From: Candidatus Shapirobacteria bacterium | Lineage (GTDB): Bacteria > Patescibacteriota > Microgenomatia > UBA12405 | Assembly: GCA_041665485.1 (NCBI GenBank) | Contig: JBAYIT010000003.1 | Location: 67,146 to 131,145 of the forward strand | Reading direction: 5' to 3' | Length of the DNA: 64,000 bases | In this document: piece by piece, positions 1 through 64,000 of the stretch | How positions within the stretch are numbered: the first letter of the stretch is position 1 | How the letters are laid out: every line of letters begins with the position of its first letter | Made by a program: the position numbers and the translations under genes | The notes under the pieces: generated by a model | What the model was told of the DNA's origin: nothing | Seen by the model: only the letters and a program-made list of their open reading frames with translations | Database searches by the model: none

Positions 1-75
1 CTTATCGATCTTTTGGGAATAATTATCGGTCTCATTCTCTATCAAGTATTTACCCGATTTGACAGATCAAAATAA
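1..75 (+). CDS. 3' fragment of an upstream membrane-protein gene (partial; ends TAA at 73-75)
   Basis: An open frame runs in from the window edge and translates to a hydrophobic tail, LIDLLGIIIGLILYQVFTRFDRSK*. It is too short to assign. Confidence 0.25.
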   Translation, partial: LIDLLGIIIGLILYQVFTRFDRSK

Positions 76-132
76 TCTCCGTAGTATTAACGCAAGACAT
101 ATTTGTTTAACACTATAGGAGGTGAGTATTAA

Positions 133-669
133 ATGAAGAAAATTCTTATTAGTTTTGTTACCGTTATTGCCCTTACTGCTTCGGTTGCCGCCGGAACCAG
201 AGCTATCTTTTCTGGCAACGATAAAGTTTTGGGCAACACCGTCACTACCGCCCGGATTTCTATTGACGCTGAAACCATCGTCAATAAACCGTTAAATATT
301 ACCGGTTTACTTCCCGGCCAAAGCGGATCCCCGGGAACCGTCGATCTCGTCAACGATGGCGACGCCCCCCAAATCCAATACATGTACGTCGAAAATGTTG
401 CCGGTACTCTCTGTCCGGCCCTTGACCTGACAATTGGCTATAGCGTCTCTAGTCCGGGTGTTTTTAGTCATACCTTTGGAACCTGGAAATTGGCGGATAT
501 AACCGGACCAGCTAATCGTCAGGGTGTTGGTGAAACAGTTCCGGTTTCTGCCGGTAGTAACACTCGCCTAGTTCAACAGGCCTCTTTGGCCTCCTCTGTC
601 AGCGACCCAAGCTTAATGGGTGCCACCTGCACCTGGGATGAGGTTTTTGTCGGCGAGCAGGTTCAATAA
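133..669 (+). CDS. TasA/camelysin-like secreted protein with SipW-cognate class signal peptide
   Basis: A strong SD (AGGAGGTGA) lies 5 nt upstream. The N-terminus, MKKILISFVTVIALTASVAAGTRAIFSGNDKV, matches the SipW-cognate signal consensus (KK..hydrophobic..GT.A.FSD). The gene sits directly upstream of a SipW-type peptidase. Confidence 0.6.
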   Translation: MKKILISFVTVIALTASVAAGTRAIFSGNDKVLGNTVTTARISIDAETIVNKPLNITGLLPGQSGSPGTVDLVNDGDAPQIQYMYVENVAGTLCPALDLTIGYSVSSPGVFSHTFGTWKLADITGPANRQGVGETVPVSAGSNTRLVQQASLASSVSDPSLMGATCTWDEVFVGEQVQ

Positions 670-735
670 CTACTTGTCGGCCTAAGAGTTGCTCAAGCCC
701 CTCACGGTTTGTGCAACTTAGTAGGTTAGACAAGT

Positions 736-1272
736 ATGAAAAATCTATATCTAGTTGTCGTTTTTTGTTTGATTGCTATTGCCAGTCTTTCGGCCATGTC
801 GGTTTTAGGTCTGCCCCAAAATCTCCGGGCTTTTGTTGTTCTTTCTGGCTCGATGGCGCCCAGTCTCAAAACTGGCAGTCTTATTTTTGTCAAACCATCT
901 TCTGAATACAAAGTTGGTGATATTGTTACTTTTAAAGCCGGCTCCGATGCCGATATTAAAAACCCTGCCAACACCGTCACTCATCGTGTTATTGACATTA
1001 AATTCAAAGATAACCAAATTTCTTACCTCACCAAGGGTGATGCCAACACTACCCCAGACCTTGACCCTCGTCCGGCCGGCCACGTTCTTGGTCGGGTCAT
1101 TTTGTCTATTCCCTATATCGGTTATCCGGTAGGCTACGCTAAAACTCAACAAGGTTTTATTCTTCTTGTTGTTATCCCCGCCACTCTTATTGTTTACAGC
1201 GAGCTTATTAATATCCAGAAATCAGTCGCTAAACTAATTAAAAACAAAAAGAAACATGGCCAGAAAACTTAA
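736..1272 (+). CDS. sipW: Signal peptidase I, archaeal/SipW type (S26 family)
   Basis: There is an N-terminal TM segment, then LSGSMAPSL (catalytic Ser box), GDIVTF, THRVI and TKGDAN motifs characteristic of SipW/Sec11-type peptidases. Confidence 0.8.
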   Translation: MKNLYLVVVFCLIAIASLSAMSVLGLPQNLRAFVVLSGSMAPSLKTGSLIFVKPSSEYKVGDIVTFKAGSDADIKNPANTVTHRVIDIKFKDNQISYLTKGDANTTPDLDPRPAGHVLGRVILSIPYIGYPVGYAKTQQGFILLVVIPATLIVYSELINIQKSVAKLIKNKKKHGQKT

Positions 1273-3397
1273 TCGAATTCTGGTTATTTTAGTTGTTGTT
1301 TGTTTTCACTTTCTCCCATCTACTAATGCCTATTTTATCGGTCAAACCCAAGTCACGACCAATTCGGTCTCCTCTGGTTGCTGGCTGCCCCCCGCCACCC
1401 CTGATCCGATTTCTCCTTCTGATAATTCATTTGTTGGCCAAGGGGCTTCGTGGTTGGCCGACCCCTATTTTGATTGGAGTAATTCCATTAGCCTTTGTCC
1501 CCAAGCCTTTCAAATTAGCTATCAATACGAGTCTTACTCCGACTCCGATTTACAAACCCTTCTTTTCCACTCCACTCTCTTGTCAGATTCCCAAATTCCT
1601 GCCCCCCAAACTTCCGATGGTGTTTATTATTGGCGTGTTCTCGCTTGCGATAATTTAGGTAGCTGTTCTCCTTGGTCGTCTGTCCAAAAATTAACCATCG
1701 ACACTTCTGCCCCCAGTTCCGAAATTACCGATCTTCCAAGCTCTTCTTCGAGTTCCAATTTTATTATTAATTACCTAGCCACCGGCGACAATCTCGATTA
1801 TGTCACTCTCTGCTATTCTTGGAATTTAACTCCTTGGATCTGTTCACCCGGGTTTCAAGACCATCCCCATTCTCCCGGCTCTTTTGACTTTACTTCCCCG
1901 AAAGGTGATGGCACTTATCATTTTGCCACTCTTGCCCATGATCTTGCCGGCAACGGCGAAAACAAAAATTTATCTGCCGATCCATTAGCTATTCTTTCTT
2001 TTCCCTCCACGGTTGTCGACACTAAGTCACCCACCACTAACCTCAATCAATCTTCTTTTTCCGATGATCACTGGACTGGCCAAAACTTAGCCATCAATAC
2101 TTGGCAAATCGATCCTTTATCTACTGGCGATCATTTTATCGGTTCTACCTCTGTCGAAATTGGTTTTTCCGGGGCGCCTTTGAGTGAAGATGCTCTCGAC
2201 GCCGTCTACCAAATCTTTTCTCTACCTCAAAACATTTCTTCCCACCTTTCCTTTTGGTTTCGGGGGCAAAGCCAAGACACGGTTGATTTTGACCAATTTC
2301 AGGTTCAAATTCGTCGCCCCGACGACTACTTACTGGAATATATTTTAGCCACTGGCAACAAAGAACTGCCCGATAGCGATACCTGGCTAGGCGGTGATTC
2401 CGATTGGCGCTGGTTAAGCCACCCTCTACTGTCTTATGCCGGCCAAACTATTAAAATTTGGTTTGGCCTCACCAATCGCGATTCAGAGCCTAATGCCCGC
2501 ACTTGGGTCGAGCTTAAAGATGTTGTCGTTTCCACTCTCGACCCTCGCCTTTCTGGTACCGATCCGGTTACCATCGACACTCACGATACTGGCACTGGTG
2601 TTGGGGATACAACCGCTCCATTCTCCACCACTGTCGGCGAAAATAATTTAAATATCGGCGCCACTGATAACGCCGGTAATTCCGAAACCCCTAATTCTTC
2701 CTCAATTGTTGTTTTGCCACCCCTAGTTCTTAATCAAATAAGTTTTAATCCCTCAAATCAATTTATCGAGCTTTATAACAACGGCTCGGAAAATATTGAT
2801 CTTTCTGGTTGGTATATTTCTCAAGTTGGTCAAACCCTGTCTATTGGTTCAACCATCATCTCTTCTAAATCGTCCCTTAAAATAGAAAATATCGATACTA
2901 GTCTATTTGATTTTACCGATACCTCCGGCACGGTTGACTTAATTTCTCCCCTGACGACTAAGGTTGATTCCACTACTTATTTTTCCGCCGGCCATGCCGG
3001 TGAAGTCTGGCAACGCCTCCCCGATGGTATTGGTAACTGGGGGCTTTACTACGAAGATGTTTCCGGCAACATTGGTTTCCGTTTGAATGTCAACCGCATT
3101 ACTCTAACTATCGCCAATATCCCCTCCGATTTTGGCGCCAATCCAGCCGACCGTCTTGATTACAAAATTACTTATACGAAAACTGTCGATGGTACATCAT
3201 TAGGTCAGCAGATTGCTGGTTCCATTTCTATTGGCACGATCGTTAATCATCGCGCCGATCGTGATTTTTATCTTGGCACTTGTAGTAGTGGTGGGGCTTG
3301 CACCCCCGACTCCGGTTTAGGTGCCAACTTTGTTCTTTCTCTTACTGGCCAAATCGGCTCGGAATCAGTTAATATCAACCAAGTCTTTTCTCCATGA
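1256..3397 (+). CDS. Large (713 aa) secreted protein with SipW-cognate-like N-terminus; Ser/Thr/Pro-rich, no recognisable catalytic motif
   Basis: The N-terminus, ...FLPSTNAYFIGQTQVTTNSVSSG, resembles the TasA-family signal (AYFSD.E..N.F.AG). The ORF is long and low-complexity, and its start overlaps the sipW stop by 17 nt, which suggests an operon. Confidence 0.55.
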   Translation: MARKLNRILVILVVVCFHFLPSTNAYFIGQTQVTTNSVSSGCWLPPATPDPISPSDNSFVGQGASWLADPYFDWSNSISLCPQAFQISYQYESYSDSDLQTLLFHSTLLSDSQIPAPQTSDGVYYWRVLACDNLGSCSPWSSVQKLTIDTSAPSSEITDLPSSSSSSNFIINYLATGDNLDYVTLCYSWNLTPWICSPGFQDHPHSPGSFDFTSPKGDGTYHFATLAHDLAGNGENKNLSADPLAILSFPSTVVDTKSPTTNLNQSSFSDDHWTGQNLAINTWQIDPLSTGDHFIGSTSVEIGFSGAPLSEDALDAVYQIFSLPQNISSHLSFWFRGQSQDTVDFDQFQVQIRRPDDYLLEYILATGNKELPDSDTWLGGDSDWRWLSHPLLSYAGQTIKIWFGLTNRDSEPNARTWVELKDVVVSTLDPRLSGTDPVTIDTHDTGTGVGDTTAPFSTTVGENNLNIGATDNAGNSETPNSSSIVVLPPLVLNQISFNPSNQFIELYNNGSENIDLSGWYISQVGQTLSIGSTIISSKSSLKIENIDTSLFDFTDTSGTVDLISPLTTKVDSTTYFSAGHAGEVWQRLPDGIGNWGLYYEDVSGNIGFRLNVNRITLTIANIPSDFGANPADRLDYKITYTKTVDGTSLGQQIAGSISIGTIVNHRADRDFYLGTCSSGGACTPDSGLGANFVLSLTGQIGSESVNINQVFSP

Positions 3398-4599
3398 AAA
3401 CTAAATTAATTTTTCTAGTTTCTAGTATCTTGTTACTAGTTTCTAGTTTCCCCGCCTTGGCGGGAAACAACATCACCATCACTTGCTCCTCCGCCGATAC
3501 CTGCACCAATTCCTCCTCACTTCCAATTTTTGACGAAACCAATATCGCCCCCGGTTATATTGTTTCTCCCGCTCCCATCTTAACTGTTATCAATCAACGT
3601 CAAAACGATGAATGTAATCTAACTTTTTCTGCCGGTAACCTGGCCGGCTCTTCCGACTTATTGTCAAAAATTAGTTTAAGCATTACCAGTCTTGGTAATG
3701 TTGATTATGCCGGTAATATTTCCAGTCTTCTTGATGGAGAATCTCGATCCTTAGGTATTATTCCCCCATCTTCCGACCGTCAATATGTCTGGACTACTAG
3801 TTTTGATCAAGATGCCGGCAACGATCTTAAAAATACCTCTGCCAAATTTGACCTAGATTTTAATTTCAGTTGCGATTTACCTCCCACTCCGACTCCAACT
3901 CCAATCGCAACCTCAACGCCAGTACCAACATCTAAGATCCAGGATCCAGGATCTAATAATTCCGGTTCTGTTCTCGGCGTCGCCTCCGCCCCCAGTTGTA
4001 ACGACACCGCCCCCAAAGGCGCCCCCATTTTATCCGGCATTATCGCTGGAGTAAATAGTGCCACTCTTACCTGGCTTCCCGCCCCTGCTCCGGTTAGTTA
4101 CTATTTAATTGCTTACGGCACTTCGCCCGGCAAATACCTTTACGGCAATCCCAATGTTGGTGGCCCGGGCACCACTAGCTACACGGTCACCAATCTTTCC
4201 GCCAACACCACTTATTATTTCGTTGTCCGGGCCGGCAATGGCTGTGCTCCTGGCCCATTTTCCGCAGAGCTTTCCTCCACCCCCGGCGGCGTAGTTCTTC
4301 CCGCCAGTCAGATTCCCCCCGGCTTTCAGCCCGGCGTTTTAGGTGAAACGACTGAACCTACTCCCACCATCACTCCACCCACCGGAGAAGTTATCGGTGT
4401 CAATACCAGTTGTCAACAAAACATAATTCCATTTATCATCAGCCTAATTATCTTTATTATCTCCTCCTTTCTTTATTTCAAACTCCGTCTAAAATTAGTC
4501 TTATCTATCTTAATTATTTCAATAATTTTATCAATAGTCTTTTTCCCAAATTGTTTGTGGTATTTCTACATTTCAAATTTCAAATTGATTAAAAATTAA
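3394..4599 (+). CDS. Secreted cell-surface protein with fibronectin type III-like domain, Pro/Thr linker and C-terminal TM anchor
   Basis: It has a signal peptide (MKTKLIFLVSSILLLVSSFPALA). A PTPTPTP linker precedes an FN3-like segment (ATLTWLPAPAPVSYYLIAYGTSPG...TTYYFVVRAGN). The C-terminus is hydrophobic (IIPFIISLIIFIISSFLYF). Confidence 0.55.
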   Translation: MKTKLIFLVSSILLLVSSFPALAGNNITITCSSADTCTNSSSLPIFDETNIAPGYIVSPAPILTVINQRQNDECNLTFSAGNLAGSSDLLSKISLSITSLGNVDYAGNISSLLDGESRSLGIIPPSSDRQYVWTTSFDQDAGNDLKNTSAKFDLDFNFSCDLPPTPTPTPIATSTPVPTSKIQDPGSNNSGSVLGVASAPSCNDTAPKGAPILSGIIAGVNSATLTWLPAPAPVSYYLIAYGTSPGKYLYGNPNVGGPGTTSYTVTNLSANTTYYFVVRAGNGCAPGPFSAELSSTPGGVVLPASQIPPGFQPGVLGETTEPTPTITPPTGEVIGVNTSCQQNIIPFIISLIIFIISSFLYFKLRLKLVLSILIISIILSIVFFPNCLWYFYISNFKLIKN

Positions 4600-4625
4600 A
4601 AATTTAAAATTAAAAATTTTCTCCA

Positions 4626-5465
4626 ATGACTCGTCTCTGGCACCTGCTTTTCCTGCCACATCCCAAGAATAACCACAAGGCTTTTTTAATTCAACCAGGT
4701 TTTCTTGGCCTTTTTATCGCCCTCTATCTTCTCAACCAATCTTTTATTCGTACTTTTACCATGCTTCGCCCTGGCGTTTTGGGCTATTCCTCCGAAATTA
4801 CCGCCGCCAAAGTTTTAACTCTCACTAACGCTGAAAGGCAACGGGAAAATCTACCCATTCTGGTTTACAACTCAAAACTTGAAGCCTCAGCCACCAAAAA
4901 AGCCCAAGACATGTTTGCCAAAAACTATTGGGCCCACTCTGCCCCCGACGGCACCTCTCCTTGGAGTTTTTTTAAAGATGCCGATTATCAATATACTGTT
5001 GCCGGTGAAAATCTGGCCCGCGATTTTTACGACACTGAAACTATGTTTCAAGCCTGGATGAACTCTAAAACCCATCGCGACAACATTGTCGACAAACGTT
5101 ATCAGGAAATCGGTATCGGTGTTGTCAATGGCATTCTCGGTGGTGTTAAAACCACCCTAGTTGTCCAACATTTTGGTACTCCGGTTGTGGCTGTTGCCAC
5201 TCTCCCCCCAGGCCAGCAAGTTCTTCCCGCCACCGTTGAATCAGGTCCGGCGGTTAAGCCTCAATTTACTCTCAACCCCCTCCTTATCAGTAAGGTTTTT
5301 GGCGGAGCCATCTTTATGATCATCATGGTTGTTTTGGTTGTTGATGCTTTCATCACTCTCAAAAACAAAACCCACCGTCTAAGTGGCTCGGCCACCTCTC
5401 ATCTTGGCTTTATTGCCATTATTTTTCTCCTCTTATTATTTAGCCGTCAAGGCACCATCTTTTAA
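4626..5465 (+). CDS. CAP/SCP (YkwD-like) domain protein, membrane-anchored
   Basis: The CAP-domain signature is present (NAERQ...YWAHSAPDG...GENLAR...AWMNSKTHRDNIV...EIGIGV). Hydrophobic segments lie at both termini. Confidence 0.7.
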   Translation: MTRLWHLLFLPHPKNNHKAFLIQPGFLGLFIALYLLNQSFIRTFTMLRPGVLGYSSEITAAKVLTLTNAERQRENLPILVYNSKLEASATKKAQDMFAKNYWAHSAPDGTSPWSFFKDADYQYTVAGENLARDFYDTETMFQAWMNSKTHRDNIVDKRYQEIGIGVVNGILGGVKTTLVVQHFGTPVVAVATLPPGQQVLPATVESGPAVKPQFTLNPLLISKVFGGAIFMIIMVVLVVDAFITLKNKTHRLSGSATSHLGFIAIIFLLLLFSRQGTIF

Positions 5466-5467
5466 CC

Positions 5468-5734
5468 ATGCATTTTGTCTTTCATTATCTTCGTCAAAAA
5501 CCGCTCGATTTTGTTCTCCTTTTCCTCTTTTTTGCCATTTGTCTGGTCTCTTTTTTTGTTTTTGGAATCGATGGCCACTCCCGTCGTTCTATCGTTTACA
5601 TTACTGCCGGTGGCTATTTCCTCTGGAGCCTGGCCTATCACTATCGCCGTGGCGATCTCCATCCCTCCATCATCATCGAATACCTCGTCATGGCCTTACT
5701 CGGCACCATCGTCCTCTCCACCACCCTTTTTTAG
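5468..5734 (+). CDS. Small integral membrane protein (hypothetical)
   Basis: The 88 aa product has two or three predicted TM helices and no conserved motif. Two ORFs overlap it in other frames. Confidence 0.35.
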   Translation: MHFVFHYLRQKPLDFVLLFLFFAICLVSFFVFGIDGHSRRSIVYITAGGYFLWSLAYHYRRGDLHPSIIIEYLVMALLGTIVLSTTLF

Positions 5735-5827
5735 TTTCTTAAATTCTTAAATTTTTAAATTATTTTAGTTTGTAATTTGTTAACTGGAACTTGTTTGGAA
5801 ATTGTAAATTTGTTTTTTGTAATTTTA

Positions 5828-6481
5828 TTAATTCTTGCTTCTTAGTTCACCAATTTTTCTCGGATCCCCCGACAACAACTCTTGGGGCACTTTTATTCCC
5901 CTAAATTCCGCCGGTCTGGTGTATTGAGGGTATTCTTTTACTCGCCTTTTTTTATCTCCGCTTTGGATTAAACTAAAACTTTCGTTTTTAGCCGAATCTT
6001 TATTTCCCAACACCCCCGGAATCAGTCTGGCAATCGCATCGATCATTGTCAATGCTGGAAGCTCACCTCCGGTCAATACATAGTTACCAATCGATATTTC
6101 CTCATCCACCATTAAATCAACTATCCTTTGGTCTACTCCCTCGTAGTGTCCGCAAATTATAATAAACTCTTCATCTTTTGCCATTTTTTCAGCCTTAGCT
6201 TGAGAAAAAGTTTTTCCTCGGGCCGAAGTCAAAATTACTTTGCCCTTATTTGTCTTTTTAACTTCCAATAATGCTTTTTCTATTACATCAGGTCTAATCA
6301 CCATTCCCGGGCCCCCGCCAAATGGTCGATCATCCACTGCTCCATAACTGTTCCAAGCCCACTGCCTCATTTGGTGTAAATTAACCTCAACGAGCCCATT
6401 TTTCACCGCCCGCCCTAAAATACTGGCCCCCAGTATTCCCTCAAACATCTCTGGAAATAGCGTAATTACATCAAATTTCAT
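5828..6481 (-). CDS. trmD: tRNA (guanine37-N1)-methyltransferase TrmD
   Basis: From the internal Met onward the protein reads MKFDVITLFPEMFEG...GGGPGMV...EYPQYTRP...GDP, which are TrmD SPOUT motifs. The upstream 119 codons of the long ORF overlap the + strand GT2 gene and are rejected. Confidence 0.85.
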   Translation of the reverse strand: MKFDVITLFPEMFEGILGASILGRAVKNGLVEVNLHQMRQWAWNSYGAVDDRPFGGGPGMVIRPDVIEKALLEVKKTNKGKVILTSARGKTFSQAKAEKMAKDEEFIIICGHYEGVDQRIVDLMVDEEISIGNYVLTGGELPALTMIDAIARLIPGVLGNKDSAKNESFSLIQSGDKKRRVKEYPQYTRPAEFRGIKVPQELLSGDPRKIGELRSKN

Positions 6482-6502
6482 TATTTGTATTATACTTAAC
6501 CT

Positions 6503-7693
6503 ATGACCAAAAACACCAAACCTAGTCAAAAGACTGCCGTTGTTGTCATCGCCACCTATAATGAAGCCGGAGCCATCGGCAATATGATCGATACTCTTTT
6601 TGGCAAAATTTTCCCCAAAATCACCAATTGGCACTGCCAAGTTCTTGTCGTCGACGACACCTCCCCCGATAAAACCTATGAAATTGTTCAAAGGTATCAG
6701 AAAAAATATTCCGATCTTCATTTGGTTATCAACCCGGAAAAGAAGGGGATGGGCAATGCCATTGTCAAAGGCTTTCAATATGCCATGCAACACCTCAAGG
6801 CCGATGTGGTCTGTGAATTCGATGCTGATTTTCAACACCCTCCCGAAGATATTCCTAATTTATTGGCAAAAATCGACGAGGGTTATGATTTTGTCATCGG
6901 CTCTCGCAAAATCAAAGGTGGTTCGGTTCCCTCATCTTGGGGTTTCATGCGTAAATTTTGGACATATGTTGGCGGGTTTGCTTCCCGTTCTGTTATGTTT
7001 TTTCCTTTCCCTTCCTTTTTTAAAGTCACCGACCCCACTACTGGTCTCCGGGCTTCCCGGGTTAAGGGCTTTGTCGATCAAATCGATCTTGATCATCTTT
7101 ATTCCCTAAAATTCGGCTACAAAATCGAGCTTCTTTATCGGATGATCAACCTTAAAGCCAAATTTACCGAGATTCCTCTCCGCTTCGGTCTTCGGGAAAC
7201 CGGCGAATCAAAAATTTCAAAAGACACCGCCAGAGACATCTTTTTTGTCTCTCTTAAATGTCGCTGGTACGACGAATTTACCCAAAAATTCCTAAAATTT
7301 GGCCTAGTTGGTGGCTTTGGTTTTATTATCAATGTCGTTGGTGCCAGAGTCTTCAAGTCCTTTCTCCTCACCCCCGATTCCAATATTAGCCTAATTAATG
7401 GTTTATCAAACGGCCTGGCCGCCGAAATCTCCATCATTTCCAATTTTATTTGGAACAATCTTTGGACTTTCAAATCGGAAAAGATTACCCAAGCCAGTCA
7501 GCTCGTTTCCAAATTCCTCACCTTTAATTTATCCTCAATTCTCAATGGTATCGTTATCCCCTCGGTCATTATTTCTCTCTTAACCGGCCTCTTTGGCGAC
7601 CATCTTTTCCTTTACCAAGTCATCGCCATCTTCGGTCTCACCATCCCCCTCAACTGGCTCACCTACAACAGGGTAATTTGGAAGAAAAAATAG
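6503..7693 (+). CDS. GT2 family polyprenol-phosphate glycosyltransferase fused to a GtrA-like C-terminal membrane domain
   Basis: The N-terminus carries VVIATYNEAG...VVDDTSPDKT...FDADFQHPPEDI (GT-A DxD/ED motifs, DPM1-like). The C-terminal ~130 aa form four TM helices, as in the GtrA family. Confidence 0.8.
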   Translation: MTKNTKPSQKTAVVVIATYNEAGAIGNMIDTLFGKIFPKITNWHCQVLVVDDTSPDKTYEIVQRYQKKYSDLHLVINPEKKGMGNAIVKGFQYAMQHLKADVVCEFDADFQHPPEDIPNLLAKIDEGYDFVIGSRKIKGGSVPSSWGFMRKFWTYVGGFASRSVMFFPFPSFFKVTDPTTGLRASRVKGFVDQIDLDHLYSLKFGYKIELLYRMINLKAKFTEIPLRFGLRETGESKISKDTARDIFFVSLKCRWYDEFTQKFLKFGLVGGFGFIINVVGARVFKSFLLTPDSNISLINGLSNGLAAEISIISNFIWNNLWTFKSEKITQASQLVSKFLTFNLSSILNGIVIPSVIISLLTGLFGDHLFLYQVIAIFGLTIPLNWLTYNRVIWKKK

Positions 7694-8043
7694 CAGTGAC
7701 AGGAGAACTTGTTTATCACCGCTGGGCTCTAGCCAAATTAGTTGCCCGATATGCCAGTGGTGGACTTTCTGTTGGAAATTCTGAAGTCGGAGGAATTGCT
7801 GGATATGTCGATAGGCAAATCGTTTTTTTTACAGAAAACAAACCGTCTCGCAGGCCTGGTCCTGTTCCAACCTCATACACCCTAGAACAGGCAAGACAGA
7901 TGTTGTCAACAATCTCCTCAAGGATTGGTGGTAGTCAAACGGTTGCCGTTAATATGGAAAAACTTGGCGTAACTTCGGAATTGATCAACTATCTTTATCA
8001 GGAAATTCTACCTCGCGCTTCGGTCACGAATTGGGATTCGTGA
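7678..8043 (+). CDS. Hypothetical protein (121 aa)
   Basis: It is an ORF only, with no motif. It overlaps the end of the GT2 gene by 16 nt and is followed by a strong intrinsic terminator. Confidence 0.3.
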   Translation: MEEKIAVTGELVYHRWALAKLVARYASGGLSVGNSEVGGIAGYVDRQIVFFTENKPSRRPGPVPTSYTLEQARQMLSTISSRIGGSQTVAVNMEKLGVTSELINYLYQEILPRASVTNWDS

Positions 8044-8050
8044 ATCAAAA

Positions 8051-8078
8051 ACCCGCCTCTTGCGAAGCGGGTTTTTTC
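8051..8078. terminator. Rho-independent terminator, bidirectional, between convergent genes
   Basis: The sequence is AAAAACCCGCctcttgcgaaGCGGGTTTTTT. A GC stem is flanked by an A-run on one side and a T-run on the other, so it can terminate either strand. Confidence 0.6.
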
Positions 8079-8114
8079 TAGATTCGTAAACTCTAGACTC
8101 GTAGATTCTTAACT

Positions 8115-8891
8115 CTAGAGTAGCTTATCCACACTTGCCTTCACCGATTCTAGTGGTAAGGCTCCGGGGATAAGTTCCACCGCTTTGCCATTAACCACAA
8201 TTATCGTTCCCGGAGTTCCATTAATTCCGGCTTCAGCACCTTTGTTCATCTGGTCTTTGACTTTTTGGGTAAATTTACCGGCATCGAGGCAAGTTTTAAC
8301 TTTAGCCGTATTCACCCCAATCTGTCCGGCCATTTCCACCATTTGTTCCTTGGTAAAGCTGGTTCCAGTTGATGCTGTTTTGCTATACACCATGTCGCTA
8401 TAACTCCAGAACTTGTCCTTACCACCAACATCATTAACGCATTCAGCCGCTTCGGCTTCCATTTGAGCATTGGCATGGAAGGGGAGTGGGTAGTGGCGGT
8501 ACACCCAACCGATTTTGTTGCCATACTCTTTCAACACTTGAATCATTGTTTCATGAAATCGTTTACAGAATGGGCACTCATAGTCCGAATATTCCACCAG
8601 CATTACCTTAGCATTTTTATTGCCTCGAACATAATCATTGCCGTCAATTTTGGGCATTGCCACCAAATTCGGTGTCGGTTCTGGTTGAGCCGCCGCCGGA
8701 TCATTTTGGCTGGGAACTACCGCCGCCGGAGCACTGGCTACCCCCTTCTCTAGATTCTGGATTTTAACAAAGGTATAGGCTGAAAAAACAGCCGTAAATA
8801 AGGTCAAAACCAAAAAAGGTGTCATCCACCCATTGTTGTTATTACAACATTCTTTTTTGTCTATCATTTTTGTAAAAATTATTAAAAGCAA
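8115..8891 (-). CDS. DsbA-family thiol:disulfide oxidoreductase (BdbD-like), membrane-anchored
   Basis: A CPFC active site sits in the thioredoxin-fold context (VEYSDYECPFCKRFH). An N-terminal TM helix is present. The likely true start is an internal Met (MIDKK or MTPF). Confidence 0.8.
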   Translation of the reverse strand: MLLIIFTKMIDKKECCNNNNGWMTPFLVLTLFTAVFSAYTFVKIQNLEKGVASAPAAVVPSQNDPAAAQPEPTPNLVAMPKIDGNDYVRGNKNAKVMLVEYSDYECPFCKRFHETMIQVLKEYGNKIGWVYRHYPLPFHANAQMEAEAAECVNDVGGKDKFWSYSDMVYSKTASTGTSFTKEQMVEMAGQIGVNTAKVKTCLDAGKFTQKVKDQMNKGAEAGINGTPGTIIVVNGKAVELIPGALPLESVKASVDKLL

Positions 8892-8916
8892 TTTTTGCTA
8901 CTACGAGTATAGCAAT

Positions 8917-10011
8917 TCAACCAATCTTTACCAGACTCAAATTGTGGGCCGATCCGCCTTCAAACCAATTATTGCCGTGAATTACCAAAGTCACTTTCTT
9001 TTTTGTTAATAATTTTCTCGCCACCAATTCTTCAAAAACTTTATCTTCCTGTCTAAACTCGCTATTTTTAAACACCCTGTAATAGGGGATTATTCCATAG
9101 CTAATTCCCAATTGAGAGAGCTGACTTTGGCTGTCGCTAATTGCAATCACTGGTATCGCCAATCGATAACTGCTAATTATTTTGGCTGTTTTACCGCTTT
9201 TGGTAAACACCACTACCCCGCCAATCTCTTCTTTGCCGATCTTCTTAATTATTTCTACCGCTCCCGCCACCAAGCTATCGCCCAAGTCGTCAGCTTCAAT
9301 TTCCACCTGCCTCAATTCGCCACTTTCCTCGCAGTATCTGGCAATTTTGTCCATTACTTTAACTGCTTCCACCGGGTTTTTGCCAATGGCCGTTTCGTCG
9401 GAAAGCATTATCGAGTCGGTTCCGTCGAAAATAGCATTAGACACGTCGGTGGCTTCTGCCCGAGTCGGTTTCGGGTTCACCGTCATTGACTGCAACATTT
9501 GTGTTGCCACTATCACCGAAGTGTGGTTTTTACGGCAACTATCAATAATTTTTTTCTGGAAAAAACCCAGTTCTTCAATCGGCAAATCCTCGCCCAAATC
9601 GCCTCGGGCCACCATGATTGCTTCTGATTTAGGAATTATTTTTTCAAGTCGACTAAGTGCGGCTCTATTCTCGATTTTGGCGACAATTCCAGCTTTAATT
9701 TTTTTCTTTTCTAGTCTTTGCCTCAAATTATCAACTTCGTTCTCACTTTTCAAATATGATAGGGCCACCAGATCATAGTCCTTGACTTCAATTGGATAGT
9801 CGCTTCTAACAATATCAATCATTATACCTATGTTTTTACCTATCTTTTCAGACATTTTCCTGGCCATCGTAATTTTATCTTGATGCCACTCTTGGGTGTT
9901 GTGCTTCAAATTAAATCGGAAATAATTGGCCCCCGCTTCGATTAAACCCGCCATCATCTCTTTACTGCCTGTTGCTGGTCCTATAGTGGTAATTATTTTT
10001 GTTTTTCGCAT
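8917..10011 (-). CDS. pyk: Pyruvate kinase (short form)
   Basis: Pyruvate kinase signatures are present: KIITTIGPAT, MVARGDLG and a TQMLQSM-like segment. Confidence 0.85.
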   Translation of the reverse strand: MRKTKIITTIGPATGSKEMMAGLIEAGANYFRFNLKHNTQEWHQDKITMARKMSEKIGKNIGIMIDIVRSDYPIEVKDYDLVALSYLKSENEVDNLRQRLEKKKIKAGIVAKIENRAALSRLEKIIPKSEAIMVARGDLGEDLPIEELGFFQKKIIDSCRKNHTSVIVATQMLQSMTVNPKPTRAEATDVSNAIFDGTDSIMLSDETAIGKNPVEAVKVMDKIARYCEESGELRQVEIEADDLGDSLVAGAVEIIKKIGKEEIGGVVVFTKSGKTAKIISSYRLAIPVIAISDSQSQLSQLGISYGIIPYYRVFKNSEFRQEDKVFEELVARKLLTKKKVTLVIHGNNWFEGGSAHNLSLVKIG

Positions 10012-10039
10012 AATTTATTGCTATCATTAATATTACCTT

Positions 10040-11368
10040 ATGTCCCAATACCAAATCATTGGTGGTAATCCCCTCAAAGGTGAAGTTTCTATCCGTGGCG
10101 CCAAAAACGCCTCTTTCAAACAAATCATCGCTTCGATGTTAACCAAAGACACCGTTCATCTCACTAATGTCCCTAGTATCTCTGACGTCCACCTTACTCA
10201 AAGCATCGCTCAAAGTTTAGGTTCTCAAATCAAGCAAGTTGGTCTCCATGGTTTAGAAATAACCACCAAAAAAATCACTAGTTCAATAGTTCCCAGTGGT
10301 ACCGGCGAAAAATCCCGCTCTTCCTTTATGTTTGCTCCGCCCCTTCTACTGCGTACCGGCAAGGCTGTCGTCCCCACTCCCGGCGGTGATAAACTTGGCG
10401 CCCGCCCCCTCGACCGTCTTTTTGATTGTTATAAAAGCATGGGAATTGATGTTGACGTTACCAATAGTTCCATTGCTTTTAAAACAAGCGGTATCAAAGC
10501 CACTCATTATATTTTTCCTCAACCTTCCCACACTGTTACTGAAGTCGTCATTATGACCGCTTCCCTGGCCAAGGGTGATACGGTAATTGAAAATTCAGCC
10601 CGTGAGCCGGAAATCGATGATCTTATAGATATGCTCAATTCCATGGGCGCCAAGATTCAACGCGACCCAAAAAATTTATCCACCATTTACATCACCGGTG
10701 TCTCATCTCTCCATCAAACCGAGCATCAAATAATTGCCGACCGCAACGAATCGGTCACCTTTGCCTGCGCCACTCTGGCCACCAAGGGTTCGATCAATAT
10801 CTTGCGGGTTGACCCTAAAATCATCAACACCTTTCTTGACACTATCACCGCCATGGGCGCTGAAGTTGTCCGTGGCCGCGACGAAGTTACTATTTCCTGG
10901 GTCGGCCCTCTTAAAGCCTGTGATATTGAAACTTCCCCCGAGCCCGGCTTTATGACCGACTGGCAGGCTCTTTTTAGCTTGGTTTTAACTCAAGCCGTTG
11001 GCAGTAGCTCGGTTATCGAGCGGGTTTTCCCCTCCCGTTTTCAGCACATAGCCACCCTTAATCAGATGGGTGCCAAAACTAAGTTTTTTAATCCAACGCC
11101 CGAAGATCCAGCCAAATACTACCATTTCAATCTCGACACTGACAAACCGGAGTATTTCCACGGCGTCAAAATCTACGGCCCAACAAAATTAAAACCAATT
11201 AATCTGACTGTTTCCGACCTCCGTGCTGGCGCCACCGCCACTCTGGCCGCCCTCACTGCCGTCGGCAAATCAACCATTCAGGGAGTCGAATTCATCGAGC
11301 GTGGTTACGAAAATTTGGCCGACCGTCTCCGTTCCCTTGGCGCCCAAATCACTTACATCAAGACTTAG
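10040..11368 (+). CDS. murA: UDP-N-acetylglucosamine 1-carboxyvinyltransferase MurA
   Basis: The N-terminus reads IIGGNPLKGEVSIRGAKNA. The product is 442 aa, an EPT-family length. It diverges from pyk across a 28 bp spacer. Confidence 0.9.
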   Translation: MSQYQIIGGNPLKGEVSIRGAKNASFKQIIASMLTKDTVHLTNVPSISDVHLTQSIAQSLGSQIKQVGLHGLEITTKKITSSIVPSGTGEKSRSSFMFAPPLLLRTGKAVVPTPGGDKLGARPLDRLFDCYKSMGIDVDVTNSSIAFKTSGIKATHYIFPQPSHTVTEVVIMTASLAKGDTVIENSAREPEIDDLIDMLNSMGAKIQRDPKNLSTIYITGVSSLHQTEHQIIADRNESVTFACATLATKGSINILRVDPKIINTFLDTITAMGAEVVRGRDEVTISWVGPLKACDIETSPEPGFMTDWQALFSLVLTQAVGSSSVIERVFPSRFQHIATLNQMGAKTKFFNPTPEDPAKYYHFNLDTDKPEYFHGVKIYGPTKLKPINLTVSDLRAGATATLAALTAVGKSTIQGVEFIERGYENLADRLRSLGAQITYIKT

Positions 11369-13089
11369 CCCGTCTGCAACGCCCAAAACCGGCTATACAA
11401 ACTTTCTTTATCTGCCAATAATTGTCGGTGCGAGCCAACTTCTTTAATTCTCCCTTTTTCCATCACTACAATTTTTTCGGCGCGAACGACTGTCGACAAT
11501 CGGTGGGCAATTACAATTGTTGTTTTGTTTTCCGCCGCTTTCCAAAAAGCCTCCTGAATTAATTTTTCTGATTCCGAATCCAGTTGAGAGGTCGCCTCAT
11601 CAAAAATAATGATTTCCGGATTTTTCAAAATCATTCTGGCAATTGCCAGTCTTTGCTTTTGTCCGCCGGACAGTTTTACTCCTCGCTCGCCCACATTAGT
11701 TTCAAATTTCTGGGGAAGTGTCATTATAAAATCGTAAAGATTAGCCATTTTTGCTGCCGCTATCATTTCCTTTTTGCTGGCTGAACTTCGGCCATAGGTA
11801 ATGTTGTAGCCAATCGTATTATTAAACATAATCGGTTCCTGGGGCACTACTCCCACCATGGCCCTTAAATCACTTTTCCTCATCTCTTTAATATCAATTC
11901 CGTCAATAGTAATTTTTCCCGAATCGGGGTCATAAAACCGCAAAAGTAATTTTACTAAAGTTGTTTTGCCTACTCCCGAATGGCCCACAAATGCCACTGA
12001 CTGGCCTCCTCTGATGTCCAGATTTATCTCTTCCACCGCTTTATTTTTATTTTTTGGGTAAGCAAACCAAATGTTGTCAAATTTTATTTCTCCGGCGACT
12101 TCTCTTATAGTTTTTGGTTTTTTTGGGTCAGCCACTTCCGGTGTTTCGTTTAGAATAGCAAAATATTTTTGAATATCCACCGTATGTTTGGCCACTTGTC
12201 GCAAGTTGTATACCAATTCGAAAAAACGATTATAAAAACTACTCACAAAACCCACCACCATTACAAAACTACCCGTACCTATTTCATCCTGTGTCACCAG
12301 TTTCAAACCATAAATTAGGGCCACTACTAAACCAATATTTCCTAGCCCTCCGATTATGATATCTATCATTCTAAAGCTCATTGAATAATCCCATAATCGC
12401 CGAAACCAGTTTACAAATTTTTTCTGCAACCTCCGCCTTTCCCATTTTTCCCTAGCAAAGAGTTTAACTGTCTCAAAATTAATTAAGTTATCCACAATAA
12501 TATCCGATATTTCATCTTCTACTTGGTTAAATTCTCTTCTGGTTCGAATATTATTTCTTATCAATGATCCTGTTACCGCCAAAGCTATTCCGAAGGTCAT
12601 GAATACGATCAGCCCAATTTCCCATTTAATTTTAACCAAGAAAAAAAGCATTGTTACAAATCCAATTACCACCCTAGTGCTGGAAATGTTGATTGACTGA
12701 AAAAAATCGAAAAATGCTCCGTCGCCCCTTTTGATTAAACTAATTAAAGAGCCGGTACTTTTTGAAGTATGAAAAGCAAAATCCAGATTATGAATTTTTT
12801 CTACCACCGCCATTCTGGCATCACGCGATGCTGGTATTACCGCCTTGTCTCCTGCCGCCCTCATCAAATTATCGCTTAGTAAACCAACCACCCTCACTAG
12901 TCCAAACAATATTAAGACTATAATAGCTTCGGAATAGTTTCTTGTAGGGATAATATCCACAAATAATTTATAGAAATACGGCTCGACTGCTTCCAGTACT
13001 CCATTTAAAATTAAGGCCACCGTAAACACCGCCATTGCCCCTCGGTAACGCCCCAAAAATTTATAGTATGTTTTTAGAATCAACCACAT
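11365..13089 (-). CDS. ABC exporter, fused permease + ATP-binding domains (MsbA/ABCB-like)
   Basis: Six TM helices at the N-terminus are followed by Walker A GHSGVGKTT, the signature LSGGQKQR and Walker B IIIFDEATS. Confidence 0.85.
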   Translation of the reverse strand: MWLILKTYYKFLGRYRGAMAVFTVALILNGVLEAVEPYFYKLFVDIIPTRNYSEAIIVLILFGLVRVVGLLSDNLMRAAGDKAVIPASRDARMAVVEKIHNLDFAFHTSKSTGSLISLIKRGDGAFFDFFQSINISSTRVVIGFVTMLFFLVKIKWEIGLIVFMTFGIALAVTGSLIRNNIRTRREFNQVEDEISDIIVDNLINFETVKLFAREKWERRRLQKKFVNWFRRLWDYSMSFRMIDIIIGGLGNIGLVVALIYGLKLVTQDEIGTGSFVMVVGFVSSFYNRFFELVYNLRQVAKHTVDIQKYFAILNETPEVADPKKPKTIREVAGEIKFDNIWFAYPKNKNKAVEEINLDIRGGQSVAFVGHSGVGKTTLVKLLLRFYDPDSGKITIDGIDIKEMRKSDLRAMVGVVPQEPIMFNNTIGYNITYGRSSASKKEMIAAAKMANLYDFIMTLPQKFETNVGERGVKLSGGQKQRLAIARMILKNPEIIIFDEATSQLDSESEKLIQEAFWKAAENKTTIVIAHRLSTVVRAEKIVVMEKGRIKEVGSHRQLLADKESLYSRFWALQTG

Positions 13090-13103
13090 GGAACTATTCT
13101 ACA

Positions 13104-13805
13104 CTACATTCCATCAATTTCGTATCTACTTGTTTTAGATCGATACCGGCAAAACTCGCAGTCTTTATTTGGTGGTGGCAGTCGGTCGTCGGTCAAGGTC
13201 TTTGCTAATTTGCTAATTGTTCCTTCAATCCAATCTCGGTTGCCCACATAGGGAATTATTTTTATCCTAAATTCTAGCTTTGCGTCAAACGCCTCATTAT
13301 CACTTCTACCGTTAACATAGACAAAATAACCGGTGTTACTTACTTCAAAGCCGTTATTAGCCAAAAGCCATTGATAAATCTCCATCTGTCTTCGGTAACT
13401 GTCGTGCCACGGGCTATCAGTTAGTTCTACCTCGCCCTCTTTGGCCGTCGACTTGTAATCTACTACAAATAACTTTTTCTCTTTATCAACCCAAATATCA
13501 TCCACTGCTCCAAAAAATTCAATCTCCGTTTCCGGGTGGTAAAAACTAACTCCCTTAAAATTATTCCGCCATTTATCCATATTTTCATGATCAAATGGCA
13601 CTGCCTCAATTCCGTAAGCCGTCATTAATGGGTGCGGTTCATGTTTGGTTCGGTAGATATCAAATTCTTTTTTAAGCAATCGATCCACTTCTGAATTAAG
13701 AGTAAACGGCATTCCTCCTGGTTGCTTTATTTTCAACACCACGTCGAAATAAAAACATCTTGGGCACCGCACAAACAATTCAATTTTCGACCTCGACAAT
13801 CTCAT
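13104..13805 (-). CDS. PD-(D/E)xK nuclease, Cas4-like with 4-Cys cluster (stand-alone, no CRISPR nearby)
   Basis: An N-terminal CPRC and a C-terminal CEFC bracket a VVDYKS (D..K) nuclease core. This is the Cas4/AddB/DUF83 architecture. Confidence 0.55.
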   Translation of the reverse strand: MRLSRSKIELFVRCPRCFYFDVVLKIKQPGGMPFTLNSEVDRLLKKEFDIYRTKHEPHPLMTAYGIEAVPFDHENMDKWRNNFKGVSFYHPETEIEFFGAVDDIWVDKEKKLFVVDYKSTAKEGEVELTDSPWHDSYRRQMEIYQWLLANNGFEVSNTGYFVYVNGRSDNEAFDAKLEFRIKIIPYVGNRDWIEGTISKLAKTLTDDRLPPPNKDCEFCRYRSKTSRYEIDGM

Positions 13806-13918
13806 TACCTATTTTAACCCAAAATATCTGTTATTATTTTTTATAAACTAATCATACGTCATTGCGACCCTGAGCTTGTCGAAGGGGAAGCAATCTCGAT
13901 GGGATTTAAAATAACATC

Positions 13919-14491
13919 ATGAAATTATCGGCATCGCTAATTTTTGTTTTCACTCTTTTGTTTTTTGCTAATTTTTTTGTCGTTAAAAATATCCCCGAAA
14001 CTGGTATTTATAATAATCAGCCTGTCGTCGTTCCCAACTTTGATTTTTCCTCTCCGGAGGTTTTGGGCGAAACCACTGGCTCCGATAAATGGATTGAAGT
14101 TGATCTTACCACTCAACAAGCCACCGCCTACGAAAACGGCCAAAAAGTTTTTGAGTTTCTTATATCTTCTGGCACCTGGGGCCGAACTCCCACTGGCACT
14201 TTCAAAATTTGGACCAAGGTCAAATCTCAAAAAATGTCCGGCGGCTCCAAAGAAAACGGCACCTATTATTATCTCCCCAACGTTCCTTATATTATGTTTT
14301 TCTACAACGACGACGTCCCCAAAAAAATGGGCTTTAGTTTTCACGGCACTTATTGGCACGACAATTTTGGTGTCCCCATGTCCCACGGCTGTATCAACAT
14401 GAAAACGGCTGAAGCCAAAATGCTTTTCGATTGGGCCGAAATCGACACCCCCATCTTCATCTTCGGTAAATACGCCCCGGTGTCTACCTAA
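13919..14491 (+). CDS. L,D-transpeptidase (YkuD domain)
   Basis: A signal/TM segment precedes the catalytic HGT..........SHGCINM motif. Confidence 0.8.
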   Translation: MKLSASLIFVFTLLFFANFFVVKNIPETGIYNNQPVVVPNFDFSSPEVLGETTGSDKWIEVDLTTQQATAYENGQKVFEFLISSGTWGRTPTGTFKIWTKVKSQKMSGGSKENGTYYYLPNVPYIMFFYNDDVPKKMGFSFHGTYWHDNFGVPMSHGCINMKTAEAKMLFDWAEIDTPIFIFGKYAPVST

Positions 14492-14804
14492 CCAAATATC
14501 TCTGCATTCTGACCAACTGCTTGTCCGAATGTTGGCCGTTAAAAACTGCCGTCATATCCGTTCCGCAGTTGAAAATATCGCCCCCCGAATGTTGATTGCG
14601 GTATTGAGTCACATCATATTTTTGTCCTCGCACTGTAATTAAGCATCGGTTATCAACCGCCGTCGGGGCTACCGATATTGTTTGTATTGTTGTCGGTGTC
14701 GGCATTATTTCAGTCAACTGTTTTTTGGGCTGATTGCTAATTACTGCCACTCCTAAAACCACTAAAAATACCGCCATTGTTACTAAAAATATGTTTTTAA
14801 CCAT
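14484..14804 (-). CDS. Cytochrome b5-like haem-binding domain protein, N-terminal TM anchor
   Basis: The sequence KYDVTQYRNQHSGGDIFNCGTDMTAVFNGQHS matches the cyt-b5 pattern (YDVT.F...HPGG....G.D.T..F...HS). It lies immediately downstream of the NOX-like gene. Confidence 0.5.
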   Translation of the reverse strand: MVKNIFLVTMAVFLVVLGVAVISNQPKKQLTEIMPTPTTIQTISVAPTAVDNRCLITVRGQKYDVTQYRNQHSGGDIFNCGTDMTAVFNGQHSDKQLVRMQRYLVR

Positions 14805-14805
14805 A

Positions 14806-16056
14806 TTAGCCTAAATAAAAATTTTCATAATAAATATTTAACTTATCAACTCCAAGATCAATTAATTGATTTTGAATATCAGTCATCATCGCTTCTGGCC
14901 CACAAACTAGAAATGTCCAATCAGTAAAATTGCCAATTTTCTCTTTAATAAAATTTCCTGTTAACCTCTGTTTCTCACTTGTGTAAACCGGAAAATAAGC
15001 AAAATTATTTGTTTTAATTTTCGTTAATCTATCGTCAGCGTAGCCGTTTCTTTCTCTCATCGAATAAAATAATGTCATTTCTTTTTCAGATCCCACCATG
15101 CTCAAAAATGGTGTTATTCCAATTCCTCCCGCTACCACTACTATTTTTTTGCCACCATCAAAAATCTCCCCCATTTTTCCGTACGGCCCTATTATTTCCG
15201 CCACATCACCAGTCTTTAATCCTGTCAGTTTATCAGTATAATCACCGCCCATTTTTATTGCTAACTTGATTTCTTTTTCTTCTGGCGCTGACGCAATTGA
15301 AAATGGATGTGACTCTTCTCCTGTCACTTTGTTTTTAAAACTGACAAATACAAACTGCCCCGGTCTAAATTTTATTTCTTTATTTTTTGCCTCCAAACTA
15401 ATCTCTATTATTTTGTTAAATTGATTAATTTTTTTAACTATATAATCCGTTTTCGTTTTATTAAGCAACCACTTTCGGTAAACCACCGCCGCCAGTGCCA
15501 AGCCCATCCACCCCAGCATCCACAGTTTAAGTGGCCAAAATCGCGCCACATCGCTGTCGATCAATAAAACATGCCCAAAAGCCATTAACGCTACCAATCC
15601 CATTAATTGGTGGGTTTTAAGCCAGGACTGGTAGGGGAGTTTGATAATTAGAGTAAACGTCAATAGCAATATTAGTCCATACACTGCCCCCACTCCTAAG
15701 TTGTAGGGTAAAAGGGTTGATGGTAATAAATATAAGAGTCCGTTTCCCCCAACACTTATTGCTTTTATTGCCAGCAACACCGGGTGAGCCATTAGTAAGC
15801 TAAAAGCTATTCCTCCCAATAGGTGGTGCTTTTTATAAACTTTATCCAAGCCGCCAAACCAATCTTCAAGCCAACTTATCCGGCTACTCAGGCCAAAAGT
15901 TATCGCCAAAAGCACTCCGCCCGAAAGTGAGCTCATCTGGCTTAATACTTGCCAAAAATTAAACGCCGGGGCGTCTGGTACTGTTTTTGAGACCAAAAAT
16001 AATCCCGCTGTTATCACTAAACCAATAATGATCAACCAACTCCCTTTATCTTTCAC
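14806..16056 (-). CDS. Ferric reductase/NADPH-oxidase-like flavocytochrome (SpNOX-like: FRD TM domain + FAD/NAD(P)-binding FNR domain)
   Basis: A 6-TM region carries paired His ligands (MAHPVLL; HQLMG...FGHVLL). The dehydrogenase domain follows, with RPGQFVFV, HPFSIAS (FAD) and GGIGITPF (NAD(P)H). Confidence 0.75.
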   Translation of the reverse strand: MKDKGSWLIIIGLVITAGLFLVSKTVPDAPAFNFWQVLSQMSSLSGGVLLAITFGLSSRISWLEDWFGGLDKVYKKHHLLGGIAFSLLMAHPVLLAIKAISVGGNGLLYLLPSTLLPYNLGVGAVYGLILLLTFTLIIKLPYQSWLKTHQLMGLVALMAFGHVLLIDSDVARFWPLKLWMLGWMGLALAAVVYRKWLLNKTKTDYIVKKINQFNKIIEISLEAKNKEIKFRPGQFVFVSFKNKVTGEESHPFSIASAPEEKEIKLAIKMGGDYTDKLTGLKTGDVAEIIGPYGKMGEIFDGGKKIVVVAGGIGITPFLSMVGSEKEMTLFYSMRERNGYADDRLTKIKTNNFAYFPVYTSEKQRLTGNFIKEKIGNFTDWTFLVCGPEAMMTDIQNQLIDLGVDKLNIYYENFYLG

Positions 16057-16097
16057 TTCTCAATTTTACCAGCTCCAATCTGAAATTTAACTGAAGT

Positions 16098-16436
16098 TTA
16101 ATTTTGCTTCTTTAGGTATCCTGATAAATTTCCCGTTCTTGGTTTTTCTATCTCCTCTTTTTCTTTAACTGCATTGTCCTCTTCAATTCTTTTTAATTTA
16201 ATTTTCATTAGTCCATCGACAAAATCGGCGCCACTATAACCCCCAAGTAGCGCCATCACCCCCTCGCCATTAAAAAATGTCGCCACCACCGCTCCCAAAA
16301 TCGCCGAAATTAAAACTGAAATCAAAAGCCAAGTCCAATTTATCGTTACCTCTTTTTTCAGGGCCAAGTCTTTGGCAATTCCCAACACTCCCCGCAATAT
16401 TCCCCCCATCGCTCCCGCCACCACTATCCACCACAT
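16098..16436 (-). CDS. Small membrane protein (hypothetical)
   Basis: The product has three TM helices and a charged C-terminal tail. No motif was found. Confidence 0.35.
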   Translation of the reverse strand: MWWIVVAGAMGGILRGVLGIAKDLALKKEVTINWTWLLISVLISAILGAVVATFFNGEGVMALLGGYSGADFVDGLMKIKLKRIEEDNAVKEKEEIEKPRTGNLSGYLKKQN

Positions 16437-16466
16437 AAACCAATTCTACACCAATTTAAGTCTCCC

Positions 16467-17165
16467 TTGTCAAAGGGAGATTTAGAGGGATTGAATCATT
16501 TATACTTACTCATGACTTTCAGAAAACTAGCCGTTGCCAGTTTAATTCTACTTGTTCCGGCCCTGGCCACTGCCATTCGCTTTACTCAAAATTCAACCGT
16601 TGGTGACAAAGTTGTCACCATCATCGATGGCGACACTTTTAAACTCGAAAACAAACAAACCATCCGCCTGGCCTCAATCGATGCTCCCGAGTTGGGCAGT
16701 TGTTATTCGCAAGAGGCTAAAAACGCCCTATCGCAATTGATTTTAAATAAACGGGTCGTTCTCCTCGAGCCGTATGCCGATAATTTTAGCCGGGTTATCG
16801 CTCTCGTTATCAGTAATGGTCAAGTAATCAATGAGGTTATGGTTCGAAACGGCTTTGCCGTCGACACCTACGATAACTTTTCCGCCAAAAAAGCCCTTCA
16901 GTCTGCCAACGATTATGCCCGGGCCAATAGTCTCGGAGTTTATGGCCCCAAATGTTCCCAAGTCGTTCCGCCTAATTTAAGCTGTTTAATCAAAGGCAAC
17001 CACGACCAGCGCCAAGGTCGCCCTCTATACTCATATCCTGGTTGCACCAATTACAACCGAACTGTCGTTGAAACTTTTCGCGGTGATCAATGGTTTTGCA
17101 CCGAAGCTGAAGCCCAAAAAGCCGGCTACACCCGCTCCGGCGACTGCCAGTCCGACTTCCACTAA
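16467..17165 (+). CDS. Thermonuclease (SNase/micrococcal nuclease family) with Cys-rich C-terminal extension
   Basis: A signal peptide precedes TIIDGDTF...IRLASIDAPE...R (the SNase catalytic core). The C-terminal ~80 aa carry six Cys residues (GPKCSQ...SCLIKG...PGCTNY...WFCTEAE...GDCQSDFH). Confidence 0.8.
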   Translation: MSKGDLEGLNHLYLLMTFRKLAVASLILLVPALATAIRFTQNSTVGDKVVTIIDGDTFKLENKQTIRLASIDAPELGSCYSQEAKNALSQLILNKRVVLLEPYADNFSRVIALVISNGQVINEVMVRNGFAVDTYDNFSAKKALQSANDYARANSLGVYGPKCSQVVPPNLSCLIKGNHDQRQGRPLYSYPGCTNYNRTVVETFRGDQWFCTEAEAQKAGYTRSGDCQSDFH

Positions 17166-17166
17166 T

Positions 17167-17397
17167 TTATCTCCTTTCCCTTTTCCACACTGCAATCACG
17201 ATATAGTCAAAACTTACTTTAGTCGTTTTAGCGTAAAACAACCCAATTTCGTAACCATTATATTTCCTAACAGCAACTTTCGAATCCGGCGTCACTCCGT
17301 GTTCACCCTTATTAAACACTTCGTAAATCTCCGCCTCACTCACCCTCAAATTCCTCATCTTTTCTAAAACCTTTGGTGGAAAAAATAGGGTAGACAT
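17167..17397 (-). CDS. Small hypothetical protein, possible BrnT/RelE-fold toxin-like orphan
   Basis: The 76 aa product ends in ...FDYIVIAVWKRERR, which weakly recalls the BrnT C-terminus (IISARRA..RER). No partner gene is visible. Confidence 0.25.
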   Translation of the reverse strand: MSTLFFPPKVLEKMRNLRVSEAEIYEVFNKGEHGVTPDSKVAVRKYNGYEIGLFYAKTTKVSFDYIVIAVWKRERR

Positions 17398-17439
17398 ACT
17401 TAAATAACTTTTTCGTTACTAGTATATAATAATTTAATT

Positions 17440-18568
17440 GTGGAAGAAGAATTGAATCGTCGATTGGTGGTTCAAGATGAAAACCTAAATAAACTGGTCA
17501 CTAAGGGTATCTTTCAGCCACTTTCGGCAGTTTCAAATCCCCATTATGACTGTACGGGCGCATATTTTAATCCGCATTTAACATACACAAATCCTAATTT
17601 TGATTTTAGTTCAAGTTTCCCCCCGGTTTACCCTATATGTTGGCACTCGGAAGTGGCAAAAGGTTTCCCGATTCTCTGGTTTATTGTCGGCCCGGTAACA
17701 GAAGAACTGGAATTGTAACCTCTTCATCTGGAATCCAACTAGCCGGTGTCCCACTTAGGTATCTTGATGAAAAAGGGTTAGGCCAACTGTCAGAGAGACG
17801 TATAGAAACAGGTCTTATTAGACAGGAATATGTCCGAACTTGTCCGCCCAAAGCTGGAAAATTACATGGTCGTCCTATTACTTGGGGTATTACCGATCTT
17901 GAAACGGCAAGATATGATGTCGAGTCAACCCACGGTTTAGTCCAAGATGGCCTAAGAATCATCCCAACAGTTGCCATCGTACCTCTGACAAAAATACTTG
18001 ACGAGACGGGAAACTATCTCGCCATTAAGGATGCTGTTGAAAATGGCCTTCTCGCGGCCGGATCTATTCCGGCAATTCAATTTAGGGCTTATGTAACACC
18101 GTATCGGCCGGGCGAATTTATCTTTACAAAGTTACATAACCTATCACAAGGGGAGATAAACAGAAGAAAAATCATGTTTCTAGAGGGTATGGCGGATATG
18201 TCTCTAGACCCTAGTATCCCGATAGATTTTAGTAATCCGGAAAAATCTATCCTTGAGTATTTAGATTGGTTCGCAACAACCTTTGGGGGTAGTCTAGCTC
18301 GTTTGCACAGAGCAAAAAAACACACGGCTATCTTAACGAACTTCACAACGTCACCTTAGATGTCCGTTTCACTGACTCCGACGGACTCGAAACTGGCGTA
18401 ACTAGTCATGAAACTTACCAAGAATATGGTTCTTTGTTTAATGCATGTCCAAATTGTCCACCGGAGTTATGGAAATACTATGACAGTATTATTAATCTAT
18501 TTGATCTTCGAATAGGCCCTAGTATTTTTATGAATAAAACAATCAAGACATACAACGATCACCAGTAG
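17440..18568 (+). pseudogene. Disrupted gene (at least two frame changes) with composition unlike flanking DNA
   Basis: ORF 17440..17718 overlaps ORF 17637..18359 in another frame. After the TAG at 18357-18359 an open frame continues in the next frame (...DVRFTDSDGLETGVTSHETYQEYGSLFNACPNCPPELW...NDHQ*) to about 18568. No domain is recognised. Confidence 0.3.
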
Positions 18569-18636
18569 CATTCTCTTCATAACAGTACTTATTTATCTAA
18601 TCTGTTGCCCGACAAGGATTCGGACCTCAATTCCTA

Positions 18637-18711
18637 CGTTCAGAGCGTAGTGGCCTACCATTAGCCGATCGGGCATTAATTCAAGATCCTAGGCAGTATT
18701 TTATCTTATCC
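18637..18711 (+). repeat. Intergenic direct repeat, copy A (ACGTTCAGAGCGTAGTGG...CCGATCGGGCATTAATTCAAGATCCTAGGCAGTATTTTATCTTATCC)
   Basis: Copy B at 18763..18876 is near-identical. The pair was read directly from the sequence. Confidence 0.7.
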
Positions 18712-18762
18712 TTCAACACTTCTCTACCATATCTGTTTTTATCAGAAAAAACTCATATCTCA

Positions 18763-18876
18763 CGTTCAGAGCGTAGTGGACTGCTGTTAGCTTGTCCGTC
18801 CACTGACGGACTTGCCCGGCTCAGACGGGCCGATCGGGCATTATTCAAGATCCTAGGCTGTATTTTATCTTATTTC
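18763..18876 (+). repeat. Intergenic direct repeat, copy B, with ~50 nt hairpin-rich insertion
   Basis: It shares the same ends as copy A. The internal insertion contains the hairpins GTCCGTccactgACGGAC and GCCCGgctcagaCGGGC. Confidence 0.7.
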
Positions 18877-18899
18877 CTATCTTATTCAAAATTGCCCTT

Positions 18900-19142
18900 T
18901 TGCCGCGTCCGCCACCAGGAGGAAAGGGAAATGTCCCGAAGGGACAAAGGGTTTCGAAATGTTACAATAACCCAATGCAAACTTTAAAAGACCTCGCCAC
19001 CGAACTCAAATTAACCCCCCAAGCCACTGCCAAGCTTGAGCAATTTGTTAATCAATTAGTTATCGAACTGCTTCAATCAATTCAGGAAGACAACAATCGC
19101 AATTTCGACGAAACCGTTGCTAATCTAAAGAATCCAGCCTAG
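18900..19142 (+). CDS. Small hypothetical protein (likely starts at internal Met ~18975)
   Basis: It is an ORF only. An AGGAGGAAAGGG SD-like run lies near 18917. Confidence 0.3.
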   Translation: MPRPPPGGKGNVPKGQRVSKCYNNPMQTLKDLATELKLTPQATAKLEQFVNQLVIELLQSIQEDNNRNFDETVANLKNPA

Positions 19143-19814
19143 TTCAAACCCCTCCTCATGTCCCGGTAAAACCAGTGTTTCTTTCGGTAATTTTGGCAAA
19201 TCTGTAGTTGGTATGTCTCCACAAAACAGCCAGCCAGCTGATTTGCTATAAAAGCACACACTCCCGGGAGTATGGCCGGGGCAGGGGATAATCTCAATTA
19301 TCTCTTTGTCCAGATTCAAATGCTTTAATTTACCCAAATCTACGTCAATTTTACTAAAATCCGGCACCGCCACTTTTCTTTTTAGAAAATAATTAGCCGT
19401 CCGATTTTGTCTTTTAAGCAAATATAAGTCAGCCTCATGGCAATAAAACGGCGCATTAAAAATTAATTTCAAATCTAATCCTCCCAATAAATGATCAAAA
19501 TGGCCATGAGTTGCCAAAATGCCTGTTAATTTAATCTTTTTTTGGTCTATCTCTTGAGCAATTTCCACCCCACTATCGGCCGGATCTATTACTACCCCCT
19601 CCTTGGTTTCGCTATCCCACAGCAGGTAACAATTAGTTCCTAGATCACCAACGATAAATTTTTCGTATAATAGAGTCATGAAATTATCACATCTTACCAC
19701 CCCCGCCCTAGTCCTCGCCTCTGCCCTGCTCTTATCTGCCTGTAATTCTTCAGTCCTCCCCCAGAAGAAAATTACTTTCAGCGACGACACTGCCCCTGAA
19801 GCCGAAACCAACAC
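19125..19814 (-). CDS. MBL-fold metallo-hydrolase (glyoxalase II-like)
   Basis: The HxHxDH motif (ATHGHFDHLLG) is present, with downstream His/Asp ligands. Confidence 0.8.
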   Translation of the reverse strand: MLVSASGAVSSLKVIFFWGRTEELQADKSRAEARTRAGVVRCDNFMTLLYEKFIVGDLGTNCYLLWDSETKEGVVIDPADSGVEIAQEIDQKKIKLTGILATHGHFDHLLGGLDLKLIFNAPFYCHEADLYLLKRQNRTANYFLKRKVAVPDFSKIDVDLGKLKHLNLDKEIIEIIPCPGHTPGSVCFYSKSAGWLFCGDIPTTDLPKLPKETLVLPGHEEGFELGWIL

Positions 19815-20319
19815 TCCCTACGTTGATAAGTTTGCCACCACTCCCATTGTTATTTCTAAAACCTACAAACTAAACCAAGAGTTTAAAGTTGCCTACAAAA
19901 CATTTAATCCAGATGGTCAGGGAATCGCCGAGTTTAAAGGAAGGTCGATGAAAGAGGTCGCCAATGTTGATTCCCGTCTACCCGAAGATGGCAAAAAACT
20001 AGTTTTAGTTGAAATCGGCGTCAAGGGTAAGGCCGACAATAAAGGCAGTCCTTCTACTTTCAACCAAGTGGGGGACACCCCTTCCCCCCAGTTTGTTTTA
20101 ATCGATAAATCTAAAAATCTCTCCAATGCCGAGGAGACTTACTATTCCGACGCCTACACTGTCAGCAAAAAATTATTTGAATTAAGCAAAATCACTCTCG
20201 ATCACGAGCAGTGGGTCAACACCGCTCTTGTTTTCCAAATCGATAAAAATCAGGCCCCCGATCTGGCTTTCCGTTTTATTAATCCCGAGGGTAAAACCGA
20301 GTTTTATGATGTCGAATAA
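19678..20319 (+). CDS. Lipoprotein (hypothetical)
   Basis: A signal peptide carries a lipobox (LLLSAC). There is no catalytic motif. Confidence 0.5.
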   Translation: MKLSHLTTPALVLASALLLSACNSSVLPQKKITFSDDTAPEAETNTPYVDKFATTPIVISKTYKLNQEFKVAYKTFNPDGQGIAEFKGRSMKEVANVDSRLPEDGKKLVLVEIGVKGKADNKGSPSTFNQVGDTPSPQFVLIDKSKNLSNAEETYYSDAYTVSKKLFELSKITLDHEQWVNTALVFQIDKNQAPDLAFRFINPEGKTEFYDVE

Positions 20320-20779
20320 GCGCCTATTTGTCGGTAGTCTTCCTTATCGCTTTACTGAAGGCCAACTTTTGGATCTTTTTGTTCCCTATGGCCGGATTGT
20401 TGCCATTAGAATTATGCACAATCGTTGGGGCAAAAGTCGTGGGCTAGGCTTTGTTGAATTTGACAACCTTGAATCGGCCATCAGGGCTAAAGAAGAGCTA
20501 CACAATTATCAAATCGAAGATTTAAAAATCATCGTCGACTATTCCAAACCTGACCCTCTCAACACCCCCGAAGGTCAGGAGCGCCACCAACAAGCCCTTC
20601 TCCGTCATCCTCCCAAACCACCCAAAAATACCTCAAAGAATTCTTCTGTGAAAGTTGTCGAACCGCCAAAAAGGTTTTTTAATCACGATCAACCTCATCT
20701 TCGCCAAAGTGTTTTCAAATCCCGTTTTCATGGTTCTCACGTCGGCCGCAAATTCTCCAGCCGCACTAAGAAAAAATGA
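20306..20779 (+). CDS. RRM-domain RNA-binding protein with basic C-terminal tail
   Basis: RNP-2 (LFVGSL) and RNP-1 (RGLGFVEF) motifs are present. The start is set at the ATGATG that overlaps the upstream stop. Confidence 0.75.
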   Translation: MMSNKRLFVGSLPYRFTEGQLLDLFVPYGRIVAIRIMHNRWGKSRGLGFVEFDNLESAIRAKEELHNYQIEDLKIIVDYSKPDPLNTPEGQERHQQALLRHPPKPPKNTSKNSSVKVVEPPKRFFNHDQPHLRQSVFKSRFHGSHVGRKFSSRTKKK

Positions 20780-20788
20780 AATCAGTAA

Positions 20789-20893
20789 AACGTCATTGCG
20801 AGGACCCCGATAGCTATCGGGGGACGAAGCAATCCCAAAGAGATCGCCACGGCCTCCGGCCTTCCGTCTGAGCCGGACACGGCGCGATGACGT
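20789..20893. ncRNA. Structured intergenic element (candidate regulatory RNA/terminator) with nested palindromes
   Basis: The outer arms are CGTCATTGCG...CGCGATGACG. Inside lie a perfect 18-nt palindrome (CCCCGATAGCTATCGGGG) and a GGCCTCCGGCC hairpin. Its 5' end (ACGTCATTGCGA...GAAGCAATC) recurs at 13857..13903. A 13-nt core (CCGGCTCAGACGG) also occurs in reverse orientation inside repeat copy B (~18810). Confidence 0.3.
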
Positions 20894-20924
20894 ATTTTGG
20901 TTTTTAAAATTTGATATTTAAAAA

Positions 20925-21980
20925 TTGATTAAAAATTTAAAATTTCAAATTAAAAATTATATTGTCGGATTATCTCCCATGGACGGTGTCACCGACGAAC
21001 CCTTTCGTCTCACCCAGTGCCACATCGCTAAGCCCGACCTGATTTTCACTGAATTCGTTAGTGCTGAAGGCATTTCTCGCGGTGGGGTTAAGCTCTACGA
21101 CCAATTGCTCTATTCAGATTCCGAACGCCCAATTATTGGCCAACTTTTTGGCAAAGACCCCGATAGTTTTTACAAAGCCGGAGTTATTCTCTGCCATCTT
21201 GGCTTTGATGGTATCGATATCAACATGGGTTGTCCTGCCAAAACCGTCACTCATCATGGCTCCGGCGCTGCCCTCATCGGTCAGCCCGAGCTGGCCTCGG
21301 CCATTATTAAAGCCGTCAAATCAGCCGTTTCCGACTTTTCTAAGGGCAAAGTTACTATCAACGACCTAAAACTCAACCAAAAAACAATTGAAGTTATAAA
21401 TAGAAATTTAAAATATTCCGATTACCGGTTACAGATTACTGGTTACCAATTACCAAGCGTCAGCGTCAAAACCCGTCTCGGTCTTGATACCCCCGTTATC
21501 GACACTTGGCTGCCCTTTTTACTCGAGCACCAACTAGATTTTCTCACCCTTCATGGCCGGACTCTCAAACAAGGCTATTCTGGCGAAGCCAATTGGGATT
21601 TGATTGGCGAGGCTGGCAAACTTGCTAAAACATTTGCCACCCCTCTTTTTGGCAACGGTGATCTTCAAACCAAACAACAAGCTTTGGATTATTGTCAAAA
21701 ATATAACCTATCTGGTGCCTTAATTGGCCGTTCTGCTATGGGCAATCCTTGGGCCTTTTCTGATCTCATTCCTTCTTGGGAAGACCGTTTTTCTGCCATG
21801 GTTTTCCATGCCCATAAATTCCAAGAAGTTTTCCCCACTCGTCGTCTCGATTGCCTTCGCCACCATTTTCTTCTTTATGTTTCCGGCCATCCCTGCGCCA
21901 AATCCCTCCGTTCCCAAATCATTAAATTTAATCAAGTCTCCGACCTCTATTCCCTCGAATCCGACCTTCTTAGCTCTTAG
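20925..21980 (+). CDS. dus: tRNA-dihydrouridine synthase (Dus family)
   Basis: Dus motifs are present: LSPMDGVTD, NMGCP and a conserved Lys/Cys context in the TIM-barrel flavoenzyme. Confidence 0.8.
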   Translation: MIKNLKFQIKNYIVGLSPMDGVTDEPFRLTQCHIAKPDLIFTEFVSAEGISRGGVKLYDQLLYSDSERPIIGQLFGKDPDSFYKAGVILCHLGFDGIDINMGCPAKTVTHHGSGAALIGQPELASAIIKAVKSAVSDFSKGKVTINDLKLNQKTIEVINRNLKYSDYRLQITGYQLPSVSVKTRLGLDTPVIDTWLPFLLEHQLDFLTLHGRTLKQGYSGEANWDLIGEAGKLAKTFATPLFGNGDLQTKQQALDYCQKYNLSGALIGRSAMGNPWAFSDLIPSWEDRFSAMVFHAHKFQEVFPTRRLDCLRHHFLLYVSGHPCAKSLRSQIIKFNQVSDLYSLESDLLSS

Positions 21981-21983
21981 TTC

Positions 21984-22421
21984 TTGCTTCTTATCTCTTA
22001 CTTCTCTATAGTAAATTCCATGTCCGATAACCAAAACGCCCAAACAATCTTAAGTCTCGAATCTTTAATCAATAGTTTCGACTCCCGTCTTGAGTCTCTT
22101 ACCAAGGAAGCCAGAACTCACAAGGAAATGCTCCAGTCTCTTCTTGATGGCAATGCCGAATACGTTACTGCCAATGATGCCTCCACCAAAGCCTCCAAAC
22201 TAACCCAAATTGCCAAGCAAAAAGCCCTCAAAGTTCCCGAAGCTGTTACTCTCATCGACAAAATCAAAGACTACCAATCACAAATTAAAGAAGTCAAAGT
22301 TGGCCTCTCTGATTATTTATCCCAATACGTTACCCTTTCTGGCACCACCCAAATCGATTCCCCCGACGGCACCACCAAGCAAATCGTCTACTCCGCCAAG
22401 TTGGTTAAGAAGAAGGGTTAA
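21984..22421 (+). CDS. Hypothetical protein; its last 14 codons are duplicated at 24055..24096
   Basis: It is an ORF only. The C-terminus reads ...TTKQIVYSAKLVKKKG*. Confidence 0.4.
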   Translation: MLLISYFSIVNSMSDNQNAQTILSLESLINSFDSRLESLTKEARTHKEMLQSLLDGNAEYVTANDASTKASKLTQIAKQKALKVPEAVTLIDKIKDYQSQIKEVKVGLSDYLSQYVTLSGTTQIDSPDGTTKQIVYSAKLVKKKG

Positions 22422-23517
22422 CCTTGTCCTCAATCGATTCAAAAATGTACCCCTTATCTTTAATCGTCTTTATTTGATATTTGCCCTTAATCTTATTTTT
22501 CAGTCTCGAAATAGTTTTATAAACTGACCACAGTGAAAAGTCGTCTTCAGCAACGCCCATTAAAAACGCTATTTTATCCTTACTAATGATTTTGCCCTTT
22601 GATTTAACCAGGTAGCTTAATATTGTTTTCTCCCTCTCGCTCAAATCGGGCATTAATTCATCTACATTCTCCGCCTCATATATTTTCAAATAGTATTCCA
22701 ACAGTTTTGCAAATATTTTGTTTTCTCCACTCACCATTCCAATTTTTTCCAATTGGTCAAAAGGAACGTCGATCACTGCCTCTACTAACTCGTTGAGTTT
22801 TATTCTAATCGACGGAAAATTAGACAAAATGTCAAGTTTATCTAAAACTTCCAATCCTAACTCGTCCACACATCGGCCAATATGTTTTACTAGTCCCGGG
22901 TGCCCTCCCGAGAGCTCATAAACTTTTTCGGCCATCGATAAGGGGTAATTGTAGCCATAGTAGTCTTTGTTTATTACTAAAATTCTTTTTGTCCCCTCAA
23001 GGTCAAAAGGAGGAATATACAACAATGTTGAAAATATGGATTTGCCGTGTTTGTAATACACCTCTGGCTGGTAAATTATCGGGTAGTCAGCACTACTTAA
23101 TACCGTCAAGTTGGTTGAGGAAAGGTATCTTAGATGGTAAACAAGCTCAATTGTTTCTTTCTGATCTTTGCCTAAAAAATCTATATGTCTTAAAATCAAA
23201 ATTATTTTTTTGTTTTTAATTTTTTCGGCGAAATCCACAAAGAAATCTCGACTCGGGTCAAGCTCCAGTGTTTTGCTAACCGATGTCTTGATTACTTCGT
23301 AACTATTTTTTGGGTAGGCAAAACACTCAAAAAAGAGAATATTGCTTTTACTGATGTATTTTTCCAACGAGTTCTGAATTGTCTGTAGAAAATATCTCGT
23401 TCCACACCCCGGCATGCCATAAATACAAATGCATTCTCCTTTCAGGAGGGTATTTACCGCCTTTTCGGCTTTATCGCCAAAGTGGCCGGTGGGTAGTTGA
23501 TTAATGATATTTTCCAT
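22405..23517 (-). CDS. Putative transcriptional regulator: degenerate P-loop NTPase domain + OmpR/PhoB-type winged-helix C-terminus
   Basis: The N-terminus has a Walker-A-like GMPGCGTRY with no Lys. The C-terminus, ...YKTISRLKNKIKGKYQIKTIKDKGYIFE, matches the trans_reg_C wing. Confidence 0.45.
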   Translation of the reverse strand: MENIINQLPTGHFGDKAEKAVNTLLKGECICIYGMPGCGTRYFLQTIQNSLEKYISKSNILFFECFAYPKNSYEVIKTSVSKTLELDPSRDFFVDFAEKIKNKKIILILRHIDFLGKDQKETIELVYHLRYLSSTNLTVLSSADYPIIYQPEVYYKHGKSIFSTLLYIPPFDLEGTKRILVINKDYYGYNYPLSMAEKVYELSGGHPGLVKHIGRCVDELGLEVLDKLDILSNFPSIRIKLNELVEAVIDVPFDQLEKIGMVSGENKIFAKLLEYYLKIYEAENVDELMPDLSEREKTILSYLVKSKGKIISKDKIAFLMGVAEDDFSLWSVYKTISRLKNKIKGKYQIKTIKDKGYIFESIEDKVNPSS

Positions 23518-23555
23518 TTTTATTCAAGTCCAATACCTGTCCAAAATAGCAGATA

Positions 23556-24047
23556 TTGAATGTCAACAATGTCCCTAAAGTTCGGATTATAATCGAGAGT
23601 AATTATTACATAATTCTGTCCAAAAGTAAAGAAAACATGCCAAACATCCTCTTAATTTCCCGTTGTTTCATTGAAAAAGCCGGCCAAGTTCTTTTACTGC
23701 ATCGTAGTTCCAAAAGAAAATACAACCCCAATCTTTGGGAGCTTCCCGGAGGCAAGGTTGAGGCTGGGCAAGACATTAATAATGCCACCGAAAGAGAAAT
23801 CCTTGAAGAAACTGGGTTGCTTATAAAAATCATTAGCCCGGTTGCTTTTTCCGAATCCAAAGTTGTCGATCATGGTAAATATAAAGGCATGATTTATCTT
23901 GAGCTCGTCAATCGGGCTATTATCGTTGCCGGTAAAATCAGTTTAGGTGACGATCACGTTGGCTTTGCCTGGGCCAAAAAGAAAGATATTTTTAATTATG
24001 ATTTAAGCCAAGAATCGCGCAAATCCCTCACCTTTTTCCTAAGTTAA
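23556..24047 (+). CDS. NUDIX hydrolase
   Basis: The Nudix box GGKVEAGQDINNATEREILEETGL is present. Confidence 0.75.
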   Translation: MNVNNVPKVRIIIESNYYIILSKSKENMPNILLISRCFIEKAGQVLLLHRSSKRKYNPNLWELPGGKVEAGQDINNATEREILEETGLLIKIISPVAFSESKVVDHGKYKGMIYLELVNRAIIVAGKISLGDDHVGFAWAKKKDIFNYDLSQESRKSLTFFLS

Positions 24048-24054
24048 CCGCACA

Positions 24055-24096
24055 AATTATCTACTCCGCCAAACTAGTTAAGAAGAAAGGATAGTC
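24055..24096 (+). pseudogene. Remnant copy of the 3' end of gene 21984..22421 (encodes QIIYSAKLVKKKG*)
   Basis: About 35 of 42 nt are identical to 22380..22421. The differences are mostly synonymous. A stop codon lies two codons upstream, so it is not part of a longer ORF. Confidence 0.6.
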
Positions 24097-24389
24097 AAGG
24101 GAGGTGTTAATCCTCTCACTTCTACTTCTACCATTCCTTGAGTCGGACACAAGTCGTCTCCCAAGAAAAATCCTGGATTAACTTTCCCTTCCGGTAGTAT
24201 CATTCTGTGTATTTCTCCTTGTACTGGTCTAATCCATTCCAACCCTTCAATATTTGCCACCTGATATCCAGGCACATCTTGCTTTCGGAAACTTAGTCTT
24301 CTGCCAACAACAAAACCAATCACTACTTCCGTTGGTGGTGTCGCAAAGGAAATTGTGTCTCCACTTGTAAAAACTAATCTATCACCCAT
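24078..24389 (-). CDS. Hypothetical protein (103 aa)
   Basis: It is an ORF only. Confidence 0.35.
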   Translation of the reverse strand: MGDRLVFTSGDTISFATPPTEVVIGFVVGRRLSFRKQDVPGYQVANIEGLEWIRPVQGEIHRMILPEGKVNPGFFLGDDLCPTQGMVEVEVRGLTPPLTILSS

Positions 24390-24589
24390 GCTCTGTTTAT
24401 ATCAAACTACCTCTTTTTTGTCAGCCAGTAGATGATTCCGCCCACAATCCCGGCAAACATTGTCACAATTATTCCCAAAAGTATTGTCGTCGTCCCTTCT
24501 TGCATAAAATAATTATAGTTTAAAAATTAGAAATTTTAAATTGAATAAAAATTTCAAATTAAAAATTAAAAATTAGATATAATGGTCCA

Positions 24590-25546
24590 ATGTTAATCGA
24601 CGAATCCCGCATCACTGTCAAAGCCGGCAACGGCGGTAAAGGCCTGGTTCACTTCTTTACCGACAAATCCCGCCCCAAAGGTGGCCCCGACGGTGGTAAT
24701 GGTGGCGCTGGTGGTAATCTCTACTTTAAGGCCGTCAGCGACATTAGCCGTCTTCATCAGTTTCGTCATAAGCGCATTTTCCAGGCTCCCAATGGCGACC
24801 CGGGTGGCCCCAATCAGCGCACCGGCCACGATGGCGCCGATCTTACCCTGGAAATTCCTATTGGCACCATTGTTCATTACGACAATGGCTCAATTATTGA
24901 ATTTACCAAGGTCGGTCAAACCGAAATTATTGTCAAAGGTGGTAAAGGCGGTCGGGGCAACTATCATTTCAGAAGCTCCACCAACCAAACCCCCCAAGAG
25001 TCCGAGCCGGGAATTAAGCCACTTCCCAGAAACCTTTTTATTGAATTAAAGTTAATCGCCAATGTTGGCCTAATTGGCCTGCCTAATGCCGGTAAAACTA
25101 GTCTTTTAAACGAGCTGACTTCCGCCAACGCCAAAGTCGCCAACTACCCCTTCACCACCCTCGAGCCCAATCTTGGCGTCACTAAAGGCGGTAAAGTTAT
25201 CGCCGATATCCCGGGCCTGATTGAAGGCGCCACTACCGGTCACGGTCTTGGATCAAAGTTTCTTAAGCACATCGAACGCACCAATCTCTTGGTCCACTGC
25301 CTTTCCCTTGAGTCTCAAAATCTTTCCGTCGACTACCAAACCATTCGCCATGAGTTAGAAAGTTACAGCACTGCTTTAGCCAAAAAGCCAGAAATTATTA
25401 TCCTAACCAAGTCTGATTTAGTCGACCCCAAAGATATCAAAAGTCTCTTAAAATCCACTAAAGCCGTTTTGGCTGTCTCCATTGCCGACGATCAAAGTAT
25501 TAAAGCTCTAAACGACCTAATTGCTCTCAAACTAGACTCTTTTTAA
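24590..25546 (+). CDS. obg: GTPase Obg/CgtA
   Basis: The Obg fold N-terminus is Gly-rich (GGKGGDGGNGG). G1 is GLPNAGKT. DIPG and TKSD motifs follow. Confidence 0.9.
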   Translation: MLIDESRITVKAGNGGKGLVHFFTDKSRPKGGPDGGNGGAGGNLYFKAVSDISRLHQFRHKRIFQAPNGDPGGPNQRTGHDGADLTLEIPIGTIVHYDNGSIIEFTKVGQTEIIVKGGKGGRGNYHFRSSTNQTPQESEPGIKPLPRNLFIELKLIANVGLIGLPNAGKTSLLNELTSANAKVANYPFTTLEPNLGVTKGGKVIADIPGLIEGATTGHGLGSKFLKHIERTNLLVHCLSLESQNLSVDYQTIRHELESYSTALAKKPEIIILTKSDLVDPKDIKSLLKSTKAVLAVSIADDQSIKALNDLIALKLDSF

Positions 25547-25922
25547 TTTTTAGCCAATCTTTTTTTAAGTAACTAGCCATTTTGATCATTCCGGCCCGCC
25601 CGCTTTTAATGTCTTTGCTAAAACCTGTCAGCACTTCGTCCACCGTCTTGCCGTACTTTTCTTTGTCAATTTTCTCTCCGGCCAATTTCAATTTAGCCAC
25701 TTTAGCTGCCACTGTTGCCTTAATATCCTCATATTTATCCGCCAACTCAACTCTTTTTTTAGTTTCTGTTGCTCCGGTTTTGATCGCCCTAGAAACATCC
25801 TTGGCCAATTTCGCCACCTCACTCCTCGCCTGCTTACCAGTTTTTGGTGCTAACAACAAACCGCCCACCAATCCTGCCACCACTCCAAATAAACTTGCCA
25901 TCACAAAATTATTTTTTGCCAT
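25527..25922 (-). CDS. YtxH-like (DUF948) membrane-anchored stress protein
   Basis: An N-terminal TM helix is followed by a Lys/Ala/Glu-rich helical region typical of YtxH. Confidence 0.5.
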   Translation of the reverse strand: MAKNNFVMASLFGVVAGLVGGLLLAPKTGKQARSEVAKLAKDVSRAIKTGATETKKRVELADKYEDIKATVAAKVAKLKLAGEKIDKEKYGKTVDEVLTGFSKDIKSGRAGMIKMASYLKKDWLKIKKSLV

Positions 25923-25930
25923 AAATCATT

Positions 25931-26671
25931 CTAGTTTAATATTTTTTTGCTGTCAATCTCAAAGTAATTTTTGCCATCAATTGTTCCCCAGTTTGCTCCT
26001 ATAGTTAGGTTAATACTTTCTTTTTCTGTCGTTAGTTTAATTTCCGCCAATGTCTTAGACGGTTGTTTGTCTCCCAAATATTTAGTTGTTTTCAAGTAAG
26101 CCACCGCATTAATCAACCTTTCTTCTGGCCACTTACCCTCTTTGACTGTCAACACCCTTTCTCTGCCTTGTCTCTTTATTTTCACTTCAGTAATTTGGTA
26201 AATCGATAAATTTGTCAGCCACTTCTTTCGCCAATATTCTTCTTTTGCTACCTCGCTCTTATCAATTACAATGTCCGTCAGGTAAACCGGGCCATCTTCG
26301 TTGATTCGCACATAGGTTCCGCTATAATTATCATTAATTCTTCCCAATTCTATTTTTTCGTCACCGATTTTTAACCAAACCCGATTATCTTCCTCAAATC
26401 CTAGCTTTTTAAAATTTTGGCTATTTTCTGCCACCATCTCGCCGATTTCTAATTCTCGGATTTTTTTAAGCATATTTTCCACTAGTTCGTTATCCACTAG
26501 TTCATTTTTCATCAAACAGAGGTCATTAAAACAAAAATTCTCTATCTTTTCCCCAAAATATGGCGCACTATTTTCAATAGTTTTTTGTTGCTCTTGATAT
26601 TTAAGGCCAAGAAACACCGCCATTAAAAACACTAAAATAATTCCGCTAATTGCCGTTAAATTAATTTTCAT
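25931..26671 (-). CDS. DUF4340-like protein (accessory to GldG-type ABC system)
   Basis: It has a signal anchor. It lies downstream of a GldG-like gene, in the usual operon position. Confidence 0.4.
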   Translation of the reverse strand: MKINLTAISGIILVFLMAVFLGLKYQEQQKTIENSAPYFGEKIENFCFNDLCLMKNELVDNELVENMLKKIRELEIGEMVAENSQNFKKLGFEEDNRVWLKIGDEKIELGRINDNYSGTYVRINEDGPVYLTDIVIDKSEVAKEEYWRKKWLTNLSIYQITEVKIKRQGRERVLTVKEGKWPEERLINAVAYLKTTKYLGDKQPSKTLAEIKLTTEKESINLTIGANWGTIDGKNYFEIDSKKILN

Positions 26672-28079
26672 GCTTTCGCCTGATAAAAACTATCAAGCCG
26701 ATAATCCCCAAAATCACTATCGGCCCGGCGATGTTTGCCACTCTAATTATAGTTTTCCTATTTTCCGGCACGTTCCCCAACGGGTAACTCTTAACTGTCT
26801 TGCTTCTGATTTGAATCAAACTTTCGTCGGCCCCCAAATAATCAACCAAATTAAGGGCCATCACTAAATTTTGTTGATTATTTTGTAGTATTTGATCTTT
26901 AAGCCAATCAGTGTCGCTAACTACTGCCACTCTCTTTTGATCAAGATTAATCGCTCCCACCACATATTGCTGTTTATTCCCGCCTGGCAACTTTTGTCCA
27001 ATTGGTGATAAATTATTCACCTCACTCTCCTCAAGTGAATTTTTACTCGTCTTAAGTATTGCCCTAGCTCCGGCTTCTATTTTAATCGGCGACACCCAAG
27101 CCAGCCCCACCGAGCTTATCGAAGACAGCGGTGGCAAGCTACGGTCGATATTCTCTCCTAAAATTTGTGGCCAAAACAAGTAATTAGTCATAAAGTTACC
27201 TCTTCCGCTTTGAAAGCTGGCAATACTGCTATTTTCGTCAAGAATCAATTTCGGCTCAATCGTCATCCCCACCAACTTCAATATCTCTTCTAGTCCGGTG
27301 TCAGGCGACCTAATCGCTTCCATATTTTGTGTCACTTCAAATCGGTCATCTAAAACCAACAGTCCCTTGCCCTCCTCCACCCATGTTTTTAATCTGTCTT
27401 TAGCCCCATCATCTAATTTACTAGTATTTCTTAAAATCACCCATGTTTTTATTTCGCTGTTAATTGGGGCAGTGCTTCCGATATCAATATCTTCCAATTG
27501 GTACATCTGTCCCAAAAATTTTCTAAATATTTTATACTGGCTCTGGCCGTCAGCCAAACTTTCGCTAATTGCCACTACTCTCTGCTTTTCTTGAGTTAGT
27601 TTTTTAATACTTGAAACCAAGAAATACTCCAAATTTCCCACATCTCCGGCCACTGGCAACACCTCTCGTTTGTCGCCGTAGCTCATCACCAGCCCCAAAT
27701 AGCCGTTACTTATTTCAAATTTATCCGACTTCAAAACATTAAATTGTAGTGGTTGAACCCCTGCTTTTTCCGCCTCCGTTTTAATTGCTTCATTTTTACT
27801 TGGGTCGTAATAATTAATTTTCAGTCGGCCGGGGTTGATCCTGGCTACTTCGTCCAAAATCGTCTTTAGATTATTGGCCACCGGTTTTATTTGTGGTGGC
27901 AAATCTTTTGTCACATATACCTTTATATTAATAATGTCGTCGAGTTTTTTAATCGTTTCTTCTGTTGTTTTTGAAAGCGAGTGAATCTTATCTTGGGTCA
28001 CGTCTAACTTAACTGTTGGCAACATCCCTAAAAGTAAATTAGCCACCACAATTATAAGAATTAAATTAATTCGGCTCAT
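26661..28079 (-). CDS. GldG-like ABC-transporter auxiliary protein
   Basis: N- and C-terminal TM anchors flank a large periplasmic domain. It sits in the order ABC ATPase, ABC-2 permease, GldG. Confidence 0.55.
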   Translation of the reverse strand: MSRINLILIIVVANLLLGMLPTVKLDVTQDKIHSLSKTTEETIKKLDDIINIKVYVTKDLPPQIKPVANNLKTILDEVARINPGRLKINYYDPSKNEAIKTEAEKAGVQPLQFNVLKSDKFEISNGYLGLVMSYGDKREVLPVAGDVGNLEYFLVSSIKKLTQEKQRVVAISESLADGQSQYKIFRKFLGQMYQLEDIDIGSTAPINSEIKTWVILRNTSKLDDGAKDRLKTWVEEGKGLLVLDDRFEVTQNMEAIRSPDTGLEEILKLVGMTIEPKLILDENSSIASFQSGRGNFMTNYLFWPQILGENIDRSLPPLSSISSVGLAWVSPIKIEAGARAILKTSKNSLEESEVNNLSPIGQKLPGGNKQQYVVGAINLDQKRVAVVSDTDWLKDQILQNNQQNLVMALNLVDYLGADESLIQIRSKTVKSYPLGNVPENRKTIIRVANIAGPIVILGIIGLIVFIRRKHEN

Positions 28080-28789
28080 TTATCTCTATTTTTAACCACT
28101 ATTACCGTTAATATTAAAAAGACTGCCATAAAAGACAAGAAAAACAGCAAGTTGTTAAGCTCAATTAGTCCTCCTCCCATTTTTCCGGCTCTAAAACCTA
28201 AACTTAATCCTGCCACCATTTCCCGCCACTGGCCGTCAATTCTTGACAACAGCATCTCCTGAGAAAAAAGATTATTAATCAATAGAGTCAATGTGGTTAA
28301 TATAAAAGCCACCACCGGTTGTGACGTCAGGCTAGACATAAACAAACCCAGCGCCAAATATCCCCAGGCCAATAAAATTGTTGTCAACCATTGGGAAATC
28401 ATCGGCCCATAATCCGGCCGGCCCAAGAAATAAACCGTTAGCACTGCCGGTATTAACATCGTCATAACCGAAGCCAAATAAACCGCCACTCCCACAAATT
28501 TTCCCACCACCATTTGCCATTCGTTAATCGGGCTGGTCAGCAACACTTCCCATGTTCCTGATCTTTTCTCTTCAGACAGTAGCCCCATTGCCACTGCCGG
28601 CACAAAAATAGACAGTAAAAATGCCATGGTAGTAAATAGTGGCCCGGCGTCAGCCTGTCCCAAAATAAACAAATCGTTAAAAAATAGCCAATTAGCAATT
28701 ATTAGCAATAAACCGGCAAAAATGTACCCGGTGGGGCTACCCCACCACCCCCGCCATTCTTTAATTGCAATCGCTTTAATGATTCTCAT
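28076..28789 (-). CDS. ABC-2 type permease (GldF-like)
   Basis: Six TM helices are predicted. Its stop overlaps the downstream gene start. Confidence 0.6.
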   Translation of the reverse strand: MRIIKAIAIKEWRGWWGSPTGYIFAGLLLIIANWLFFNDLFILGQADAGPLFTTMAFLLSIFVPAVAMGLLSEEKRSGTWEVLLTSPINEWQMVVGKFVGVAVYLASVMTMLIPAVLTVYFLGRPDYGPMISQWLTTILLAWGYLALGLFMSSLTSQPVVAFILTTLTLLINNLFSQEMLLSRIDGQWREMVAGLSLGFRAGKMGGGLIELNNLLFFLSFMAVFLILTVIVVKNRDK

Positions 28790-28974
28790 TTTAAAATTTA
28801 AAATTTAGAATTAAAAATTTTCTTTTATTGCTATCGCTTTAACTATTTTCATATTTAGAAATTAGAAATTAGAAATTAGAAATTGGAAATTTCTTTCGCA
28901 ATTGCTTTTATTATCTTCATTTTATTTGGAAATTAGAAATTAGAAATTGGAAATTTCTTTTTGGACTTTTTGGA
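28790..28974 (-). repeat. Tandem degenerate duplications of the permease gene 5' end + upstream region, with (GAAATTA)n microsatellite
   Basis: On the minus strand, ATGAAAATAGTTAAAGCGATAGCAATAAAAG (start at 28852) and ATGAAGATAATAAAAGCAATTGCGAAAG (start at 28920) mimic the real start ATGAGAATCATTAAAGCGATTGCAATTAAAG (28789). Each is preceded by AAATTTC/TAATTTC repeats. Confidence 0.65.
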
Positions 28975-29661
28975 CTAATTAGTAAGTTCTACGAACCTTT
29001 TCTCAAGATTCCGGATTTTTTTAGTTTCCTCATCCAGCACAATCCTGCCCTGACTAATTATCACTATCCTGTCGCAAATTTCCCTGGCTTCAGTCAGAAT
29101 ATGAGTCGACAAAATTACCGCCTTATTTTTGGCTATTTTTTTAATTAGCTGTCTGATTTCTATAATTTGGTTCGGGTCTAGTCCGGTTGTTGGTTCATCC
29201 AAAACCATCAGTTTAGGGCTACCCAAAATTGCCCCCGCCACTCCTACCCTTTGTTTAAATCCCCGCGACAGAGTATCTATTTTCTGGCCAGTTACCTCTG
29301 TCAGTCCGCACTCACTTATCACTTTCAACACTTCGGCCTCAATTTTAGCAATCCCCTTAATTTGAGCCATAAATTCCAAATACTCCCTCGTTTTCATTTG
29401 GCCGTATAGCGGGTTATTCTCCGGCAAATACCCAAGATTTCTTTTGTATTCCACTCCTCTTGTGTCAGCCTTCTCTCCCTTCCAGGCAACTTCTCCCTCG
29501 CTGGCTCGGTAAAAGCCGGTAATTATCCTCATTAAAGTTGTTTTCCCTGCACCATTTGGGCCAAGAAGTCCCACTACTCCCGTCCTTCCAATCTCCAAAT
29601 CCACCCCATCCAAAGCAATCTTTTCTCCAAATTTTTTGGTTATTTTTCTCAACTCCAACAT
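28975..29661 (-). CDS. ABC transporter ATP-binding protein (GldA-like)
   Basis: Walker A is GPNGAGKTT, the signature is LSRGFKQR and Walker B is LMVLDEPT. Confidence 0.85.
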   Translation of the reverse strand: MLELRKITKKFGEKIALDGVDLEIGRTGVVGLLGPNGAGKTTLMRIITGFYRASEGEVAWKGEKADTRGVEYKRNLGYLPENNPLYGQMKTREYLEFMAQIKGIAKIEAEVLKVISECGLTEVTGQKIDTLSRGFKQRVGVAGAILGSPKLMVLDEPTTGLDPNQIIEIRQLIKKIAKNKAVILSTHILTEAREICDRIVIISQGRIVLDEETKKIRNLEKRFVELTN

Positions 29662-29695
29662 CTTGTCCTAGTATCTAACATCTGGCATCTAAGAT

Positions 29696-30559
29696 CTAGT
29701 AACTAATTTTTTCTTGCCAGTGATGATCTACTTTTACCTCAAGATCCAAGAAAATCTTCCTCCCCGACATTATCTCCAATTCCTTTCTGGCGTCATGGCC
29801 AATTTGTTTAATCTTTCTTCCCTCCCGTCCGATTATCATTTTTTTATACCTGGTGGCATTGGTCAGGATATTAGCCCTCACATAAATCAACTTTCTCTTG
29901 TCTTTGACCTCCAGCACCTCGACGTCAGTTGAATAGGGGAGCTCTTCTCTCAGGCAAAGATAAACCTTCTCTCTAATAATTTCGCTAATATACAGGTTCG
30001 ACCCCATTGCCATTTGTGGCCCATTCTTCCTCTCTATCTCTTCATTTGATTCTGGCAACAGTTCAAAAATTATGTTAACCAATCCCTTCACAAATTTATC
30101 CCTAATCGAGCTCACTTCAATTGATTTATCAAATTCGTCTTCCCAATATAAATATTCGTTTCGATGGTCTTTACTCCCCACTGCCTTATCCATTTTATTA
30201 AACACTAGAATTTTCTTGGCCTCCGCTTTTCTGGCCAGGGCTAGTGTTTTATTATCTTCTTCGTTTTTTGGTCGGGAAATGTCCACCAGCGCCACCACTA
30301 TCTCTGCTCCCTTAATTGACTTCGGCGCAATTGTATTAATTTTTTTACCCATTAGATCGTCAACTTTACCCATAACCCCCGGAGTATCTGTCAGTCTAAA
30401 CCAGCCTCGGTCATCCTCGTAAAGAGTTGTTGTCATCCGCCTGGTTGTTTGGGGTAGGGGAGAGGTAATCGCCACCTTTTGATTCATCATGGTGTTAATC
30501 AAGGTTGATTTCCCCGTATTGGGTCTGCCGATTACTACCACTGTCCCGCCTTTTTTCAT
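29696..30559 (-). CDS. era: GTPase Era
   Basis: G1 is GRPNTGKST, with DTPG and NKMD motifs. A C-terminal KH domain is present. Confidence 0.9.
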   Translation of the reverse strand: MKKGGTVVVIGRPNTGKSTLINTMMNQKVAITSPLPQTTRRMTTTLYEDDRGWFRLTDTPGVMGKVDDLMGKKINTIAPKSIKGAEIVVALVDISRPKNEEDNKTLALARKAEAKKILVFNKMDKAVGSKDHRNEYLYWEDEFDKSIEVSSIRDKFVKGLVNIIFELLPESNEEIERKNGPQMAMGSNLYISEIIREKVYLCLREELPYSTDVEVLEVKDKRKLIYVRANILTNATRYKKMIIGREGRKIKQIGHDARKELEIMSGRKIFLDLEVKVDHHWQEKISY

Positions 30560-30669
30560 TACTCCTATTGTACCCCCTTTTCTTTCTAGGATCTAAGATC
30601 TAATATCTAGGATCCAATTATTCGTTTATCCGTTGACAACTTAGCAATGCCAATGTTAGACTGCTAACA

Positions 30670-33060
30670 ATGCCTGAAAACATACCTCTCTCTAATCAAA
30701 CGACCACTCTCGAGCCGGTCCGCAAGGTTTTACCTCTCATCCCGCTACGCAATGTTGTCCTTTTTCCTTCTGTGGAAACTTCCCTATTTTTTGGTCGTAA
30801 AGAGTCAACCAACGCTCTTCTTCACGCCTACGATCACACCAATCGTCTGGTTATTATCACTGCCCAAAAACAGTTCAAAACCGAAAAGCCGGCTCTGGCT
30901 GATCTTTACACTGTCGGTGTTTTGGCTAAAATTCAACACATTCTTCAGAGCGACGGCAATCTTCACGCCATTGTCCGTGGCCTTTCCCGAGTCAATATTG
31001 TCAATCTAACCTCTTCCGAAGATCGATTAATGGCCGAGTTTGTTGATTTACCTATCATCCCCGAGTCGGCCACCGATGTTCAGCAGGCCGCCGAGGCCCT
31101 CTTGAGTCAGCTCAAAAAAGCTTTTGCCTCCGGCCGGCAATTCGACCTTCCGGCTATGTTGCAGTTAAGTACTGGTATCAGTAGTAGCGATCTAGCCGAC
31201 CAAATCGGTTTCGCTGTCGAGGCTAAAGTTGCCGAAAAACAGGATCTTTTAGAAACTCTCATGGTCAGCCAGAGGCTGACTAAAGCCACTGAATTGCTTA
31301 TTGGTGAGATGAAAACCAACGAGCTCGAACGCTCAATCGAGCAGAAAACTCAGGAGAAGTTCAACAAACACATGCGTCGCAACATTCTTGAAGAGCGCAA
31401 ACATCAAATCGAAAAAGAGCTCCGTAAACTTGGCACCAAAACCAGAAAAGACGACGACGATTTTTCCGATCTTCGCCGTAAAATAAAAAAGATCGATCTT
31501 CCCGAAACTATTCGCAAGAAGCTTCAAAAAGAGCTTCATCGTCTTGAAGATATGGGCCCCATGGCTCCCGAGTCAAGTTATATCCGCACTTATTTGGAAA
31601 CCGTCACCGATCTTCCCTGGGGCAAATACGCCAAAAACCACGTCACTATTTCTCAAGCTAGCGGTATTTTGGAAGAGGATCATTATGGCCTAAAAGATGT
31701 TAAAAACCGCATTCTTGAATATCTTTCTGTCCTCAAACTTAAATCAAAAAATAAAGACACCACCAGCGCCACCAGCAATATCCTCTGTTTTATTGGCCCT
31801 CCCGGTGTTGGTAAAACCTCCCTTGGTCGTTCCATTGCCCGGGCTCTTGGTCGTGATTTTGTTCGCGCCTCCCTAGGTGGTATCCGCGATGAAGCCGAAA
31901 TTCGTGGTCATCGTCGGACTTATGTTGGCGCCATGCCCGGCCGAATTGTTAAGGGCCTCAAAGACGCCGGTAGTTTTAATCCGGTCTTTATGCTCGATGA
32001 AGTCGACAAAATTGGTGCCGATTTTAGGGGCGATCCATCTTCGGCTCTCCTAGAAACCCTCGATCCCGAGCAAAATCGTGAATTCTCCGATCATTACCTC
32101 GATTTCCCCATCGACCTTTCTCGGGTTTTCTTCATCCTCACCGGCAACGACATTAGCACCATTCCCTACGCCCTCAGGGATCGCTTGGAAATCATTAGTT
32201 TCTCCGGCTACACTCCCGAAGAAAAGCTCCATATTGCCCAAAAATATCTTATTAGCAAACAACTCAAATCCAATGGCCTTGTTGCCGGCAATATCACTCC
32301 CATTACTGCTAATACCCTCAAATATCTTATCGATAAATACACCCGCGAAGCCGGCGTCCGCAATCTCGAAAGAACTATTGCTAGTCTTTTTCGCAAAGTT
32401 GCCAGAAAAATTGTTTCCAAAAAAACCAACAAGGTCGACCTAAACGATCTGGCTCTTATTCGCAAAATGTTGGGCCCGGAGAAATTTCAAAGCCAGCTTA
32501 AGGGTAAAAAAGATGATGTTGGTGTTTCTACTGGTTTGGCTTGGACTAGTGTTGGTGGCGACATTCTCTTTATTGAAGTCAATATTATGCCGGGAAAAGG
32601 CCAGTTAATTCTTACTGGCAAGCTTGGCTCGGTCATGAAAGAATCCTGTCAGGCCGCTCTTTCTTATGTCCGAAGCCAGTCCAAAGAGTTTGGGATCAAA
32701 CAGGATTTTCACAAAATTGATATTCATATTCATGTCCCCGAAGGCGCCACTCCAAAAGATGGGCCTAGTGCTGGCGGCGCCATCACCACTGCCCTTATTT
32801 CTGCCCTAAAAAATCAACCTATTCCTCGCCATGTTGGTATGACCGGCGAAATCACTCTTCGTGGCAACATTCTCGAAATTGGCGGTTTAAAAGAAAAGTC
32901 TCTGGCCGCCCATCGTGCCGGTTTAACCACTATCTTTATTCCCAAAGACAACAAAAAATCCCTTGTCGACGTTCCTCTTGAAGTCAAAAAAGCTCTCAAA
33001 TTTATCCCCGTCGACCACTATTCCCAAATCTACCGCCACCTTTTTGCTCTAAATTCGTAG
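30670..33060 (+). CDS. lon: ATP-dependent protease Lon
   Basis: A LON N-domain (LPLIPLRNVVLFP) precedes the AAA+ domain (GPPGVGKTS) and the Ser-Lys protease domain (PKDGPSAGGA). Confidence 0.95.
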   Translation: MPENIPLSNQTTTLEPVRKVLPLIPLRNVVLFPSVETSLFFGRKESTNALLHAYDHTNRLVIITAQKQFKTEKPALADLYTVGVLAKIQHILQSDGNLHAIVRGLSRVNIVNLTSSEDRLMAEFVDLPIIPESATDVQQAAEALLSQLKKAFASGRQFDLPAMLQLSTGISSSDLADQIGFAVEAKVAEKQDLLETLMVSQRLTKATELLIGEMKTNELERSIEQKTQEKFNKHMRRNILEERKHQIEKELRKLGTKTRKDDDDFSDLRRKIKKIDLPETIRKKLQKELHRLEDMGPMAPESSYIRTYLETVTDLPWGKYAKNHVTISQASGILEEDHYGLKDVKNRILEYLSVLKLKSKNKDTTSATSNILCFIGPPGVGKTSLGRSIARALGRDFVRASLGGIRDEAEIRGHRRTYVGAMPGRIVKGLKDAGSFNPVFMLDEVDKIGADFRGDPSSALLETLDPEQNREFSDHYLDFPIDLSRVFFILTGNDISTIPYALRDRLEIISFSGYTPEEKLHIAQKYLISKQLKSNGLVAGNITPITANTLKYLIDKYTREAGVRNLERTIASLFRKVARKIVSKKTNKVDLNDLALIRKMLGPEKFQSQLKGKKDDVGVSTGLAWTSVGGDILFIEVNIMPGKGQLILTGKLGSVMKESCQAALSYVRSQSKEFGIKQDFHKIDIHIHVPEGATPKDGPSAGGAITTALISALKNQPIPRHVGMTGEITLRGNILEIGGLKEKSLAAHRAGLTTIFIPKDNKKSLVDVPLEVKKALKFIPVDHYSQIYRHLFALNS

Positions 33061-33283
33061 ATTCGTAAATTCTAGATTCCTGTTCTCATATCCCATAACT
33101 TGATCTATATACATATTTAATATATAATTTCGCCAATCTTTTCCCACCTAAAAACATTGGCGTTTTAACCGTGGTTAAGGAGGTTCTTTAACAATCGACC
33201 GCATTGGTTTTATATTATTTTGGTTATTGGTTATTGGAATTTGGTTATTTCCGTTGGAAGGACTCTTTTAAATCCACTACTTC

Positions 33284-33328
33284 AAACTTTTTGGACTTTC
33301 TAACTTTCAAACTTTTTGGACTAAATAG
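33284..33328. repeat. (TTTTTGGACT)n direct repeat, left flank of GC-rich insert
   Basis: The sequence AAACTTTTTGGACTTTCTAACTTTCAAACTTTTTGGACTAAATAG is near-identical to 34701..34738 and to 28957..28977. Confidence 0.7.
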
Positions 33329-33399
33329 TGGCTTTACATGAGCCCTTCCAACAATTCGGTTGGTAAGGTACCTAGGCCTGCTCGGCCAGGAGGTGCGCC

Positions 33400-34581
33400 A
33401 TGAAGCGCAAGTTCTCTCTTCCGTTGTTCGGGTTGTTCTTGGCCGCCCTATTGTTTTTGGGCATCGCATCGACTGCCGAAGTTTTGGCAGATTCGCCAAT
33501 CGTTAGCACCAGTTCCTGGTGTTCGAGTGATGGGACACCCATCGTCTCACTGCAAGCCGTCAACACCTTTTCTGGTCCGATCTGGACAGGTATGGGCGCG
33601 GGCGACTTCTTCCCGATGATTGTCGGCTACGATGGCCCGAGTTCGATTTACGGTGGCTATGTTTTCCCTGGCTACGCGAGTTCCATTTGGGGCACACCCA
33701 AAACCGTATTTTTGTCGCGCAACATGAACTACTGGTTCGACCTCTTTGAAGGGGATTACAACACTGGTCCAGGCCGTGTTATCACCTACACAGACGGTTG
33801 GACGCCTGCATGTGGTAGCTCCATCACCCAGACTGCACCAGCGACTATCACTCTCGGCGAAGTTATCACCTACGAGCTCGAGACGGCGCATCAGTTCCGT
33901 CTCCCGTATATGTCAGTCGAAACTACTGTTCCCGAGAATATGGACTTCATTGGTATCGGTACGATCACCCCACCCAACTCTCGATGTGCGAGGGGTGCCG
34001 CAGGTGGCTATGATTCCAAGACACGGATTCTCCGTGTTGGTACCGGTACCGGAATCTGCGCCGGTGACAGTCTCAAAGTCACCTACATGCTGAAGCCCAA
34101 AACGGCAGGGACGTCTGTCATCACTGCTTGCATTAGCCCTTCCAAGAGCCAGTGTGTGAACACTACGACGACAGTGGTAGATACCGAACCGATCTGCGAC
34201 TTGCCATTGAACACAACGTGGCAGGACGCCTTGGCCGTGACCAACGGTGGAGTCTATACCACCAGCCTGCCCGGGCAACTGGGTCTCGACGGTGTTTGGT
34301 ATAGCCTCGTGCTGACACGGACGTCCGATCTAAGCATCCTCGTCGAGGACCTGAGCGGTGGCGCGAGTGGGGACATTGCTTTTTACGACCGGCAGGGTTT
34401 GCCCGTATCTCGGCTGTCGACAACATCGACCGATGATGCGGCACTTCTCTGGCCGGGTCTGCCTAAGGGTGAGTATTGGGTGAAAGTTTCCCAACACAAT
34501 CCCGAGATCTGTCCTCGTGTCCGGGTGACCATCGGCTGGGTCAATTGGAGAGCGACCTTTCTCCCCCTGATCCAGCGCTAA
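33400..34581 (+). CDS. Secreted protein of foreign (visibly GC-rich) composition with C-terminal PPC (pre-peptidase C-terminal)-like domain
   Basis: Signal peptide is MKRKFSLPLFGLFLAALLFLGIASTAEVLA. The C-terminal segment, YSLVLTRTSDLSILVEDLSGGASGDIAFYD...GEYWVKV, fits the PPC pattern. The base composition differs strikingly from the flanks, and nested other-frame ORFs are GC artefacts. Confidence 0.55.
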   Translation: MKRKFSLPLFGLFLAALLFLGIASTAEVLADSPIVSTSSWCSSDGTPIVSLQAVNTFSGPIWTGMGAGDFFPMIVGYDGPSSIYGGYVFPGYASSIWGTPKTVFLSRNMNYWFDLFEGDYNTGPGRVITYTDGWTPACGSSITQTAPATITLGEVITYELETAHQFRLPYMSVETTVPENMDFIGIGTITPPNSRCARGAAGGYDSKTRILRVGTGTGICAGDSLKVTYMLKPKTAGTSVITACISPSKSQCVNTTTTVVDTEPICDLPLNTTWQDALAVTNGGVYTTSLPGQLGLDGVWYSLVLTRTSDLSILVEDLSGGASGDIAFYDRQGLPVSRLSTTSTDDAALLWPGLPKGEYWVKVSQHNPEICPRVRVTIGWVNWRATFLPLIQR

Positions 34582-34700
34582 ACCTAGCGACTCGGTTTCT
34601 TACCTGTTGTTTTAGGTAAGAGATCGAGTCCCCCTAGGGGGACTCACCAACACCAACCAACAAGCTCCAATGCGGTCGATCTCTCAAAATTTTGTCTTTA

Positions 34701-34738
34701 ACTTTTTGGACTTTCTACTTTTTGGACTTTTTGGACTA
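34701..34738. repeat. (TTTTTGGACT)n direct repeat, right flank of GC-rich insert; supplies ArgS stop codon
   Basis: ACTTTTTGGACTTTCTACTTTTTGGACTTTTTGGACTA is read from the sequence. The ArgS TAG stop is the CTA at 34736-34738. Confidence 0.7.
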
Positions 34739-36421
34739 CATCCTCTCCACCACCTCAATCCCCAGCAACCCAAGTCCTTTCTTAATCGTCTGCGCTGTTT
34801 TTTGGGTTAGCCACAAGCGCCATTCTTCCTCCGGTTCGCCAATTATCCTATATTTATTATAAAACTCGTTGTATTTTCGAGCCAAGGCCAGAAGATATTC
34901 CGCCACCACCGATGGCGCCAGCCTCTCTCCCGCCTCAACTATCTTTTCCGGAAACTTCCCCAACTCCCTCACCACCCCCATTTCCTCTGCTTTTATATTT
35001 TCCAAATTCTTAGTTCTTAGCTCTGTGTTCTTAGTTCTAGATTTAGCGAGCAAGCTTGCGCAGCGAGCGTAGGTATATTGCAGGTACGGCCCCGAATCGC
35101 CATTCAAACTCATAATCTTGTCCCAATCAAAAATCACATCCTTTTTTGGGTCAGAAGATAGATCACTAAATTTCACCGCTCCGATTGCCACTGCTTTAAT
35201 CATTGCCTCTTTCTCTTCGGCCCCCATCTCTTTTGAAATTTTTGACGTTTCAGCAATCTCTCTGGCCGCTTTAATGGCGTTATCAATCACATCCGAAAGA
35301 TGGATAGTATCGCCTTTTCTGGTAGAAAATTTCCCAGTCGCCCAGCGAATCAGCCCGTGTCCAAGGTGATAAAACCCCTTTGATGGTTCCCAGCCCATTA
35401 ATTTCGCCGCCGCAAACACTTGCTTAAAATGCAAATTTTGTTCTGAGCCAACTTCGTAAACAATTAAATCCGGCTTCCAGGTTTCCATTCTATATTTAAT
35501 CGTTGCCAAATCACGGGTAAAGTAGGTCGTCGCATCGTCTGTTTTCAAAAGCATCGCCGGTGGCAAATCATCAAACTCAACGATCAAGGCTCCTTGGCTC
35601 TCGGAGGCCAACCCCCTCTTTTTGAATTCTTCCACAATCTCCTGCCACATCGACGAATAAAAAGCCTCGCCCAGAGCATAATCAATTTTTACTCCAAGCA
35701 TTTCATATACTCGGTTAAATTCTGCCAAAGATATGTCCACACATTTTTGCCAAATCTCTCCTGCTTCTTTATCTTTTTTCTCCAACTTGGCAAACCACTC
35801 TCGCCCCTCATCTTTTAATTTCTCGTCTTTTTCCGCTTCCTCGTGAAATCTAACATATAGTTTTTCTAGGTCCGCAATTGCCATCTCTTCCACTGGTTTG
35901 TCACCCCAATGTTTAATAGCACAAATCATTTTGCCAAACTGCGTTCCCCAATCGCCCAGGTGGTTGTCGCCAATGCATTTCCACCCCAAAGTTTGGTAAA
36001 TGTTATAAATTGCTTGGCCGATGTTGGTTGATCTTAGGTGGCCAATTCCAAACGGCTTGGCAATATTAGGAGCACTATAGTCAATCACCATTGTTTTCCC
36101 TTTACCTGTTTGGGGAATTTCTTGCTTTTCTGCACTTTCAATCAAATACTCCGGTTTTAAATAAAAATTAATATATCCCCCAACCACTTCAATTTTTTCT
36201 ATCACACCATCCGAAGCCTTGGCGAAGGATTGGTCTAGTTTTTCTTTTATTTCATTAGCAATTTCGACAGGGGATTTCTTTAATTCTTTGGCTAGTGTCA
36301 TTGCCACATTAGTGGTGTAATCGCCAAAATTCTCATTAGTTGTTCTGGTAACCTCCGCCTCATGTCCGGCTTGTTCTAATGCTTCTTTAATATATTTTAC
36401 TGCCATGGCTAATTCTACCAA
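34736..36421 (-). CDS. argS: Arginine--tRNA ligase
   Basis: The HIGH region is SAPNIAKPFGIGHLRS. The GDSGPYLQYTYAR region and a C-terminal DALR-type anticodon-binding domain are present. Length is 561 aa. Confidence 0.9.
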   Translation of the reverse strand: MVELAMAVKYIKEALEQAGHEAEVTRTTNENFGDYTTNVAMTLAKELKKSPVEIANEIKEKLDQSFAKASDGVIEKIEVVGGYINFYLKPEYLIESAEKQEIPQTGKGKTMVIDYSAPNIAKPFGIGHLRSTNIGQAIYNIYQTLGWKCIGDNHLGDWGTQFGKMICAIKHWGDKPVEEMAIADLEKLYVRFHEEAEKDEKLKDEGREWFAKLEKKDKEAGEIWQKCVDISLAEFNRVYEMLGVKIDYALGEAFYSSMWQEIVEEFKKRGLASESQGALIVEFDDLPPAMLLKTDDATTYFTRDLATIKYRMETWKPDLIVYEVGSEQNLHFKQVFAAAKLMGWEPSKGFYHLGHGLIRWATGKFSTRKGDTIHLSDVIDNAIKAAREIAETSKISKEMGAEEKEAMIKAVAIGAVKFSDLSSDPKKDVIFDWDKIMSLNGDSGPYLQYTYARCASLLAKSRTKNTELRTKNLENIKAEEMGVVRELGKFPEKIVEAGERLAPSVVAEYLLALARKYNEFYNKYRIIGEPEEEWRLWLTQKTAQTIKKGLGLLGIEVVERM

Positions 36422-36432
36422 AACTACTTAGT

Positions 36433-36618
36433 TTATTCTCTGACTTGTGGCATCTCGGTCATAGCCATTAGTTCAATTTCTCGATAGTCAGTTTCTCCAG
36501 TAAGTGCCGGATTTCTGCCAACGATATTCACACCATCGGGATCAGTGTCACAAATAACAGCCATTGTGTACGGATTTCTTTCCTCTAATCTTTTCAAAAT
36601 TAATTCTCCCTGAGTCAT
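36433..36618 (-). CDS. Small hypothetical protein (61 aa)
   Basis: It is an ORF only. Confidence 0.25.
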   Translation of the reverse strand: MTQGELILKRLEERNPYTMAVICDTDPDGVNIVGRNPALTGETDYREIELMAMTEMPQVRE

Positions 36619-36637
36619 CCGTGCGATAATATCACAA

Positions 36638-36943
36638 ATGCAAAAAGATTTAGTTGACCAAGTTTACGATGCCCTAAAAAAGGTCTACGACCCCGAAGTC
36701 AACGTCAGTATCGTCGATATGGGTTTAATTTACGATGTTCGGGAAAAGGAGGGCAAAGTTACTATTGACTACACTCTTACCAGTATGGGTTGCCCCCTCG
36801 CTTTTGAAATTGAAGGTCTTGTTAAAACTGCTATCAAAAAAATCAAAGCCATTAAATCACTAAAACTCAAGCTTGTTTGGGACCCACCTTGGGACCAATC
36901 CAAAATGTCTCCCACCGCCAAAGCCGAACTAGGAATTGAATAA
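36638..36943 (+). CDS. DUF59/MIP18-family Fe-S cluster assembly protein (SufT-like)
   Basis: Motifs VYDPEVNVSIVDMGLIY...TLTSMGCP match the MIP18/DUF59 family. Confidence 0.7.
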   Translation: MQKDLVDQVYDALKKVYDPEVNVSIVDMGLIYDVREKEGKVTIDYTLTSMGCPLAFEIEGLVKTAIKKIKAIKSLKLKLVWDPPWDQSKMSPTAKAELGIE

Positions 36944-36967
36944 AAGATCGGTTGTATAATCTATCTT

Positions 36968-38416
36968 ATGACTAAAGTATCTCTCGCCAAGTTAGGTCAG
37001 GAAACTGGTGTCGGTTTTGGTAGTAGTGGGGTTAGAGCTAAAATCGAAGACCTAACCGACAGGCTGGTTTATGTTTATACTACCGCCTTTCTCTCTTATC
37101 TCAAACAAATCGATCAAATTAAGGAAAGTGTCGTCATTGCCGGAGACTTACGCAATAGCACGCCAAGAATAACCGTTGCCGCCGCCAAAGCCGTCACTGA
37201 TTTTGGCTGTCAAATTATTAATTGTGGTCTTATTCCCACTCCGGCAGTTTGTTTCTATGGCTTTCAACACAATATTCCTTCTATTATGGTTACTGGCAGT
37301 CACATTCCAGACGATCGTAACGGCCTTAAATATAATTGTCCTCAAGAAGAACTTCTAAAAAGCGGTGAGCAATACATCGCTAATTCCGAAGTTGAAATCG
37401 ACGATCATCTATTCGATTCGAATGGTCAATTTCGGGAAACTGAATTAAGTCTCCCGCCATCTCAAAATCCAGCTTTAGAAATTTATATCCAAAGATATCT
37501 TGATTTTTTCCCTAATTTGTTTCTTCGGGGGAAGACCATTGCTCTTTATGGTCATAGCGCTGTTGGTCGGGAAATATTGTTTGAAATTCTTTGCAAGCTA
37601 GGGGCCAAAGTTATTAGACTTGGTTTTTCCGATCAGTTTAAGGCTGTCGACACTGAAGCAATCGAAGAAGAGACAATTAATTTAGGTAAGCAATGGGCTC
37701 GGCAAAATAATTTTGATGCTATTGTTTCCACTGATGGTGATAGCGATCGTCCCTTGATTGGCGATGAGAATGGCAATTGGCTTCGTTCCGACATTCTCGG
37801 CATCCTTACTGCCAAGGACCTTGGCGCTGAAGCTGTTGTTGTTCCCGTCAGTTGCAACACGGGGGTTGATAAATCTGGCTGGTTTAAAAAAGTTGTAAAA
37901 ACTAAGATAGGTTCTCCTTATGTTGTTGAAGCCATGAAAAATCTCGTAAACCAAGGTTTTTCCAATGTCGTTGGCTACGAAGGTAATGGTGGTTTTTTTC
38001 TTGGTAATCAGGTTGGAAGTCTCAAACCTTTAGTTACTCGCGATGCCCTTATTCAAATTCTTTCTTGGTTAAAGATGTCCGTCATTTCCAATAAAAGCAT
38101 CTCCAAGTTGGCCGAAATCATTCCTAAAAGATACACCCAAAGCGGTAGTCTTAAAGGTTTCCCCACCCAAAAGAGTTTACAAATTGTCGAGGTTCAAACA
38201 AAGCAAACCCTGGCCATTCTGGAAGAAAACTTTGGTTCCATCAATTCCGTTGATCAAACCGACGGCTTAAGGGTCACTTTCGACGATGGTGACATTGTCC
38301 ATCTTAGACCATCAAAAAATTCACCAGAATTCAGGAACTACTGCGAATCAGACTCCCCAGACAAAGCCAAAGAATTGTCTCTTAAAGCCGGCAAACTTAT
38401 TGCCAGTTGGCTGTGA
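36968..38416 (+). CDS. Alpha-D-phosphohexomutase family enzyme (phosphomannomutase/phosphoglucomutase)
   Basis: The active-site Ser loop is TGSHIPDDRNGLK. The metal loop is DGDSDRP. There are four domains and 482 aa. Confidence 0.75.
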   Translation: MTKVSLAKLGQETGVGFGSSGVRAKIEDLTDRLVYVYTTAFLSYLKQIDQIKESVVIAGDLRNSTPRITVAAAKAVTDFGCQIINCGLIPTPAVCFYGFQHNIPSIMVTGSHIPDDRNGLKYNCPQEELLKSGEQYIANSEVEIDDHLFDSNGQFRETELSLPPSQNPALEIYIQRYLDFFPNLFLRGKTIALYGHSAVGREILFEILCKLGAKVIRLGFSDQFKAVDTEAIEEETINLGKQWARQNNFDAIVSTDGDSDRPLIGDENGNWLRSDILGILTAKDLGAEAVVVPVSCNTGVDKSGWFKKVVKTKIGSPYVVEAMKNLVNQGFSNVVGYEGNGGFFLGNQVGSLKPLVTRDALIQILSWLKMSVISNKSISKLAEIIPKRYTQSGSLKGFPTQKSLQIVEVQTKQTLAILEENFGSINSVDQTDGLRVTFDDGDIVHLRPSKNSPEFRNYCESDSPDKAKELSLKAGKLIASWL

Positions 38417-38544
38417 GCCCACTGTCCCGATTTTGGAACCCTTAATAAGCAGTATTCTACAACTTTATGAAAAGTTAAAACAGTTGGGTTTTACCTATTA
38501 CCAAGGTAAAATTGTAGTTATTGATTTCGAAATAGATAACCAAC

Positions 38545-39021
38545 ATGTTTAAACTGTTTAATCGTCAAAATAGTCAAGATCTCTTACGCTCAAGTCTTTA
38601 CGATGAAAGAACTTTTTATCGTCAATTCATACGGGACTTAGAAAACAGTAAAAAAGAGGTGGTTATCGAAAGTCCGTTCATCACTTCGAGCCGAATGAGC
38701 CATCTTACCCCCATCTTCACCAACTTAGTAAGAAGGGGAGTAAAAGTCTACGTTTTAACTCGAAATCCCAAAGAACATACCGCCATCTATGAGCAACAAT
38801 CAGAAACCGAAATACGTAAGTTTGAAATATTAGGTGTCCAAGTTCTCATCTGTACGGGAAATCATCACCGCAAGCTTGCCATAATCGACCAGGGCATACT
38901 TTGGGAGGGAAGTCTTAATATTTTGTCTCAAACAAAAAGCCGTGAGATTATGAGGCGTATGGAGAGCAAGACGCTTGCCATAGAAATGTTTAATTTTTTA
39001 AAGTTAAAAAAGTTCCTATAA
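38545..39021 (+). CDS. PLD-family (single HKD) Nuc-like nuclease
   Basis: The HKD motif is NHHRKLAIIDQGILWEGSLN (H.K....D......GS.N). Confidence 0.65.
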   Translation: MFKLFNRQNSQDLLRSSLYDERTFYRQFIRDLENSKKEVVIESPFITSSRMSHLTPIFTNLVRRGVKVYVLTRNPKEHTAIYEQQSETEIRKFEILGVQVLICTGNHHRKLAIIDQGILWEGSLNILSQTKSREIMRRMESKTLAIEMFNFLKLKKFL

Positions 39022-39052
39022 TCTACAATCCGGGTTATAATACTTCAAAACC

Positions 39053-39265
39053 ATGGCTAAAAAACTTGACCAAATCGAAAAAGATATTGCAAAAGTCATT
39101 AACTTTCTCAAAAAAACTGATCCGACCAAAGCCACCCGAAAACATGCGTTAGAAATGCTCGGTAACATGCAAACATTGGCCCATCTTATTGCCCACAAAG
39201 TTGTTGATGATGAAAGAAATGGCAAAATCAAAAAAGTTAAGAAAATCCCCTCAAGACTAAACTAA
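39053..39265 (+). CDS. Small hypothetical protein (70 aa)
   Basis: It is an ORF only. Confidence 0.25.
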   Translation: MAKKLDQIEKDIAKVINFLKKTDPTKATRKHALEMLGNMQTLAHLIAHKVVDDERNGKIKKVKKIPSRLN

Positions 39266-39468
39266 AACGACAAAATATCCGATGACCTGACTTTTAGTGC
39301 CTTTAAAATCTTTTCAAAGTTTTCAATAGAGACGTTTTCTTCATCACGCTCAAGCCGAGCATAAAAATTAGGATGTATCCCGGCGGCTTTAGCCACTTCC
39401 GCTTGTGTCATATCTTTTTCTTCCCGAACCTCTCTAAGTCTTTTACCAATTTTATTTTGGACGTTCAT
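39262..39468 (-). CDS. XRE-family HTH transcriptional regulator
   Basis: A Cro/C1-type HTH is present (LREVREEKDMTQAEVAKAAGIHPNFYARLER). Confidence 0.75.
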   Translation of the reverse strand: MNVQNKIGKRLREVREEKDMTQAEVAKAAGIHPNFYARLERDEENVSIENFEKILKALKVRSSDILSF

Positions 39469-39499
39469 AGTTTGATTATAACTCCTTTATACCTGCGAT

Positions 39500-40138
39500 T
39501 TAATTAACCACATTAATTTTTGTAGGTATTGTCCTAAGCTTCTTTACGTTTGGAACCATTATATTATCCCGATGAAACAACAAAATCTTATCTGAACTCA
39601 TAATTAGTACTTTCGACCCATTTTTTGGTTTAGTCATCTGTTTAGTATTCTGTTCATTTCCAAACTCATTTAATAACGCCTCCATCTTTTGCGTTTGGTT
39701 TGGAAATATTAAGTAAGTTGAAAGCTCTTTTAGAAAAACCCACTTAATGTTTCTGATTTCTTCTTCCTGAGGCTTTAAGTCCATTTCTTCACCTAAAAAT
39801 TTCACCAAAAACTGGACTCTTTCTTGGCCACGGTAAACTGATTTATTTTCAGCTATCTTTTTGTTTATTACCTCATCGGGCCATTCATACCGATCCACCT
39901 GCTCACTAACCTTAATTACCTCAAATTTATCACTACCCAATTCTTCATTCAATTCTCTGATTATTGCGTTTCTTGGTGTCTCACCCTCAATAATCCCTCC
40001 GCCAGGTATATCCCATTCATTATCTTTATAGCTACTTTTTTGGACAATCAGAATCCGGCCCGATTTATCCAATATTACAGCACTGGTACTCTGTCTGTAA
40101 GTTAAATTATCACGATAAATTTTCTGAGCATTATCCAT
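39500..40138 (-). CDS. NUDIX hydrolase (with C-terminal extension)
   Basis: The Nudix box GGGIIEGETPRNAIIRELNEELG is present. Confidence 0.7.
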   Translation of the reverse strand: MDNAQKIYRDNLTYRQSTSAVILDKSGRILIVQKSSYKDNEWDIPGGGIIEGETPRNAIIRELNEELGSDKFEVIKVSEQVDRYEWPDEVINKKIAENKSVYRGQERVQFLVKFLGEEMDLKPQEEEIRNIKWVFLKELSTYLIFPNQTQKMEALLNEFGNEQNTKQMTKPKNGSKVLIMSSDKILLFHRDNIMVPNVKKLRTIPTKINVVN

Positions 40139-40191
40139 AAGTTAATTATATAAGTAATGTTTAATCCAACAATTTTCTCCCGCTCTTACTT

Positions 40192-40668
40192 TCATTTTGA
40201 ACTCAAACTATTATCAAATGTTTGTATCCACCCATTCCACTTTTCATTATTCATTTCCGTTTCTTCAAAATTATTGTTGGTGAACTCGGCAATAAACTTT
40301 AACCAGAAGGTGTGAGCCTTTGGATTTTCCCTTATTTGTCTATTTTCCCATTTGCCCGGTGATTGGGTAAATACTAACCTAGCTGCTTCTGACCCAATTC
40401 CGTTTTTTCTAAATTCTTTTTTAACATAAAACTCGGAAATTGTTTTTCCCTCTGTCAATACCAACAAGTATGAATTTATTAGGGCAAATCCGGCTATTTT
40501 TCCGTCGACCTTTATGAAATATGGATACCTGTTCGGTTTCTCCCAATATGAATCTAAATATTTATATTCTTCTGCTTTTTCACCTACCATTTCTTTCTCA
40601 TAATCCCAAAGCATGTCACTCAAAATTTTTTTATCGGCAATATCAATTAAAACTATTTCAATTTTCAT
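40192..40668 (-). CDS. GNAT-family N-acetyltransferase
   Basis: Motif A is VKKEFRKNGIGSEAARLV. The fold length is about 158 aa. Confidence 0.6.
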   Translation of the reverse strand: MKIEIVLIDIADKKILSDMLWDYEKEMVGEKAEEYKYLDSYWEKPNRYPYFIKVDGKIAGFALINSYLLVLTEGKTISEFYVKKEFRKNGIGSEAARLVFTQSPGKWENRQIRENPKAHTFWLKFIAEFTNNNFEETEMNNEKWNGWIQTFDNSLSSK

Positions 40669-41641
40669 GGTTGATTATAACCCAGTATATAATTACCCAT
40701 ATATGCACATCATTTATCTTTCCGGTGGTAGCCTTCGCAACAAAACTTGGATTGAAACTATCAAATCAAATTTTGACACCTTTTCTGATGGTCAAATTCT
40801 TTATTACGACCATTGGCAAACCGGAGAGAAAAATCTAAATTTTGAAATTGAATCTCAGAAATTAGCTGAATTGGTTAAAGATAAGGATGAATATTTTGTT
40901 TTCGCTAAATCCATTGGTTCAATTCTGGCTCTAAAAAGTATTTATGAAAAAACAATCAATCCAAAAAGAATGATAATTTGCGGTCATCCCTATAATCTGA
41001 CCAAAGAGTTAGGCTTTCCAGTAAATGATTACCTAAAATATCTGGCTGTTCCCACCATGTTTATCCAAAACGAGTTTGATCTCCTATTTAACTATGTCGA
41101 TTTGGAAAAAGTTTTAAAAGAAAACAGTCCGGTGGACTATCAGCTAATCAAAAACCCGGATAATAATACTCATGATTACGAGGATTTTGAACAATTGGCT
41201 GAATTATCTAAAATATATTTTGGAGATGAAGACAAACAAGTCCATCTTGGAAAGATTTATACCACTTTGGACATTGTTGCCAAAAAACTTAACTCTCTAG
41301 ACATCAAATGGTTTTTGGGTGCTAGTGGCGCTTTAATGGTTCATGGCGTAAATATTGTTCCATGGGACATTGATGTTTTAACCACTTCTGAAAATATTGA
41401 TATTATTGCCAAAGAATTCGAAAAGTTTTTAGTTAGTACCGACGATGATGGATTATTTTTAAAGATTAATGGAATAGAAGTTGAGATAATAAAATTAAAT
41501 GATCTTGGTGATCCCACTCCAACATTATTTCAAAATAATTTAATCCCTGTAAATACGCTCAAAAACGAATTGTATTATTACGAACAACGCCCCGGAAAAG
41601 AAAACACTATTAGATTAATAAAAGAAAAGTTAGGTATTTAA
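40667..41641 (+). CDS. Fusion protein: alpha/beta-hydrolase-like N-domain + ANT(2'')-like minimal nucleotidyltransferase C-domain
   Basis: The C-terminus carries GASGALMVHGVNIVPWDIDV (the Pol-beta NTase motif hG[GS]x10DhD), then EVEII. The N-terminus has GHPY and a serine-hydrolase-like AKSIGS. The start is uncertain; Met at 40667 or 40700 is plausible. Confidence 0.45.
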   Translation: MVDYNPVYNYPYMHIIYLSGGSLRNKTWIETIKSNFDTFSDGQILYYDHWQTGEKNLNFEIESQKLAELVKDKDEYFVFAKSIGSILALKSIYEKTINPKRMIICGHPYNLTKELGFPVNDYLKYLAVPTMFIQNEFDLLFNYVDLEKVLKENSPVDYQLIKNPDNNTHDYEDFEQLAELSKIYFGDEDKQVHLGKIYTTLDIVAKKLNSLDIKWFLGASGALMVHGVNIVPWDIDVLTTSENIDIIAKEFEKFLVSTDDDGLFLKINGIEVEIIKLNDLGDPTPTLFQNNLIPVNTLKNELYYYEQRPGKENTIRLIKEKLGI

Positions 41642-41650
41642 GAATATTCA

Positions 41651-42157
41651 TTGTTTATGAATCTAACTCCTAAAATTAGAAAAGCATTGCGAGTGGCTGC
41701 AACCCAACATGATGGTCAGTACCGCAAAGACGGTGTCACCCCATTTATCATTCACCCGTTCGAAGTCGCTATGATTGTCTCGGAATATACCAACGATGAG
41801 GATATTATTAGTTCTGCCTTACTTCATGATGTATTGGAGGATACTCAAGGTTATTCTTACGAAAGACTAATAGAGGACTTTGGCAATAAAGTGGCCGATA
41901 TCGTTCAATCATTAACTGACAAACCATTACCTGATTTAACTTGGAATGATAAGCATATTAAATACTTGGAAAACTTAAAACATAGTAGTGATGAATCTGT
42001 CTTAATTTGTTTGGCAGATAAATATTCTAATGTATCCACGGGACCGGTGGATCAAAATAGGGTTTGGTATTACCAAGGAGTGATTAATGTGGCCAAAGAG
42101 AGAAAACTGACCAAAGATACTAAATTATTAGAAGATTTTGAAGATTTAATTAAATGA
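41651..42157 (+). CDS. HD-domain phosphohydrolase, RelA/SpoT-hydrolase-like (small alarmone hydrolase/Mesh1-like)
   Basis: The HD core reads RKDGVTPFIIHPFEVAMIV...HDVLEDT, as in the (p)ppGpp hydrolase domain. Confidence 0.65.
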   Translation: MFMNLTPKIRKALRVAATQHDGQYRKDGVTPFIIHPFEVAMIVSEYTNDEDIISSALLHDVLEDTQGYSYERLIEDFGNKVADIVQSLTDKPLPDLTWNDKHIKYLENLKHSSDESVLICLADKYSNVSTGPVDQNRVWYYQGVINVAKERKLTKDTKLLEDFEDLIK

Positions 42158-42729
42158 ACCAGGGTATAAATTTAGATATAGCTAAGAAAACAGTTGCGTG
42201 GGGCACTAAATCAGACATGCCCCGACTAATTATTTTGATGGGTCTTCCTGGCTCGGGAAAATCGTATGTTTCTTCTTATCTCCATGACAAACACGGTTTT
42301 ACGATTTTATCCGGAGAAAACATCACCTTTGCACTTTTTGGTAAGGTTGACTGCACGGGTAGCGAATATTCTCTAGCTTACGACATTTTACGTCAATTGG
42401 CTATTAAGTTAATTTCCCAAGGTTATTCGGTTGTTATTGATGGTACCAATTTAAAATATATTTTTCGTCAACAAATTTATGATGATGTAAATTGTCCCAA
42501 CACCACTCTTTTATTTCTCAAAGTTGACGATAAAACCGCTTTAAACAGAATCTCACAAAGGGGAATTGATTATCAGAACGAAAAAGATATTAGAAGCTCA
42601 ATTTCGACAGAAGTATTCAAAAAATTTAAAAGCCAAACAGAAGAACCTCTACCCAGAGAAAATTCCATCACTCTAATTTCTGACGATAACTTGTTTCCCC
42701 AAATTGACGCAGTTTTTAGAGTAAAATAG
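42154..42729 (+). CDS. P-loop kinase, AAA_33/polynucleotide-kinase-like
   Basis: Walker A is IILMGLPGSGKSY. The downstream VVIDGTN motif resembles Pnkp/zeta-toxin-type kinases. It is translationally coupled to the HD gene. Confidence 0.6.
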   Translation: MNQGINLDIAKKTVAWGTKSDMPRLIILMGLPGSGKSYVSSYLHDKHGFTILSGENITFALFGKVDCTGSEYSLAYDILRQLAIKLISQGYSVVIDGTNLKYIFRQQIYDDVNCPNTTLLFLKVDDKTALNRISQRGIDYQNEKDIRSSISTEVFKKFKSQTEEPLPRENSITLISDDNLFPQIDAVFRVK

Positions 42730-42733
42730 AGTC

Positions 42734-43189
42734 ATGTCTAATCAGGTTGATATTTCTAAATTACATTCGGTGATAGTTAATGCTGTTGTCGAAAAAGACG
42801 GCAAGATTTTAGTATCACAGCGAAGCTTCGAAGAAGCTCATGAACCAGGAAAATGGACTATCCCGGGTGGCAAGATTGACAAGACTGAAGGTAATATTTT
42901 CAATATTATCGAAAAAACTTGTGCCAGAGAAATCGAAGAAGAAACAGGGATTAAGATTAAAGAAAATATTCAATTAATGACCAACAATACATTTATTAGG
43001 TCAAATGGCCAACACGTCATTGCCTTAATTTGTCTTTGTCACTGGGAATCAGGTGAGGCTCAGGCTTTAGAAGACACCATCGGCATAAAATGGATATCTA
43101 AAGATGAAATCGACAAGTTCGATTTTGCCCCAAACGTCAAAGGATATATTGAGATGGGATTTGAAAAATTAAACAAAATGAAGGTTTAA
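42734..43189 (+). CDS. NUDIX hydrolase
   Basis: The Nudix box PGGKIDKTEGNIFNIIEKTCAREIEEETGI is present. Confidence 0.75.
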   Translation: MSNQVDISKLHSVIVNAVVEKDGKILVSQRSFEEAHEPGKWTIPGGKIDKTEGNIFNIIEKTCAREIEEETGIKIKENIQLMTNNTFIRSNGQHVIALICLCHWESGEAQALEDTIGIKWISKDEIDKFDFAPNVKGYIEMGFEKLNKMKV

Positions 43190-43435
43190 AAAATACGACT
43201 AAAGGGATTCGGACTGCCGTAATTGACGTAGGGACTCTTAAAAGTAAGTTTGAAGTAAGGGAGTTTGACGAATTCCTGAATTTTTATTGTTTTTGGCGCC
43301 GGCATCATTTTTGAAGTTTAAGGTGGTCATTTATTACTAGTAGTGTCAAGGTTGTCATGGCGCCAAGACAATTGAATATCTGACTTCAAAAAATAGAACC
43401 ACACTTAGAATGAACCGTTCGTCAGGGTTGTAATT

Positions 43436-43449
43436 TCCCGATATCGGGA
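43436..43449. promoter_or_regulatory. Perfect 14-bp palindrome TCCCGATATCGGGA immediately upstream of the HTH gene (candidate operator)
   Basis: The palindrome was read from the sequence. Its half-site CCGATA also forms the palindrome at 20805..20822. Confidence 0.3.
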
Positions 43450-43454
43450 TATAA

Positions 43455-44387
43455 TTGGTCATGTCTGTACTACTAAAAATACCAGGTTACCTTACTCTAT
43501 CTGAAGCTGAAGAACGCTACAAAGTGAAAGCTGACACTTTGAAGAAAAAATGTCAAAACGGAAAAATTAAAGGAGCCGTAAAACAGGGGAAAACTTGGTT
43601 TGTTCCTAGTATCCCCAATATTGATCCAAATTTACCAATTGTAGATAACTACCCTGGATTAAATTTTGATTCCGCCTATAAATCAAATATTCTTTTATAC
43701 GAAGCTGAAGATGAAGCTCAAAATTATTTCCAATCAAAATTTAATAGTTATATTTACATTTGGGAGTATGGGTATTATTTTGTCACCTTGGCTTTTAATC
43801 ACTCTTCCTTGGAAAGGTCTTATCTTCCACTGGCTTCCTTTATAACAGAAGCCCATGGCGCATTACGAGAATCCTTCTTGTTGAATCTTAAGGGTTATGC
43901 TCCTGGTTCTTTTGCATTACTTAGGAAGACCCACGAGAATACGCTAAAAGCCCTGGCTGGTAAAATAAAACCAGCTGTGATTTGGACTATAGCCCCCGAA
44001 GGTAACATTCAAAAGGCAGAGAGTGTTATTGGTATTCAGCTTAAAAGTGTGTGGATATTGGGATCAAGCTTTGCACATTCGAATTTACTGAAACTTTTTA
44101 AAGCAAAACAAGATATGGACAATAACGTTTCCGAGCTAGGAGTGACATATGGTCCACAAATTGACGAGAAACAGTTTAGGGCGGCGTCTAATTGTTCAAT
44201 TTTCTGGCTTTACGTTTTAATCAAATTCTTGCCACTAATATTTCCCGGTCAATTAAGTGACTATTGGATGTCAAAACAAGACGAGTCAGCAAAGATGATG
44301 AAAGATTATATTGTTTCGACTGGTGGTTTAAAAAGAGAAATCGAATCTATTGATAGGGCGGTAACTAACTTGAAAAAACAAAAGTAA
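43455..44387 (+). CDS. Protein with N-terminal AlpA/Xis-like (HTH_17) DNA-binding domain; C-terminal domain unknown
   Basis: The N-terminus, LTLSEAEERYKVKADTLKKKCQNGKIKGAVKQGKTWFVP, fits the excisionase/AlpA HTH pattern. Confidence 0.45.
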   Translation: MVMSVLLKIPGYLTLSEAEERYKVKADTLKKKCQNGKIKGAVKQGKTWFVPSIPNIDPNLPIVDNYPGLNFDSAYKSNILLYEAEDEAQNYFQSKFNSYIYIWEYGYYFVTLAFNHSSLERSYLPLASFITEAHGALRESFLLNLKGYAPGSFALLRKTHENTLKALAGKIKPAVIWTIAPEGNIQKAESVIGIQLKSVWILGSSFAHSNLLKLFKAKQDMDNNVSELGVTYGPQIDEKQFRAASNCSIFWLYVLIKFLPLIFPGQLSDYWMSKQDESAKMMKDYIVSTGGLKREIESIDRAVTNLKKQK

Positions 44388-44413
44388 TTCCCTCGATGTC
44401 GAAAGATTGATGC

Positions 44414-45682
44414 TTATTGATCTATCTTTATAGTATCTTCTTCCCCTTCAGGTAATTCCAGCATATCAATTTTTGGTAAGGCGGTACCAATCAATCCCTG
44501 AAGATCACCATAAATACCGGCGGTGTTGAGATAAACCTTTTGCATATTTTTTTCTTCTTTTTCCCACTTTTTGGTGAAATAGGCTTTTTCGATATTAAGT
44601 TCTTTTTGTCGACTAGTAAAATATTCCAACCAAACTTCAATTCTTTGTTTGAAGTCGTTACTAGTCAAATAGTTGTAAACAATCTCGGACTTTTTACCCC
44701 TGTCTTCACCTGACGTTCTGGCATTGCTTAGGTCAATCAATTGACTACGGAGGATAGTTGTTAGTGCGATAACTGAATTAAAGTTGACCACCATGACACC
44801 ATCGCGAAGGCCGAATGTTTTTATATCTTCAGGCATAACAATAGAAACGATAACCGCCAAATCAGCTTTTTCCCTTCTTTTGTCATCTTTTAGTTTTGGT
44901 ATCCAAGTATCAGTCCAATTTTTGGTTCTTTTTGATTCCCACACAATCGTCCCACAAACTTTGCCATAGTTATTTTTAACTCTTTGGATAACGTCGGCGC
45001 CATTATCACCCTTGGGAACTGGAAGAATATCATCATAAATAAATGCTTGACGCAATAATTCCTCAAGTTCCACTTCAAGTATTTCACCCTGTGATTGTTG
45101 TGAACCTTGTTGAAGTTTTCTGGTTAAACCGTCAATCGCCTTTTCGGCATCTGATAATTTTTTGTCTTTTTCCGCTATTTGTAACTTGTACTTGTCACCC
45201 AATTGACCCGTAACTTCTTGAGATACTTTTTGGGTAATCTCCTGTTCTTTTTTCATCATATCCAACTCAAAGGCTTTCTTTTCGTCCTCAAAACTCTGTT
45301 TTTCTTTCATCAGTTCAACCTGATCTTTTCGCAACTCCTCCAATTTAGTATCTTTTTGCTTTAACACTTCTTTTAAACCATCGACTTCGGCAGATGTTTC
45401 CTTGACCGCTTCTTCTTTAGCTCTCTTTTCGATTTCAACTTTTTCTGTTTTTAGTTTTTCTTCGACTTGACGATTGACGACGCCAATCAAATCAAGTTTG
45501 GCTGCTTCAATCTTTTGAGCTTTTTCTGTCAGCGCCTTTTCTTTTTCGCTGATTTCCAAATCCTTCTGTTTTTGCTTGGCTTCGTATTCTAGGCGATATT
45601 TTTCTTCTAGTTGATGGCTCAACGCTTCATCCGGTAAAAATTCAAAACTACATTGTGGACATTTTATTTTTTGATTTGTCAT
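44414..45682 (-). CDS. DUF2130-like protein: N-terminal zinc ribbon (CPQC), long coiled coil, C-terminal PD-(D/E)xK-like domain
   Basis: The N-terminus has KCPQCSFEF. A coiled coil rich in E/K/Q spans roughly residues 30-200. The C-terminus, ...PKGDNGADVIQRV...GTIVWESKRTKNW, carries D...E.K. Confidence 0.5.
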   Translation of the reverse strand: MTNQKIKCPQCSFEFLPDEALSHQLEEKYRLEYEAKQKQKDLEISEKEKALTEKAQKIEAAKLDLIGVVNRQVEEKLKTEKVEIEKRAKEEAVKETSAEVDGLKEVLKQKDTKLEELRKDQVELMKEKQSFEDEKKAFELDMMKKEQEITQKVSQEVTGQLGDKYKLQIAEKDKKLSDAEKAIDGLTRKLQQGSQQSQGEILEVELEELLRQAFIYDDILPVPKGDNGADVIQRVKNNYGKVCGTIVWESKRTKNWTDTWIPKLKDDKRREKADLAVIVSIVMPEDIKTFGLRDGVMVVNFNSVIALTTILRSQLIDLSNARTSGEDRGKKSEIVYNYLTSNDFKQRIEVWLEYFTSRQKELNIEKAYFTKKWEKEEKNMQKVYLNTAGIYGDLQGLIGTALPKIDMLELPEGEEDTIKIDQ

Positions 45683-48222
45683 TTTTTTAATAATTTTATT
45701 GTACCTTTTAATGCATTAAACTTTTCAATTTCAGCCTTTAAATTTGACGATTCAGGAGTATTACCTACGGTGTCATCCGAATGTAAATGACCTTCAATGT
45801 ATTCTGATAAACGACTATATGTTTCACATATTTCTATTGTAATTGCTGGAGTTACAATCACATTTTTTAAACTGTCTATACTTATCCTTTCTTCCCATCT
45901 TTTTACAACTTTATTAAATAATTCATTTACTATCAGATGTTCGTAACATGTTCTCAAAAGACTAAAACCGTCTTTAATAATCTTTTCATTTTCTGATCCA
46001 TTCACAGTAAGGGATTGGTTGTACAGTACCGACACTTCATCACTGTTTTTGTAACGACTTTCGTCCCCTGGCCCGTCATTATTAGCAATAATGCCAGGGA
46101 TACCATTTATTTTTTTGATCCAATGAAAAGAAGTATCTATTTTTCGCAACTCCGCTTTTTTCCGCAAAAAGAAGAGAAAAATTGGATCGTGAGTAAAGAT
46201 AATTACTTGTTTTAACTCGCTTAGGTCAGTTAACCTTGTCGCGATTTTTTCTTTTCTTTCTAAGTCTAGGGAGGTAACAGGATCGTCGAAAATCATCCCA
46301 TAATTATTTGGACATAATGTATTTTCTGTAACGAAGTCTGCGATTGAGGTGACTTTTTGTTCACCTTCGCTTAATACCTTATCCGGTTGCCTGCCACAAA
46401 TTTGAAGTTGCCGGTATGATTTACCTTTATCTCCTGATTGATTAATAGCTATACCAAATCCGGCGTCGAGTAGAGTACATTCTGCATTAAATATGTCTTT
46501 ATATTTTTGATCTACCAATTTTCTATATAGTTCAGAATGTTTTAGAGTTATCTTTGTTGTGTCTAATTCTTTGATTCCGTTTCTAAAGTTGTTACTAATT
46601 CTAAGATTTCTAAGATGTAATTTAATCTGTTGAAGTAAATCAGAATAAATTTGTTTATTTTTTAGGGTCTCCAGTGTTGTATTGATATTCTCGATTTCTT
46701 TTGTTTTGTCTGCCTTTGTTAGCTTGTCAATTTCAGTTTGAATCTTGATTACAGACTTATTCAAGTTATAAAATCTTTTATAAAGTCTAGAAGTTTTAGT
46801 CCAATCACCCACGTTAATATTGGCTAATAATTGGATTTTTAGTCGACTTAACAATTTTGAATATTTTATTAGTTTTACCAGAATAGCTTTATCATTATCT
46901 TCCAACCATTTGTAAACTACTGTACCTTCAGACACCAATACAGTATCCAGTGCTTGAAGTTCTAGTTCCAAATTTTTTAATATGGTCTCATCATATTTCA
47001 ACTTAGTTTCGAGTGCATTTGATAATAATTCCCAATATCTTTCAACTAACTTTACCGACTCAGGTGAAAGTGGCTGCCAACAAAATATACATGGGTCTCC
47101 AACTTTTGGATATACATAGCCATTGCGCTTGATAAAATCTTGACCAGCGACAAGGAAATTTTTCCATTTTTCATTACCTACACCATCAATGTCTTTATTC
47201 TTAAAATCTTGCACCCCTCTTTTCAACAAAAGTGATTTATTATTTTTAATTGACCTTATGAGAACTTTAATATTATTTCTTACCTGTAAATTCAAGTTTA
47301 TTTTTGCCTGAATAAGTATTTGCTGGGCTTGGAGAATACCTTTTTTTACCACCTCTAACTCATCAAGTTTTCTTTTTATATCTAGTGCTACCAAAATTTG
47401 CTTTTCTTTCTCTAGTGACTTTGCTTTGTCTTTTTCAATATTTGTAATTTCATATTTTTTCAGTTCTTCATCGGTAGTTGTCGCCTTTATTCCGATAATA
47501 AATGTTTTTACCTCTGAATCACCAGAAAAATGTATGGAGAAGTCGATTTCGTCGTTATACTTTTTAAGATTTTCTTCGGCTAGTACTTTTATTTCACTAA
47601 AAACTGTCGCTAATTTTTCGAAATAATCTAGTCCCTGTGGTTTGAACGTTAATTGATTTTTGTCGTCAAGATGAACGCGAACGCTTTTGTTATCGAAGAC
47701 AGAAAAGCAGTCAAATCTGCCGTCTGCTTTATCGTTTGGAAATTCCAAGACGAATTCTTCACTATCTTCACTAGTAAATGTAAATTTTCCGTGGGGTTCA
47801 ATTGAAGTATCTTTAAATACGTTTGGCAAGATTTCCATATCCCCTCGGGAAATAAATGAGTTATTCAGTAATCTGATGTACCCAGTCTTGCCTGATCCGT
47901 TGTTTCCGTAAATTACAGTTAAATTCTTTGAAAATTCAATTTTTTGATTTGTAGCCAAGGCATTGGCAACTACTTCCTCAAGTCTTTTCAAATAAACACG
48001 ACTATTGCCTTTATCTGTTGCAACCTTGTCGATCAGAACTGCTTCTGGTTTAGATTCTGCTGGTTTTGATAACTTATGCTCCTCAAGAAAGTATTTGAAT
48101 ATTACCGCAAGTTCAATGTTTTTATCGTTTAAGATTAATCGAGACGTATATTGCACCCAATATGGTTGTTGCTTCACCCACGCAACAATTTCCTGATTTA
48201 CATCCAGTTCGCTGTCAATCAC
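45679..48222 (-). CDS. AAA_13/Rad50-SbcC-like ABC ATPase with coiled-coil insert and CxxC zinc-hook; RloC/PrrC-like candidate
   Basis: Walker A is VIYGNNGSGKTGYIRLL. The middle has about 450 aa of coiled coil with CIFC at its centre. The signature is LSEGEQKV and Walker B/D-loop is MIFDDPVTSLD. A C-terminal domain of about 170 aa carries R-x3-E (LLRTCYEH) and His residues. A 4-nt overlap joins it to the downstream gene. Confidence 0.6.
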   Translation of the reverse strand: MIDSELDVNQEIVAWVKQQPYWVQYTSRLILNDKNIELAVIFKYFLEEHKLSKPAESKPEAVLIDKVATDKGNSRVYLKRLEEVVANALATNQKIEFSKNLTVIYGNNGSGKTGYIRLLNNSFISRGDMEILPNVFKDTSIEPHGKFTFTSEDSEEFVLEFPNDKADGRFDCFSVFDNKSVRVHLDDKNQLTFKPQGLDYFEKLATVFSEIKVLAEENLKKYNDEIDFSIHFSGDSEVKTFIIGIKATTTDEELKKYEITNIEKDKAKSLEKEKQILVALDIKRKLDELEVVKKGILQAQQILIQAKINLNLQVRNNIKVLIRSIKNNKSLLLKRGVQDFKNKDIDGVGNEKWKNFLVAGQDFIKRNGYVYPKVGDPCIFCWQPLSPESVKLVERYWELLSNALETKLKYDETILKNLELELQALDTVLVSEGTVVYKWLEDNDKAILVKLIKYSKLLSRLKIQLLANINVGDWTKTSRLYKRFYNLNKSVIKIQTEIDKLTKADKTKEIENINTTLETLKNKQIYSDLLQQIKLHLRNLRISNNFRNGIKELDTTKITLKHSELYRKLVDQKYKDIFNAECTLLDAGFGIAINQSGDKGKSYRQLQICGRQPDKVLSEGEQKVTSIADFVTENTLCPNNYGMIFDDPVTSLDLERKEKIATRLTDLSELKQVIIFTHDPIFLFFLRKKAELRKIDTSFHWIKKINGIPGIIANNDGPGDESRYKNSDEVSVLYNQSLTVNGSENEKIIKDGFSLLRTCYEHLIVNELFNKVVKRWEERISIDSLKNVIVTPAITIEICETYSRLSEYIEGHLHSDDTVGNTPESSNLKAEIEKFNALKGTIKLLKK

Positions 48223-48807
48223 CTAATACCTCCATATTTTTTGGTTTCATCTTCCAATTGTCTCATGGCCTTATTCTACCGCCAAAGATGATAATTATCA
48301 GACAATCAGTCTAGTAGTGACTAGTGTATCGTAATTAAATTGACGTAGAGGAGAAATTTAAACTTACTTAATGTTGTTGACGTTATATAACAGTGTCTTC
48401 ACCTTGGTGGTCGGCCGGACTCGACAAAAACGTTCTCCAGTGGATGCTGGATAACGTGAAATAAACGCAATCGCCAGAGGGGGAAAAAGAATCCGCCCTC
48501 TCTAATTGTTAATTCAGTCTACACAAAAAAATATGTTAATTGTTTAATCTTTCATGAAAAAACCAACTAAAGCTCAACTAAGCCGGGCCGGTAAAGATCT
48601 GCGGAATCCTCACACCAGAGAGGTGAAAGAAAGGAAAGCGACACAAACACTCGTCGCAGGTAGGAAGAAAAAATAGAGAGATCGAATTGTAGCCCATTTT
48701 CATATTTATAGATAAAATATTATTATTTGGAATAATTCAATAACAAATACAAACATGACATAGAATGATATATGGCGCGCAATCCGTGAATCAGATAGAC
48801 TGTCTAT

Positions 48808-49902
48808 ATGCAAAAAAGAAAGGGGGGTAAACCCAGAATATTATCTTTATTTTCCGGGTGCGGAGGGCTGGACTTAGGATTCGTACAAGAAGACTTTAGG
48901 ATTGTTTGGGCAAATGATTTTTATCATCCTGCTTGCGAAACATATAAGAACAACTTTGGTGACCACATTTTCGAAAGAGATATTACCGAAGTCGATTTTA
49001 AAAATCTTCCGGACTGCGATATTATCACGGGAGGGTTTCCTTGTCAGGATTTTTCAATGATTTGGAAGCGGGGAGGTATCGGCACCGATAGGGGCAATTT
49101 ATATAAATATTTTGTTAAAGCAGTATCCGCAAAGTTACCCAAAATATTTGTTGCAGAGAATGTTAAAGGTCTCCTCACCGCGAATAAAGGAATGGCGATA
49201 AAACAAATCGTTGAAGATTTTCAAAAGATCGATCATTCGGGTTATAGAATTTATATTAATCTATATAACTTTGCAGAATACGGAGTACCTCAATTAAGAG
49301 AAAGGGTCATTATTGTGGGTGTAAGGAGCGACATCCCCTTTAAGTTTCGTAAACCTGCTCCAATCCGTAGTCAAAATAATTACGTGACCTCTAAAGAAGC
49401 CCTTAAAGACGTTGAAAAAGTTGTATATAACAATGAGCACATAAATATAATGGAAAGGACTAAAAAAATAATAAGTTTAATTCCGCCGGGAGGAAATTTT
49501 ACCGATATACCAAAAGACAGCCCTTATTACGTAAAGGGAATGATAAGCCACGTATATAGGAGACTCCATCCGGACAAGCCCTCGACAACGATAATTGCAG
49601 GCGGTGGTGGCGGTACATGGGGTTATCATTTCAATGAACCTAGACCATTAACAAACAGAGAAAGAGCTCGATTATTCGGATATCCGGACGATTTCATATT
49701 CACAGGTTCTGTCGCTGAAGTTAGAAAGCAAATTGGTAACTCAGTTCCGCCTCCGGGGGCCAGAGCAGTAGCGAAAGAAATAAAAAAGCTCTTTAAAGAA
49801 ACGTTTACGCCGGTAAATGTGAACAATTTAAGACCATTATCCGGGGATGCGTTAAAATACATTAGTTATGATGAATCGGGAGAGCTTAAACTAAAAAAAT
49901 AA
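48808..49902 (+). CDS. DNA (cytosine-5)-methyltransferase
   Basis: Motif I is LFSGCGGLDLGF, motif IV is GGFPCQDFS, motif VI is ENVKGLL and the motif IX/X region is RERARLFGYPDDFIF. Confidence 0.9.
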   Translation: MQKRKGGKPRILSLFSGCGGLDLGFVQEDFRIVWANDFYHPACETYKNNFGDHIFERDITEVDFKNLPDCDIITGGFPCQDFSMIWKRGGIGTDRGNLYKYFVKAVSAKLPKIFVAENVKGLLTANKGMAIKQIVEDFQKIDHSGYRIYINLYNFAEYGVPQLRERVIIVGVRSDIPFKFRKPAPIRSQNNYVTSKEALKDVEKVVYNNEHINIMERTKKIISLIPPGGNFTDIPKDSPYYVKGMISHVYRRLHPDKPSTTIIAGGGGGTWGYHFNEPRPLTNRERARLFGYPDDFIFTGSVAEVRKQIGNSVPPPGARAVAKEIKKLFKETFTPVNVNNLRPLSGDALKYISYDESGELKLKK

Positions 49903-49903
49903 T

Positions 49904-50920
49904 ATGCTATGGAATAATGTCGACACTTTAGGCGGAGATTTTATAAATCAAGTAGACACAGAGTTTGGCGATGCCCTTGGAGTAACAATCGCTTCGGGAT
50001 ATGTTTCTTTGGATATTATCAATAAGTATTATTCTAATTTTCAAACAATTTCACAAAACGGAGGGTCGTCAAGATTGTTGGTTGGAATGGCCTTTTATGA
50101 GGGATTGTCAGCAAATAAACTGTCATTGTTGACTAGTCTTAATAATCAATTAAAACAAACAAATGAAAATAACGGAGTATTTGTGAGCTACAATGGAAAA
50201 TTCCATGGGAAAATATACCAGTTCGACAAAGACGCAGGAAAATCCTACTATTTAGGATCGTCGAATTTTTCCAGAAGCGGTTTATCTGGAAACATTGAAT
50301 GTACAGCATCCATTTCTGATTCGGACACACAATCGAGACTAAGTACATTTATAGGCTACTTATTCTTGCCAGAAAATGCCATCCATATTGATAAGGCGGA
50401 AATTGTAGTACCCGGAAGTTCAGAATATCGACAAAAAATGGCGATTACTCTCGACGATCTTGAAAAATACGATCCAGCAACTGTCGATAAGTCGATCCTC
50501 CCAATTTTTGAATTCCCTCTTTCGCGTATTGCCAATAAAGAAAAGTCAAATTTAAACGCGTATTTTGGGAAGGGTCGATGGTCAAGGGCAACTGGAAAAA
50601 TCGTTCCTAGGCCCTGGTATGAAGTCGAATTAATAGCCGACAGTAGTGTTCGAGGTACTCCGTTATACCCTAGAGGCGATTTTAAAGCATATACCGATGA
50701 CGGATATATTATCCCAATGGTAACCAACGGAGACTACGATAAAAATATAAGATCCAAAAGTAATTTAAAGATACTTGGCCAATGGATAAAGAACAAACTT
50801 CAAAAAAGCGGTGCATTACTCCCGTTAATGCCGGTCACTCAAGATACTTTGGACGCATATGGACGAAGTTCTATAAACTTCTACAAAATAAGGGATGGTA
50901 AATACTACATGGAGTTTTAA
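49904..50920 (+). CDS. PLD-family restriction endonuclease (BfiI/NgoAVII-like: N-terminal HKD catalytic domain + C-terminal DNA-binding domain)
   Basis: The HKD motif is HGKIYQFDKDAGKSYYLGSSNFS. It lies directly downstream of the MTase with a 1-nt spacer, and the product is 338 aa. Confidence 0.5.
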   Translation: MLWNNVDTLGGDFINQVDTEFGDALGVTIASGYVSLDIINKYYSNFQTISQNGGSSRLLVGMAFYEGLSANKLSLLTSLNNQLKQTNENNGVFVSYNGKFHGKIYQFDKDAGKSYYLGSSNFSRSGLSGNIECTASISDSDTQSRLSTFIGYLFLPENAIHIDKAEIVVPGSSEYRQKMAITLDDLEKYDPATVDKSILPIFEFPLSRIANKEKSNLNAYFGKGRWSRATGKIVPRPWYEVELIADSSVRGTPLYPRGDFKAYTDDGYIIPMVTNGDYDKNIRSKSNLKILGQWIKNKLQKSGALLPLMPVTQDTLDAYGRSSINFYKIRDGKYYMEF

Positions 50921-50948
50921 TCGGGCATCTTTATAATTCATTCCATAA

Positions 50949-51350
50949 ATGGATAACCTGATAAAAGAGCAACGCAGTTTAAACATGTCGCGGATAAAAA
51001 GTTCTAATACTAAATTAGAACAAAAATTCTTTAAACTCCTTAATGAACGGCACATCGATTATATTGACCATCCAAACCTATTTGGAAAGCCAGACTGCCA
51101 AATAAACAATGTATTGATCTTTATAGATAGTGACTTCTGGCACGGCTGGAATTTTAAACGATGGAAAGAAAGATTGCCAAAAGAGTACTGGAGATTAAAA
51201 ATTGCACGTAATATTAATCGTGATCATCACAAATTTAGAAAATTAAAAGACGAAGGATATGTTGTAATTAGGATTTGGGAACATAATCTAAAAAAAGAAG
51301 ATAAAATGAACAAATTACTCCATAACATCACACAGAATAACAAAGGTTAG
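50949..51350 (+). CDS. vsr: Very-short-patch repair endonuclease Vsr
   Basis: Vsr-family signatures are present: RSLNMSRIKSSNTKLE...GKPD...IFIDSDFWHGW. Confidence 0.8.
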   Translation: MDNLIKEQRSLNMSRIKSSNTKLEQKFFKLLNERHIDYIDHPNLFGKPDCQINNVLIFIDSDFWHGWNFKRWKERLPKEYWRLKIARNINRDHHKFRKLKDEGYVVIRIWEHNLKKEDKMNKLLHNITQNNKG

Positions 51351-51355
51351 ATAAA

Positions 51356-51982
51356 TTACGGCCCAATCTCTCCCACAAACGTTCTTGGATTCACTGGTAT
51401 TCCAAATACATTAATTTGGAAATGTAAATGTGGTCCAGTTGACCAGCCAGTTGTTCCTTCTTTGCCAATCACATCCCCGATTTTTACCTTTTGGCCTTTA
51501 TAAACCAACACTTTATCTAAGTGGCCATATAAGGAAGTCACATTATTCCCATGGTCAATAATTATGTGCTTGCCGTAGCCTATCGCCGTTTGAGCCGCAT
51601 AAGTTACTGTTCCATCCATAAAGGGAGTAATATCATCGCCAGTTTTTCCTTCGGGGTTAGCAATATCAATCCCAGTATGAAATAGTTGGTAGGGGAGATG
51701 AGGTTTGCCAAATTCCAAAGTTATTACCCCCTTAACCGGCCAGACCATTGGTGAAGAAATAACCTTAACAACCTTGCCACTGGCTGGATCATGAATGTCA
51801 ACCGTGTTGGTGGCTGAATCGACTGTCGCCAGCTTATCAGAAACAATGTTTATGCCCGTCTGGGTCAAAATAATAACGGCGATTACCGGCAACAATAAAA
51901 CCAAAAGAAAGGCAAAGATTACAATTTTTAACTCCCCTCGATACGACCAAAGGGCAAAAATGGTTCCAATTGGCATGGGCAT
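51356..51982 (-). CDS. M23-family metallopeptidase (LytM-like), membrane-anchored; likely T4SS-associated cell-wall hydrolase
   Basis: The zinc ligands are HTGIDI...HGNNVTSLYGHL...GPHLHF (H.GxD and HxH). Confidence 0.8.
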   Translation of the reverse strand: MPMPIGTIFALWSYRGELKIVIFAFLLVLLLPVIAVIILTQTGINIVSDKLATVDSATNTVDIHDPASGKVVKVISSPMVWPVKGVITLEFGKPHLPYQLFHTGIDIANPEGKTGDDITPFMDGTVTYAAQTAIGYGKHIIIDHGNNVTSLYGHLDKVLVYKGQKVKIGDVIGKEGTTGWSTGPHLHFQINVFGIPVNPRTFVGEIGP

Positions 51983-51983
51983 A

Positions 51984-53783
51984 TTAGCTATAAATTTCTC
52001 TTGGGTCAGTCGTCAGTAGGGGATGTTCTTTTTCCGAAGCCACCACCTTTAAAGCCACATGGTTTTGATCGGCAATAATCAATGCCTCACCCCGATCGCA
52101 AGTTAACAAGAAATGTTGTTCATAACCGCTTAAATGAAACTCTTCCGCCACTTTCTTAATCGTCGTCGTATCCTGTTTCATTAACACTCGCAGTGATGAT
52201 TGGGAGGCAATCGCTCGGCCGTATTCGGAACTCAAAAAATCATTGGCTTGTTGGGAAATAATCGTTACCCCCAGATAATACTTTCTTGCCCGTCTTACTA
52301 ATCCCGAGATATAGCGCGCACTTTCTTCCTGTTGTAAAAGTATCCACCCCTCATCAATTACCAATATTCTTTTTTGCGGATGAGTCTTTACTTGTGAATT
52401 AACAAAATTAGCAATCGTCAACATCATAATTGGTCGCAAGGTTTCACTAAGATCTTTAATATCAAAAACTACCAATCGGTTATCAAGTTCAATATTAGTT
52501 TGGGAATCAAACACAGAAGACAATGACCCTTTGACAAATCTTTCTAATCGGTCGCCTAAATCTTTCTGTTTCAGCCGCTTAAGTGTTTTGTAAAAATCTT
52601 TAAGTAGCGGGAACTCCTGTTTCTTTTTCGCCTTATTCTTGCCGTTTAGGGTATAGCCAAACTCTTTGTAAGTCAGAATAATCACCCTATCTACCACCGC
52701 TTTTTCTTCCGATGATAACCCTCCAACCATCAGGGAGATTATTTCTGTTAAATCCTGAATGTGTTCCGACAAACCATTTTCACCGGTCACAGTCGTGGTT
52801 GAAAAATCAAAGGGGTTGATTTTTTCTTTTGATTTAGCCGAAAGCTGGATATAAACACCATCAACCGAGGCCGCTAATTGTTTATATTCCCGCTCTGGAT
52901 CAACCACAATTACCCGAGTCCCCTGCATCAATTGTCTTAAAATTTCCACCTTGGCGGTATAGCTTTTGCCAGATCCCGATTGAGCAAAGATAATACTATT
53001 GGCGTTAGTCAGAGAAAAACGGTCAATTATCACCAATGAATTATTTGACCGATTAACCCCATAGAGTATCCCCGACTCTTGAACCAATTCCGACGACACA
53101 AACGGAAATGTCAGTGCCGCCGATGAGCTGTCTAAGTTTCGTTTTTGATCTAAAAGGTTTTGGCATCGGGGCAAAATAGATTGCAACCCCTCAACTTGTT
53201 GAAAGGTGGCCGTTTTTATATAAAACATTCGGGTTGACATCACTGTTTCTAAAAGAGTCGTCAATTTTTGTAATTCAGATAAAGAATCAGCCGAAATCGT
53301 CATATATATTGAGACTTGAAATAGCTTTTCCTGCCCCCTCAAAATCTTATCTTTTAACTCCATGGCCGATTCCAGTGGATCAGTAATTTCGCTCCCCACC
53401 ACCTTACCATCTTTAAACATGTTTCTTTTAGTCGATTCCAACTCCGTGATTTTTCGGTTTAACTTAGGTAGGGCCAAGAGGGGATCGACTTGTTCTATGT
53501 GATAGGCAATATCAATATTATGGTTAAAGTTAATCAGCATTGATAACCAGCCGGTTGTCGCCACATAGGGGTAGCCGGAAATAAACAGGGTTCTAATATA
53601 ACGATTACCGATTTGCAAGTAACTCGAATCTTCTTTTAGTCCGGAATAGGAAATTAAATCCACCTGATCTTGTTCGCCAAAATAGAAGTTAACCGATTTT
53701 TTTGGCGTTTGGATTTTTACCAATTTACGCTTTCTTTTTAGAATCGGCTTCATTTTTTGGATCCGTTTTTTTAAATTAAACAT
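51984..53783 (-). CDS. VirB4/TrbE-like type IV secretion ATPase, C-terminal (ATPase) portion
   Basis: Walker A is FAQSGSGKSYT and Walker B is RILVIDEGW. The DUF87-like context is typical of VirB4. Confidence 0.7.
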   Translation of the reverse strand: MFNLKKRIQKMKPILKRKRKLVKIQTPKKSVNFYFGEQDQVDLISYSGLKEDSSYLQIGNRYIRTLFISGYPYVATTGWLSMLINFNHNIDIAYHIEQVDPLLALPKLNRKITELESTKRNMFKDGKVVGSEITDPLESAMELKDKILRGQEKLFQVSIYMTISADSLSELQKLTTLLETVMSTRMFYIKTATFQQVEGLQSILPRCQNLLDQKRNLDSSSAALTFPFVSSELVQESGILYGVNRSNNSLVIIDRFSLTNANSIIFAQSGSGKSYTAKVEILRQLMQGTRVIVVDPEREYKQLAASVDGVYIQLSAKSKEKINPFDFSTTTVTGENGLSEHIQDLTEIISLMVGGLSSEEKAVVDRVIILTYKEFGYTLNGKNKAKKKQEFPLLKDFYKTLKRLKQKDLGDRLERFVKGSLSSVFDSQTNIELDNRLVVFDIKDLSETLRPIMMLTIANFVNSQVKTHPQKRILVIDEGWILLQQEESARYISGLVRRARKYYLGVTIISQQANDFLSSEYGRAIASQSSLRVLMKQDTTTIKKVAEEFHLSGYEQHFLLTCDRGEALIIADQNHVALKVVASEKEHPLLTTDPREIYS

Positions 53784-54396
53784 AGTTGTTCTCCAATAGT
53801 TTTTGTAACGTTTGTCCGGTTAATGCCTGGGTTTTAATCTGTTCGGAATTATAGAAACTGTAAAATAAATCGAGTATCTCCAGGCTACTTAAAGTTTTGG
53901 CTTTCATCCCCAGTTTTTCCAAACCGCGAACGATAATATCTGTCAATAAATGTAGCTGTTCTTTCACTAACTGAAAGTCTTTATTTTTATCAGCATGCCT
54001 GTAGGGGACAACGATATAAAATTTTCGGGAAAGTATTTTGTTTCCGGCCACCAGGTTGGTTATAAAGTCACAATAGTTATCAATCTGATTCCGATAAGCT
54101 TTTTCTTTCTCGTTTTTTTTCGTTAGAGAAATTTCCTGTAAATAGCGGTCAATATCTACCTCACGAACCCGAACTAATATTTGCAACTGGCAAGGTAGGG
54201 AATTTAAAAAGTTTTGGAAACCATCAATTAATACATCTTGCTCCTCTTCGCTTTTCAGTTCAAAATTAATCGAAGAAGTTTCTAATAATACTCGATATTC
54301 TTGATTGAGAAGCACTAAAATATCGTCCTTAACTTCCTTAATTTCTATTTGTCGCCGACTACTTAATTTACTTTTTGATTTGTTTAAGAGCCACAT
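53776..54396 (-). CDS. Probable N-terminal portion of split VirB4
   Basis: Its 206 aa, added to the 599 aa ATPase, give about 805 aa, which is the typical VirB4 length. The two ORFs overlap by 8 nt in different frames. There is no independent motif. Confidence 0.35.
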   Translation of the reverse strand: MWLLNKSKSKLSSRRQIEIKEVKDDILVLLNQEYRVLLETSSINFELKSEEEQDVLIDGFQNFLNSLPCQLQILVRVREVDIDRYLQEISLTKKNEKEKAYRNQIDNYCDFITNLVAGNKILSRKFYIVVPYRHADKNKDFQLVKEQLHLLTDIIVRGLEKLGMKAKTLSSLEILDLFYSFYNSEQIKTQALTGQTLQKLLENNYV

Positions 54397-54880
54397 GCAA
54401 GCCTCCTTGTTTGCCTAACTTAAAACTTAAACTATTTTTTTGATTGTTGATGACATGTAAAAACTTTACCGATTCAACTTGGGCTAATTCGTTTTCTTTT
54501 CTGTCAACCGGCCTGGCAGAATTTACAGTCACTAATTTCCTTTTCTTTTCCATAATTGGTATCTCAATATCTCGAAGATAATTATCGTTCTTATTAAAAA
54601 TAAAATACATCGGTCGAACATTGAATCGCCATAAAATTAATAGCCAACTTAAAACCACCCTCCCCTTAATTCGGAGAGACAGAACTAAACACACAAACAA
54701 AACGATGACTATCAATGGCAGTTTGTACCAAGCCAATTTCATTACCGGTGGCACAAAAGCAAAAAGAACCGTTGTCCAAAAAATCGGGATCATCAGAATA
54801 AATATCTGCGTTATATTTAAGTTCCCGGCAATCTTATCTTCAACTGTGGTTATTTGAGCTGGAATTACCGTTGTCCTCAT
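54368..54880 (-). CDS. T4SS small membrane protein (VirB3/PrgI-like, tentative)
   Basis: Two or three TM helices are predicted. The gene sits immediately upstream of VirB4 on the same strand, which is the VirB3 position. Confidence 0.35.
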   Translation of the reverse strand: MRTTVIPAQITTVEDKIAGNLNITQIFILMIPIFWTTVLFAFVPPVMKLAWYKLPLIVIVLFVCLVLSLRIKGRVVLSWLLILWRFNVRPMYFIFNKNDNYLRDIEIPIMEKKRKLVTVNSARPVDRKENELAQVESVKFLHVINNQKNSLSFKLGKQGGLHVALKQIKK

Positions 54881-56184
54881 GCGTGAACCTCCTTTCGGGG
54901 CGATTTAGCCGTTGCTTTGGCGGTGGCCGAGTTTCTGGAGATCGAAGACGAATTGTCAGCCGTTATAACGTTGATTATTTGGCCTCCTAACTTTTTTAAC
55001 TTTCCATTACCAGAGGTATAAAACATCATGTTAGTTATTAATGAAGGGGTCTTAAGTAAGGTTAAAAATAGACCAATGGCCACGGCAATCGATATCAATG
55101 AGTTATTCGAGTGTTCCGGTAGGGCCAGAAACGACGACGCCAACTGAATCACCACCACATGCACAAAAACTATAAAAATAGTCGCCACATATGATTTAGT
55201 TGCAATTTCTGCAAAATCCGAAAACTTAGGTATTGTCCATAAAAGAAATACAAAAGGAGAAAGTACTGCCCCCAATGACACAAAAATTAACCTGGTTATA
55301 TACATGAAAAGTAAAACAATAGCCACGATTAAAAAGATAATTAAAAATATAAGAGTAATTAAAGGGGTGGTTCCGGTTATCAGAGTAGTTGGGTTGATAA
55401 TATTGACCACCCACGAGTGACTTAAGCCACCAGTCGAATTCAATACCGCACTAACCAAAGCGTTACAAGTAATGATTGTATAATCGGCCAAAAACAATGA
55501 GATGTTGGCGCCCAAAAAGAATAAGCCAAGCCGAGGCAAAATTTGTTTAAACTCGACTTCTTCAAAGCCAAAAGTATCAGCACTCATCAAATGAAGCCCC
55601 AAAACCGCCGCTACCACCACAAACAGCGAATCAACGATCCCCAACGATATCATCCAAAAATTAACGATTACCTGATTTGAGAGCAAATTCGGGGTAGTAG
55701 TCAGATAACCAAGGATGCCGTCAACAATCGGTCTGGTTGCACTCTCCACAATGTTTTGCATGAAAGCAGACATGGCATCAATTAATACTTGGGTTAATCC
55801 GTCACTTGGTTTAACTGAATTAAGGGGGGCGAGAGTGATCGCCGGAGTAGTTCCGCTACCCGACCCTGACGACAAAGCGTTGCTAAAAAGGGAAATTAAA
55901 ACTCCGGAGACGAGCACTATCACCAGGCCCATCATCGTATTTCGAATCGTTTGTTTGGCCGAGATTAATGATTGTGGATTACCACTTGAGGTTAAATATT
56001 GATAACCAGCTTTGATTAAGAAAAACACCCCCGCTATTCCCGCAATTGCCGTAATAATCGTTAAAGTATCATTGGTATAAGTCGTTATTTCACTTGCCGT
56101 CGTGACTGCTAGAACTTGCCTGGAGGCCGCCAAACTCATGCTTAAAAACCCAATCACAGATACTAGAACTCTTCGTAAGAACAT
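54877..56184 (-). CDS. Fusion of VirB2-like pilin N-domain with VirB6/TrbL-like polytopic membrane domain
   Basis: The first ~100 aa, IITAIAGIAGVFFLIKAGYQYLTSSGNPQSL...LVIVLVSG, parallel the adjacent pilin (GLISAGFFVWGGIGYITSSGNPEAL...LAIVLGA). At least six TM helices follow. Confidence 0.5.
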   Translation of the reverse strand: MFLRRVLVSVIGFLSMSLAASRQVLAVTTASEITTYTNDTLTIITAIAGIAGVFFLIKAGYQYLTSSGNPQSLISAKQTIRNTMMGLVIVLVSGVLISLFSNALSSGSGSGTTPAITLAPLNSVKPSDGLTQVLIDAMSAFMQNIVESATRPIVDGILGYLTTTPNLLSNQVIVNFWMISLGIVDSLFVVVAAVLGLHLMSADTFGFEEVEFKQILPRLGLFFLGANISLFLADYTIITCNALVSAVLNSTGGLSHSWVVNIINPTTLITGTTPLITLIFLIIFLIVAIVLLFMYITRLIFVSLGAVLSPFVFLLWTIPKFSDFAEIATKSYVATIFIVFVHVVVIQLASSFLALPEHSNNSLISIAVAIGLFLTLLKTPSLITNMMFYTSGNGKLKKLGGQIINVITADNSSSISRNSATAKATAKSPRKEVHA

Positions 56185-56193
56185 AAGAACACT

Positions 56194-56532
56194 TTATTGA
56201 GTTGTTGAACCACCAAAAGCACCGGTGGCCAATTGGGTTACTACCGTGGAGAGAACAAAAGCTCCCAAAACAATGGCTAAACCAATTGCTGAATAAAGGA
56301 TTGTTTTCTTTGATCGGTCTAAAGCTTCTGGATTACCAGAACTAGTAATATAACCAATTCCTCCCCAGACAAAAAAGCCAGCCGAAATTAGACCAGCCAG
56401 GGTTACTAACACCTGTATCACTCCTTGGATAAAGGTTTCGATCTTAATAACATCGGCCGACACCGCCAAGGTGGGTGTTGCCAAGAGAAGGAAAGATAGT
56501 AATGTACCGGAAAGTACCATTATCTTTTTCAT
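56194..56532 (-). CDS. VirB2/TrbC-like T4SS pilin
   Basis: A signal peptide precedes two hydrophobic helices with a conserved GGIGYITSSGNPE loop. Confidence 0.55.
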   Translation of the reverse strand: MKKIMVLSGTLLSFLLLATPTLAVSADVIKIETFIQGVIQVLVTLAGLISAGFFVWGGIGYITSSGNPEALDRSKKTILYSAIGLAIVLGAFVLSTVVTQLATGAFGGSTTQ

Positions 56533-56859
56533 ATAAAATGACTTTGTAAATTTATAACTGATACAGTATATAATATATAAATCTAGTTTGTATCTTTTAT
56601 AACAAATACTCTAAGTCAAGTCAATCACTTATCCCCATACTTTTCGAAAATTTCAAAGCTCTTAAATCTTTTCACTCTTCGAGTGGCGCCTGGGGCGCCG
56701 AAATAATAATAAATTTCCATTAATGTTATAAAATCCCGCACCCATTATTTAAGAAATCGTTCATCATTTTATCCCATGAAAATCACTTAAATTTCCAAAA
56801 AATGATTTGTATTGATAACATAAAAGATCAAATAGACATGAAACTTTTATCGGATCTTA

Positions 56860-56887
56860 TTGACATTTTGTAAATTAGTATTATATT
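56860..56887 (+). promoter_or_regulatory. Sigma70-like promoter for the ArgS-like gene cluster
   Basis: TTGACA (56860-56865), a 16-nt spacer and TATATT (56882-56887) lie about 30 nt upstream of the ATG at 56919. Confidence 0.35.
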
Positions 56888-56918
56888 AGAACTCACAATA
56901 TCATTTTCTAGTATTTAC

Positions 56919-59165
56919 ATGATCAAACAAGAACGAATAATTGACGGACCCGAAAGAGAGCATTTAATTGCTAAATTATGGAATGAAAGAAGAGGTCGTG
57001 TGCCTTCTCAATCACTTCAGTCTACTTCTTTATTTATTACAGTTCCATCAATGGATGTGTCAATAGATGAAGTGTTTAATGGACTACTTAATGCCATGGT
57101 CTCTTCAAACACAGACATGCTATATAAATGGGCAAGCAATTGGGGACAAACTAGAATTACGGTTCATGCTCAAAAAGGACTGTCTTTTCAATATATGAAT
57201 CGACTATCCAGAGAAGCTAAAAGTTACGAATTTTTGACAACAAATGCACTGATCGATCCGAAAAGAACTTTTGGAAATTCGCAAAACGATAATCATGCAA
57301 AATACCACATTCTTTTGGGTGATTCACCTGTGAGAATTGAAGGTGCAATACTACAAGCAGAAAGGATGATGGATGAGCTTGTTTGGTGTGTGAGCGAAAA
57401 GAAAAAACTTGAAGGGATGGGAGAGTTGGAAGCTTATGGAGCAGCTTTAACTGATGTAAAAGAAAATGGTTTCGACTTTAGATATGTTTCTGCGGAAGAC
57501 ATATTAGCACTAAAACAAGAAGAACCAGAATTGGCGGTGAGAATTTATGGTAATTTCTTGAATCGAGAAACGGTGCCTCAAATAGTAGGGGCAATTTGTC
57601 CCTTGGATAAAGAAATTACACTACCTGAAGAAAATCTCAGCGACCTACCTACAATTAGGGGTTTAGAAAAATCTCCCAAAAGCAGTGAAAAAAAGGAAAA
57701 TGTAGACAACCAAATTCCTTTTGTGGCAATAGGAATAACACTTGCTAAACAACCCCATATAGGTCATATGTTGTTGGCAAGTATTGCTGCTTCCACAAGC
57801 CGAATACTAGACAATGCACCCATATGTATTGATGGCAACGATACTGGACCTAGAGTCAATGCGGCTATCAAATATGGTGCGAGAGTATTGGGGGTTTCAA
57901 CGCAACAAGTTATAAAAGGTATAACGGACGGGACAATTGGGATTAGCACAGTGGAAGAGTGGTACAGAGACAGAAAAAATATTGATGATAGAACGATAAT
58001 TCAAGATTCGAAGATCGAGGGTGAGTTGTCTTTGGTTCAACAAGCAAGAAACACTCAAAGAATATTTAAAGATTTTTTTGGTGATAAATCAGATGTAAAG
58101 ATAATACTTGAGAGTCAAATATTGGAAGAAACCGATCAATATTTAGAAGTTGGTGATAGTTGTTGGTCAGGTACAGGTTTTAGCTGTATTAATATGGGCA
58201 ATAGATTACTCATTTTGGAAAGAGAGGGTAATCCATCTTCTGAAGCTATAAGAGCAACATTTATTGGATGTGCAGCAAAACAACTCCAAAGAGGGAAAGC
58301 TTACTTTGTTGATTCAGATCCTCAATTAAAGGATGTCTTTCATGTAAATAAATTAGCTACGAGTAAAGATAATGTTCAAATACCTGGAACTGCTATTGGA
58401 TTTAATTTTGAGATTGCTTCTGGTACTTCAGGTAATTCAATGCCCATGGAGGCATTTTTATCTTGGTATAAAGAGAAATATCCAAACTCAGATGTGGTTG
58501 CTGATATTTCATATTTGGTTCATACAAGATATCAAGTACTTCCTTTCAATGAACCTTCTTTCTTTAATTATAAGGACATTGAATCATTTTTAACTGATGT
58601 CCAACGCAGTCACGACGAGAGAACTATATTTATTAAGGAGACGGAAGGTGCTCTTTTTAAATTAAAAGAAAAGTTAAACGCTGATTCGGACAATACAAGT
58701 TTTTCAGGTGAAAAGAAAGAAAGAAAGAGAGGTCAATATGTCTTAAACATTCTAAGAGAAATTAAAGACTCTTTAATAAACGGAAGTGCGGAAGTTTATT
58801 CTCAAGCAGAAAACCTGAAAGAATCCCCAGAAGTTTGCCAAGCGATTGACTTAAAGGCAAATGAAAGACAAATAACTAAAGAGGAAGCGCGGTTAACAGT
58901 GCTTAAGGAAATAGCTTTGGATAATTCTAATCTAGATTCAAGATTCATAAATCAACTTAAAAATCAGGGTTTTAGGACTGGAGAAGAACTGGCAACTGCC
59001 TTGGAAGTTTTATGTTCCAGAGGTTTAGGATTAGCAAGGTTAACAAATGTTCTGTATGCAACGGCAAATTATTTAATAGAAGTTAGCAACAGAGTAGAAG
59101 TGATCGATAAGAACACCTTAAAAATGCTTAATAATTTACATGAAATTGTAGTCGGAAAAATATAA
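56919..59165 (+). CDS. Divergent class-I aaRS-like protein (ArgS-like HIGH region) with unique N-terminal ~270 aa
   Basis: FVAIGITLAKQPHIGHMLLASIAASTSRIL aligns with the ArgS HIGH region P.HVGH.......D.L.RLL. The genuine argS is elsewhere in the window. No clear KMSKS motif was found. Confidence 0.4.
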   Translation: MIKQERIIDGPEREHLIAKLWNERRGRVPSQSLQSTSLFITVPSMDVSIDEVFNGLLNAMVSSNTDMLYKWASNWGQTRITVHAQKGLSFQYMNRLSREAKSYEFLTTNALIDPKRTFGNSQNDNHAKYHILLGDSPVRIEGAILQAERMMDELVWCVSEKKKLEGMGELEAYGAALTDVKENGFDFRYVSAEDILALKQEEPELAVRIYGNFLNRETVPQIVGAICPLDKEITLPEENLSDLPTIRGLEKSPKSSEKKENVDNQIPFVAIGITLAKQPHIGHMLLASIAASTSRILDNAPICIDGNDTGPRVNAAIKYGARVLGVSTQQVIKGITDGTIGISTVEEWYRDRKNIDDRTIIQDSKIEGELSLVQQARNTQRIFKDFFGDKSDVKIILESQILEETDQYLEVGDSCWSGTGFSCINMGNRLLILEREGNPSSEAIRATFIGCAAKQLQRGKAYFVDSDPQLKDVFHVNKLATSKDNVQIPGTAIGFNFEIASGTSGNSMPMEAFLSWYKEKYPNSDVVADISYLVHTRYQVLPFNEPSFFNYKDIESFLTDVQRSHDERTIFIKETEGALFKLKEKLNADSDNTSFSGEKKERKRGQYVLNILREIKDSLINGSAEVYSQAENLKESPEVCQAIDLKANERQITKEEARLTVLKEIALDNSNLDSRFINQLKNQGFRTGEELATALEVLCSRGLGLARLTNVLYATANYLIEVSNRVEVIDKNTLKMLNNLHEIVVGKI

Positions 59166-60274
59166 TGCCAGAAAAGTTTTCATACTTCTTTGATTCTGAG
59201 AAATTTGCCTTACCTTTTGACGCCAAATGGATTGGTTCCTTGTCAATACTTTCAGGAGGACAGGTACAGACAACAATGATTCACTCCAGAGATGGTGTGA
59301 TTCACATATCACCGGCTTTAAGTAGAGAAACAAACGAAAATGAAGCAATTATTTGCAGCAGATGGATTCATCCTAAAAAAGGACTACTAACCGCAAATCA
59401 GCAAAATTTAGCTAAAAGTGACATTGTTACTATTCCTAAGGTAAAAGTTGTCGGAGATGTAAGGCCAAGAAACGGCGTTTCTTATCCCTTTTGGTTGGAA
59501 GAGGAAGTCGAAGGTAAATTACTAAATCAAGTAGTTTTAGAGGGAAAACCAACTTTGGGAATTTATAGGAAATTAGTAAAGTGGATGGCTGAGTTTCACT
59601 CGCCTACTGAAGGAAAAACCAGTCTTAAAGCCAACTACAATTGTAGATTGGGGTCTATCGAATCGATTTTAAAAAACGATGAAGAGTTGAGAAATTGCTT
59701 GGGTCCTCAACGTATTGAAGCAATTAATAGGCTATTAATTCTGGCAAAACAAAACATTGCAAGCTCGATTGACGAAAACGAATTAGTGGATAAAATTCAT
59801 GGCGACCTAAGAGGTAATAATGTCATGATAAATGAAAAAAGTGTCTCTGTGATCGACTTTGAACAAGGACTCTTCGGAGGAGATTGGTATTACGATTTAG
59901 AAAAGCTTTTACTAATTGAAAAACATGACCAACCAGATGTTAATAAGCCATATATGTATTTTCCAAATTTAAGCCAGAAACAAAAATATTCACTAGTCAA
60001 AACTTATTCGAAAGAAAGAGCAGCCAGAGGCTGGGAATTACCAACAATAATGCAGAATTACTTGAAAAGTCATGATCCGATTGCCTTTGAATCAAGAAGA
60101 CAACTTTATGATATTGAAAATGCTCTATCTATAATGATTTTTAGACATTTAATGGGCTGGGATTTTGGAATTAGTCCAGACGGGTCAAATAGAAGAGGTG
60201 TTAACTTTATTGCAGATTTAGTGATTCAAAATTATAATCACCTTATTTTCCAGAAAAACAATGAAACAGAATAA
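59165..60274 (+). CDS. APH/protein-kinase-like fold phosphotransferase
   Basis: The Brenner motif is IHGDLRGNNVMI and the DFE motif is VIDFEQG. Confidence 0.6.
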   Translation: MPEKFSYFFDSEKFALPFDAKWIGSLSILSGGQVQTTMIHSRDGVIHISPALSRETNENEAIICSRWIHPKKGLLTANQQNLAKSDIVTIPKVKVVGDVRPRNGVSYPFWLEEEVEGKLLNQVVLEGKPTLGIYRKLVKWMAEFHSPTEGKTSLKANYNCRLGSIESILKNDEELRNCLGPQRIEAINRLLILAKQNIASSIDENELVDKIHGDLRGNNVMINEKSVSVIDFEQGLFGGDWYYDLEKLLLIEKHDQPDVNKPYMYFPNLSQKQKYSLVKTYSKERAARGWELPTIMQNYLKSHDPIAFESRRQLYDIENALSIMIFRHLMGWDFGISPDGSNRRGVNFIADLVIQNYNHLIFQKNNETE

Positions 60275-61673
60275 TGAAATTAATATCCTAATAATCGGAG
60301 GAAGTGGTTTTTGGTCCGAAAAGAACCACTATCCTGCTATTCTCAAACTTCAAGAAAAGGGACTACCCGTAAAGGTCAGACTAATTTGTGATATTAGAAA
60401 TCCTCGTGAAGAGGCAAACCGAAAATATTTACCTGAAATATTTAGAATCAATGACCCAAAGTGGATTAATCCTAACGAGACAAGTTTGAACCAGCTTGGA
60501 AAAATTTGTAAAAAAGAGAAGATTAACATGGTGATTGTATCGACTAATCCGGCGTTTCATTATACCTACTGCAAATGGGCGGTGAAAAACAACTTAAATG
60601 TTTTGTGCGATAAACCTTTGGTGGTTAATTTTAATTCTGCTTCAGATATAAAAGCTGCAAGAAAAAACGAAAAGCTATATCAGGAATTAAAATCATTTGT
60701 ACTCAAAAAGCAACAAAAGAATAAGAGGTATTTATTCTGCTTACCCTTAAGAAGAAGAGTTTTGACGCCTTATGTATTTGTGGCAAAACAATTAGAGGCA
60801 GTTAACAAGAATACAGGAGAAGGAATCAGATATTTAAATATAATTGTAAACGGAGGAATATTTAAATACCCAATCGAGTTATTAGGCGGTGGATCGCATG
60901 GATATCTTGATGGCGTAGGATCATTGTCACATTCTAGTTATCACTATATTGATGTATTAGCTTGGTATCTCCAGGTTGCCCAAGGAAAGGCTAAAAAGAT
61001 AAAAATTAATTTGACAAATCTTATTCGGGTCCATGATTATTTAAGAACCAAAACTTATCAAAATTTAAGAAATATTGTTGAGGATGAATCAAATAATTTT
61101 GAAGACGAATTAGCATTGCCAGAACAAGTGCTAAACTCCGAGCTCGATTTTACATTTACTCTTAAGTTACTTGATGAAAACAATAATCAAGTAGGTATGG
61201 CTGAATATACTTGCAACCATACATCTTTTTGTCCCCGTGAAGTTAAATATCAACCAGGTGTATTGGAACCTGCAAATTACTTGCATGGCGGTAGAATGTC
61301 GCATGTATATCTTGATATCCATCAAGGAGCATTACAGAATTGGCAGATAATCAAAAATGATGTCGTGTTTGAGGGGAACAATATTACGGTTATTGGGCGA
61401 CAGCATCCATATGTTGGCAAAAAGTATATAAAAAAGGTGTTCAGGGATGCTTATGATAAAAATACATTAACACCAACTGATTTGATTGAATCATTCGTCA
61501 ATTATACTTTGGGAGAAAAATTATTAAGCAAGAAGATGAATTTACTATCCTCTTTTAATAACCAAGATCTGACCAACAAGATATTTTGCAAATTCTACGA
61601 AAAAATAGCTGAAGAATATTACAATCAAACACATAGACGAAAAATTCATATAAACTCAATTATAAATATTTAA
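60261..61673 (+). CDS. Gfo/Idh/MocA-family NAD(P)-dependent oxidoreductase
   Basis: A Rossmann motif ILIIGGSGF is at the N-terminus. The family motif VLCDKPL (EKP-like) is present, followed by a C-terminal alpha/beta domain. Confidence 0.55.
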   Translation: MKQNNEINILIIGGSGFWSEKNHYPAILKLQEKGLPVKVRLICDIRNPREEANRKYLPEIFRINDPKWINPNETSLNQLGKICKKEKINMVIVSTNPAFHYTYCKWAVKNNLNVLCDKPLVVNFNSASDIKAARKNEKLYQELKSFVLKKQQKNKRYLFCLPLRRRVLTPYVFVAKQLEAVNKNTGEGIRYLNIIVNGGIFKYPIELLGGGSHGYLDGVGSLSHSSYHYIDVLAWYLQVAQGKAKKIKINLTNLIRVHDYLRTKTYQNLRNIVEDESNNFEDELALPEQVLNSELDFTFTLKLLDENNNQVGMAEYTCNHTSFCPREVKYQPGVLEPANYLHGGRMSHVYLDIHQGALQNWQIIKNDVVFEGNNITVIGRQHPYVGKKYIKKVFRDAYDKNTLTPTDLIESFVNYTLGEKLLSKKMNLLSSFNNQDLTNKIFCKFYEKIAEEYYNQTHRRKIHINSIINI

Positions 61674-61679
61674 TAAATT

Positions 61680-62120
61680 ATGGACCAATGCGATTTCTGT
61701 GATTCAGAAGTATTAAAAAAACAAGGTGTTTATGAAGATGAATATATTATAGCTATATATCCACAAAAACCAATAATCTATCATCATTTTATAATATTTC
61801 CAAAAAGACATTCTCAGTTAGTAACTGAGATGACTGCTAAAGAAATTGCAGCAATGAACAAAGTTTTTGAGCGAATCTATAAAAATTATAAAAAGGAAAA
61901 CAAATGTATTGGTTACAATTTGTCTAGCAACAACGGATCTCCCAAGGTCGGACAAACAGTAGCCCATTGTCACTTCCATATTTATTTAAGGTTTGAAGAC
62001 GAAAAGGTGTCCCCCTATAAGGTCATGGGTGATATGTCGCTGAGGGATGTATTATCGGAAGATGAGTGGGAATTAAGAAAGAAAAAGGTTTCAGAAATAA
62101 TAAACAATAATGAAGTTTGA
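61680..62120 (+). CDS. HIT-family nucleotide hydrolase/transferase
   Basis: The histidine triad is HCHFHIY. An N-terminal CDFC is present. Confidence 0.75.
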   Translation: MDQCDFCDSEVLKKQGVYEDEYIIAIYPQKPIIYHHFIIFPKRHSQLVTEMTAKEIAAMNKVFERIYKNYKKENKCIGYNLSSNNGSPKVGQTVAHCHFHIYLRFEDEKVSPYKVMGDMSLRDVLSEDEWELRKKKVSEIINNNEV

Positions 62121-62796
62121 GACTACCGTAGGCGTTAAAAAGTTGTGTTTTGATTCTGAGGTTAATGGATTAATCGCTAATGGCCAAGAATATGAAATGA
62201 GTAATGATGGAGGATTAATTTATGACAAAGTTAAAGATATAAAGTCAGATCAAGTGACTACTCAAATGTCTTCTGACACCAGCACACTGATACCTAGCTT
62301 TATGATCCTGGATTGGGTATATAACCCATATTTTGACGAAAGAAATGTTGTTGAGTCGCAGAATGATATAACCTTTTATTGGAATAAATCTAAGCTTGCA
62401 GCTTTTTATAACCTTTATGCTACAGATGAACTCAAGTACAAAAAGAGAGAAGAAACAATAAGAGATGCCATAAATTTCTTATTAAGCACTAGCAAAGACT
62501 TAAGGTTAAACGATGAATATCTCAATAAGTTATCTGAACCATGTATTTTGGTTGGTTTCTTTCAGGGTTTTCCAGTTTTTGATAGTTCCAAAGGATTGGC
62601 AAAATTACAATCTAGACTAGGCATCCATATCGATTCTGAGTCGATAATGATATCGACACCATTGGATAAATATGAGGGCGATATTTATGATTTAGCCGAA
62701 AAAATATCTGATTTAACGGGCGAAACTTTTAATAGAAAAAAGAATAGAGTTGTTTTTTGTAAAAGCAACAAAATGCTTGAATTAATAACAAAATGA
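62110..62796 (+). CDS. Hypothetical protein (228 aa), last gene of cluster
   Basis: It is an ORF only. It overlaps the HIT gene by 11 nt, suggesting an operon. Confidence 0.35.
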   Translation: MKFETTVGVKKLCFDSEVNGLIANGQEYEMSNDGGLIYDKVKDIKSDQVTTQMSSDTSTLIPSFMILDWVYNPYFDERNVVESQNDITFYWNKSKLAAFYNLYATDELKYKKREETIRDAINFLLSTSKDLRLNDEYLNKLSEPCILVGFFQGFPVFDSSKGLAKLQSRLGIHIDSESIMISTPLDKYEGDIYDLAEKISDLTGETFNRKKNRVVFCKSNKMLELITK

Positions 62797-63223
62797 AAAT
62801 TGCAATTTTAGATAATTATTTTCTTAATGAGTCCAATTATAGAGACTATATTTTTTATACTCTACTTGATGCAGAGTATAAAAAATGAATTATAAAGTCA
62901 TCCGGTTTCAGAAAAAATCATTTTCACACAATATATATTTTGAGAATCTCAAGAATAGCTGATACTACGTATCCGGAAAATGTTTTCTATCTTTTTTATA
63001 AAGATTCTTTTAATTTTAGGTTTACTTATATTATTCTTTCCTACCGGCTGAGCCACATTTTACTCCAACAAAGTTGAGCTCGATTGGCTTTTAAGGGTTT
63101 GCACCTACTCATTTCACAAGGGTTTCGAACTGACCTCTATATAACCTCACTCTATATTTTAAAACATTAAATTTTAAAAAAAAGGGAAAATGGAACTTTT
63201 GGTATGATTCATACATGGCTAAT

Positions 63224-64000
63224 TCACAAAAAAGTGACTTAAAAGAAATCAAAGATTTCTTAACATCGAACTTCAGTGACAATATTGGAGATGTCTTACA
63301 ACTTAATTGTGGCGAAAGGTCGAAAGCTTTTTCCTTTGTCTCATGTGGAATTAAATATGTTTTTAGAATGAACAACCACGACAATGGATTTAAAAAAGAC
63401 GAATTTGCCTTTAAACACTTTTCCGAAAAAGTACCGATACCAAAAATATTAAAAATTGGTACATTCAAAGACAGCTTTTATTCAATTTCCGGATTATGTC
63501 TTGGTAACCCGCTTATTGATGGCAATAAAGAGCTGCCGTCTGTACAAGTCGAAAGCATTATTTCTGCCGCCGATCAAATTCATTCGGTTTCAGTTCCGAA
63601 GTTTACAAACTTTGGCGTCGCCGACATAAACGGAGCTGCCGTATATAAAAGTTGGGAAAAATGGATTTTTAAAAAAAACACGGTCGTTACTAAGGACGAT
63701 GGCAGCTTTTATTCTTGGGAAGAAGTTGAAAAAATCCCGTTTGTAGATGAAAAAACTATTAAAAGCTTAGCTGTTCAAATTAAAAAATTGGTCCATTTTG
63801 TTCCTGAGGAAAGATACCTAATTCACGGTGATTTTGGTCCGGGCAATATCATGATCAATAATGATTTAGTTACCGGTGTGATTGACTGGAATGAATTTGG
63901 TTATGGTGATTTCCTTTTTGATATTGCCTGGCTGGATTTCTGGATATCCAAAACCAATTTTTCTAAAGCTTATAAAAGCCATTTTCAAAAGAAGAATCAA
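63224..64000 (+). CDS. Aminoglycoside-phosphotransferase (APH)-family kinase, partial (runs off window end)
   Basis: Translation from the ATG at 63224 gives ...YLIHGDFGPGNIMINNDLVTGVIDWNEFGYGDFLFDIAWL..., the classic APH HGD...N / IDW..D motifs. It is absent from the ORF track only because no stop falls within the window. Confidence 0.65.

What the first reader, a model, noticed from the sequence alone, without database searches (positions are those of the whole stretch)
44414..48222. Two-gene candidate defence module: Rad50/RloC-like AAA_13 ATPase with CxxC zinc hook + DUF2130-like PD-(D/E)xK protein
The 847 aa ATPase has a split ABC head. Walker A is at residues ~100-110, and the signature and Walker B/D-loop sit ~600 aa later. 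Between them is a long coiled coil with a central CIFC that looks like a Rad50/RloC zinc hook. The C-terminal ~170 aa contain an R-x3-E pair plus His residues, which recalls the PrrC/RloC anticodon-nuclease triad; the spacing is not canonical. The partner gene overlaps it by 4 nt. It encodes a Zn-ribbon, a coiled coil and a putative restriction-endonuclease-fold domain. The pair sits between an Xis-like HTH gene and an m5C restriction-modification system, which is typical defence-island context. I cannot place this exact pairing in a named system, so it may be a new SMC/Rad50-like sensor plus nuclease module.
Basis: partly seen in the sequence, partly recalled or inferred. Interest (0 to 1): 0.8.

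Follow-up and report, generated by a model that had tools for sequence, protein, structure and literature searches.

The report
RloC-type anticodon nuclease plus DUF2130 nuclease
The large gene is a member of a known family of suicide-type antiviral enzymes (RloC-like tRNA cutters with a Rad50-like DNA-sensing head). The gene fused to its end encodes an unstudied DNA-cutting protein that turns up next to many different bacterial defence ATPases, so the pair is a modest new variant rather than a new kind of system.

Summary
Both ORFs are real and intact. They form an operon through an ATGA stop/start overlap.

**The 847-aa protein.** It matches the PADLOC candidate family PDC-S06 over its full length (E 1.8e-123). 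It also meets every motif criterion of the published RloC definition:
- ABC ATPase motifs.
- An invariant central CxxC.

**The pairing.** It is not family-wide: only 1 of 80 ATPase loci has DUF2130 nearby. It does recur, though. It is present at the closest homologue (48% identity), and about 6-8 of 80 DUF2130 loci carry an RloC-type neighbour. Other family members are followed by SbcD-like or RmuC nucleases.

A 96%-identical DUF2130 sits at the syntenic site without any ATPase, and other close orthologues follow unrelated ATPases.

**Verdict.** This is a known kind of ATPase (RloC-like) in a variable defence island, with a possibly Mre11-like optional DNase partner. It is a new variant of a known kind, of moderate interest.

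The parts
45679..48222 (-). 847-aa RloC-type (long-form, PADLOC PDC-S06) ABC ATPase / zinc-hook / C-terminal HEPN-like protein. GTG start with GGAGG 6 nt upstream.
   Evidence: ORF. PADLOC PDLC04891 at E 1.8e-123, residues 8-843. Invariant motifs. RBS.
47998..48222 (-). N-terminal domain of about 75 aa with invariant W15 and W22. Function unknown. By position it is absent from the 804-aa G. kaustophilus RloC.
   Evidence: Alignment A1. No Pfam hit. GkaRloC K44 versus K112 here. hhalign to short forms starts only at column 84.
47884..47925 (-). Walker A / P-loop (NLTVIYGNNGSGKT, residues 100-113).
   Evidence: Invariant G106, N108, G111, K112.
47080..47091 (-). CxxC (C378-I-F-C381). Putative zinc hook at the apex of the insert between the two ABC half-sites.
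   Evidence: Invariant in 26 sequences. Aligned to CPxC of short-form RloC-type proteins by hhalign. Pro/Gly-rich apex between Pro/Gly-poor arms.
46189..46374 (-). C-terminal ABC half-site: signature LSEGE (617-621), Walker B / D-loop FDDPVTSLD (645-653), Q672, H-loop H678.
   Evidence: Invariant columns. Matches to Rad50 heads 3qf7 (2e-10) and 5f3w.
45682..46050 (-). C-terminal HEPN-like helical domain (about residues 725-847) with R757 (45952-45954), E761 (45940-45942) and H812 (45787-45789).
44414..45682 (-). 422-aa DUF2130 protein: N-terminal CPxC knuckle, long helical/coiled region, C-terminal PD-(D/E)xK nuclease domain. The ATG overlaps the ATPase TGA (ATGA).
   Evidence: Pfam PF09903 at 6.2e-62. 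Alignment A2. Junction.
45650..45661 (-). C8-P-Q-C11, the only conserved cysteine pair of the partner. This is half a zinc site, not a full four-ligand ribbon.
   Evidence: Invariant C8, P9, C11 with no second invariant Cys/His pair.
44417..45109 (-). DUF2130 nuclease domain (residues 192-422): QGSQQxQGE motif, D230 (44993-44995), E249 (44936-44938), K251 (44930-44932).
48273..48323 (-). Two overlapping sigma-70-like promoter matches 50-100 nt upstream of the ATPase start. Consensus matches only.
   Evidence: The number of matches in the region is not above the shuffled expectation.
44389..44406 (-). Terminator-like hairpin 8 nt after the DUF2130 stop codon.
   Evidence: Consensus match only.
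48808..51350 (+). Divergently transcribed type II m5C R-M context, not shown to be part of the module: Dcm methylase 48808-49902, NgoFVII-like PLD restriction enzyme 49904-50920, Vsr 50949-51350.
   Evidence: Pfam DNA_methylase 2.9e-78, RE_NgoFVII plus RE_NgoFVII_C, Vsr 1.3e-12.
43455..44387 (+). Convergent 310-aa gene with a weak N-terminal HTH_17 / excisionase-like motif. Context only, and replaced by other genes in the syntenic relative L083.
   Evidence: Pfam HTH_17 1.7e-4, below cutoff. PHROG HTH 2.3e-7. blastn boundaries.

Best explanation
**What is shown.**
- The 847-aa gene encodes a long-form RloC-type protein. It has a Rad50-like ABC ATPase head split by a helical insert with a CxxC hook, followed by a C-terminal HEPN-like domain carrying an invariant Arg-x3-Glu...His triad.
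- It belongs to the family that PADLOC lists as the untested single-gene candidate PDC-S06.
- The downstream, translationally coupled gene encodes DUF2130: a CPxC knuckle, a long helical region and an intact PD-(D/E)xK nuclease domain.
- Both genes lie in a variable defence island beside a type II m5C R-M system.

**Inferred mechanism for the ATPase**, by analogy with G. kaustophilus RloC:
1. The hook keeps the RNase silent.
2. Binding of DNA, especially DNA ends, to the ATPase head drives ATP hydrolysis.
3. This releases the HEPN nuclease.
4. The nuclease cuts tRNA anticodon loops and shuts down translation in an infected cell.

**Further inference about DUF2130.** It may be an optional DNase partner that plays the role Mre11/SbcD plays for Rad50/SbcC. 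It would bind or cut invading or restriction-damaged DNA and supply or hold the DNA ends that the RloC head senses. In other genomes the same slot is filled by SbcD-like or RmuC nucleases, or is empty.
For: **ATPase identity.**
- PADLOC PDC-S06 at E 1.8e-123, full length.
- All ABC motifs, CxxC, R757, E761 and H812 are invariant across 26 homologues at 20-48% identity.
- Published RloC criteria: ABC motifs, CXXC, R-X3-E-X36-52-H, 658-897 aa, frequent GUG starts.
- Colinear with GkaRloC K44/C291/D572/R692/E696/H737, apart from an N-terminal extension of about 68 aa.
- hhalign gives 99.8% probability, E 2.2e-28, to short-form CxxC-plus-triad proteins over columns 84-718.
- Best PDB sequence relatives are Rad50 heads.
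- The family is R-M-linked or plasmid-borne: L081 type I, Chryseobacterium type III, Methylase_S in 4 of 41 neighbours, 234 plasmids.

**Partner.**
- Pfam 6.2e-62.
- Invariant D230, E249, K251.

**Coupling.**
- ATGA overlap with no separate SD.
- The pair is kept at the closest homologue, with 48% and 47% identity for the two proteins, inside a different R-M operon of type I.
- RloC-type genes adjoin DUF2130 in L090, L107, L117, L155 and L160, lie one gene away in L153, and 2 kb away in L055, in both gene orders.
- Other family members with all motifs intact are followed by SbcD-like nucleases (L041, L068, L019) or RmuC (L049).
Against: - No activity was tested.
- The C-terminal domain shows no significant profile similarity to that of the short-form RloC-type proteins (hhalign E 0.17).
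- I could not obtain an experimentally characterised RloC sequence for direct comparison.
- 79 of 80 family loci lack DUF2130 within 7 kb.
- The next homologue, P0003 (38%), lacks it.
- A 96%-identical DUF2130 sits at the syntenic site without any ATPase.
- 82-91%-identical orthologues follow unrelated ATPases.
- DUF2130 neighbours are very heterogeneous.
- An RloC with its own effector does not obviously need a DNase.
Confidence: 0.55

Rival explanations
1. The two genes are independent neighbours. DUF2130 is a resident gene, possibly a stand-alone nuclease defence or an RmuC-like recombination function, at the edge of a defence-island hot spot. The RloC-like ATPase is a self-sufficient single-gene system that was inserted upstream. 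The overlap only reflects compact Patescibacteria genomes.
For: - In the syntenic relative L083, DUF2130 is the only gene shared inside the variable segment (92.7% nt identity). Homology ends sharply at the ORF borders, and no ATPase is present.
- Orthologues at 82-91% identity follow unrelated ATPases: PDC-S46 and an LmuB-like protein.
- 79 of 80 ATPase loci lack DUF2130.
- PADLOC treats PDC-S06 as a single-gene candidate.
- On Staphylococcus plasmids the ATPase is solo.
- DUF2130 has more than 5,227 homologues, against 69 for the ATPase.
Against: - The same pair, with both proteins diverged to about 47-48%, recurs in a different R-M context.
- RloC-type neighbours occur in about 6-8 of 80 DUF2130 loci, in both orders and from two RloC subfamilies.
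- In all four CPR-type loci that have an upstream ATPase, the junction is an overlap or a gap of 8 nt or less.
- Family members elsewhere carry SbcD or RmuC nucleases in the same downstream slot.
Confidence: 0.33
2. One reading: a new SMC/Rad50-like sensor plus nuclease-effector system. The ATPase only senses, and DUF2130 is the DNase effector, as in Septu, PARIS or Lamassu. The C-terminal R/E/H motif would be structural or regulatory rather than an RNase site.
For: - ABC ATPase plus separate nuclease is a common defence design, as reviewed in the PADLOC embedding preprint.
- About 26% of the immediate downstream neighbours of DUF2130 are ABC ATPases of several families.
- The C-domain has no significant profile similarity to short-form RloC C-domains.
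Against: - R757, E761 and H812 are the only invariant residues of the C-domain across the family, and they have the published RloC spacing.
- Most family members have no nuclease partner at all, so the family must carry its own effector.
- The LmuB, PtuA and AriA hits cover only ABC motifs.
Confidence: 0.08
3. An ordinary housekeeping DNA-repair pair, SbcC/RecN-like ATPase with an RmuC-like nuclease, with no defence role.
For: - The best PDB relatives are Rad50 heads.
- There are weak RecF and RecN NCBIfam hits on single motifs.
- DUF2130 is widely conserved.
Against: - NCBIfam scores are far below the cutoffs, 27 versus 172 bits for RecF.
- The extra C-terminal triad domain is absent from Rad50 and SbcC.
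- The ATPase has a patchy distribution, is plasmid-borne and is R-M-embedded.
- The ATPase is absent from the syntenic close relative.
- DUF2130 neighbours are overwhelmingly defence genes.
Confidence: 0.04

Closest known systems
RloC (Davidov & Kaufmann 2008; G. kaustophilus RloC characterised)
   Same: - ABC ATPase motifs.
- Helical insert with a central CxxC.
- C-terminal Arg-x3-Glu-x(36-52)-His, here x50.
- Size in the 658-897 aa range, and a GUG start.
- Occasional R-M linkage.
- Colinear motif order with GkaRloC.
- ATPase/hook region homologous to short-form RloC-type proteins.
   Different: - An extra N-terminal domain of about 70-75 aa with invariant W15 and W22.
- The C-domain is not detectably similar in profile to the short-form C-domains.
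- An operonic DUF2130 nuclease partner is not described for RloC.
- The host is a Patescibacteria (Shapirobacteria) MAG.
- No activity data exist.
PADLOC PDC-S06 (untested single-gene phage defence candidate found by 'guilt by embedding' in BREX/DISARM/type I R-M)
   Same: - Full-length HMM match at E 1.8e-123.
- The closest homologue is embedded after a type I R-M.
   Different: PDC-S06 is defined as a single gene. Here, and in L081, a DUF2130 gene is translationally coupled to it. PADLOC has no model for DUF2130.
PrrC anticodon nuclease
   Same: - ABC NTPase N-domain plus a C-terminal Arg/Glu/His ACNase triad.
- Association with R-M systems.
   Different: - PrrC has no coiled-coil/CxxC insert.
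- Its triad spacing is x31.
- It is embedded in type Ic hsd loci.
- Here there is a hook insert, x50 spacing and a divergent type II m5C R-M.
Rad50-Mre11 / SbcC-SbcD
   Same: - Split ABC head with a CxxC hook.
- An operonic DNA nuclease partner.
- Some members of this same family are followed by genuine SbcD-like genes.
   Different: - Rad50 and SbcC lack the C-terminal triad domain.
- The partner here is a PD-(D/E)xK protein, not a calcineurin-like phosphoesterase.
- The distribution is that of a defence island, not of a core gene.
RmuC (PF02646)
   Same: The partner's architecture, an N-terminal coiled coil plus a C-terminal PD-(D/E)xK nuclease. RmuC itself follows a family ATPase in L049.
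   Different: The partner does not hit the RmuC model. It is Pfam DUF2130.

Membership tests
RloC | ABC ATPase motifs shared with PrrC (Walker A, signature, Walker B/D-loop, H-switch). | tested here: met
   All are invariant in 26 homologues. There are Rad50-head matches.
RloC | Central CXXC (zinc hook) inside a helical/coiled-coil insert that splits the ATPase. | tested here: met
   C378 and C381 are invariant and lie midway between Walker A (112) and the signature (618). They align to the CPxC of short-form proteins. The coiled-coil nature of the arms is only inferred, from Pro/Gly-poor arms and patchy heptad signal.
RloC | C-terminal Arg-X3-Glu-X36-52-His triad. | tested here: met
   R757-x3-E761-x50-H812, invariant.
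RloC | Sequence homology to other RloC-type proteins over the ATPase/hook region. | tested here: met
   hhalign A1 versus four short-form CxxC-plus-triad proteins: 99.8%, E 2.2e-28, columns 84-718. No experimentally characterised RloC sequence was available to me.
RloC | Homology of the C-terminal (ACNase) domain. | tested here: inconclusive
   hhalign A5 versus A9 gives E 0.17. Only the motif and the fold class agree.
RloC | HEPN fold of the nuclease domain (Anantharaman 2013). | tested here: inconclusive
RloC | Wobble-nucleotide-excising tRNase activity that is DNA- and ATP-activated and governed by the zinc hook. | not testable with these tools
   Biochemistry is needed (describe the assays).
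PADLOC PDC-S06 | Match to the family HMM. | tested here: met
   PDLC04891 at E 1.8e-123, residues 8-843 of 847. Three further PDC-S06 models hit at 1e-71 to 1e-101.
PrrC | Compact ABC NTPase without a hook insert, embedded in a type Ic hsd locus, with R-x3-E-x31-H. | tested here: not met
   There is an insert of about 500 aa with CxxC, x50 spacing, and no hsd genes in the window.
Rad50/SbcC repair ATPase | No C-terminal effector domain, an Mre11/SbcD partner, and core-genome conservation. | tested here: not met
   There is an extra conserved domain of about 150 aa. The partner is DUF2130. The ATPase is absent from the syntenic relative. RecF and RecN NCBIfam scores are far below cutoff.
Lamassu LmuB | LmuB HMM match plus LmuA (and LmuC) partners. 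| tested here: not met
   The LmuB hit is 3.8e-3 and covers only residues 93-119. No LmuA or LmuC is present nearby.
DUF2130 (PF09903), PD-(D/E)xK clan | Pfam model above the gathering score. | tested here: met
   209.6 bits against a cutoff of 26.7, E 6.2e-62.
DUF2130 (PF09903), PD-(D/E)xK clan | Catalytic D...(D/E)xK residues and a restriction-endonuclease fold. | tested here: met
RmuC | Match to PF02646. | tested here: not met
   There is no RmuC hit at E<=1.

The most novel reading that the evidence does not exclude
DUF2130 is a widespread, so far unstudied coiled-coil PD-(D/E)xK nuclease that acts as an interchangeable, Mre11-like DNase partner for many ABC-ATPase defence proteins. These include long- and short-form RloC, LmuB-like proteins, PDC-S46 and OLD/GajA-type ATPases. 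For RloC it would be the long-postulated DNA-tethering or end-generating partner that links DNA damage or restriction to anticodon-nuclease activation.
Probability: 0.25. Interest if true: 0.7.

Novelty: new variant of a known kind. Interest (0 to 1): 0.45.

Why it matters
RloC is a rarely studied abortive-infection enzyme, and how it is triggered in vivo is still unclear. DNA ends activate it in vitro, but double-strand breaks alone did not detectably do so in a natural host.

Several findings here give a testable idea for what feeds DNA ends to RloC:
- RloC-type genes are repeatedly coupled to DNA nucleases (DUF2130, SbcD-like, RmuC).
- The PADLOC candidate PDC-S06 fits the RloC definition.

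The work also flags DUF2130 as a likely defence-island gene that no defence catalogue I could query covers. The family has thousands of members.

Finally, it shows such systems in a reduced Patescibacteria genome, next to a type II m5C R-M.

Tried and rejected
- NCBIfam gave only sub-threshold single-motif hits for the ATPase and nothing for the partner.
- PHROGs gave nothing for either protein.
- PDB sequence searches found no solved RloC or PrrC, and nothing for DUF2130.
- The AFDB Foldseek library, which could have hit annotated PrrC or RloC models, was unavailable.
- I could not retrieve an experimentally characterised RloC sequence (G. kaustophilus or A. baylyi). I had to use motif criteria and uncharacterised short-form proteins found next to DUF2130 instead.
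- Profile-profile comparison of the C-terminal domains was not significant.
- My crude heptad-periodicity scan gave only a patchy signal, so the coiled coil remains inferred.
- HEPN/Toprim-NTD1 was considered for the N-terminal domain. I rejected it because that domain is about 240 aa, against about 75 aa here.
- The Lamassu, Septu, PARIS and Gabija readings were rejected, because those hits cover only ABC motifs.
- The viral-contig scans found both families sparsely, 14 and about 17 loci, but never together.
- Promoter and terminator scans were not above the shuffled expectation.
- Gene calls in fetched loci came from my own simple ORF script, so neighbour counts are approximate.

Full report
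**Observation**

The two ORFs exist exactly as described. 45679..48222 (-) encodes 847 aa from a GTG. 44414..45682 (-) encodes 422 aa from an ATG. The GTG is preceded by GGAGG at a 6-nt spacing, and the N-terminus aligns with the N-termini of homologues.

The junction reads ...AAAAAATGACA.... The partner's ATG overlaps the ATPase TGA (ATGA), and there is no obvious separate ribosome-binding site. Promoter-like matches lie 50-100 nt upstream of the ATPase, and a terminator-like hairpin lies 8 nt after the partner's stop. Such matches are not above chance for the region.

The ATPase is 100% identical to a hypothetical protein of a Candidatus Shapirobacteria MAG.

**The ATPase**

Pfam gives only weak hits: SMC_N at 4.6e-10, just under the cutoff, and AAA_23. 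This protein has no AAA_13 hit, although most homologues carry AAA_13. PADLOC is decisive: PDC-S06 at E 1.8e-123 over residues 8-843. PDC systems are untested candidates that were found embedded in BREX, DISARM or type I R-M loci.

An alignment of 26 homologues at 20-48% identity has these invariant residues:
- W15 and W22.
- Walker A: G106, N108, G111, K112.
- C378 and C381.
- S618-E-G-E621.
- D646, D647, P648, S651, D653.
- Q672 and H678.
- In the last 150 residues, only R757, E761 and H812.

Davidov and Kaufmann defined RloC by ABC motifs, a CXXC in a coiled-coil insert and Arg-X3-Glu-X36-52-His. The sizes are 658-897 aa and GUG starts are frequent. The window protein has x50 spacing, so it meets each criterion.

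The motif order is colinear with G. kaustophilus RloC (K44, C291, D572, R692, E696, H737), with an N-terminal extension of about 68 aa.

A profile of the family aligns with four short-form (699-790 aa) CxxC-plus-triad proteins at 99.8% probability (E 2.2e-28). The aligned region runs from the P-loop through the hook to the H-loop. The C-terminal domains, however, are not significantly similar (E 0.17).

The nearest solved sequences are Rad50 heads, and no RloC or PrrC structure exists.

The coiled coil itself was not modelled. The arms are Pro/Gly-poor and the apex around CxxC is Pro/Gly-rich.

**The partner**

- Pfam DUF2130 hits at 6.2e-62.
- Across 27 and 67 homologues, C8-P-x-C11, QGSQQxQGE (192-200), D230, E249 and K251 are invariant. 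This is an intact D...ExK site.
- Only one cysteine pair is conserved, so a full zinc ribbon is not evident.
- The literature I could search says nothing about its function beyond its listing as a PD-(D/E)xK family.
- PADLOC, NCBIfam and PHROGs have no model for it.

**Is it a two-gene module?**

Evidence against a dedicated module:
- Of 80 genome loci encoding relatives of the ATPase, only L055 has DUF2130 within 7 kb.
- The 38% homologue lacks it.
- DUF2130 has more than 5,227 homologues, against 69 for the ATPase.
- In L083 a 96%-identical DUF2130 sits at the syntenic site. NUDIX, AAA_33 and HD_4 lie on one side and an M23 peptidase on the other. DNA homology ends sharply at the ORF borders. 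A divergent SNF2/Eco57I/N6-MTase set takes the place of the ATPase and the Dcm R-M.
- Orthologues at 91% and 82% identity follow two other, unrelated ATPases. One is an LmuB-like protein with a CPLC hook and a C-terminal RNYSSH motif. The other is PDC-S46. Each lies behind a type ISP R-M gene.

Evidence for a link:
- The closest ATPase homologue (48%) is followed, with an overlap, by a DUF2130 that is 47% identical to the window's. That pair sits inside a type I R-M operon with PDC-S18 and Fic downstream.
- Among 80 metagenome loci of DUF2130, RloC-type genes lie immediately downstream in L107, L117, L155 and L160. One lies a gene away in L153. A long-form N-terminus starts 4 nt after DUF2130 in L090.
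- About 26% of immediate downstream neighbours are ABC ATPases of several families. The rest are mostly other defence genes: SIR2, OLD-TOPRIM, helicases, Schlafen, Cas1 and MTases.
- Family ATPases with every motif intact are followed by SbcD-like nucleases in L041, L068 and L019, and by RmuC in L049. Davidov's table also lists metallophosphoesterase or SbcCD as flanking genes for some RloCs.

**Interpretation**

The ATPase is a long-form RloC-type ABC/hook/HEPN protein, which is a known kind. By analogy with GkaRloC, DNA ends and ATP hydrolysis would release an otherwise hook-silenced anticodon nuclease. That step is inferred and was not tested.

The DUF2130 gene is a real nuclease gene and a habitual defence-island resident. 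Its coupling to RloC-type genes recurs but is optional. I judge a Rad50-Mre11-like cooperation the most likely reading (0.55, including the ATPase assignment). Mere adjacency at a defence hot spot is the main rival (0.33).

- The ATPase is not an ordinary SbcC, RecF or RecN.
- The pair is not core-genome conserved.

**Context**

The variable segment runs from about 43.3 to 51.35 kb. It lies between housekeeping-type genes (NUDIX, AAA_33 kinase, HD_4) and an M23 peptidase plus a T4SS-like cluster. It contains an HTH gene, the pair, and a Dcm/NgoFVII-like/Vsr R-M.

The family is also common on plasmids (234 records) and sparse in viral contigs, where the two genes never co-occur.

**Verdict**

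This is a new variant of a known kind, with interest 0.45. The most novel reading still open is that DUF2130 is a general, exchangeable DNase partner of ABC-ATPase defence proteins (p about 0.25).

Noticed in passing
L086-L165 (metagenome loci of DUF2130), L083-L085: DUF2130 (PF09903) looks like a defence-island gene in its own right. Its immediate neighbours are ABC ATPases (13 of 50 downstream; OLD/GajA-type 6-7), SIR2_2, SNF2/ResIII helicases, Schlafen, Cas1 and MTases. No defence catalogue I could query models it, and no paper I could search discusses its function.
   Followed up: partly
L085:4791-7220 and L084:5830-7992: Orthologues of the window's DUF2130 at 91% and 82% identity are translationally coupled to two unrelated ATPases behind type ISP R-M genes. 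One is an LmuB-like protein with a CPLC hook, a C-terminal RNYSSH (Rx4H, HEPN-like) motif and a terminal Cys cluster. The other is PADLOC PDC-S46 (E 1e-260). In L085, a Cas4-like PDDEXK_1 gene and DUF3800 follow.
   Followed up: partly
L041:9573-10799, L068:9580-10815, L019:9688-10944, L049:3174-4760: RloC-like (PDC-S06) ATPases with an intact triad are followed by SbcD-like metallophosphoesterases (gap of 4 nt, a 4-nt overlap, gap of 62 nt) or by RmuC (gap of 45 nt). This is a Rad50-Mre11-like gene arrangement in an anticodon-nuclease family.
   Followed up: partly
window 47998-48222 (-), residues 1-75 of the ATPase: A conserved N-terminal domain with invariant W15 and W22 has no Pfam match. 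By position it is missing from the 804-aa G. kaustophilus RloC and from the short-form proteins. Its function is unknown.
   Followed up: no
window 43282-51356 versus L083: This is a variable island at a conserved chromosomal site. Only the DUF2130 ORF is shared (92.7% nt identity, and homology stops at the ORF ends). The HTH gene, the ATPase and the Dcm/NgoFVII-like/Vsr R-M are replaced in L083 by SNF2, Eco57I-like, N6-MTase, HSDR_N_2 and FtsK-like genes.
   Followed up: yes
window 51356-56532 (-): An M23 peptidase is followed by a T4SS-like cluster: a TraG/VirB4-type P-loop ATPase at 51984-53783 and two VirB2/T4SS-pilin proteins at 54877-56184 and 56194-56532.
   Followed up: partly
window 48554-48676 (+): A 40-aa, very basic small ORF (MKKPTKAQLSRAGKDLRNPHTREVKERKATQTLVAGRKKK) lies in the 585-bp divergent spacer between the ATPase and the Dcm gene. 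It is not known whether it is expressed.
   Followed up: no
window 13214-13805: This stretch is 67% identical at DNA level to the Cas4-like PDDEXK_1 gene that follows DUF2130 in L085. A related nuclease gene therefore sits elsewhere in this genome.
   Followed up: no
window 38545-39021 (+): A small PLD-like (PLDc_2, 2.2e-11) protein lies at the point where G+C drops from about 0.40-0.50 to about 0.33-0.38. It may be a Nuc-type endonuclease at the edge of the low-GC segment.
   Followed up: no

What the first reader, a model, noticed from the sequence alone, without database searches (positions are those of the whole stretch)
51356..56532. Compact type IV secretion-like module with VirB2-VirB6 fusion and split VirB4
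All genes lie on the minus strand in the order pilin, pilin-VirB6 fusion, small TM protein, VirB4 N-part, VirB4 ATPase, M23 hydrolase. The N-terminal ~100 aa of the 435 aa membrane protein duplicate the stand-alone pilin's signature loop (G..GYxxSSGNP). This implies a pilin domain fused to the channel component. The module sits next to defence and RM genes and an Xis-like gene. It may be part of an integrative-conjugative or DNA-uptake element.
Basis: partly seen in the sequence, partly recalled or inferred. Interest (0 to 1): 0.55.

Follow-up and report, generated by a model that had tools for sequence, protein, structure and literature searches.

The report
CPR conjugative element's type-IV secretion module
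The six genes are a real, intact type IV secretion operon of the kind already described in ultra-small Patescibacteria. Here it is the DNA-transfer apparatus of a ~32-kb integrative conjugative element, and its channel protein carries a built-in pilin domain.

Summary
Window 51356-56532 (minus strand) holds six tightly packed genes:
- a VirB2-like pilin;
- a 435-aa pilin-VirB6/TrbL fusion;
- a PrgI/VirB3-like protein;
- a TrsD-like protein, which equals the VirB4 N-domain;
- the VirB4 ATPase;
- a membrane-anchored M23 peptidase.

The same order occurs in all informative related loci among 80 examined. TrsD and VirB4 are separate ORFs in 71 of 71 loci, so the "split" is an ancient gene arrangement and not a frameshift.

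The window comes from a Candidatus Shapirobacteria MAG. The module belongs to the published Patescibacteria T4SS (MPF_FATA-related; TrsD, PrgI and pilin arrays reported in 2020-2025), so the system is not new.

Two things go beyond the literature I could read:
- The VirB6 component is fused behind a pilin domain. I found no description of this, and VirB6 is reported as scarce in Microgenomatia.
- This cassette sits in a complete ICE. The source contig, 0.3-7 kb beyond the window end, encodes DUF2958, a MOB_C (Replic_Relax) relaxase, a TrwB-like coupling protein and a large serine recombinase. The same backbone lies next to the cassette in the nearest relative and in at least 12 other loci.

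Defence, RM and metabolic genes are cargo. The "Xis-like" gene is not an excisionase.

The parts
56194..56532 (-). VirB2-like pilin, 112 aa: signal peptide followed by a two-helix hydrophobic hairpin
   Evidence: Pfam T4SS_pilin 1.1e-9 (38.6 bits, cut-off 26.6) and TrbC 9.2e-7 (29.4 bits, cut-off 27.9). NCBIfam Mbov_0395 pilin-like family 1.3e-8. Hydrophobic segments at 4-25, 33-60 and 76-106. Present in 79-80 of 80 related loci, median 68% identity.
54877..56184 (-). Pilin-VirB6/TrbL fusion, 435 aa. Layout: signal peptide, pilin hairpin (aa ~30-104), Ser/Gly/Thr linker (105-129), polytopic VirB6-like domain (130-~395), Lys-rich tail.
   Evidence: T4SS_pilin at aa 30-100, 6.3e-8. 32% identical to the neighbouring pilin, E 7e-12. 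TrbL_4 hits in 21 of 38 close homologues. TrbL PF04610 in 10 of 84 diverse relatives. AF2 pLDDT 83.5 and pTM 0.76. Foldseek top four matches are TrwI/VirB6 chains 7o3v_J, 7o3v_F, 8rtd_L and 8rt9_F, probability 0.87-0.98. Of 76 near-complete family representatives, 41 carry the pilin domain and 35 do not.
54368..54880 (-). PrgI/VirB3-like membrane protein, 170 aa, with two hydrophobic segments at the N-terminus
   Evidence: PrgI 1.1e-3 for the window protein, below the cut-off. All 25 of 25 orthologues hit PrgI, best 1.6e-7. TM-like segments at 21-47 and 45-78.
53776..54396 (-). TrsD-like protein, 206 aa: a stand-alone homologue of the VirB4 N-terminal domain
   Evidence: NCBIfam CD1110 VirB4 positions 7-172, 7.7e-12. 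TrsD/TraD family 1e-6. Mbov_0397 positions 98-302. It is a separate ORF from VirB4 in 71 of 71 loci, and 28 of these have the same 8-nt overlap.
51984..53783 (-). VirB4 ATPase, 599 aa (central and C-terminal ATPase domains)
   Evidence: NCBIfam CD1110 VirB4 6.9e-111, 371.8 bits against cut-off 325, positions 159-734. Pfam P-loop_TraG 3e-25 and AAA_10. PDB 4ag5 VirB4 2.3e-45. P-loop AQSGSGKS (translation) and Walker B ILVIDE. Median 77% identity across loci.
51356..51982 (-). Membrane-anchored M23 (LytM-type) peptidoglycan endopeptidase, 208 aa; functional analogue of VirB1/PrgK
   Evidence: Peptidase_M23 3.5e-29. One N-terminal TM segment at 13-48. HTGID and HLH metal-binding motifs present. 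Found directly after VirB4 in 64 loci.
39304..39480 (-). XRE-type HTH regulator (59 aa as read); conserved backbone gene at the M23 side of the element
   Evidence: HTH_3 2.7e-12. Homologues lie between M23 and the PLD gene in 35 related loci.
38545..39021 (+). Small PLD-family (nuclease-like) protein, 158 aa. It is the last conserved backbone gene and the probable left end of the element.
   Evidence: PLDc_2 2.2e-11. Homologues in 34 loci, always on the strand opposite the cassette and downstream of M23. PADLOC PLD-domain hits MkoC and DrmC.
39481..51355 (.). Cargo block 1 (~11.9 kb) between the XRE gene and the M23 gene. Contents: NUDIX, GNAT, HD, AAA_33 kinase, NUDIX, HTH protein, DUF2130, PDC-S06 candidate defence ATPase, and C5-MTase / NgoFVII-like REase / Vsr.
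   Evidence: Pfam and PADLOC. In compact relatives such as L066 and L078 the M23 and XRE genes are under 100 nt apart. GC is 33-39%.
56558..64000 (.). Cargo block 2, which runs on to ~64225 beyond the window. Contents: 748-aa unknown protein, APH-like kinases, GFO/IDH/MocA oxidoreductase, HIT, 228-aa unknown protein. It is inserted between the MPF operon and the DNA-processing module.
   Evidence: By blastn against the nearest relative L001, blocks 51356-56557 (77% nt identity) and 64226-68988 (70.5%) are adjacent in L001. Pfam.

Beyond the window (L081; window coordinate = L081 coordinate + 52109):
- 276-aa gene, 64281-65111 (-)
- DUF2958, 65344-65640 (+)
- MOB_C/Replic_Relax relaxase, 65659-66405 (-)
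- T4CP, 66547-69072 (-)
- large serine recombinase, 69351-71036 (+)

Best explanation
The six genes are the mating-pair-formation (T4SS) operon of a ~32-kb integrative conjugative element. The element lies in the chromosome of a Candidatus Shapirobacteria (Patescibacteria, monoderm) bacterium. It spans roughly window 38.5 kb to 71.0 kb on the source contig.

**Proposed working (parts shown, mechanism inferred)**
1. The 112-aa pilin and the 435-aa fusion are inserted into the membrane through Sec signal peptides.
2. The VirB6-like domain of the fusion forms the membrane platform or channel. Its N-terminal pilin hairpin is joined by a flexible extracytoplasmic linker. I infer that it provides a built-in first layer or docking site on which free pilin is assembled into a pilus or short conduit. 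This would stand in for the VirB5/VirB6 stalk of diderm systems.
3. PrgI/VirB3 anchors the two-piece VirB4 (TrsD plus the ATPase), which powers assembly and transfer.
4. The membrane-anchored M23 endopeptidase opens the peptidoglycan locally.

**DNA processing (shown as genes, just outside the window)**
- A MOB_C (Replic_Relax, PD-(D/E)XK) relaxase nicks the element.
- A TrwB-like coupling protein feeds the DNA to the channel.
- A large serine recombinase excises and integrates the element.
- Defence, RM and small-molecule-modification genes ride as cargo.
For: **Identity of each MPF part:**

**Operon structure:** overlapping or abutting genes.

**Conserved order and separate TrsD/VirB4:** 62 complete loci share the order, and TrsD and VirB4 are separate in 71 of 71.

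**Source contig** (ENA k141_52553, 182.8 kb) shows, beyond the window end, DUF2958, a 248-aa relaxase, an 841-aa T4CP and a 561-aa resolvase-family recombinase:
- Relaxase: Replic_Relax 25.8 bits against cut-off 25.3; E 1e-48 to a clear Replic_Relax in L066.
- T4CP: TrwB_AAD_bind and TraG-D_C; best PDB hits TrwB and DotL.
- Recombinase: AIRVSSIKQ catalytic motif.

**Shared backbone:** SerRec - T4CP - relaxase - DUF2958 - cassette is contiguous in the nearest relative L001 and present in at least 12 other loci. That is 16 of the 52 loci with at least 7 kb of upstream sequence.

**Signs of mobility:**
- Flanks are otherwise unrelated between genomes.
- Two copies occur per contig in two genomes.
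- GC drops from 42-48% to 33-39% across the element.
- Cargo is inserted at two points relative to compact relatives.

**Relaxase class:** Replic_Relax equals the MOB_C relaxase class (PMC5357655).
Against: - No att sites, element junctions or empty site were found, and no convincing oriT. The boundaries are therefore inferred from gene conservation and GC only.
- No VirB8/PrgL-like protein or adhesin was identified in the cassette.
- 36 of the 52 related loci with at least 7 kb of upstream sequence show no relaxase or T4CP within 8 kb. The same cassette may therefore also exist outside ICEs.
- The only experimental data on a Patescibacteria T4SS show it is essential for epibiotic growth and lacks a recognisable relaxase or coupling protein (PMC10633639). 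The published survey favours a non-conjugative role (PMC12102498).
- The role proposed for the fused pilin domain is pure inference.
- Transfer has never been observed.
Confidence: 0.7

Rival explanations
1. The module is the lineage's host-interaction T4SS. It would be exapted from conjugation to export effectors to, or import macromolecules from, the host cell on which the epibiont lives, as proposed for Saccharibacteria. The neighbouring relaxase, T4CP and recombinase would be relics or an unrelated element.
For: - The T4SS genes (pilins, VirB6, PrgI, TrsD, VirB4 and the downstream peptidase) are essential for epibiotic growth of S. epibionticum, where no coupling protein or relaxase was recognised (PMC10633639; PMC12102498).
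- Most Patescibacteria genomes carry one virB4 that is largely inherited within classes.
- 36 of the 52 related loci lack DNA-processing genes within 8 kb.
- Sequence conservation is very high (VirB4 median 77%), which fits strong selection.
Against: - In this genome the cassette is flanked on both sides by conserved ICE backbone genes, all apparently intact.
- The backbone is colinear with that of another species' element, while the chromosomal flanks differ.
- Two copies per contig occur in some genomes.
- The region is AT-shifted and cargo-laden.
Confidence: 0.2
2. The module is a T4SS-based DNA-uptake (competence) machine, analogous to ComB of Helicobacter or Ced of Sulfolobales. It would import DNA or nucleotides for a bacterium that cannot make them.
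For: - This is suggested as a possibility in PMC12102498.
- A small PLD-family nuclease-like gene is a conserved neighbour in 34 loci.
- No VirB8 or adhesin is present.
Against: - No competence genes (comEC, comF, dprA) are linked to the cassette in the window or in the conserved flanks.
- The presence of a relaxase plus coupling protein points to export of a nicked strand, not import.
- comEC-dependent transformation already exists in the one tested relative, independently of the T4SS.
Confidence: 0.05
3. The element is a decaying, no longer transferable ICE remnant. Its T4SS operon persists only transiently or is silent.
For: - There are large cargo insertions between backbone modules.
- No VirB8-like gene, oriT or att sites were recognised.
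Against: - All backbone ORFs are full-length with intact motifs: P-loop and Walker B, M23 metal ligands, and the recombinase catalytic serine motif.
- Genes are translationally coupled.
- The same cargo arrangement with identical proteins was recovered from three independent samples.
Confidence: 0.05

Closest known systems
Patescibacteria/CPR T4SS (McLean 2020, PMC7427843; Wang 2023, PMC10633639; Quinonero-Coronel 2025, PMC12102498)
   Same: Same component set and order: VirB2-like pilin(s), VirB6, PrgI/VirB3, stand-alone TrsD, VirB4, and a peptidase downstream of virB4. The host is a monoderm and the affinity is MPF_FATA.
   Different: - Here the cassette is compact (one free pilin, not an array of 4-11). 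It is embedded in a complete ICE backbone (MOB_C relaxase, T4CP, serine recombinase), whereas the literature stresses the absence of relaxase and T4CP near virB4 and a non-conjugative role.
- The pilin-VirB6 fusion is not mentioned in those papers. VirB6 is reported as scarce in Microgenomatia, the class of this genome.
pGO1/pSK41 (Staphylococcus) TrsC-TrsD-TrsE subclass of MPF_FATA
   Same: VirB3-like, then a stand-alone VirB4-N-domain protein (TrsD), then the VirB4 ATPase as three consecutive genes (NCBIfam TrsD hit 1e-6; PMC12102498).
   Different: According to PMC12102498, the pGO1 subclass lacks a recognisable VirB6 and has no VirB2-like pilin. Its relaxase class and host phylum also differ.
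pCF10 PrgH-PrgI-PrgJ-PrgK (Enterococcus) monoderm T4SS
   Same: Gene order VirB6-like, VirB3-like (PrgI), VirB4, cell-wall hydrolase. PrgI family match. From my own knowledge, PrgK also contains a LytM/M23-type domain.
   Different: VirB4 (PrgJ) is a single polypeptide. There is no pilin and no pilin domain on PrgH. pCF10 uses surface adhesins and has a VirB8-like PrgL.
Mycoplasma ICE conjugation genes (NCBIfam Mbov_0395 pilin-like protein, Mbov_0397 VirB4)
   Same: A wall-less or monoderm ICE with a small pilin-like protein close to VirB4. The window pilin and the fusion N-domain both hit Mbov_0395 (1.3e-8 and 3.4e-7). The VirB3-like (weak, E 0.07), TrsD-like and VirB4 proteins map consecutively onto positions 2-95, 98-302 and 267-889 of the single Mbov_0397 model.
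   Different: In Mycoplasma the three parts form one 894-position protein, whereas here they are three genes. All scores are below the family cut-offs, so this is a distant relative and not a member.
R388 TrwI/VirB6 - VirB5 stalk and VirB2 pilus assembly platform (PDB 7O3V, 8RT9, 8RTD)
   Same: The C-domain's best structural matches are TrwI/VirB6. It is a polytopic helical protein in the same operon position. VirB2-type hairpin pilin is present.
   Different: There is no VirB5, VirB7, VirB9 or VirB10. The pilin-like hairpin is covalently fused to VirB6. The similarity is weak (E 0.1-0.2, TM 0.35-0.47).
MOB_C relaxase elements (pAD1 TraX type; Replic_Relax PF13814; streptococcal IMEs, PMC5357655)
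   Same: The relaxase next to the T4CP belongs to Replic_Relax/MOB_C, a PD-(D/E)XK-fold family.
   Different: The protein is highly divergent and barely reaches the Pfam cut-off, with no Pfam hit on record in the precomputed annotation. It is combined with a Patescibacteria-type MPF module.

Membership tests
Type IV secretion system (any class) | VirB4-family ATPase with intact NTP-binding motifs | tested here: met
   NCBIfam CD1110 VirB4 371.8 bits, above cut-off 325. PDB 4ag5 2.3e-45. P-loop AQSGSGKS (translation) and Walker B ILVIDE.
Type IV secretion system (any class) | VirB6/TrbL-type polytopic membrane protein | tested here: met
   The window protein itself gives no TrbL hit. However, 21 of 38 homologues at 61-83% identity hit TrbL_4, four of them above the cut-off. 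10 of 84 distant relatives hit TrbL PF04610. The Foldseek top four matches are TrwI/VirB6.
Type IV secretion system (any class) | VirB3-like small membrane protein next to VirB4 | tested here: met
   PrgI family: 25 of 25 orthologues, best 1.6e-7. The window protein is sub-threshold at 19.9 bits against 27.
Type IV secretion system (any class) | VirB8-like (PrgL/TraM) component | tested here: not met
   None of the six proteins or the conserved neighbours gives a VirB8/PrgL hit. PMC12102498 also finds this component rarely in Patescibacteria.
Patescibacteria T4SS (MPF_FATA-related clade) | Stand-alone TrsD next to VirB4, PrgI, and VirB2-like pilin(s) in a Patescibacteria genome | tested here: met
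   The organism is Candidatus Shapirobacteria.
Patescibacteria T4SS (MPF_FATA-related clade) | VirB4 falls inside the monophyletic Patescibacteria VirB4 clade | not tested
   No reference VirB4 phylogeny was available. All close homologues retrieved are from Patescibacteria-like contigs.
Integrative conjugative element | Relaxase | tested here: met
   The 248-aa protein at L081 13550-14296 scores Replic_Relax/MOB_C 25.8 bits against cut-off 25.3. It is 37% identical (E 1e-48) to a clear Replic_Relax, and the PD.Y and RYF motifs are conserved. It lies outside the window.
Integrative conjugative element | Type IV coupling protein | tested here: met
   The 841-aa protein hits TrwB_AAD_bind 2.6e-9 and TraG-D_C 5.2e-6. 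Its best PDB matches are TrwB and DotL. It lies outside the window.
Integrative conjugative element | Integrase/recombinase at an element end | tested here: met
   The 561-aa protein hits the Resolvase N-domain at 36.8 bits against cut-off 23.3 and has a weak Zn_ribbon_recom hit. It carries the catalytic motif AIRVSSIKQ. Homologous large serine recombinases occur at the same position in 11 loci.
Integrative conjugative element | Defined ends (attL/attR) and an empty target site in related genomes | tested here: inconclusive
   No direct repeats of 11 nt or more were found between the two presumed ends. Serine recombinases use very short cores. No empty site could be retrieved.
Integrative conjugative element | oriT | tested here: inconclusive
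   Only short AT-rich palindromes occur near the relaxase gene. Nothing there is both conserved and distinctive.
Integrative conjugative element | Observed excision or transfer | not testable with these tools
   This needs read-level or experimental data.
NCBIfam Mbov_0395 / Mbov_0397 (Mycoplasma ICE) | Score above the equivalog cut-off | tested here: not met
   34.4 bits against cut-off 40 (pilin) and 295.4 against 590 (VirB4). These are related proteins, not family members.

The most novel reading that the evidence does not exclude
Patescibacteria do conjugate. This cassette would represent a family of serine-recombinase/MOB_C ICEs whose relaxases are too divergent for routine detection, so the "relaxase-less, repurposed" picture of the CPR T4SS is partly an annotation artefact. 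In these monoderm machines the VirB6 platform carries its own pilin domain. That domain would nucleate or anchor a VirB2-type pilus without VirB5, an assembly solution not seen in any characterised T4SS.
Probability: 0.3. Interest if true: 0.7.

Novelty: new member of a known kind. Interest (0 to 1): 0.42.

Why it matters
The CPR T4SS is one of the few machines shown to be essential for the epibiotic lifestyle, and its substrate is unknown. Current opinion leans towards a non-conjugative, repurposed system because relaxases and coupling proteins are rarely found nearby.

This locus is a clean counter-example. An apparently intact MPF operon of the CPR type is wired to a relaxase, a coupling protein and an integrase, and it carries defence and RM cargo. 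It gives a concrete ICE family (backbone genes listed above) to look for in cultivable Saccharibacteria.

The recognition that VirB6 hides behind a pilin domain has two consequences:
- It explains why VirB6 appears to be missing in Microgenomatia surveys.
- It offers a testable structural hypothesis for how a monoderm builds a VirB2 pilus.

Tried and rejected
- **Frameshift or pseudogene explanation for the split VirB4: rejected.** The downstream gene has its own GGAG-ATG start. The two ORFs are separate in 71 of 71 loci, with variable spacing from -17 to +106 nt.
- **Profile search of the fusion-protein family against PDB sequences:** only noise.
- **First AlphaFold run with a shallow alignment (all members at least 61% identical):** pLDDT 54, unusable. 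It was replaced by a diverse alignment.
- **tblastn of the fusion protein against 72,556 plasmids:** one marginal Streptomyces hit. The family is not represented on sequenced plasmids.
- **Promoter and terminator scans:** counts not above shuffled expectation.
- **Search for VirD4, relaxase or integrase inside the window:** none among the ORFs of about 400 aa and longer or among the annotated flanking ORFs. They lie just outside the window.
- **att-site search by direct repeats, and oriT search by inverted repeats:** nothing convincing.
- **"Xis-like" gene:** only a sub-threshold HTH_17 match in a 310-aa protein. It is not an excisionase, and the element uses a serine recombinase.
- **PLD protein against PDB sequences:** no hit.
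- **ATPase grouping with FtsK/VirD4:** rejected.

Full report
**1. The observation**

They are packed like a translationally coupled operon. The junctions are a 9-nt gap, a 4-nt ATGA overlap, a 29-nt overlap, an 8-nt overlap and a 1-nt gap.

The stand-alone 112-aa protein and the first ~113 residues of the 435-aa protein align at 32% identity (E 7e-12). The alignment includes the loop GYITSSGNPEAL / YQYLTSSGNPQSL. Both exceed the Pfam cut-off for T4SS_pilin (PF18895), and the small protein also exceeds that of TrbC/VirB2.

**2. Identity of the parts**

*VirB4.* The 599-aa protein scores above the NCBIfam cut-off for the CD1110 VirB4 family (371.8 bits against 325) over model positions 159-734. 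It matches the solved VirB4 C-terminal domain 4AG5 at 2.3e-45. It has an AQSGSGKS P-loop (translation) and an ILVIDE Walker B motif. The refutation criterion "ATPase groups with FtsK/TraG(VirD4)" is therefore not met. Pfam's "P-loop_TraG" is, to my knowledge, named after the VirB4-type TraG of Bacteroides.

*TrsD.* The 206-aa protein matches positions 7-172 of the same VirB4 model and the TrsD/TraD family. The pair therefore reconstitutes a full VirB4.

*VirB3.* The 170-aa protein is sub-threshold for PrgI (19.9 bits), but all 25 orthologues tested hit PrgI, best 1.6e-7.

*Hydrolase.* The 208-aa protein is an M23 peptidase (3.5e-29) with one N-terminal membrane anchor and intact HxxxD and HxH motifs.

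**3. The fusion**

The window protein itself gives no TrbL hit. Its family does:
- Of 38 homologues at 61-97% identity, all carry T4SS_pilin. 21 hit Pfam TrbL_4 (PF19597) over residues ~125-400, four of them above the cut-off.
- An exhaustive search with the C-terminal 316 residues found 535 clusters at 50% identity.
- Of 84 diverse members, 41 hit T4SS_pilin, 22 hit TrbL_4 and 10 hit canonical TrbL/VirB6 PF04610.
- With my own HMMs, 41 of 76 representatives with a near-complete C-domain have the pilin-like N-domain and 35 do not. The 35 include ~290-aa stand-alone proteins and proteins with Pro/Ala-rich leaders that look actinobacterial by composition.

The N-domain exists alone as the neighbouring gene, and the C-domain exists alone in other lineages. 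It is therefore a genuine fusion.

AlphaFold with the diverse alignment gave pLDDT 83.5 and pTM 0.76. The model shows a signal helix, a two-helix hairpin (31-65, 70-104), a disordered Ser/Gly/Thr linker (105-129) and a bundle of long helices. Foldseek against 350,542 PDB chains ranked four TrwI/VirB6 chains of the R388 T4SS first (probability 0.87-0.98). The E-values are weak (0.1-0.2) and the TM scores are 0.35-0.47.

The topology is self-consistent. This is inference from established VirB2 and VirB6 topology. A VirB2 hairpin ends outside the membrane, and VirB6 starts outside it.

**4. The "split" VirB4**

A genome scan returned 80 related loci.
- The order pilin / fusion / VirB3 / TrsD / VirB4 / M23 is found in 62 complete loci. 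It is consistent in all but one of the others (cut by a contig end, or with the two pilin-domain hits swapped in rank); that one shows a pilin-fusion-M23 hit profile.
- TrsD and VirB4 are separate ORFs in 71 of 71 loci. 28 of these have the same 8-nt overlap as the window, and the others have spacers of up to 106 nt.
- The downstream gene has its own GGAG-ATG start.

This is the TrsD + VirB4 arrangement of the pGO1 subclass of MPF_FATA. It has been reported as the most abundant T4SS component in Patescibacteria (PMC12102498). It is not a frameshift.

**5. What is known**

The window is from a Candidatus Shapirobacteria MAG, and the fusion protein is deposited as "hypothetical protein".

A T4SS region with VirB4, VirB6 and VirB2 homologues was described in Saccharibacteria in 2020. 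It was shown to be essential for epibiotic growth of S. epibionticum in 2023. It was surveyed across 3,035 Patescibacteria genomes in 2025.

The 2025 survey reports:
- TrsD, PrgI, VirB6, VirB2-like pilin arrays and M23-containing hydrolases;
- few relaxases (109, of which 58 are MOB_C);
- few T4CP genes near virB4 (148);
- VirB6 "scarce" in Microgenomatia.

It concludes that the system was probably repurposed. The module is therefore a member of a known kind. None of the papers I could search mentions a pilin-VirB6 fusion. Proteins like this one would be counted as VirB2 by the survey's criteria; this is my inference.

**6. Context: an ICE**

*Inside the window.* There is no relaxase, T4CP or integrase. 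The left 36 kb is ordinary chromosome with Lon, ArgRS, a MurA-like gene and ABC transporters.

*In related loci.* Clustering of flanking ORFs across the 80 loci revealed a recurring backbone. Upstream of the pilin gene lie a large serine recombinase, an ~850-aa T4CP (TrwB_AAD_bind, TraG-D_C), a ~250-aa Replic_Relax protein and DUF2958. Downstream of M23 lie an XRE regulator and a small PLD-family protein, the latter in 34 loci.

*On the source contig.* The contig was recovered by exact protein look-up and is identical over the 11,891-nt overlap. Beyond the window end it shows:
- a 276-aa gene;
- DUF2958;
- a 248-aa Replic_Relax/MOB_C relaxase (25.8 bits against cut-off 25.3; E 1e-48 to a clear family member);
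- an 841-aa T4CP (best PDB hits TrwB and DotL);
- a 561-aa resolvase-family recombinase with the AIRVSSIKQ motif.

Replic_Relax corresponds to the MOB_C relaxase superfamily and has a PD-(D/E)XK fold.

*Comparison with the nearest relative.* Against L001, window 51356-56557 (77% nt identity) and 64226-68988 (70.5%) are adjacent. The 7.7 kb between them in the window is therefore an insertion of cargo. Likewise, M23 and XRE are under 100 nt apart in compact relatives but 11.9 kb apart here. That gap is filled with a PDC-S06 candidate defence gene, a DUF2130 gene, a type II RM system with Vsr, and NUDIX, HD and kinase genes.

*Further signs of mobility.* GC falls from 42-48% to 33-39% across the region. 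Flanks are unrelated between genomes. Two genomes carry two copies on one contig.

**7. Limits**

- I found no att repeats, empty site or oriT, so the ends (~38.5 kb and ~71.0 kb) are inferred.
- Only 16 of the 52 loci with at least 7 kb of upstream sequence show DNA-processing genes within reach. Others may have them further away, as the window does, or may lack them.
- No VirB8-like component was found.
- The mechanistic role of the fused pilin domain is speculation. I suggest a built-in first layer or docking site for pilin polymerisation on the VirB6 platform, replacing VirB5.
- Many related loci carry implausible organism labels, so I make no claim about inter-class transfer.

**8. Verdict**

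The system is a member of the published Patescibacteria T4SS.

It has two points of added value:
- an unreported but widespread pilin-VirB6 fusion;
- a complete MOB_C / T4CP / serine-recombinase ICE context, which argues that at least this lineage of CPR T4SS is conjugative.

Noticed in passing
window 45679-48222 (-) and 44414-45682 (-): The 847-aa SMC/Rad50-like ATPase is a full-length match to the PADLOC candidate defence family PDC-S06 (1.8e-123). It contains a CxxC motif (GDPCIFCW). It overlaps by 4 nt a DUF2130 gene (6.2e-62), with which it may form a two-gene system.
   Followed up: partly
window 48808-51350 (+): A type II RM cassette with repair partner, carried as ICE cargo: C5 cytosine methyltransferase, NgoFVII-like PLD restriction enzyme with a B3-like DNA-binding domain, and Vsr very-short-patch endonuclease.
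   Followed up: partly
window 56919-64000 (continues to ~64225 on the contig): A cargo block absent from the nearest relative. It holds a 748-aa protein with no Pfam or PADLOC hit, two APH-like kinases, a GFO/IDH/MocA oxidoreductase, a HIT hydrolase and a 228-aa unknown protein. It is possibly a small-molecule (nucleotide, sugar or antibiotic) modification cluster. The same arrangement with identical proteins was found in three samples.
   Followed up: partly
window 38545-39021 (+): A small PLD-family protein is a conserved neighbour of the T4SS cassette in 34 of 80 loci. It always follows an XRE regulator and lies on the opposite strand. From memory, it recalls the Nuc nuclease beside the tra genes of IncN plasmids, but it gave no PDB sequence hit.
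   Followed up: partly
window 56685-56699: A G+C-rich hairpin GGCGCC-CCA-GGCGCC stands alone in the very AT-rich 386-nt intergenic region upstream of the pilin gene. It is not part of the block conserved with L001.
   Followed up: no
L013/L034 (CAJQIG010000001.1) and L062/L070 (JBBDPM010000004.1); also L002/L003: Two copies of the six-gene cassette occur in one genome, on the same contig in two cases. This is unexpected for genomes under 1 Mb.
   Followed up: no
loci L005, L006, L015, L021, L044, L056 and others: Many contigs with this CPR-type cassette are deposited under labels such as Gammaproteobacteria, Pseudomonadales, Methanobacterium, Micrarchaeota or Omnitrophota. This is probably mislabelling or mis-binning. 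A ~950-kb single contig labelled Gammaproteobacteria (L021) looks like a complete CPR genome.
   Followed up: no
L002, L005, L009, L029, L039, L047, L066 (upstream of the pilin gene in most; downstream of M23 in L047): Reverse-transcriptase (RVT_1) genes lie in the flanks of the cassette in 7 loci, upstream of the pilin gene in most. In at least some they are near the spot where the window carries cargo block 2, which hints at an insertion hot spot.
   Followed up: no
window 1256-4599 (+): Large secreted or surface proteins with Lamin-tail, Big_13 and fibronectin-III domains lie in the chromosomal part of the window. They are candidate adhesins of the epibiont.
   Followed up: no

What the first reader, a model, noticed from the sequence alone, without database searches (positions are those of the whole stretch)
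56919..64000. Operon encoding a divergent ArgS-like HIGH-motif enzyme with two APH-like kinases, a Gfo/Idh/MocA oxidoreductase and a HIT protein
A second, highly divergent arginyl-tRNA-synthetase-like catalytic core has a unique ~270 aa N-terminus; the genuine argS is at 34736..36421. It heads a tightly packed, translationally coupled + strand cluster with a kinase, a dehydrogenase, a HIT phosphoramidase/nucleotidyltransferase, an unknown protein and a second APH kinase. Extra aaRS-like genes next to HIT and kinase genes are classic in two settings: biosynthesis of, or immunity to, aminoacyl-nucleotide antibiotics (microcin C, albomycin, agrocin-like), and aminoglycoside-type pathways. The cluster could therefore be a small biosynthetic or immunity locus. 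Such a locus would be unexpected in a reduced genome.
Basis: partly seen in the sequence, partly recalled or inferred. Interest (0 to 1): 0.7.

Follow-up and report, generated by a model that had tools for sequence, protein, structure and literature searches.

The report
ArgRS-derived ligase with kinase and HIT
A tiny-genome bacterium carries an unannotated enzyme that has the predicted fold of an arginyl-tRNA synthetase but a remodelled substrate pocket, and it almost always sits next to a HIT nucleotide hydrolase and usually a dedicated kinase, which points to an undescribed non-translational pathway.

Summary
ORFs g1 to g5 (56919-62796, + strand) are tightly packed behind a near-consensus promoter.

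g1 belongs to a rare family of 109 clusters with no annotation in any library searched. The named relatives come from Candidate Phyla Radiation bacteria and one 'Woesearchaeota' assembly. In 14 distinct loci a HIT gene is adjacent in 12 and a dedicated kinase in 9. Gfo/Idh/MocA recurs in 3, and radical SAM and phosphoesterase genes appear sporadically.

The second APH-like gene (63215 onward) follows a 418-nt gap, belongs to another kinase family and is not co-conserved. g5 has no detectable similarity to genes in the other loci.

The biosynthesis-or-immunity reading for an aminoacyl-nucleotide antibiotic is neither shown nor excluded. My best reading is an ArgRS-derived adenylate-forming ligase working with HIT and kinase partners. 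Its substrate and acceptor (small molecule, nucleotide or tRNA) remain unresolved.

The parts
56860..56887 (+). Promoter-like site TTGACA-16-TATATT, 31 nt upstream of the g1 start codon
   Evidence: 11 of 12 matches. This is a consensus match only. Such sites are not enriched in the region (21 found against 29.5 expected).
56919..59165 (+). g1: 748-aa ArgRS-derived class I aaRS-fold protein. It has an N-domain with no detectable relatives outside the family (aa 1 to about 235), a linker (about 236-265), a Rossmann catalytic core (about 266-553) and a helical C-domain (about 554-748).
57747..57767 (+). HIGH signature with the preceding lysine: K277-Q-P-H280-I-G-H283
   Evidence: Column counts in the 90-sequence alignment: K277 90/90, H280 89, G282 89, H283 90. 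It aligns with ArgRS 'AKPFGIGH' or 'NKELHVGH'.
58416..58433 (+). A500-S-G-T-S-G505, the equivalent of the ArgRS 'FSTRKG' (KMSKS-type) loop, without the basic residues
   Evidence: S501 84/90, G502 83/90, G505 81/90. It aligns with ArgRS 'MSGRKG' or 'FSTRKG'. Those alignments are not statistically significant on their own.
59165..60274 (+). g2: 369-aa eukaryotic-like (APH, RIO or Bud32-type) kinase dedicated to this module. Catalytic loop H212-G-D-L-R-G-N-N219 (59798-59821) and I230-D-F-E-Q-G235 (59852-59869).
   Evidence: Pfam APH 22.7 bits (cut-off 23.2), TCAD9 and RIO1 weak. Orthologues sit next to g1 relatives in 8 other loci (27-52% identity). A profile against PDB matches only the catalytic loop (protein kinases and Rio2 at 3e-4, spectinomycin phosphotransferase at 4.5e-3).
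60261..61673 (+). g3: 470-aa Gfo/Idh/MocA-family oxidoreductase, a recurrent accessory gene. It has an NAD-binding N-terminus and a 'CDKP' variant of the EKP motif.
   Evidence: PF01408, 47.6 bits. Orthologues occupy the same position in L001 (71% identity) and L011/L012 (36%).
61680..62120 (+). g4: 146-aa HIT protein, the most constant partner of g1. Histidine triad H96-C-H98-F-H100-I-Y at 61965-61985.
   Evidence: PF01230, 55.9 bits. PDB HIT proteins 2e-13, Fhit 2e-6, Hint1 3e-4. A HIT gene is adjacent to the g1 relative in 12 of 14 distinct loci.
62110..62796 (+). g5: 228-aa protein with no detectable relatives. It is translationally coupled to g4, and no similar gene was found in the other loci.
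   Evidence: No hit in Pfam, NCBIfam, PADLOC or PDB. No similarity to the genes that follow HIT in other loci.
63215..64000 (+). g6: partial APH-family phosphotransferase, most similar to APH(4)-Ia. It is adjacent to the module but not part of it.
   Evidence: Translation. PF01636 57.7 bits and NF000107 116 bits (cut-off 725). It follows a 418-nt gap with its own weak promoter-like site at 63130-63158. It shares only the catalytic loop with g2 (E 0.004) and is not found by the g2-family HMM.

Best explanation
**What g1 is.** g1 is a highly diverged descendant of arginyl-tRNA synthetase. It keeps the ATP-handling half of the class I active site: HxGH plus the lysine before it. Its amino-acid pocket is remodelled and its N-terminal domain has been replaced.

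**Proposed mechanism.** I propose that g1 no longer serves translation. It would be an ATP-dependent adenylate-forming ligase that activates a carboxylate (an amino acid or a similar compound) as acyl-AMP. It would then transfer the acyl group to a hydroxyl or amine acceptor in a specialised small-molecule or nucleotide pathway.

**Partners.**
- The HIT enzyme cleaves an AMP-linked species, either the acyl-adenylate or an adenylylated by-product or product. Its role would be proofreading, recycling or self-protection.
- The dedicated kinase phosphorylates the substrate, product or acceptor.
- Lineage-specific accessory enzymes tailor the acceptor. These are a Gfo/Idh/MocA dehydrogenase here, and a class IV aminotransferase, radical SAM enzymes, a PHP phosphoesterase, a histidine phosphatase and a P-loop kinase elsewhere.

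**Shown.** The predicted fold, the motif conservation and the gene linkage.

**Inferred.** Catalytic activity, the nature of the substrate and acceptor, and the roles of HIT and kinase.

For: **Active site.** K277, H280, G282 and H283 are conserved in 89-90 of 90 sequences. N307, R312, Y349, R352, D465 and G490 are conserved in at least 87 of 90.

**Alignment to ArgRS.** A collinear 233-column alignment runs from the HIGH motif to the MSTRKG-type loop. The HIGH region and the MSGRKG-type loop also align with T. thermophilus ArgRS.

**Remodelled pocket.** ArgRS N118, Y299 and D303 are invariant in 33 ArgRS sequences. They map to T274, to Ala or Ser at position 441, and to Arg or a hydrophobic residue at position 445.

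**Not a housekeeping enzyme.** A bona fide argS is present in the same window. The family is rare and patchy: 109 clusters among 1.84 billion representatives.

**Module linkage.** HIT is adjacent in 12 of 14 distinct loci and the g2-type kinase in 9 of 14. This includes a rearranged, convergent arrangement in L010. Divergence of g1, kinase and HIT is roughly parallel.

**Accessory small-molecule and nucleotide enzymes recur.**
- Gfo in 3 loci.
- Orthologous radical SAM genes in L002 and L006 (48% identity).
- A 6PF2K-like protein in L006 and L018.
- PHP, His_Phos_1 and Aminotran_4 in single loci.

**Precedents.** MshC and Glu-Q-RS, both class I aaRS paralogues used as ligases, appear among the fold matches. 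That Hint-type HIT enzymes hydrolyse aminoacyl-adenylates is established knowledge, recalled here and not tested.
Against: - No enzymatic data exist.
- Homology to ArgRS is not significant by any sequence method. It depends on a predicted structure.
- The pocket mapping rests on a non-significant alignment, so arginine cannot be strictly excluded as substrate.
- The KMSKS-equivalent loop has lost its basic residues, which might mean low or no adenylation activity.
- The accessory enzymes differ from locus to locus, so no single pathway can be reconstructed.
- One relative (L014) lies between an apparent Arg-specifier T-box with tRNA-Arg and the genuine argS. This favours a tRNA-linked role.
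- The kinase resembles protein, RIO and Bud32-type kinases as much as small-molecule kinases.
Confidence: 0.4

Rival explanations
1. The module acts on tRNA. g1 still binds a tRNA, possibly tRNA-Arg. It would aminoacylate or otherwise modify the 3' end or a modified base, as Glu-Q-RS does, or act as a stress back-up or partner of ArgRS. HIT would proofread aminoacyl-adenylates, and the kinase would act as a Bud32- or RIO-like ATPase or kinase partner.
For: - Foldseek alignments to ArgRS span 530-595 columns, which suggests an ArgRS-like overall layout including a helical C-domain.
- Glu-Q-RS is among the fold matches.
- In L014 the same-strand order is IleRS, T-box leader (61 bits, E 8.7e-13, with a terminator and a specifier I read as CGA = Arg), tRNA-Arg(TCT), a 136-nt tRNA-like element, the g1 relative, HIT, and the genuine ArgRS.
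- L005 and L013 lie next to nusA-infB.
- The kinase motifs HGDLRGNN and IDFEQG resemble the RIO and Bud32 type, with weak hits to both.
Against: - The C-terminal domain is the least conserved part. Many relatives align only up to about residue 580, and only G684 is nearly invariant there.
- The ArgRS N-terminal tRNA-binding domain is replaced.
- No T-box or tRNA gene lies next to g1 in the window or in 11 other loci.
- The accessory genes (Gfo, aminotransferase, PHP) are not typical tRNA-modification partners.
- The family's rarity argues against a core translational role.
Confidence: 0.3
2. The locus protects against an aminoacyl-nucleotide (microcin C, albomycin or agrocin-like) or aminoglycoside-type antibiotic. 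HIT would cleave the toxic adenylate analogue, the kinases would inactivate the drug, and g1 would be a drug-insensitive or decoy synthetase.
For: - The HIT fold is the one used by the MccH-type hydrolases that cleave processed microcin C (recalled knowledge).
- g6 is an APH(4)-like phosphotransferase.
- The locus lies in a low-GC variable region with restriction-modification and type IV secretion genes.
Against: - g1 is not a functional duplicate of any housekeeping aaRS. It has no sequence similarity and an altered pocket, so it cannot replace an inhibited target.
- g6 is not co-conserved.
- HIT and kinase co-diverge with g1 across distant lineages, as expected for a pathway and not for a drug-specific resistance cassette.
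- No efflux pump, acetyltransferase or peptidase of the known immunity types is in the block.
Confidence: 0.1
3. The module is an anti-phage or abortive-infection defence system. An aaRS-like sensor or effector works with a kinase and a HIT nucleotide hydrolase, for example to make or destroy a nucleotide signal or to disable tRNA.
For: - Several loci lie among defence or mobile genes: restriction-modification, an SMC-like ATPase and DUF2130, and type IV secretion genes in the window.
- L006 has Abi_C, a UvrD helicase and a methyltransferase.
- L011 has Fic and Mrr.
- L018 has an M78 peptidase with an HTH gene, a methyltransferase and T5orf172.
- The HIT protein hits the PADLOC ThsC model at 3.7e-9.
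- A small radical SAM protein with weak viperin similarity lies nearby in L002 and L006.
Against: - No PADLOC model matches g1, g3 or g5, and g2 matches only at E 0.014. The ThsC hit is generic HIT similarity.
- Other loci are embedded in housekeeping genes (L005, L013, L014).
- Dehydrogenase and aminotransferase partners are unusual for defence systems.
- The family is not found on viral contigs, which is neutral evidence.
Confidence: 0.1
4. The cluster is a chance juxtaposition of unrelated genes, or g1 is a decaying pseudo-enzyme with no function.
For: - g5 and g6 are not conserved with g1.
- The KMSKS-type loop is degenerate.
Against: - Synteny of g1 with HIT and kinase holds across 14 loci down to 24% identity, including a rearranged locus.
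- About 15 catalytic-core positions are at least 90% conserved in 90 sequences.
- A split-gene version keeps both halves adjacent (L007).
Confidence: 0.03

Closest known systems
Arginyl-tRNA synthetase (class I; Pfam tRNA-synt_1d + DALR_1 + Arg_tRNA_synt_N)
   Same: - The motifs are collinear: AK-P-H-x-GH, N-D-x-G, L-x-K-x-G, V-D, and G-F...S-G/T-x-x-G.
- The lysine before HIGH is invariant. As I recall, this lysine is catalytically crucial in ArgRS enzymes that lack the KMSK lysine.
   Different: - No significant sequence similarity.
- No Pfam or TIGRFAM hit.
- The ~100-aa Add-1 N-domain is replaced by a ~235-aa domain with no detectable relatives outside the family, which can be a separate gene (L007).
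- By a tentative alignment the arginine-binding Asn, Tyr and Asp are replaced.
- The MSTRKG loop has lost Arg and Lys.
- The C-domain is poorly conserved.
- It coexists with a normal argS.
- It is linked to HIT and kinase genes.
MshC (cysteine:GlcN-Ins ligase, a CysRS paralogue) and Glu-Q-RS (YadB, a GluRS paralogue)
   Different: Both are readily recognised by sequence as CysRS- or GluRS-like. Neither has the added N-domain or a conserved HIT and kinase neighbourhood. The parent lineage here is ArgRS.
Hint/HIT with lysyl-tRNA synthetase (hydrolysis of aaRS-made aminoacyl-adenylates; Ap4A signalling)
   Same: A HIT nucleotide hydrolase is functionally paired with an aaRS-type adenylate-forming enzyme. 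g4 is a canonical HxHxHxx HIT protein.
   Different: As I recall, that pairing involves housekeeping enzymes and not a dedicated operon. Here HIT is genetically fixed next to a non-canonical aaRS-like gene. ArgRS-type enzymes are not known Ap4A producers (recalled knowledge).
Puromycin, A201A, cystocin and 3'-amino-3'-deoxyguanosine pathways (Pur10 NAD-dependent NTP 3'-dehydrogenase, Pur4 aminotransferase, Pur7 Nudix, Pur3 phosphatase, Pur6 amino-acid coupling enzyme; PMC11641026, PMC9239236)
   Same: They combine an NAD-dependent dehydrogenase, an aminotransferase, phosphohydrolases and an amino-acid-coupling enzyme to make an aminoacyl-tRNA 3'-end mimic. The same enzyme classes are scattered over the loci found here.
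   Different: - No sequence comparison with the Pur proteins could be made.
- Pur6 has a different, unknown fold.
- I recall Pur4 as a DegT-type enzyme, not class IV.
- Gfo is present in only 3 of 14 loci and an aminotransferase in one.
- There is no Nudix gene or transporter inside the block.

Membership tests
Arginyl-tRNA synthetase (ArgRS) | Significant match to the family sequence models (Pfam PF00750 tRNA-synt_1d, TIGR00456 argS) | tested here: not met
   No Pfam or NCBIfam hit for g1 at E<=0.1. There was also no Pfam hit in 10 other family members. The window's real ArgRS scores 307.8 bits.
Arginyl-tRNA synthetase (ArgRS) | Class I Rossmann catalytic fold with ArgRS as nearest structural neighbour | tested here: met
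   [not shown]
Arginyl-tRNA synthetase (ArgRS) | HIGH signature and the lysine preceding it | tested here: met
   K277 90/90, H280 89/90, G282 89/90, H283 90/90. It aligns with ArgRS AKPFGIGH.
Arginyl-tRNA synthetase (ArgRS) | KMSKS-type loop (MSTRKG in ArgRS) with basic residue(s) | tested here: not met
   The equivalent is A-S-G-T-S-G at 500-505. S501, G502 and G505 are conserved. The Arg position is Thr or Ser (89/90), and the next position is Lys in only 32/90.
Arginyl-tRNA synthetase (ArgRS) | Arginine-binding residues (Asn before HIGH; Tyr and Asp of the Y-x-T-R-D motif) | tested here: not met
   ArgRS N118, Y299 and D303 are invariant. They align with T274 (80/90 Thr), position 441 (Ala 54, no Tyr) and position 445 (Arg 34, otherwise hydrophobic, no Asp). 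The underlying alignment is not statistically significant, so the result is tentative.
Arginyl-tRNA synthetase (ArgRS) | DALR anticodon-binding domain and Arg_tRNA_synt_N (Add-1) domain | tested here: inconclusive
   No PF05746 or PF03485 hit. A helical C-domain is present in the model and Foldseek alignments to ArgRS are 530-595 columns long. Its sequence is poorly conserved. The N-domain has no detectable relatives outside the family.
Arginyl-tRNA synthetase (ArgRS) | tRNA-Arg-dependent arginine activation and charging | not testable with these tools
   This needs ATP-PPi exchange and aminoacylation assays.
HIT superfamily (g4) | HIT domain above Pfam threshold with an intact HxHxHxx triad | tested here: met
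   PF01230 scores 55.9 bits against a 21.5 cut-off. H96-C-H98-F-H100-I-Y is read from the sequence. The triad is kept in all 11 partner HIT proteins.
APH / eukaryotic-like kinase fold (g2) | Pfam APH above threshold; catalytic HxDxxxxN loop and metal-binding Asp | tested here: inconclusive
   APH scores 22.7 bits, just below the 23.2 cut-off. H212-G-D214...N219 and D231 are invariant in 8 orthologues. The profile matches protein, RIO and APH kinases about equally. No canonical beta-3 lysine was identified.
Gfo/Idh/MocA oxidoreductases (g3) | N-terminal NAD-binding Rossmann domain of the family | tested here: met
   PF01408 scores 47.6 bits against a 24 cut-off. No specific NCBIfam equivalog is reached; the best is IolG at 21.6 bits against 355.
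Aminoacyl-nucleotide antibiotic loci (microcin C type) | MccB-type (ThiF/E1) adenylyltransferase, precursor peptide, export and immunity genes | tested here: not met
   None of g1 to g6 hits such families. A 31-aa ORF at 62793-62888 exists but shows no evidence of being a precursor peptide.
Self-resistance aaRS copies (e.g. AgnB2, IleRS2, extra SerRS) | A full-length, sequence-recognisable paralogue of the targeted housekeeping aaRS | tested here: not met
   g1 against the window's ArgRS gives BLASTP E 3.1. There is no PDB sequence hit to any aaRS at E<0.07.
Known anti-phage defence systems (PADLOC) | Match of the signature proteins to a catalogued system | tested here: not met
   Only a generic HIT match to ThsC (3.7e-9) was found. 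There was nothing for g1, g3 or g5.

The most novel reading that the evidence does not exclude
The g1 + HIT (with or without kinase) module is a previously unrecognised use of an aminoacyl-tRNA-synthetase scaffold in ultra-small symbiotic microbes. Two versions are open.
- It aminoacylates a free adenosine-type nucleotide or 3'-modified nucleotide to make a puromycin-like mimic of the aminoacyl-tRNA 3' end. Dehydrogenase, aminotransferase, radical SAM and phosphoesterase partners would tailor the ribose, and HIT and kinase would handle activation or self-protection.
- It is a new tRNA-Arg-linked pathway co-regulated with argS, as suggested by the T-box, tRNA-Arg, g1-like, HIT, argS array in L014.
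Probability: 0.15. Interest if true: 0.85.

Novelty: new variant of a known kind. Interest (0 to 1): 0.65.

Why it matters
Paralogues of aminoacyl-tRNA synthetases are a known source of new chemistry. Examples are mycothiol synthesis, queuosine glutamylation, EF-P lysylation and cyclodipeptide formation. No ArgRS-derived paralogue family turned up in the searches made here. A 2022 review of aaRS duplications and aaRS-like proteins that I searched does not discuss ArgRS at all.

This family is invisible to Pfam and NCBIfam. It nevertheless gives a high-confidence predicted structure and keeps its ATP-site residues. It is fixed next to a HIT enzyme and usually a dedicated kinase in organisms with minimal genomes, where every retained pathway is likely to matter for the symbiotic lifestyle.

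Finding its substrate would define a new enzyme activity. It could also reveal either a new nucleotide or amino-acid metabolite of Candidate Phyla Radiation organisms or a new layer of tRNA biology.

Tried and rejected
**Searches that gave nothing or only insignificant results.**
- Single-sequence AF2 of g1 was useless (pLDDT 35.7).
- Sequence routes to ArgRS all failed to reach significance: phmmer against PDB, BLASTP against the window's ArgRS, and hhalign with 2, 90 and domain-cut alignments against an ArgRS alignment.
- The word-indexed 5.8-billion-protein search found only one homologue.
- DNA-pattern scans of the genome and metagenome collections found 0, 0, 1 and 2 loci. The scan of viral contigs found none.
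- The afdb50 fold library was unavailable.
- The N-domain gave no PDB or Pfam match, only 4 stand-alone homologues with no fused domains, and no sign of internal duplication with the catalytic core. The recurring weak hhalign match of the N-domain to the ArgRS HIGH region (E 0.03-0.15) is treated as noise.
- g5 gave nothing anywhere.
- No known RNA motif lies upstream of g1 or in the g5-g6 gap.
- No T-box lies near g1 relatives other than in L014.
- Literature searches for an aaRS-like + HIT + kinase system returned nothing relevant.
- Cluster-member look-ups gave taxon names for only two proteins: Komeilibacteria and an unclassified bacterium.

**Readings rejected.**
- g1 as a resistant ArgRS copy.
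- g6 as part of the operon.
- The six genes as one conserved block.

Full report
**1. What is in the sequence**

The + strand from 56919 onward carries five tightly packed ORFs:
- g1 56919-59165 (748 aa)
- g2 59165-60274 (369 aa)
- g3 60261-61673 (470 aa)
- g4 61680-62120 (146 aa)
- g5 62110-62796 (228 aa)

Their junctions are a 1-nt overlap, a 14-nt overlap, a 6-nt gap and an 11-nt overlap. A sixth gene, g6, starts at 63215 after a 418-nt gap and runs off the window end.

A TTGACA-16-TATATT promoter-like site lies 31 nt upstream of g1. It is a consensus match only. Upstream, on the opposite strand, are type IV secretion genes: a pilin, a VirB6-like protein, a VirB4/TraG ATPase and an M23 peptidase.

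G+C falls from 0.43 in the first 36.5 kb to 0.37 and then to 0.34 across g1-g5. That low-GC stretch also holds a restriction-modification pair and other variable genes.

The organism is a Candidatus Shapirobacteria bacterium, a member of the Candidate Phyla Radiation. The window's genuine ArgRS (34736-36421, - strand; Pfam 307.8 bits) is 100% identical to a protein so named by NCBI, on a 183-kb contig.

**2. Domain calls**

Pfam and NCBIfam give the following:
- g3 is a Gfo/Idh/MocA oxidoreductase (47.6 bits).
- g4 is a HIT protein (55.9 bits). Its triad H96-x-H98-x-H100 is intact.
- g6 is an APH-family phosphotransferase. Its best match is APH(4)-Ia at 116 bits, far below the 725-bit cut-off.
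- g2 is only a borderline APH match (22.7 bits against 23.2), with weak RIO, Bud32 and TCAD9 hits.
- g1 and g5 hit nothing in Pfam, NCBIfam, PADLOC or PHROGs at any meaningful level; g5's best is a PHROG at E 0.048.

**3. Is g1 ArgS-like?**

By sequence statistics it is not:
- phmmer against PDB finds no synthetase.
- BLASTP against the window's ArgRS gives E 3.1.
- Profile-profile comparisons give E of about 0.1.

The insignificant alignments nevertheless always pair the same motifs, so I turned to structure.

A full HMMER scan of 1.84 billion cluster representatives found 109 relatives. A 90-sequence alignment of these raised the AlphaFold2 model from pLDDT 35.7 to 93.4, with pTM 0.91.

Fold searches with that model gave consistent results:
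- Foldseek against PDB returns 55 hits at E<=1e-3. All are class I synthetases or MshC. The first 12 are all ArgRS (E 6.4e-9 to 1.2e-6), followed by CysRS, GluRS, MshC and class I LysRS.

The family profile against PDB sequences also picks T. thermophilus ArgRS (E 0.074). It aligns both the HIGH region and the 'MSGRKG' loop.

With the N-domain removed, hhalign gives a collinear 233-column alignment to an ArgRS alignment:
- TLAKQPHIGH with NIAKPFGIGH
- GNDTGPR with GDNHLGDWGTQ
- ILEREGNPSSEAIRA with LLKTDDATTYFTRDLA
- IASGTSG with KFSTRKG

**4. Anatomy of g1**

- Residues 1 to about 235 form an alpha/beta domain with its own conserved residues (W71, G76, E141, D152, R208, Y210, G211). It has no relatives in PDB or Pfam.
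- In some genomes this domain is a separate gene placed directly upstream of the core (L007).
- Residues about 236-265 are a low-confidence linker.
- Residues about 266-553 are the Rossmann catalytic core.
- Residues about 554-748 are helical.

Conservation in the 90-sequence alignment:

| Position | Count of 90 |
|---|---|
| K277 | 90 |
| H280 | 89 |
| G282 | 89 |
| H283 | 90 |
| N307 | 88 |
| R312 | 88 |
| Y349 | 90 |
| R352 | 88 |
| D465 | 87 |
| G490 | 89 |
| S501 | 84 |
| G502 | 83 |
| G505 | 81 |

The invariant lysine just before HIGH aligns with the lysine of ArgRS 'AKPFH' or 'NKELH'. From memory (Sekine et al. 2001, not checked here), that lysine is catalytically essential in ArgRS enzymes lacking the KMSK lysine.

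The KMSKS-equivalent loop keeps Ser and Gly but has lost the Arg and Lys.

The three residues that I recall as contacting arginine in yeast ArgRS are N118, Y299 and D303 in the window's enzyme. They are invariant in 33 ArgRS sequences. In g1 they align with T274, with position 441 (Ser in the window protein, Ala in 54 of 90 sequences) and with position 445 (Arg in the window protein, Arg or hydrophobic across the family). The family has no Tyr at 441 and no Asp at 445.

This mapping rests on a non-significant alignment, so it is tentative. It argues that the substrate is not arginine.

The C-terminal domain is the least conserved part of the protein.

**5. Are the neighbours linked?**

Yes, but not all of them. 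I collected contexts for relatives at 24-57% identity. I then scanned every locus with HMMs of g1, g2, g3 and g4. The survey covers 14 distinct loci.

| Partner | Loci where it is adjacent | Notes |
|---|---|---|
| HIT | 12 | L001's contig ends too early. In L013 g1 is at a contig edge with no HIT downstream. |
| g2-type kinase | 9 | Window, L001, L002, L003, L005, L006, L010, L011, L018 |
| g3-type Gfo/Idh/MocA | 3 | Window, L001, L011. Same order each time: g1, kinase, Gfo, then HIT where the contig extends far enough (window, L011). |

In L010, from a 'Candidatus Woesearchaeota' assembly, HIT and kinase lie on the opposite strand, convergent with g1. Conserved proximity despite this rearrangement is strong evidence of a functional link.

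Partner identities fall roughly in parallel with g1 identity. For kinase and HIT respectively:
- L001: 52%, HIT not available
- L002: 36% and 44%
- L005: 40% and 34%
- L003: 33% and 33%
- L010: 31% and 32%
- L011: 27% and 32%

Other genes recur only sporadically:
- Orthologous small radical SAM proteins in L002 and L006 (48% identity) and a different one in L018.
- A 6PF2K-like protein of about 435 aa in L006 and L018.
- A PHP phosphoesterase in L002.
- A histidine phosphatase in L018.
- A class IV aminotransferase in L011.

g5 shows no similarity to the genes that follow HIT in other loci. g6 shares only the kinase catalytic loop with g2 (E 0.004) and is missed by the g2-family HMM. Neither g5 nor g6 belongs to the conserved module.

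**6. Distribution**

The family is rare. The scan found 109 clusters at 50% identity among 1.84 billion representatives. Only one relative turned up in 185,579 species-representative genomes, and none on viral contigs.

Where a source names the protein, it is called hypothetical. The named organisms are Candidatus Shapirobacteria, Candidatus Komeilibacteria, an unclassified bacterium and the 'Woesearchaeota' assembly.

Some loci sit among defence or mobile genes (window, L006, L011, L018). Others sit among housekeeping genes, such as nusA-infB in L005 and L013 and ileS and argS in L014.

**7. A tRNA-flavoured clue**

In L014 the same-strand order is as follows:
1. IleRS.
2. A T-box leader at 7190-7463. 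It scores 61.3 bits, below Rfam's gathering score of 93, but E is 8.7e-13 in the local search and the whole model is matched. It has the GAGUGGUACCGUG box and a clear terminator helix followed by a T-run.
3. tRNA-Arg(TCT).
4. A 136-nt tRNA-like element with an acceptor stem and T-arm (folding z-score -4.5).
5. The g1 relative.
6. HIT.
7. A genuine ArgRS carrying an N-terminal B3_4 domain.

I read the 3' side of the specifier loop as AAA-CGA-G, an arginine codon. If this is one transcript, the g1-like and HIT genes are co-regulated with argS by uncharged tRNA-Arg.

This is a single locus. No T-box or tRNA gene lies next to g1 in the window or in 11 other loci.

**8. Interpretation**

Three things are shown:
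- a predicted class I, ArgRS-like fold;
- an ATP site under strong constraint;
- a conserved gene module of g1 + HIT, with or without the kinase.

The rest is inferred. I think g1 is an adenylate-forming ligase that has left translation, as MshC and Glu-Q-RS have. The HIT enzyme would act on an AMP-linked species, and the kinase would phosphorylate a substrate, product or acceptor. The variable dehydrogenase, aminotransferase, radical SAM and phosphoesterase partners point to a small-molecule or nucleotide acceptor that differs between lineages (confidence 0.4).

The main rival is a tRNA-directed function (0.3). It is supported by the overall ArgRS-like layout, by the L014 array and by the RIO/Bud32-like look of the kinase.

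g1 cannot substitute for a housekeeping synthetase, and no known immunity or biosynthesis hallmark is present.

A defence-system reading (0.1) has only contextual support and no specific PADLOC match to a catalogued system.

An attractive but unproven idea links the enzyme classes scattered over these loci to 3'-aminonucleoside pathways. In puromycin, cystocin and 3'-amino-3'-deoxyguanosine synthesis, an NAD-dependent NTP 3'-dehydrogenase, an aminotransferase, phosphohydrolases and an amino-acid-coupling enzyme build a mimic of the aminoacyl-tRNA 3' end (PMC11641026, PMC9239236). A synthetase scaffold is by its nature an enzyme that acylates the ribose of adenosine.

**9. Verdict**

The gene block, the HIGH motif, the unique N-terminus and the ArgRS-like fold are real. 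The second APH and the KMSKS motif are not.
The linkage is real, and a biosynthetic role is possible but unproven. Immunity is unlikely, and the five-gene block is not the conserved unit.
- The family appears to be undescribed. It has no Pfam or NCBIfam model and I found no relevant paper.
- I rate it a new variant of a known kind, namely aaRS paralogues recruited to other chemistry, with interest 0.65.

Noticed in passing
L014:7190-7463 (T-box), 7597-7670 (tRNA-Arg), 7678-7813 (tRNA-like), 8001-10831 (g1-like + HIT), 10898 onward (ArgRS): A T-box leader lies upstream of tRNA-Arg(TCT), an odd 136-nt tRNA-like element, the g1 relative, HIT, and a genuine ArgRS, all on one strand. The leader scores 61 bits, below Rfam's gathering score, but has a clear antiterminator and terminator. 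I read its specifier as CGA (Arg). No other locus has it.
   Followed up: partly
L014:10898-13321; proteins P0111, P0113, P0115, P0119, P0121, P0124: Many ArgRS of Shapirobacteria-like Candidate Phyla Radiation bacteria carry an N-terminal B3_4 domain (PF03483), giving proteins of about 690-830 aa. This may be a built-in editing domain, by analogy with the stand-alone B3/B4 canavanyl-tRNA deacylase that I recall. The window's own ArgRS lacks it.
   Followed up: no
window:62793-62888 (+): A 31-aa ORF (MKIAILDNYFLNESNYRDYIFYTLLDAEYKK) starts in an ATGA overlap with the g5 stop codon. It could be a coupled small peptide or chance.
   Followed up: no
window:56685-56699: A G+C-only palindrome, GGCGCC-TGG-GGCGCC, lies in the otherwise AT-rich divergent intergenic region between the type IV secretion pilin gene and g1. 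It has no T-run, so it is not a canonical terminator. It may be an operator or a processing site.
   Followed up: no
window:36500-64000: G+C drops from about 0.43 to 0.33-0.37 for the last 27 kb. This stretch mixes phosphoglucomutase, Nudix, GNAT, HD and P-loop kinase genes with an SMC-like + DUF2130 pair (44414-48222, -), a C5-methylase + NgoFVII-like restriction pair (48808-50920, +) and type IV secretion genes (51356-56532, -). It is probably a variable or acquired region. No integrase was identified.
   Followed up: partly
L014:7539-7565 and 7702-7728: A hairpin motif, GACCCGCC-NNN-GGCGGGCAAT(T)GGAT, occurs twice. One copy is upstream of tRNA-Arg and one is inside the tRNA-like element.
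   Followed up: no
window:56919-57623 (g1 residues 31-114): Three hhalign runs placed the g1 N-domain segment 'SLFITVPS...YKWASNWGQTRITV' on the ArgRS HIGH/'GDWGTQ' region (E 0.03-0.15, probability below 2%). A direct test for internal duplication with the g1 catalytic core was negative. This is probably noise.
   Followed up: yes
window:63215-64000 (+): g6 is an APH(4)-Ia-like phosphotransferase (NCBIfam 116 bits against a 725-bit cut-off) with its own weak promoter-like site. It is cut off by the window end. Its substrate is unknown and it is unrelated to the conserved module.
   Followed up: partly
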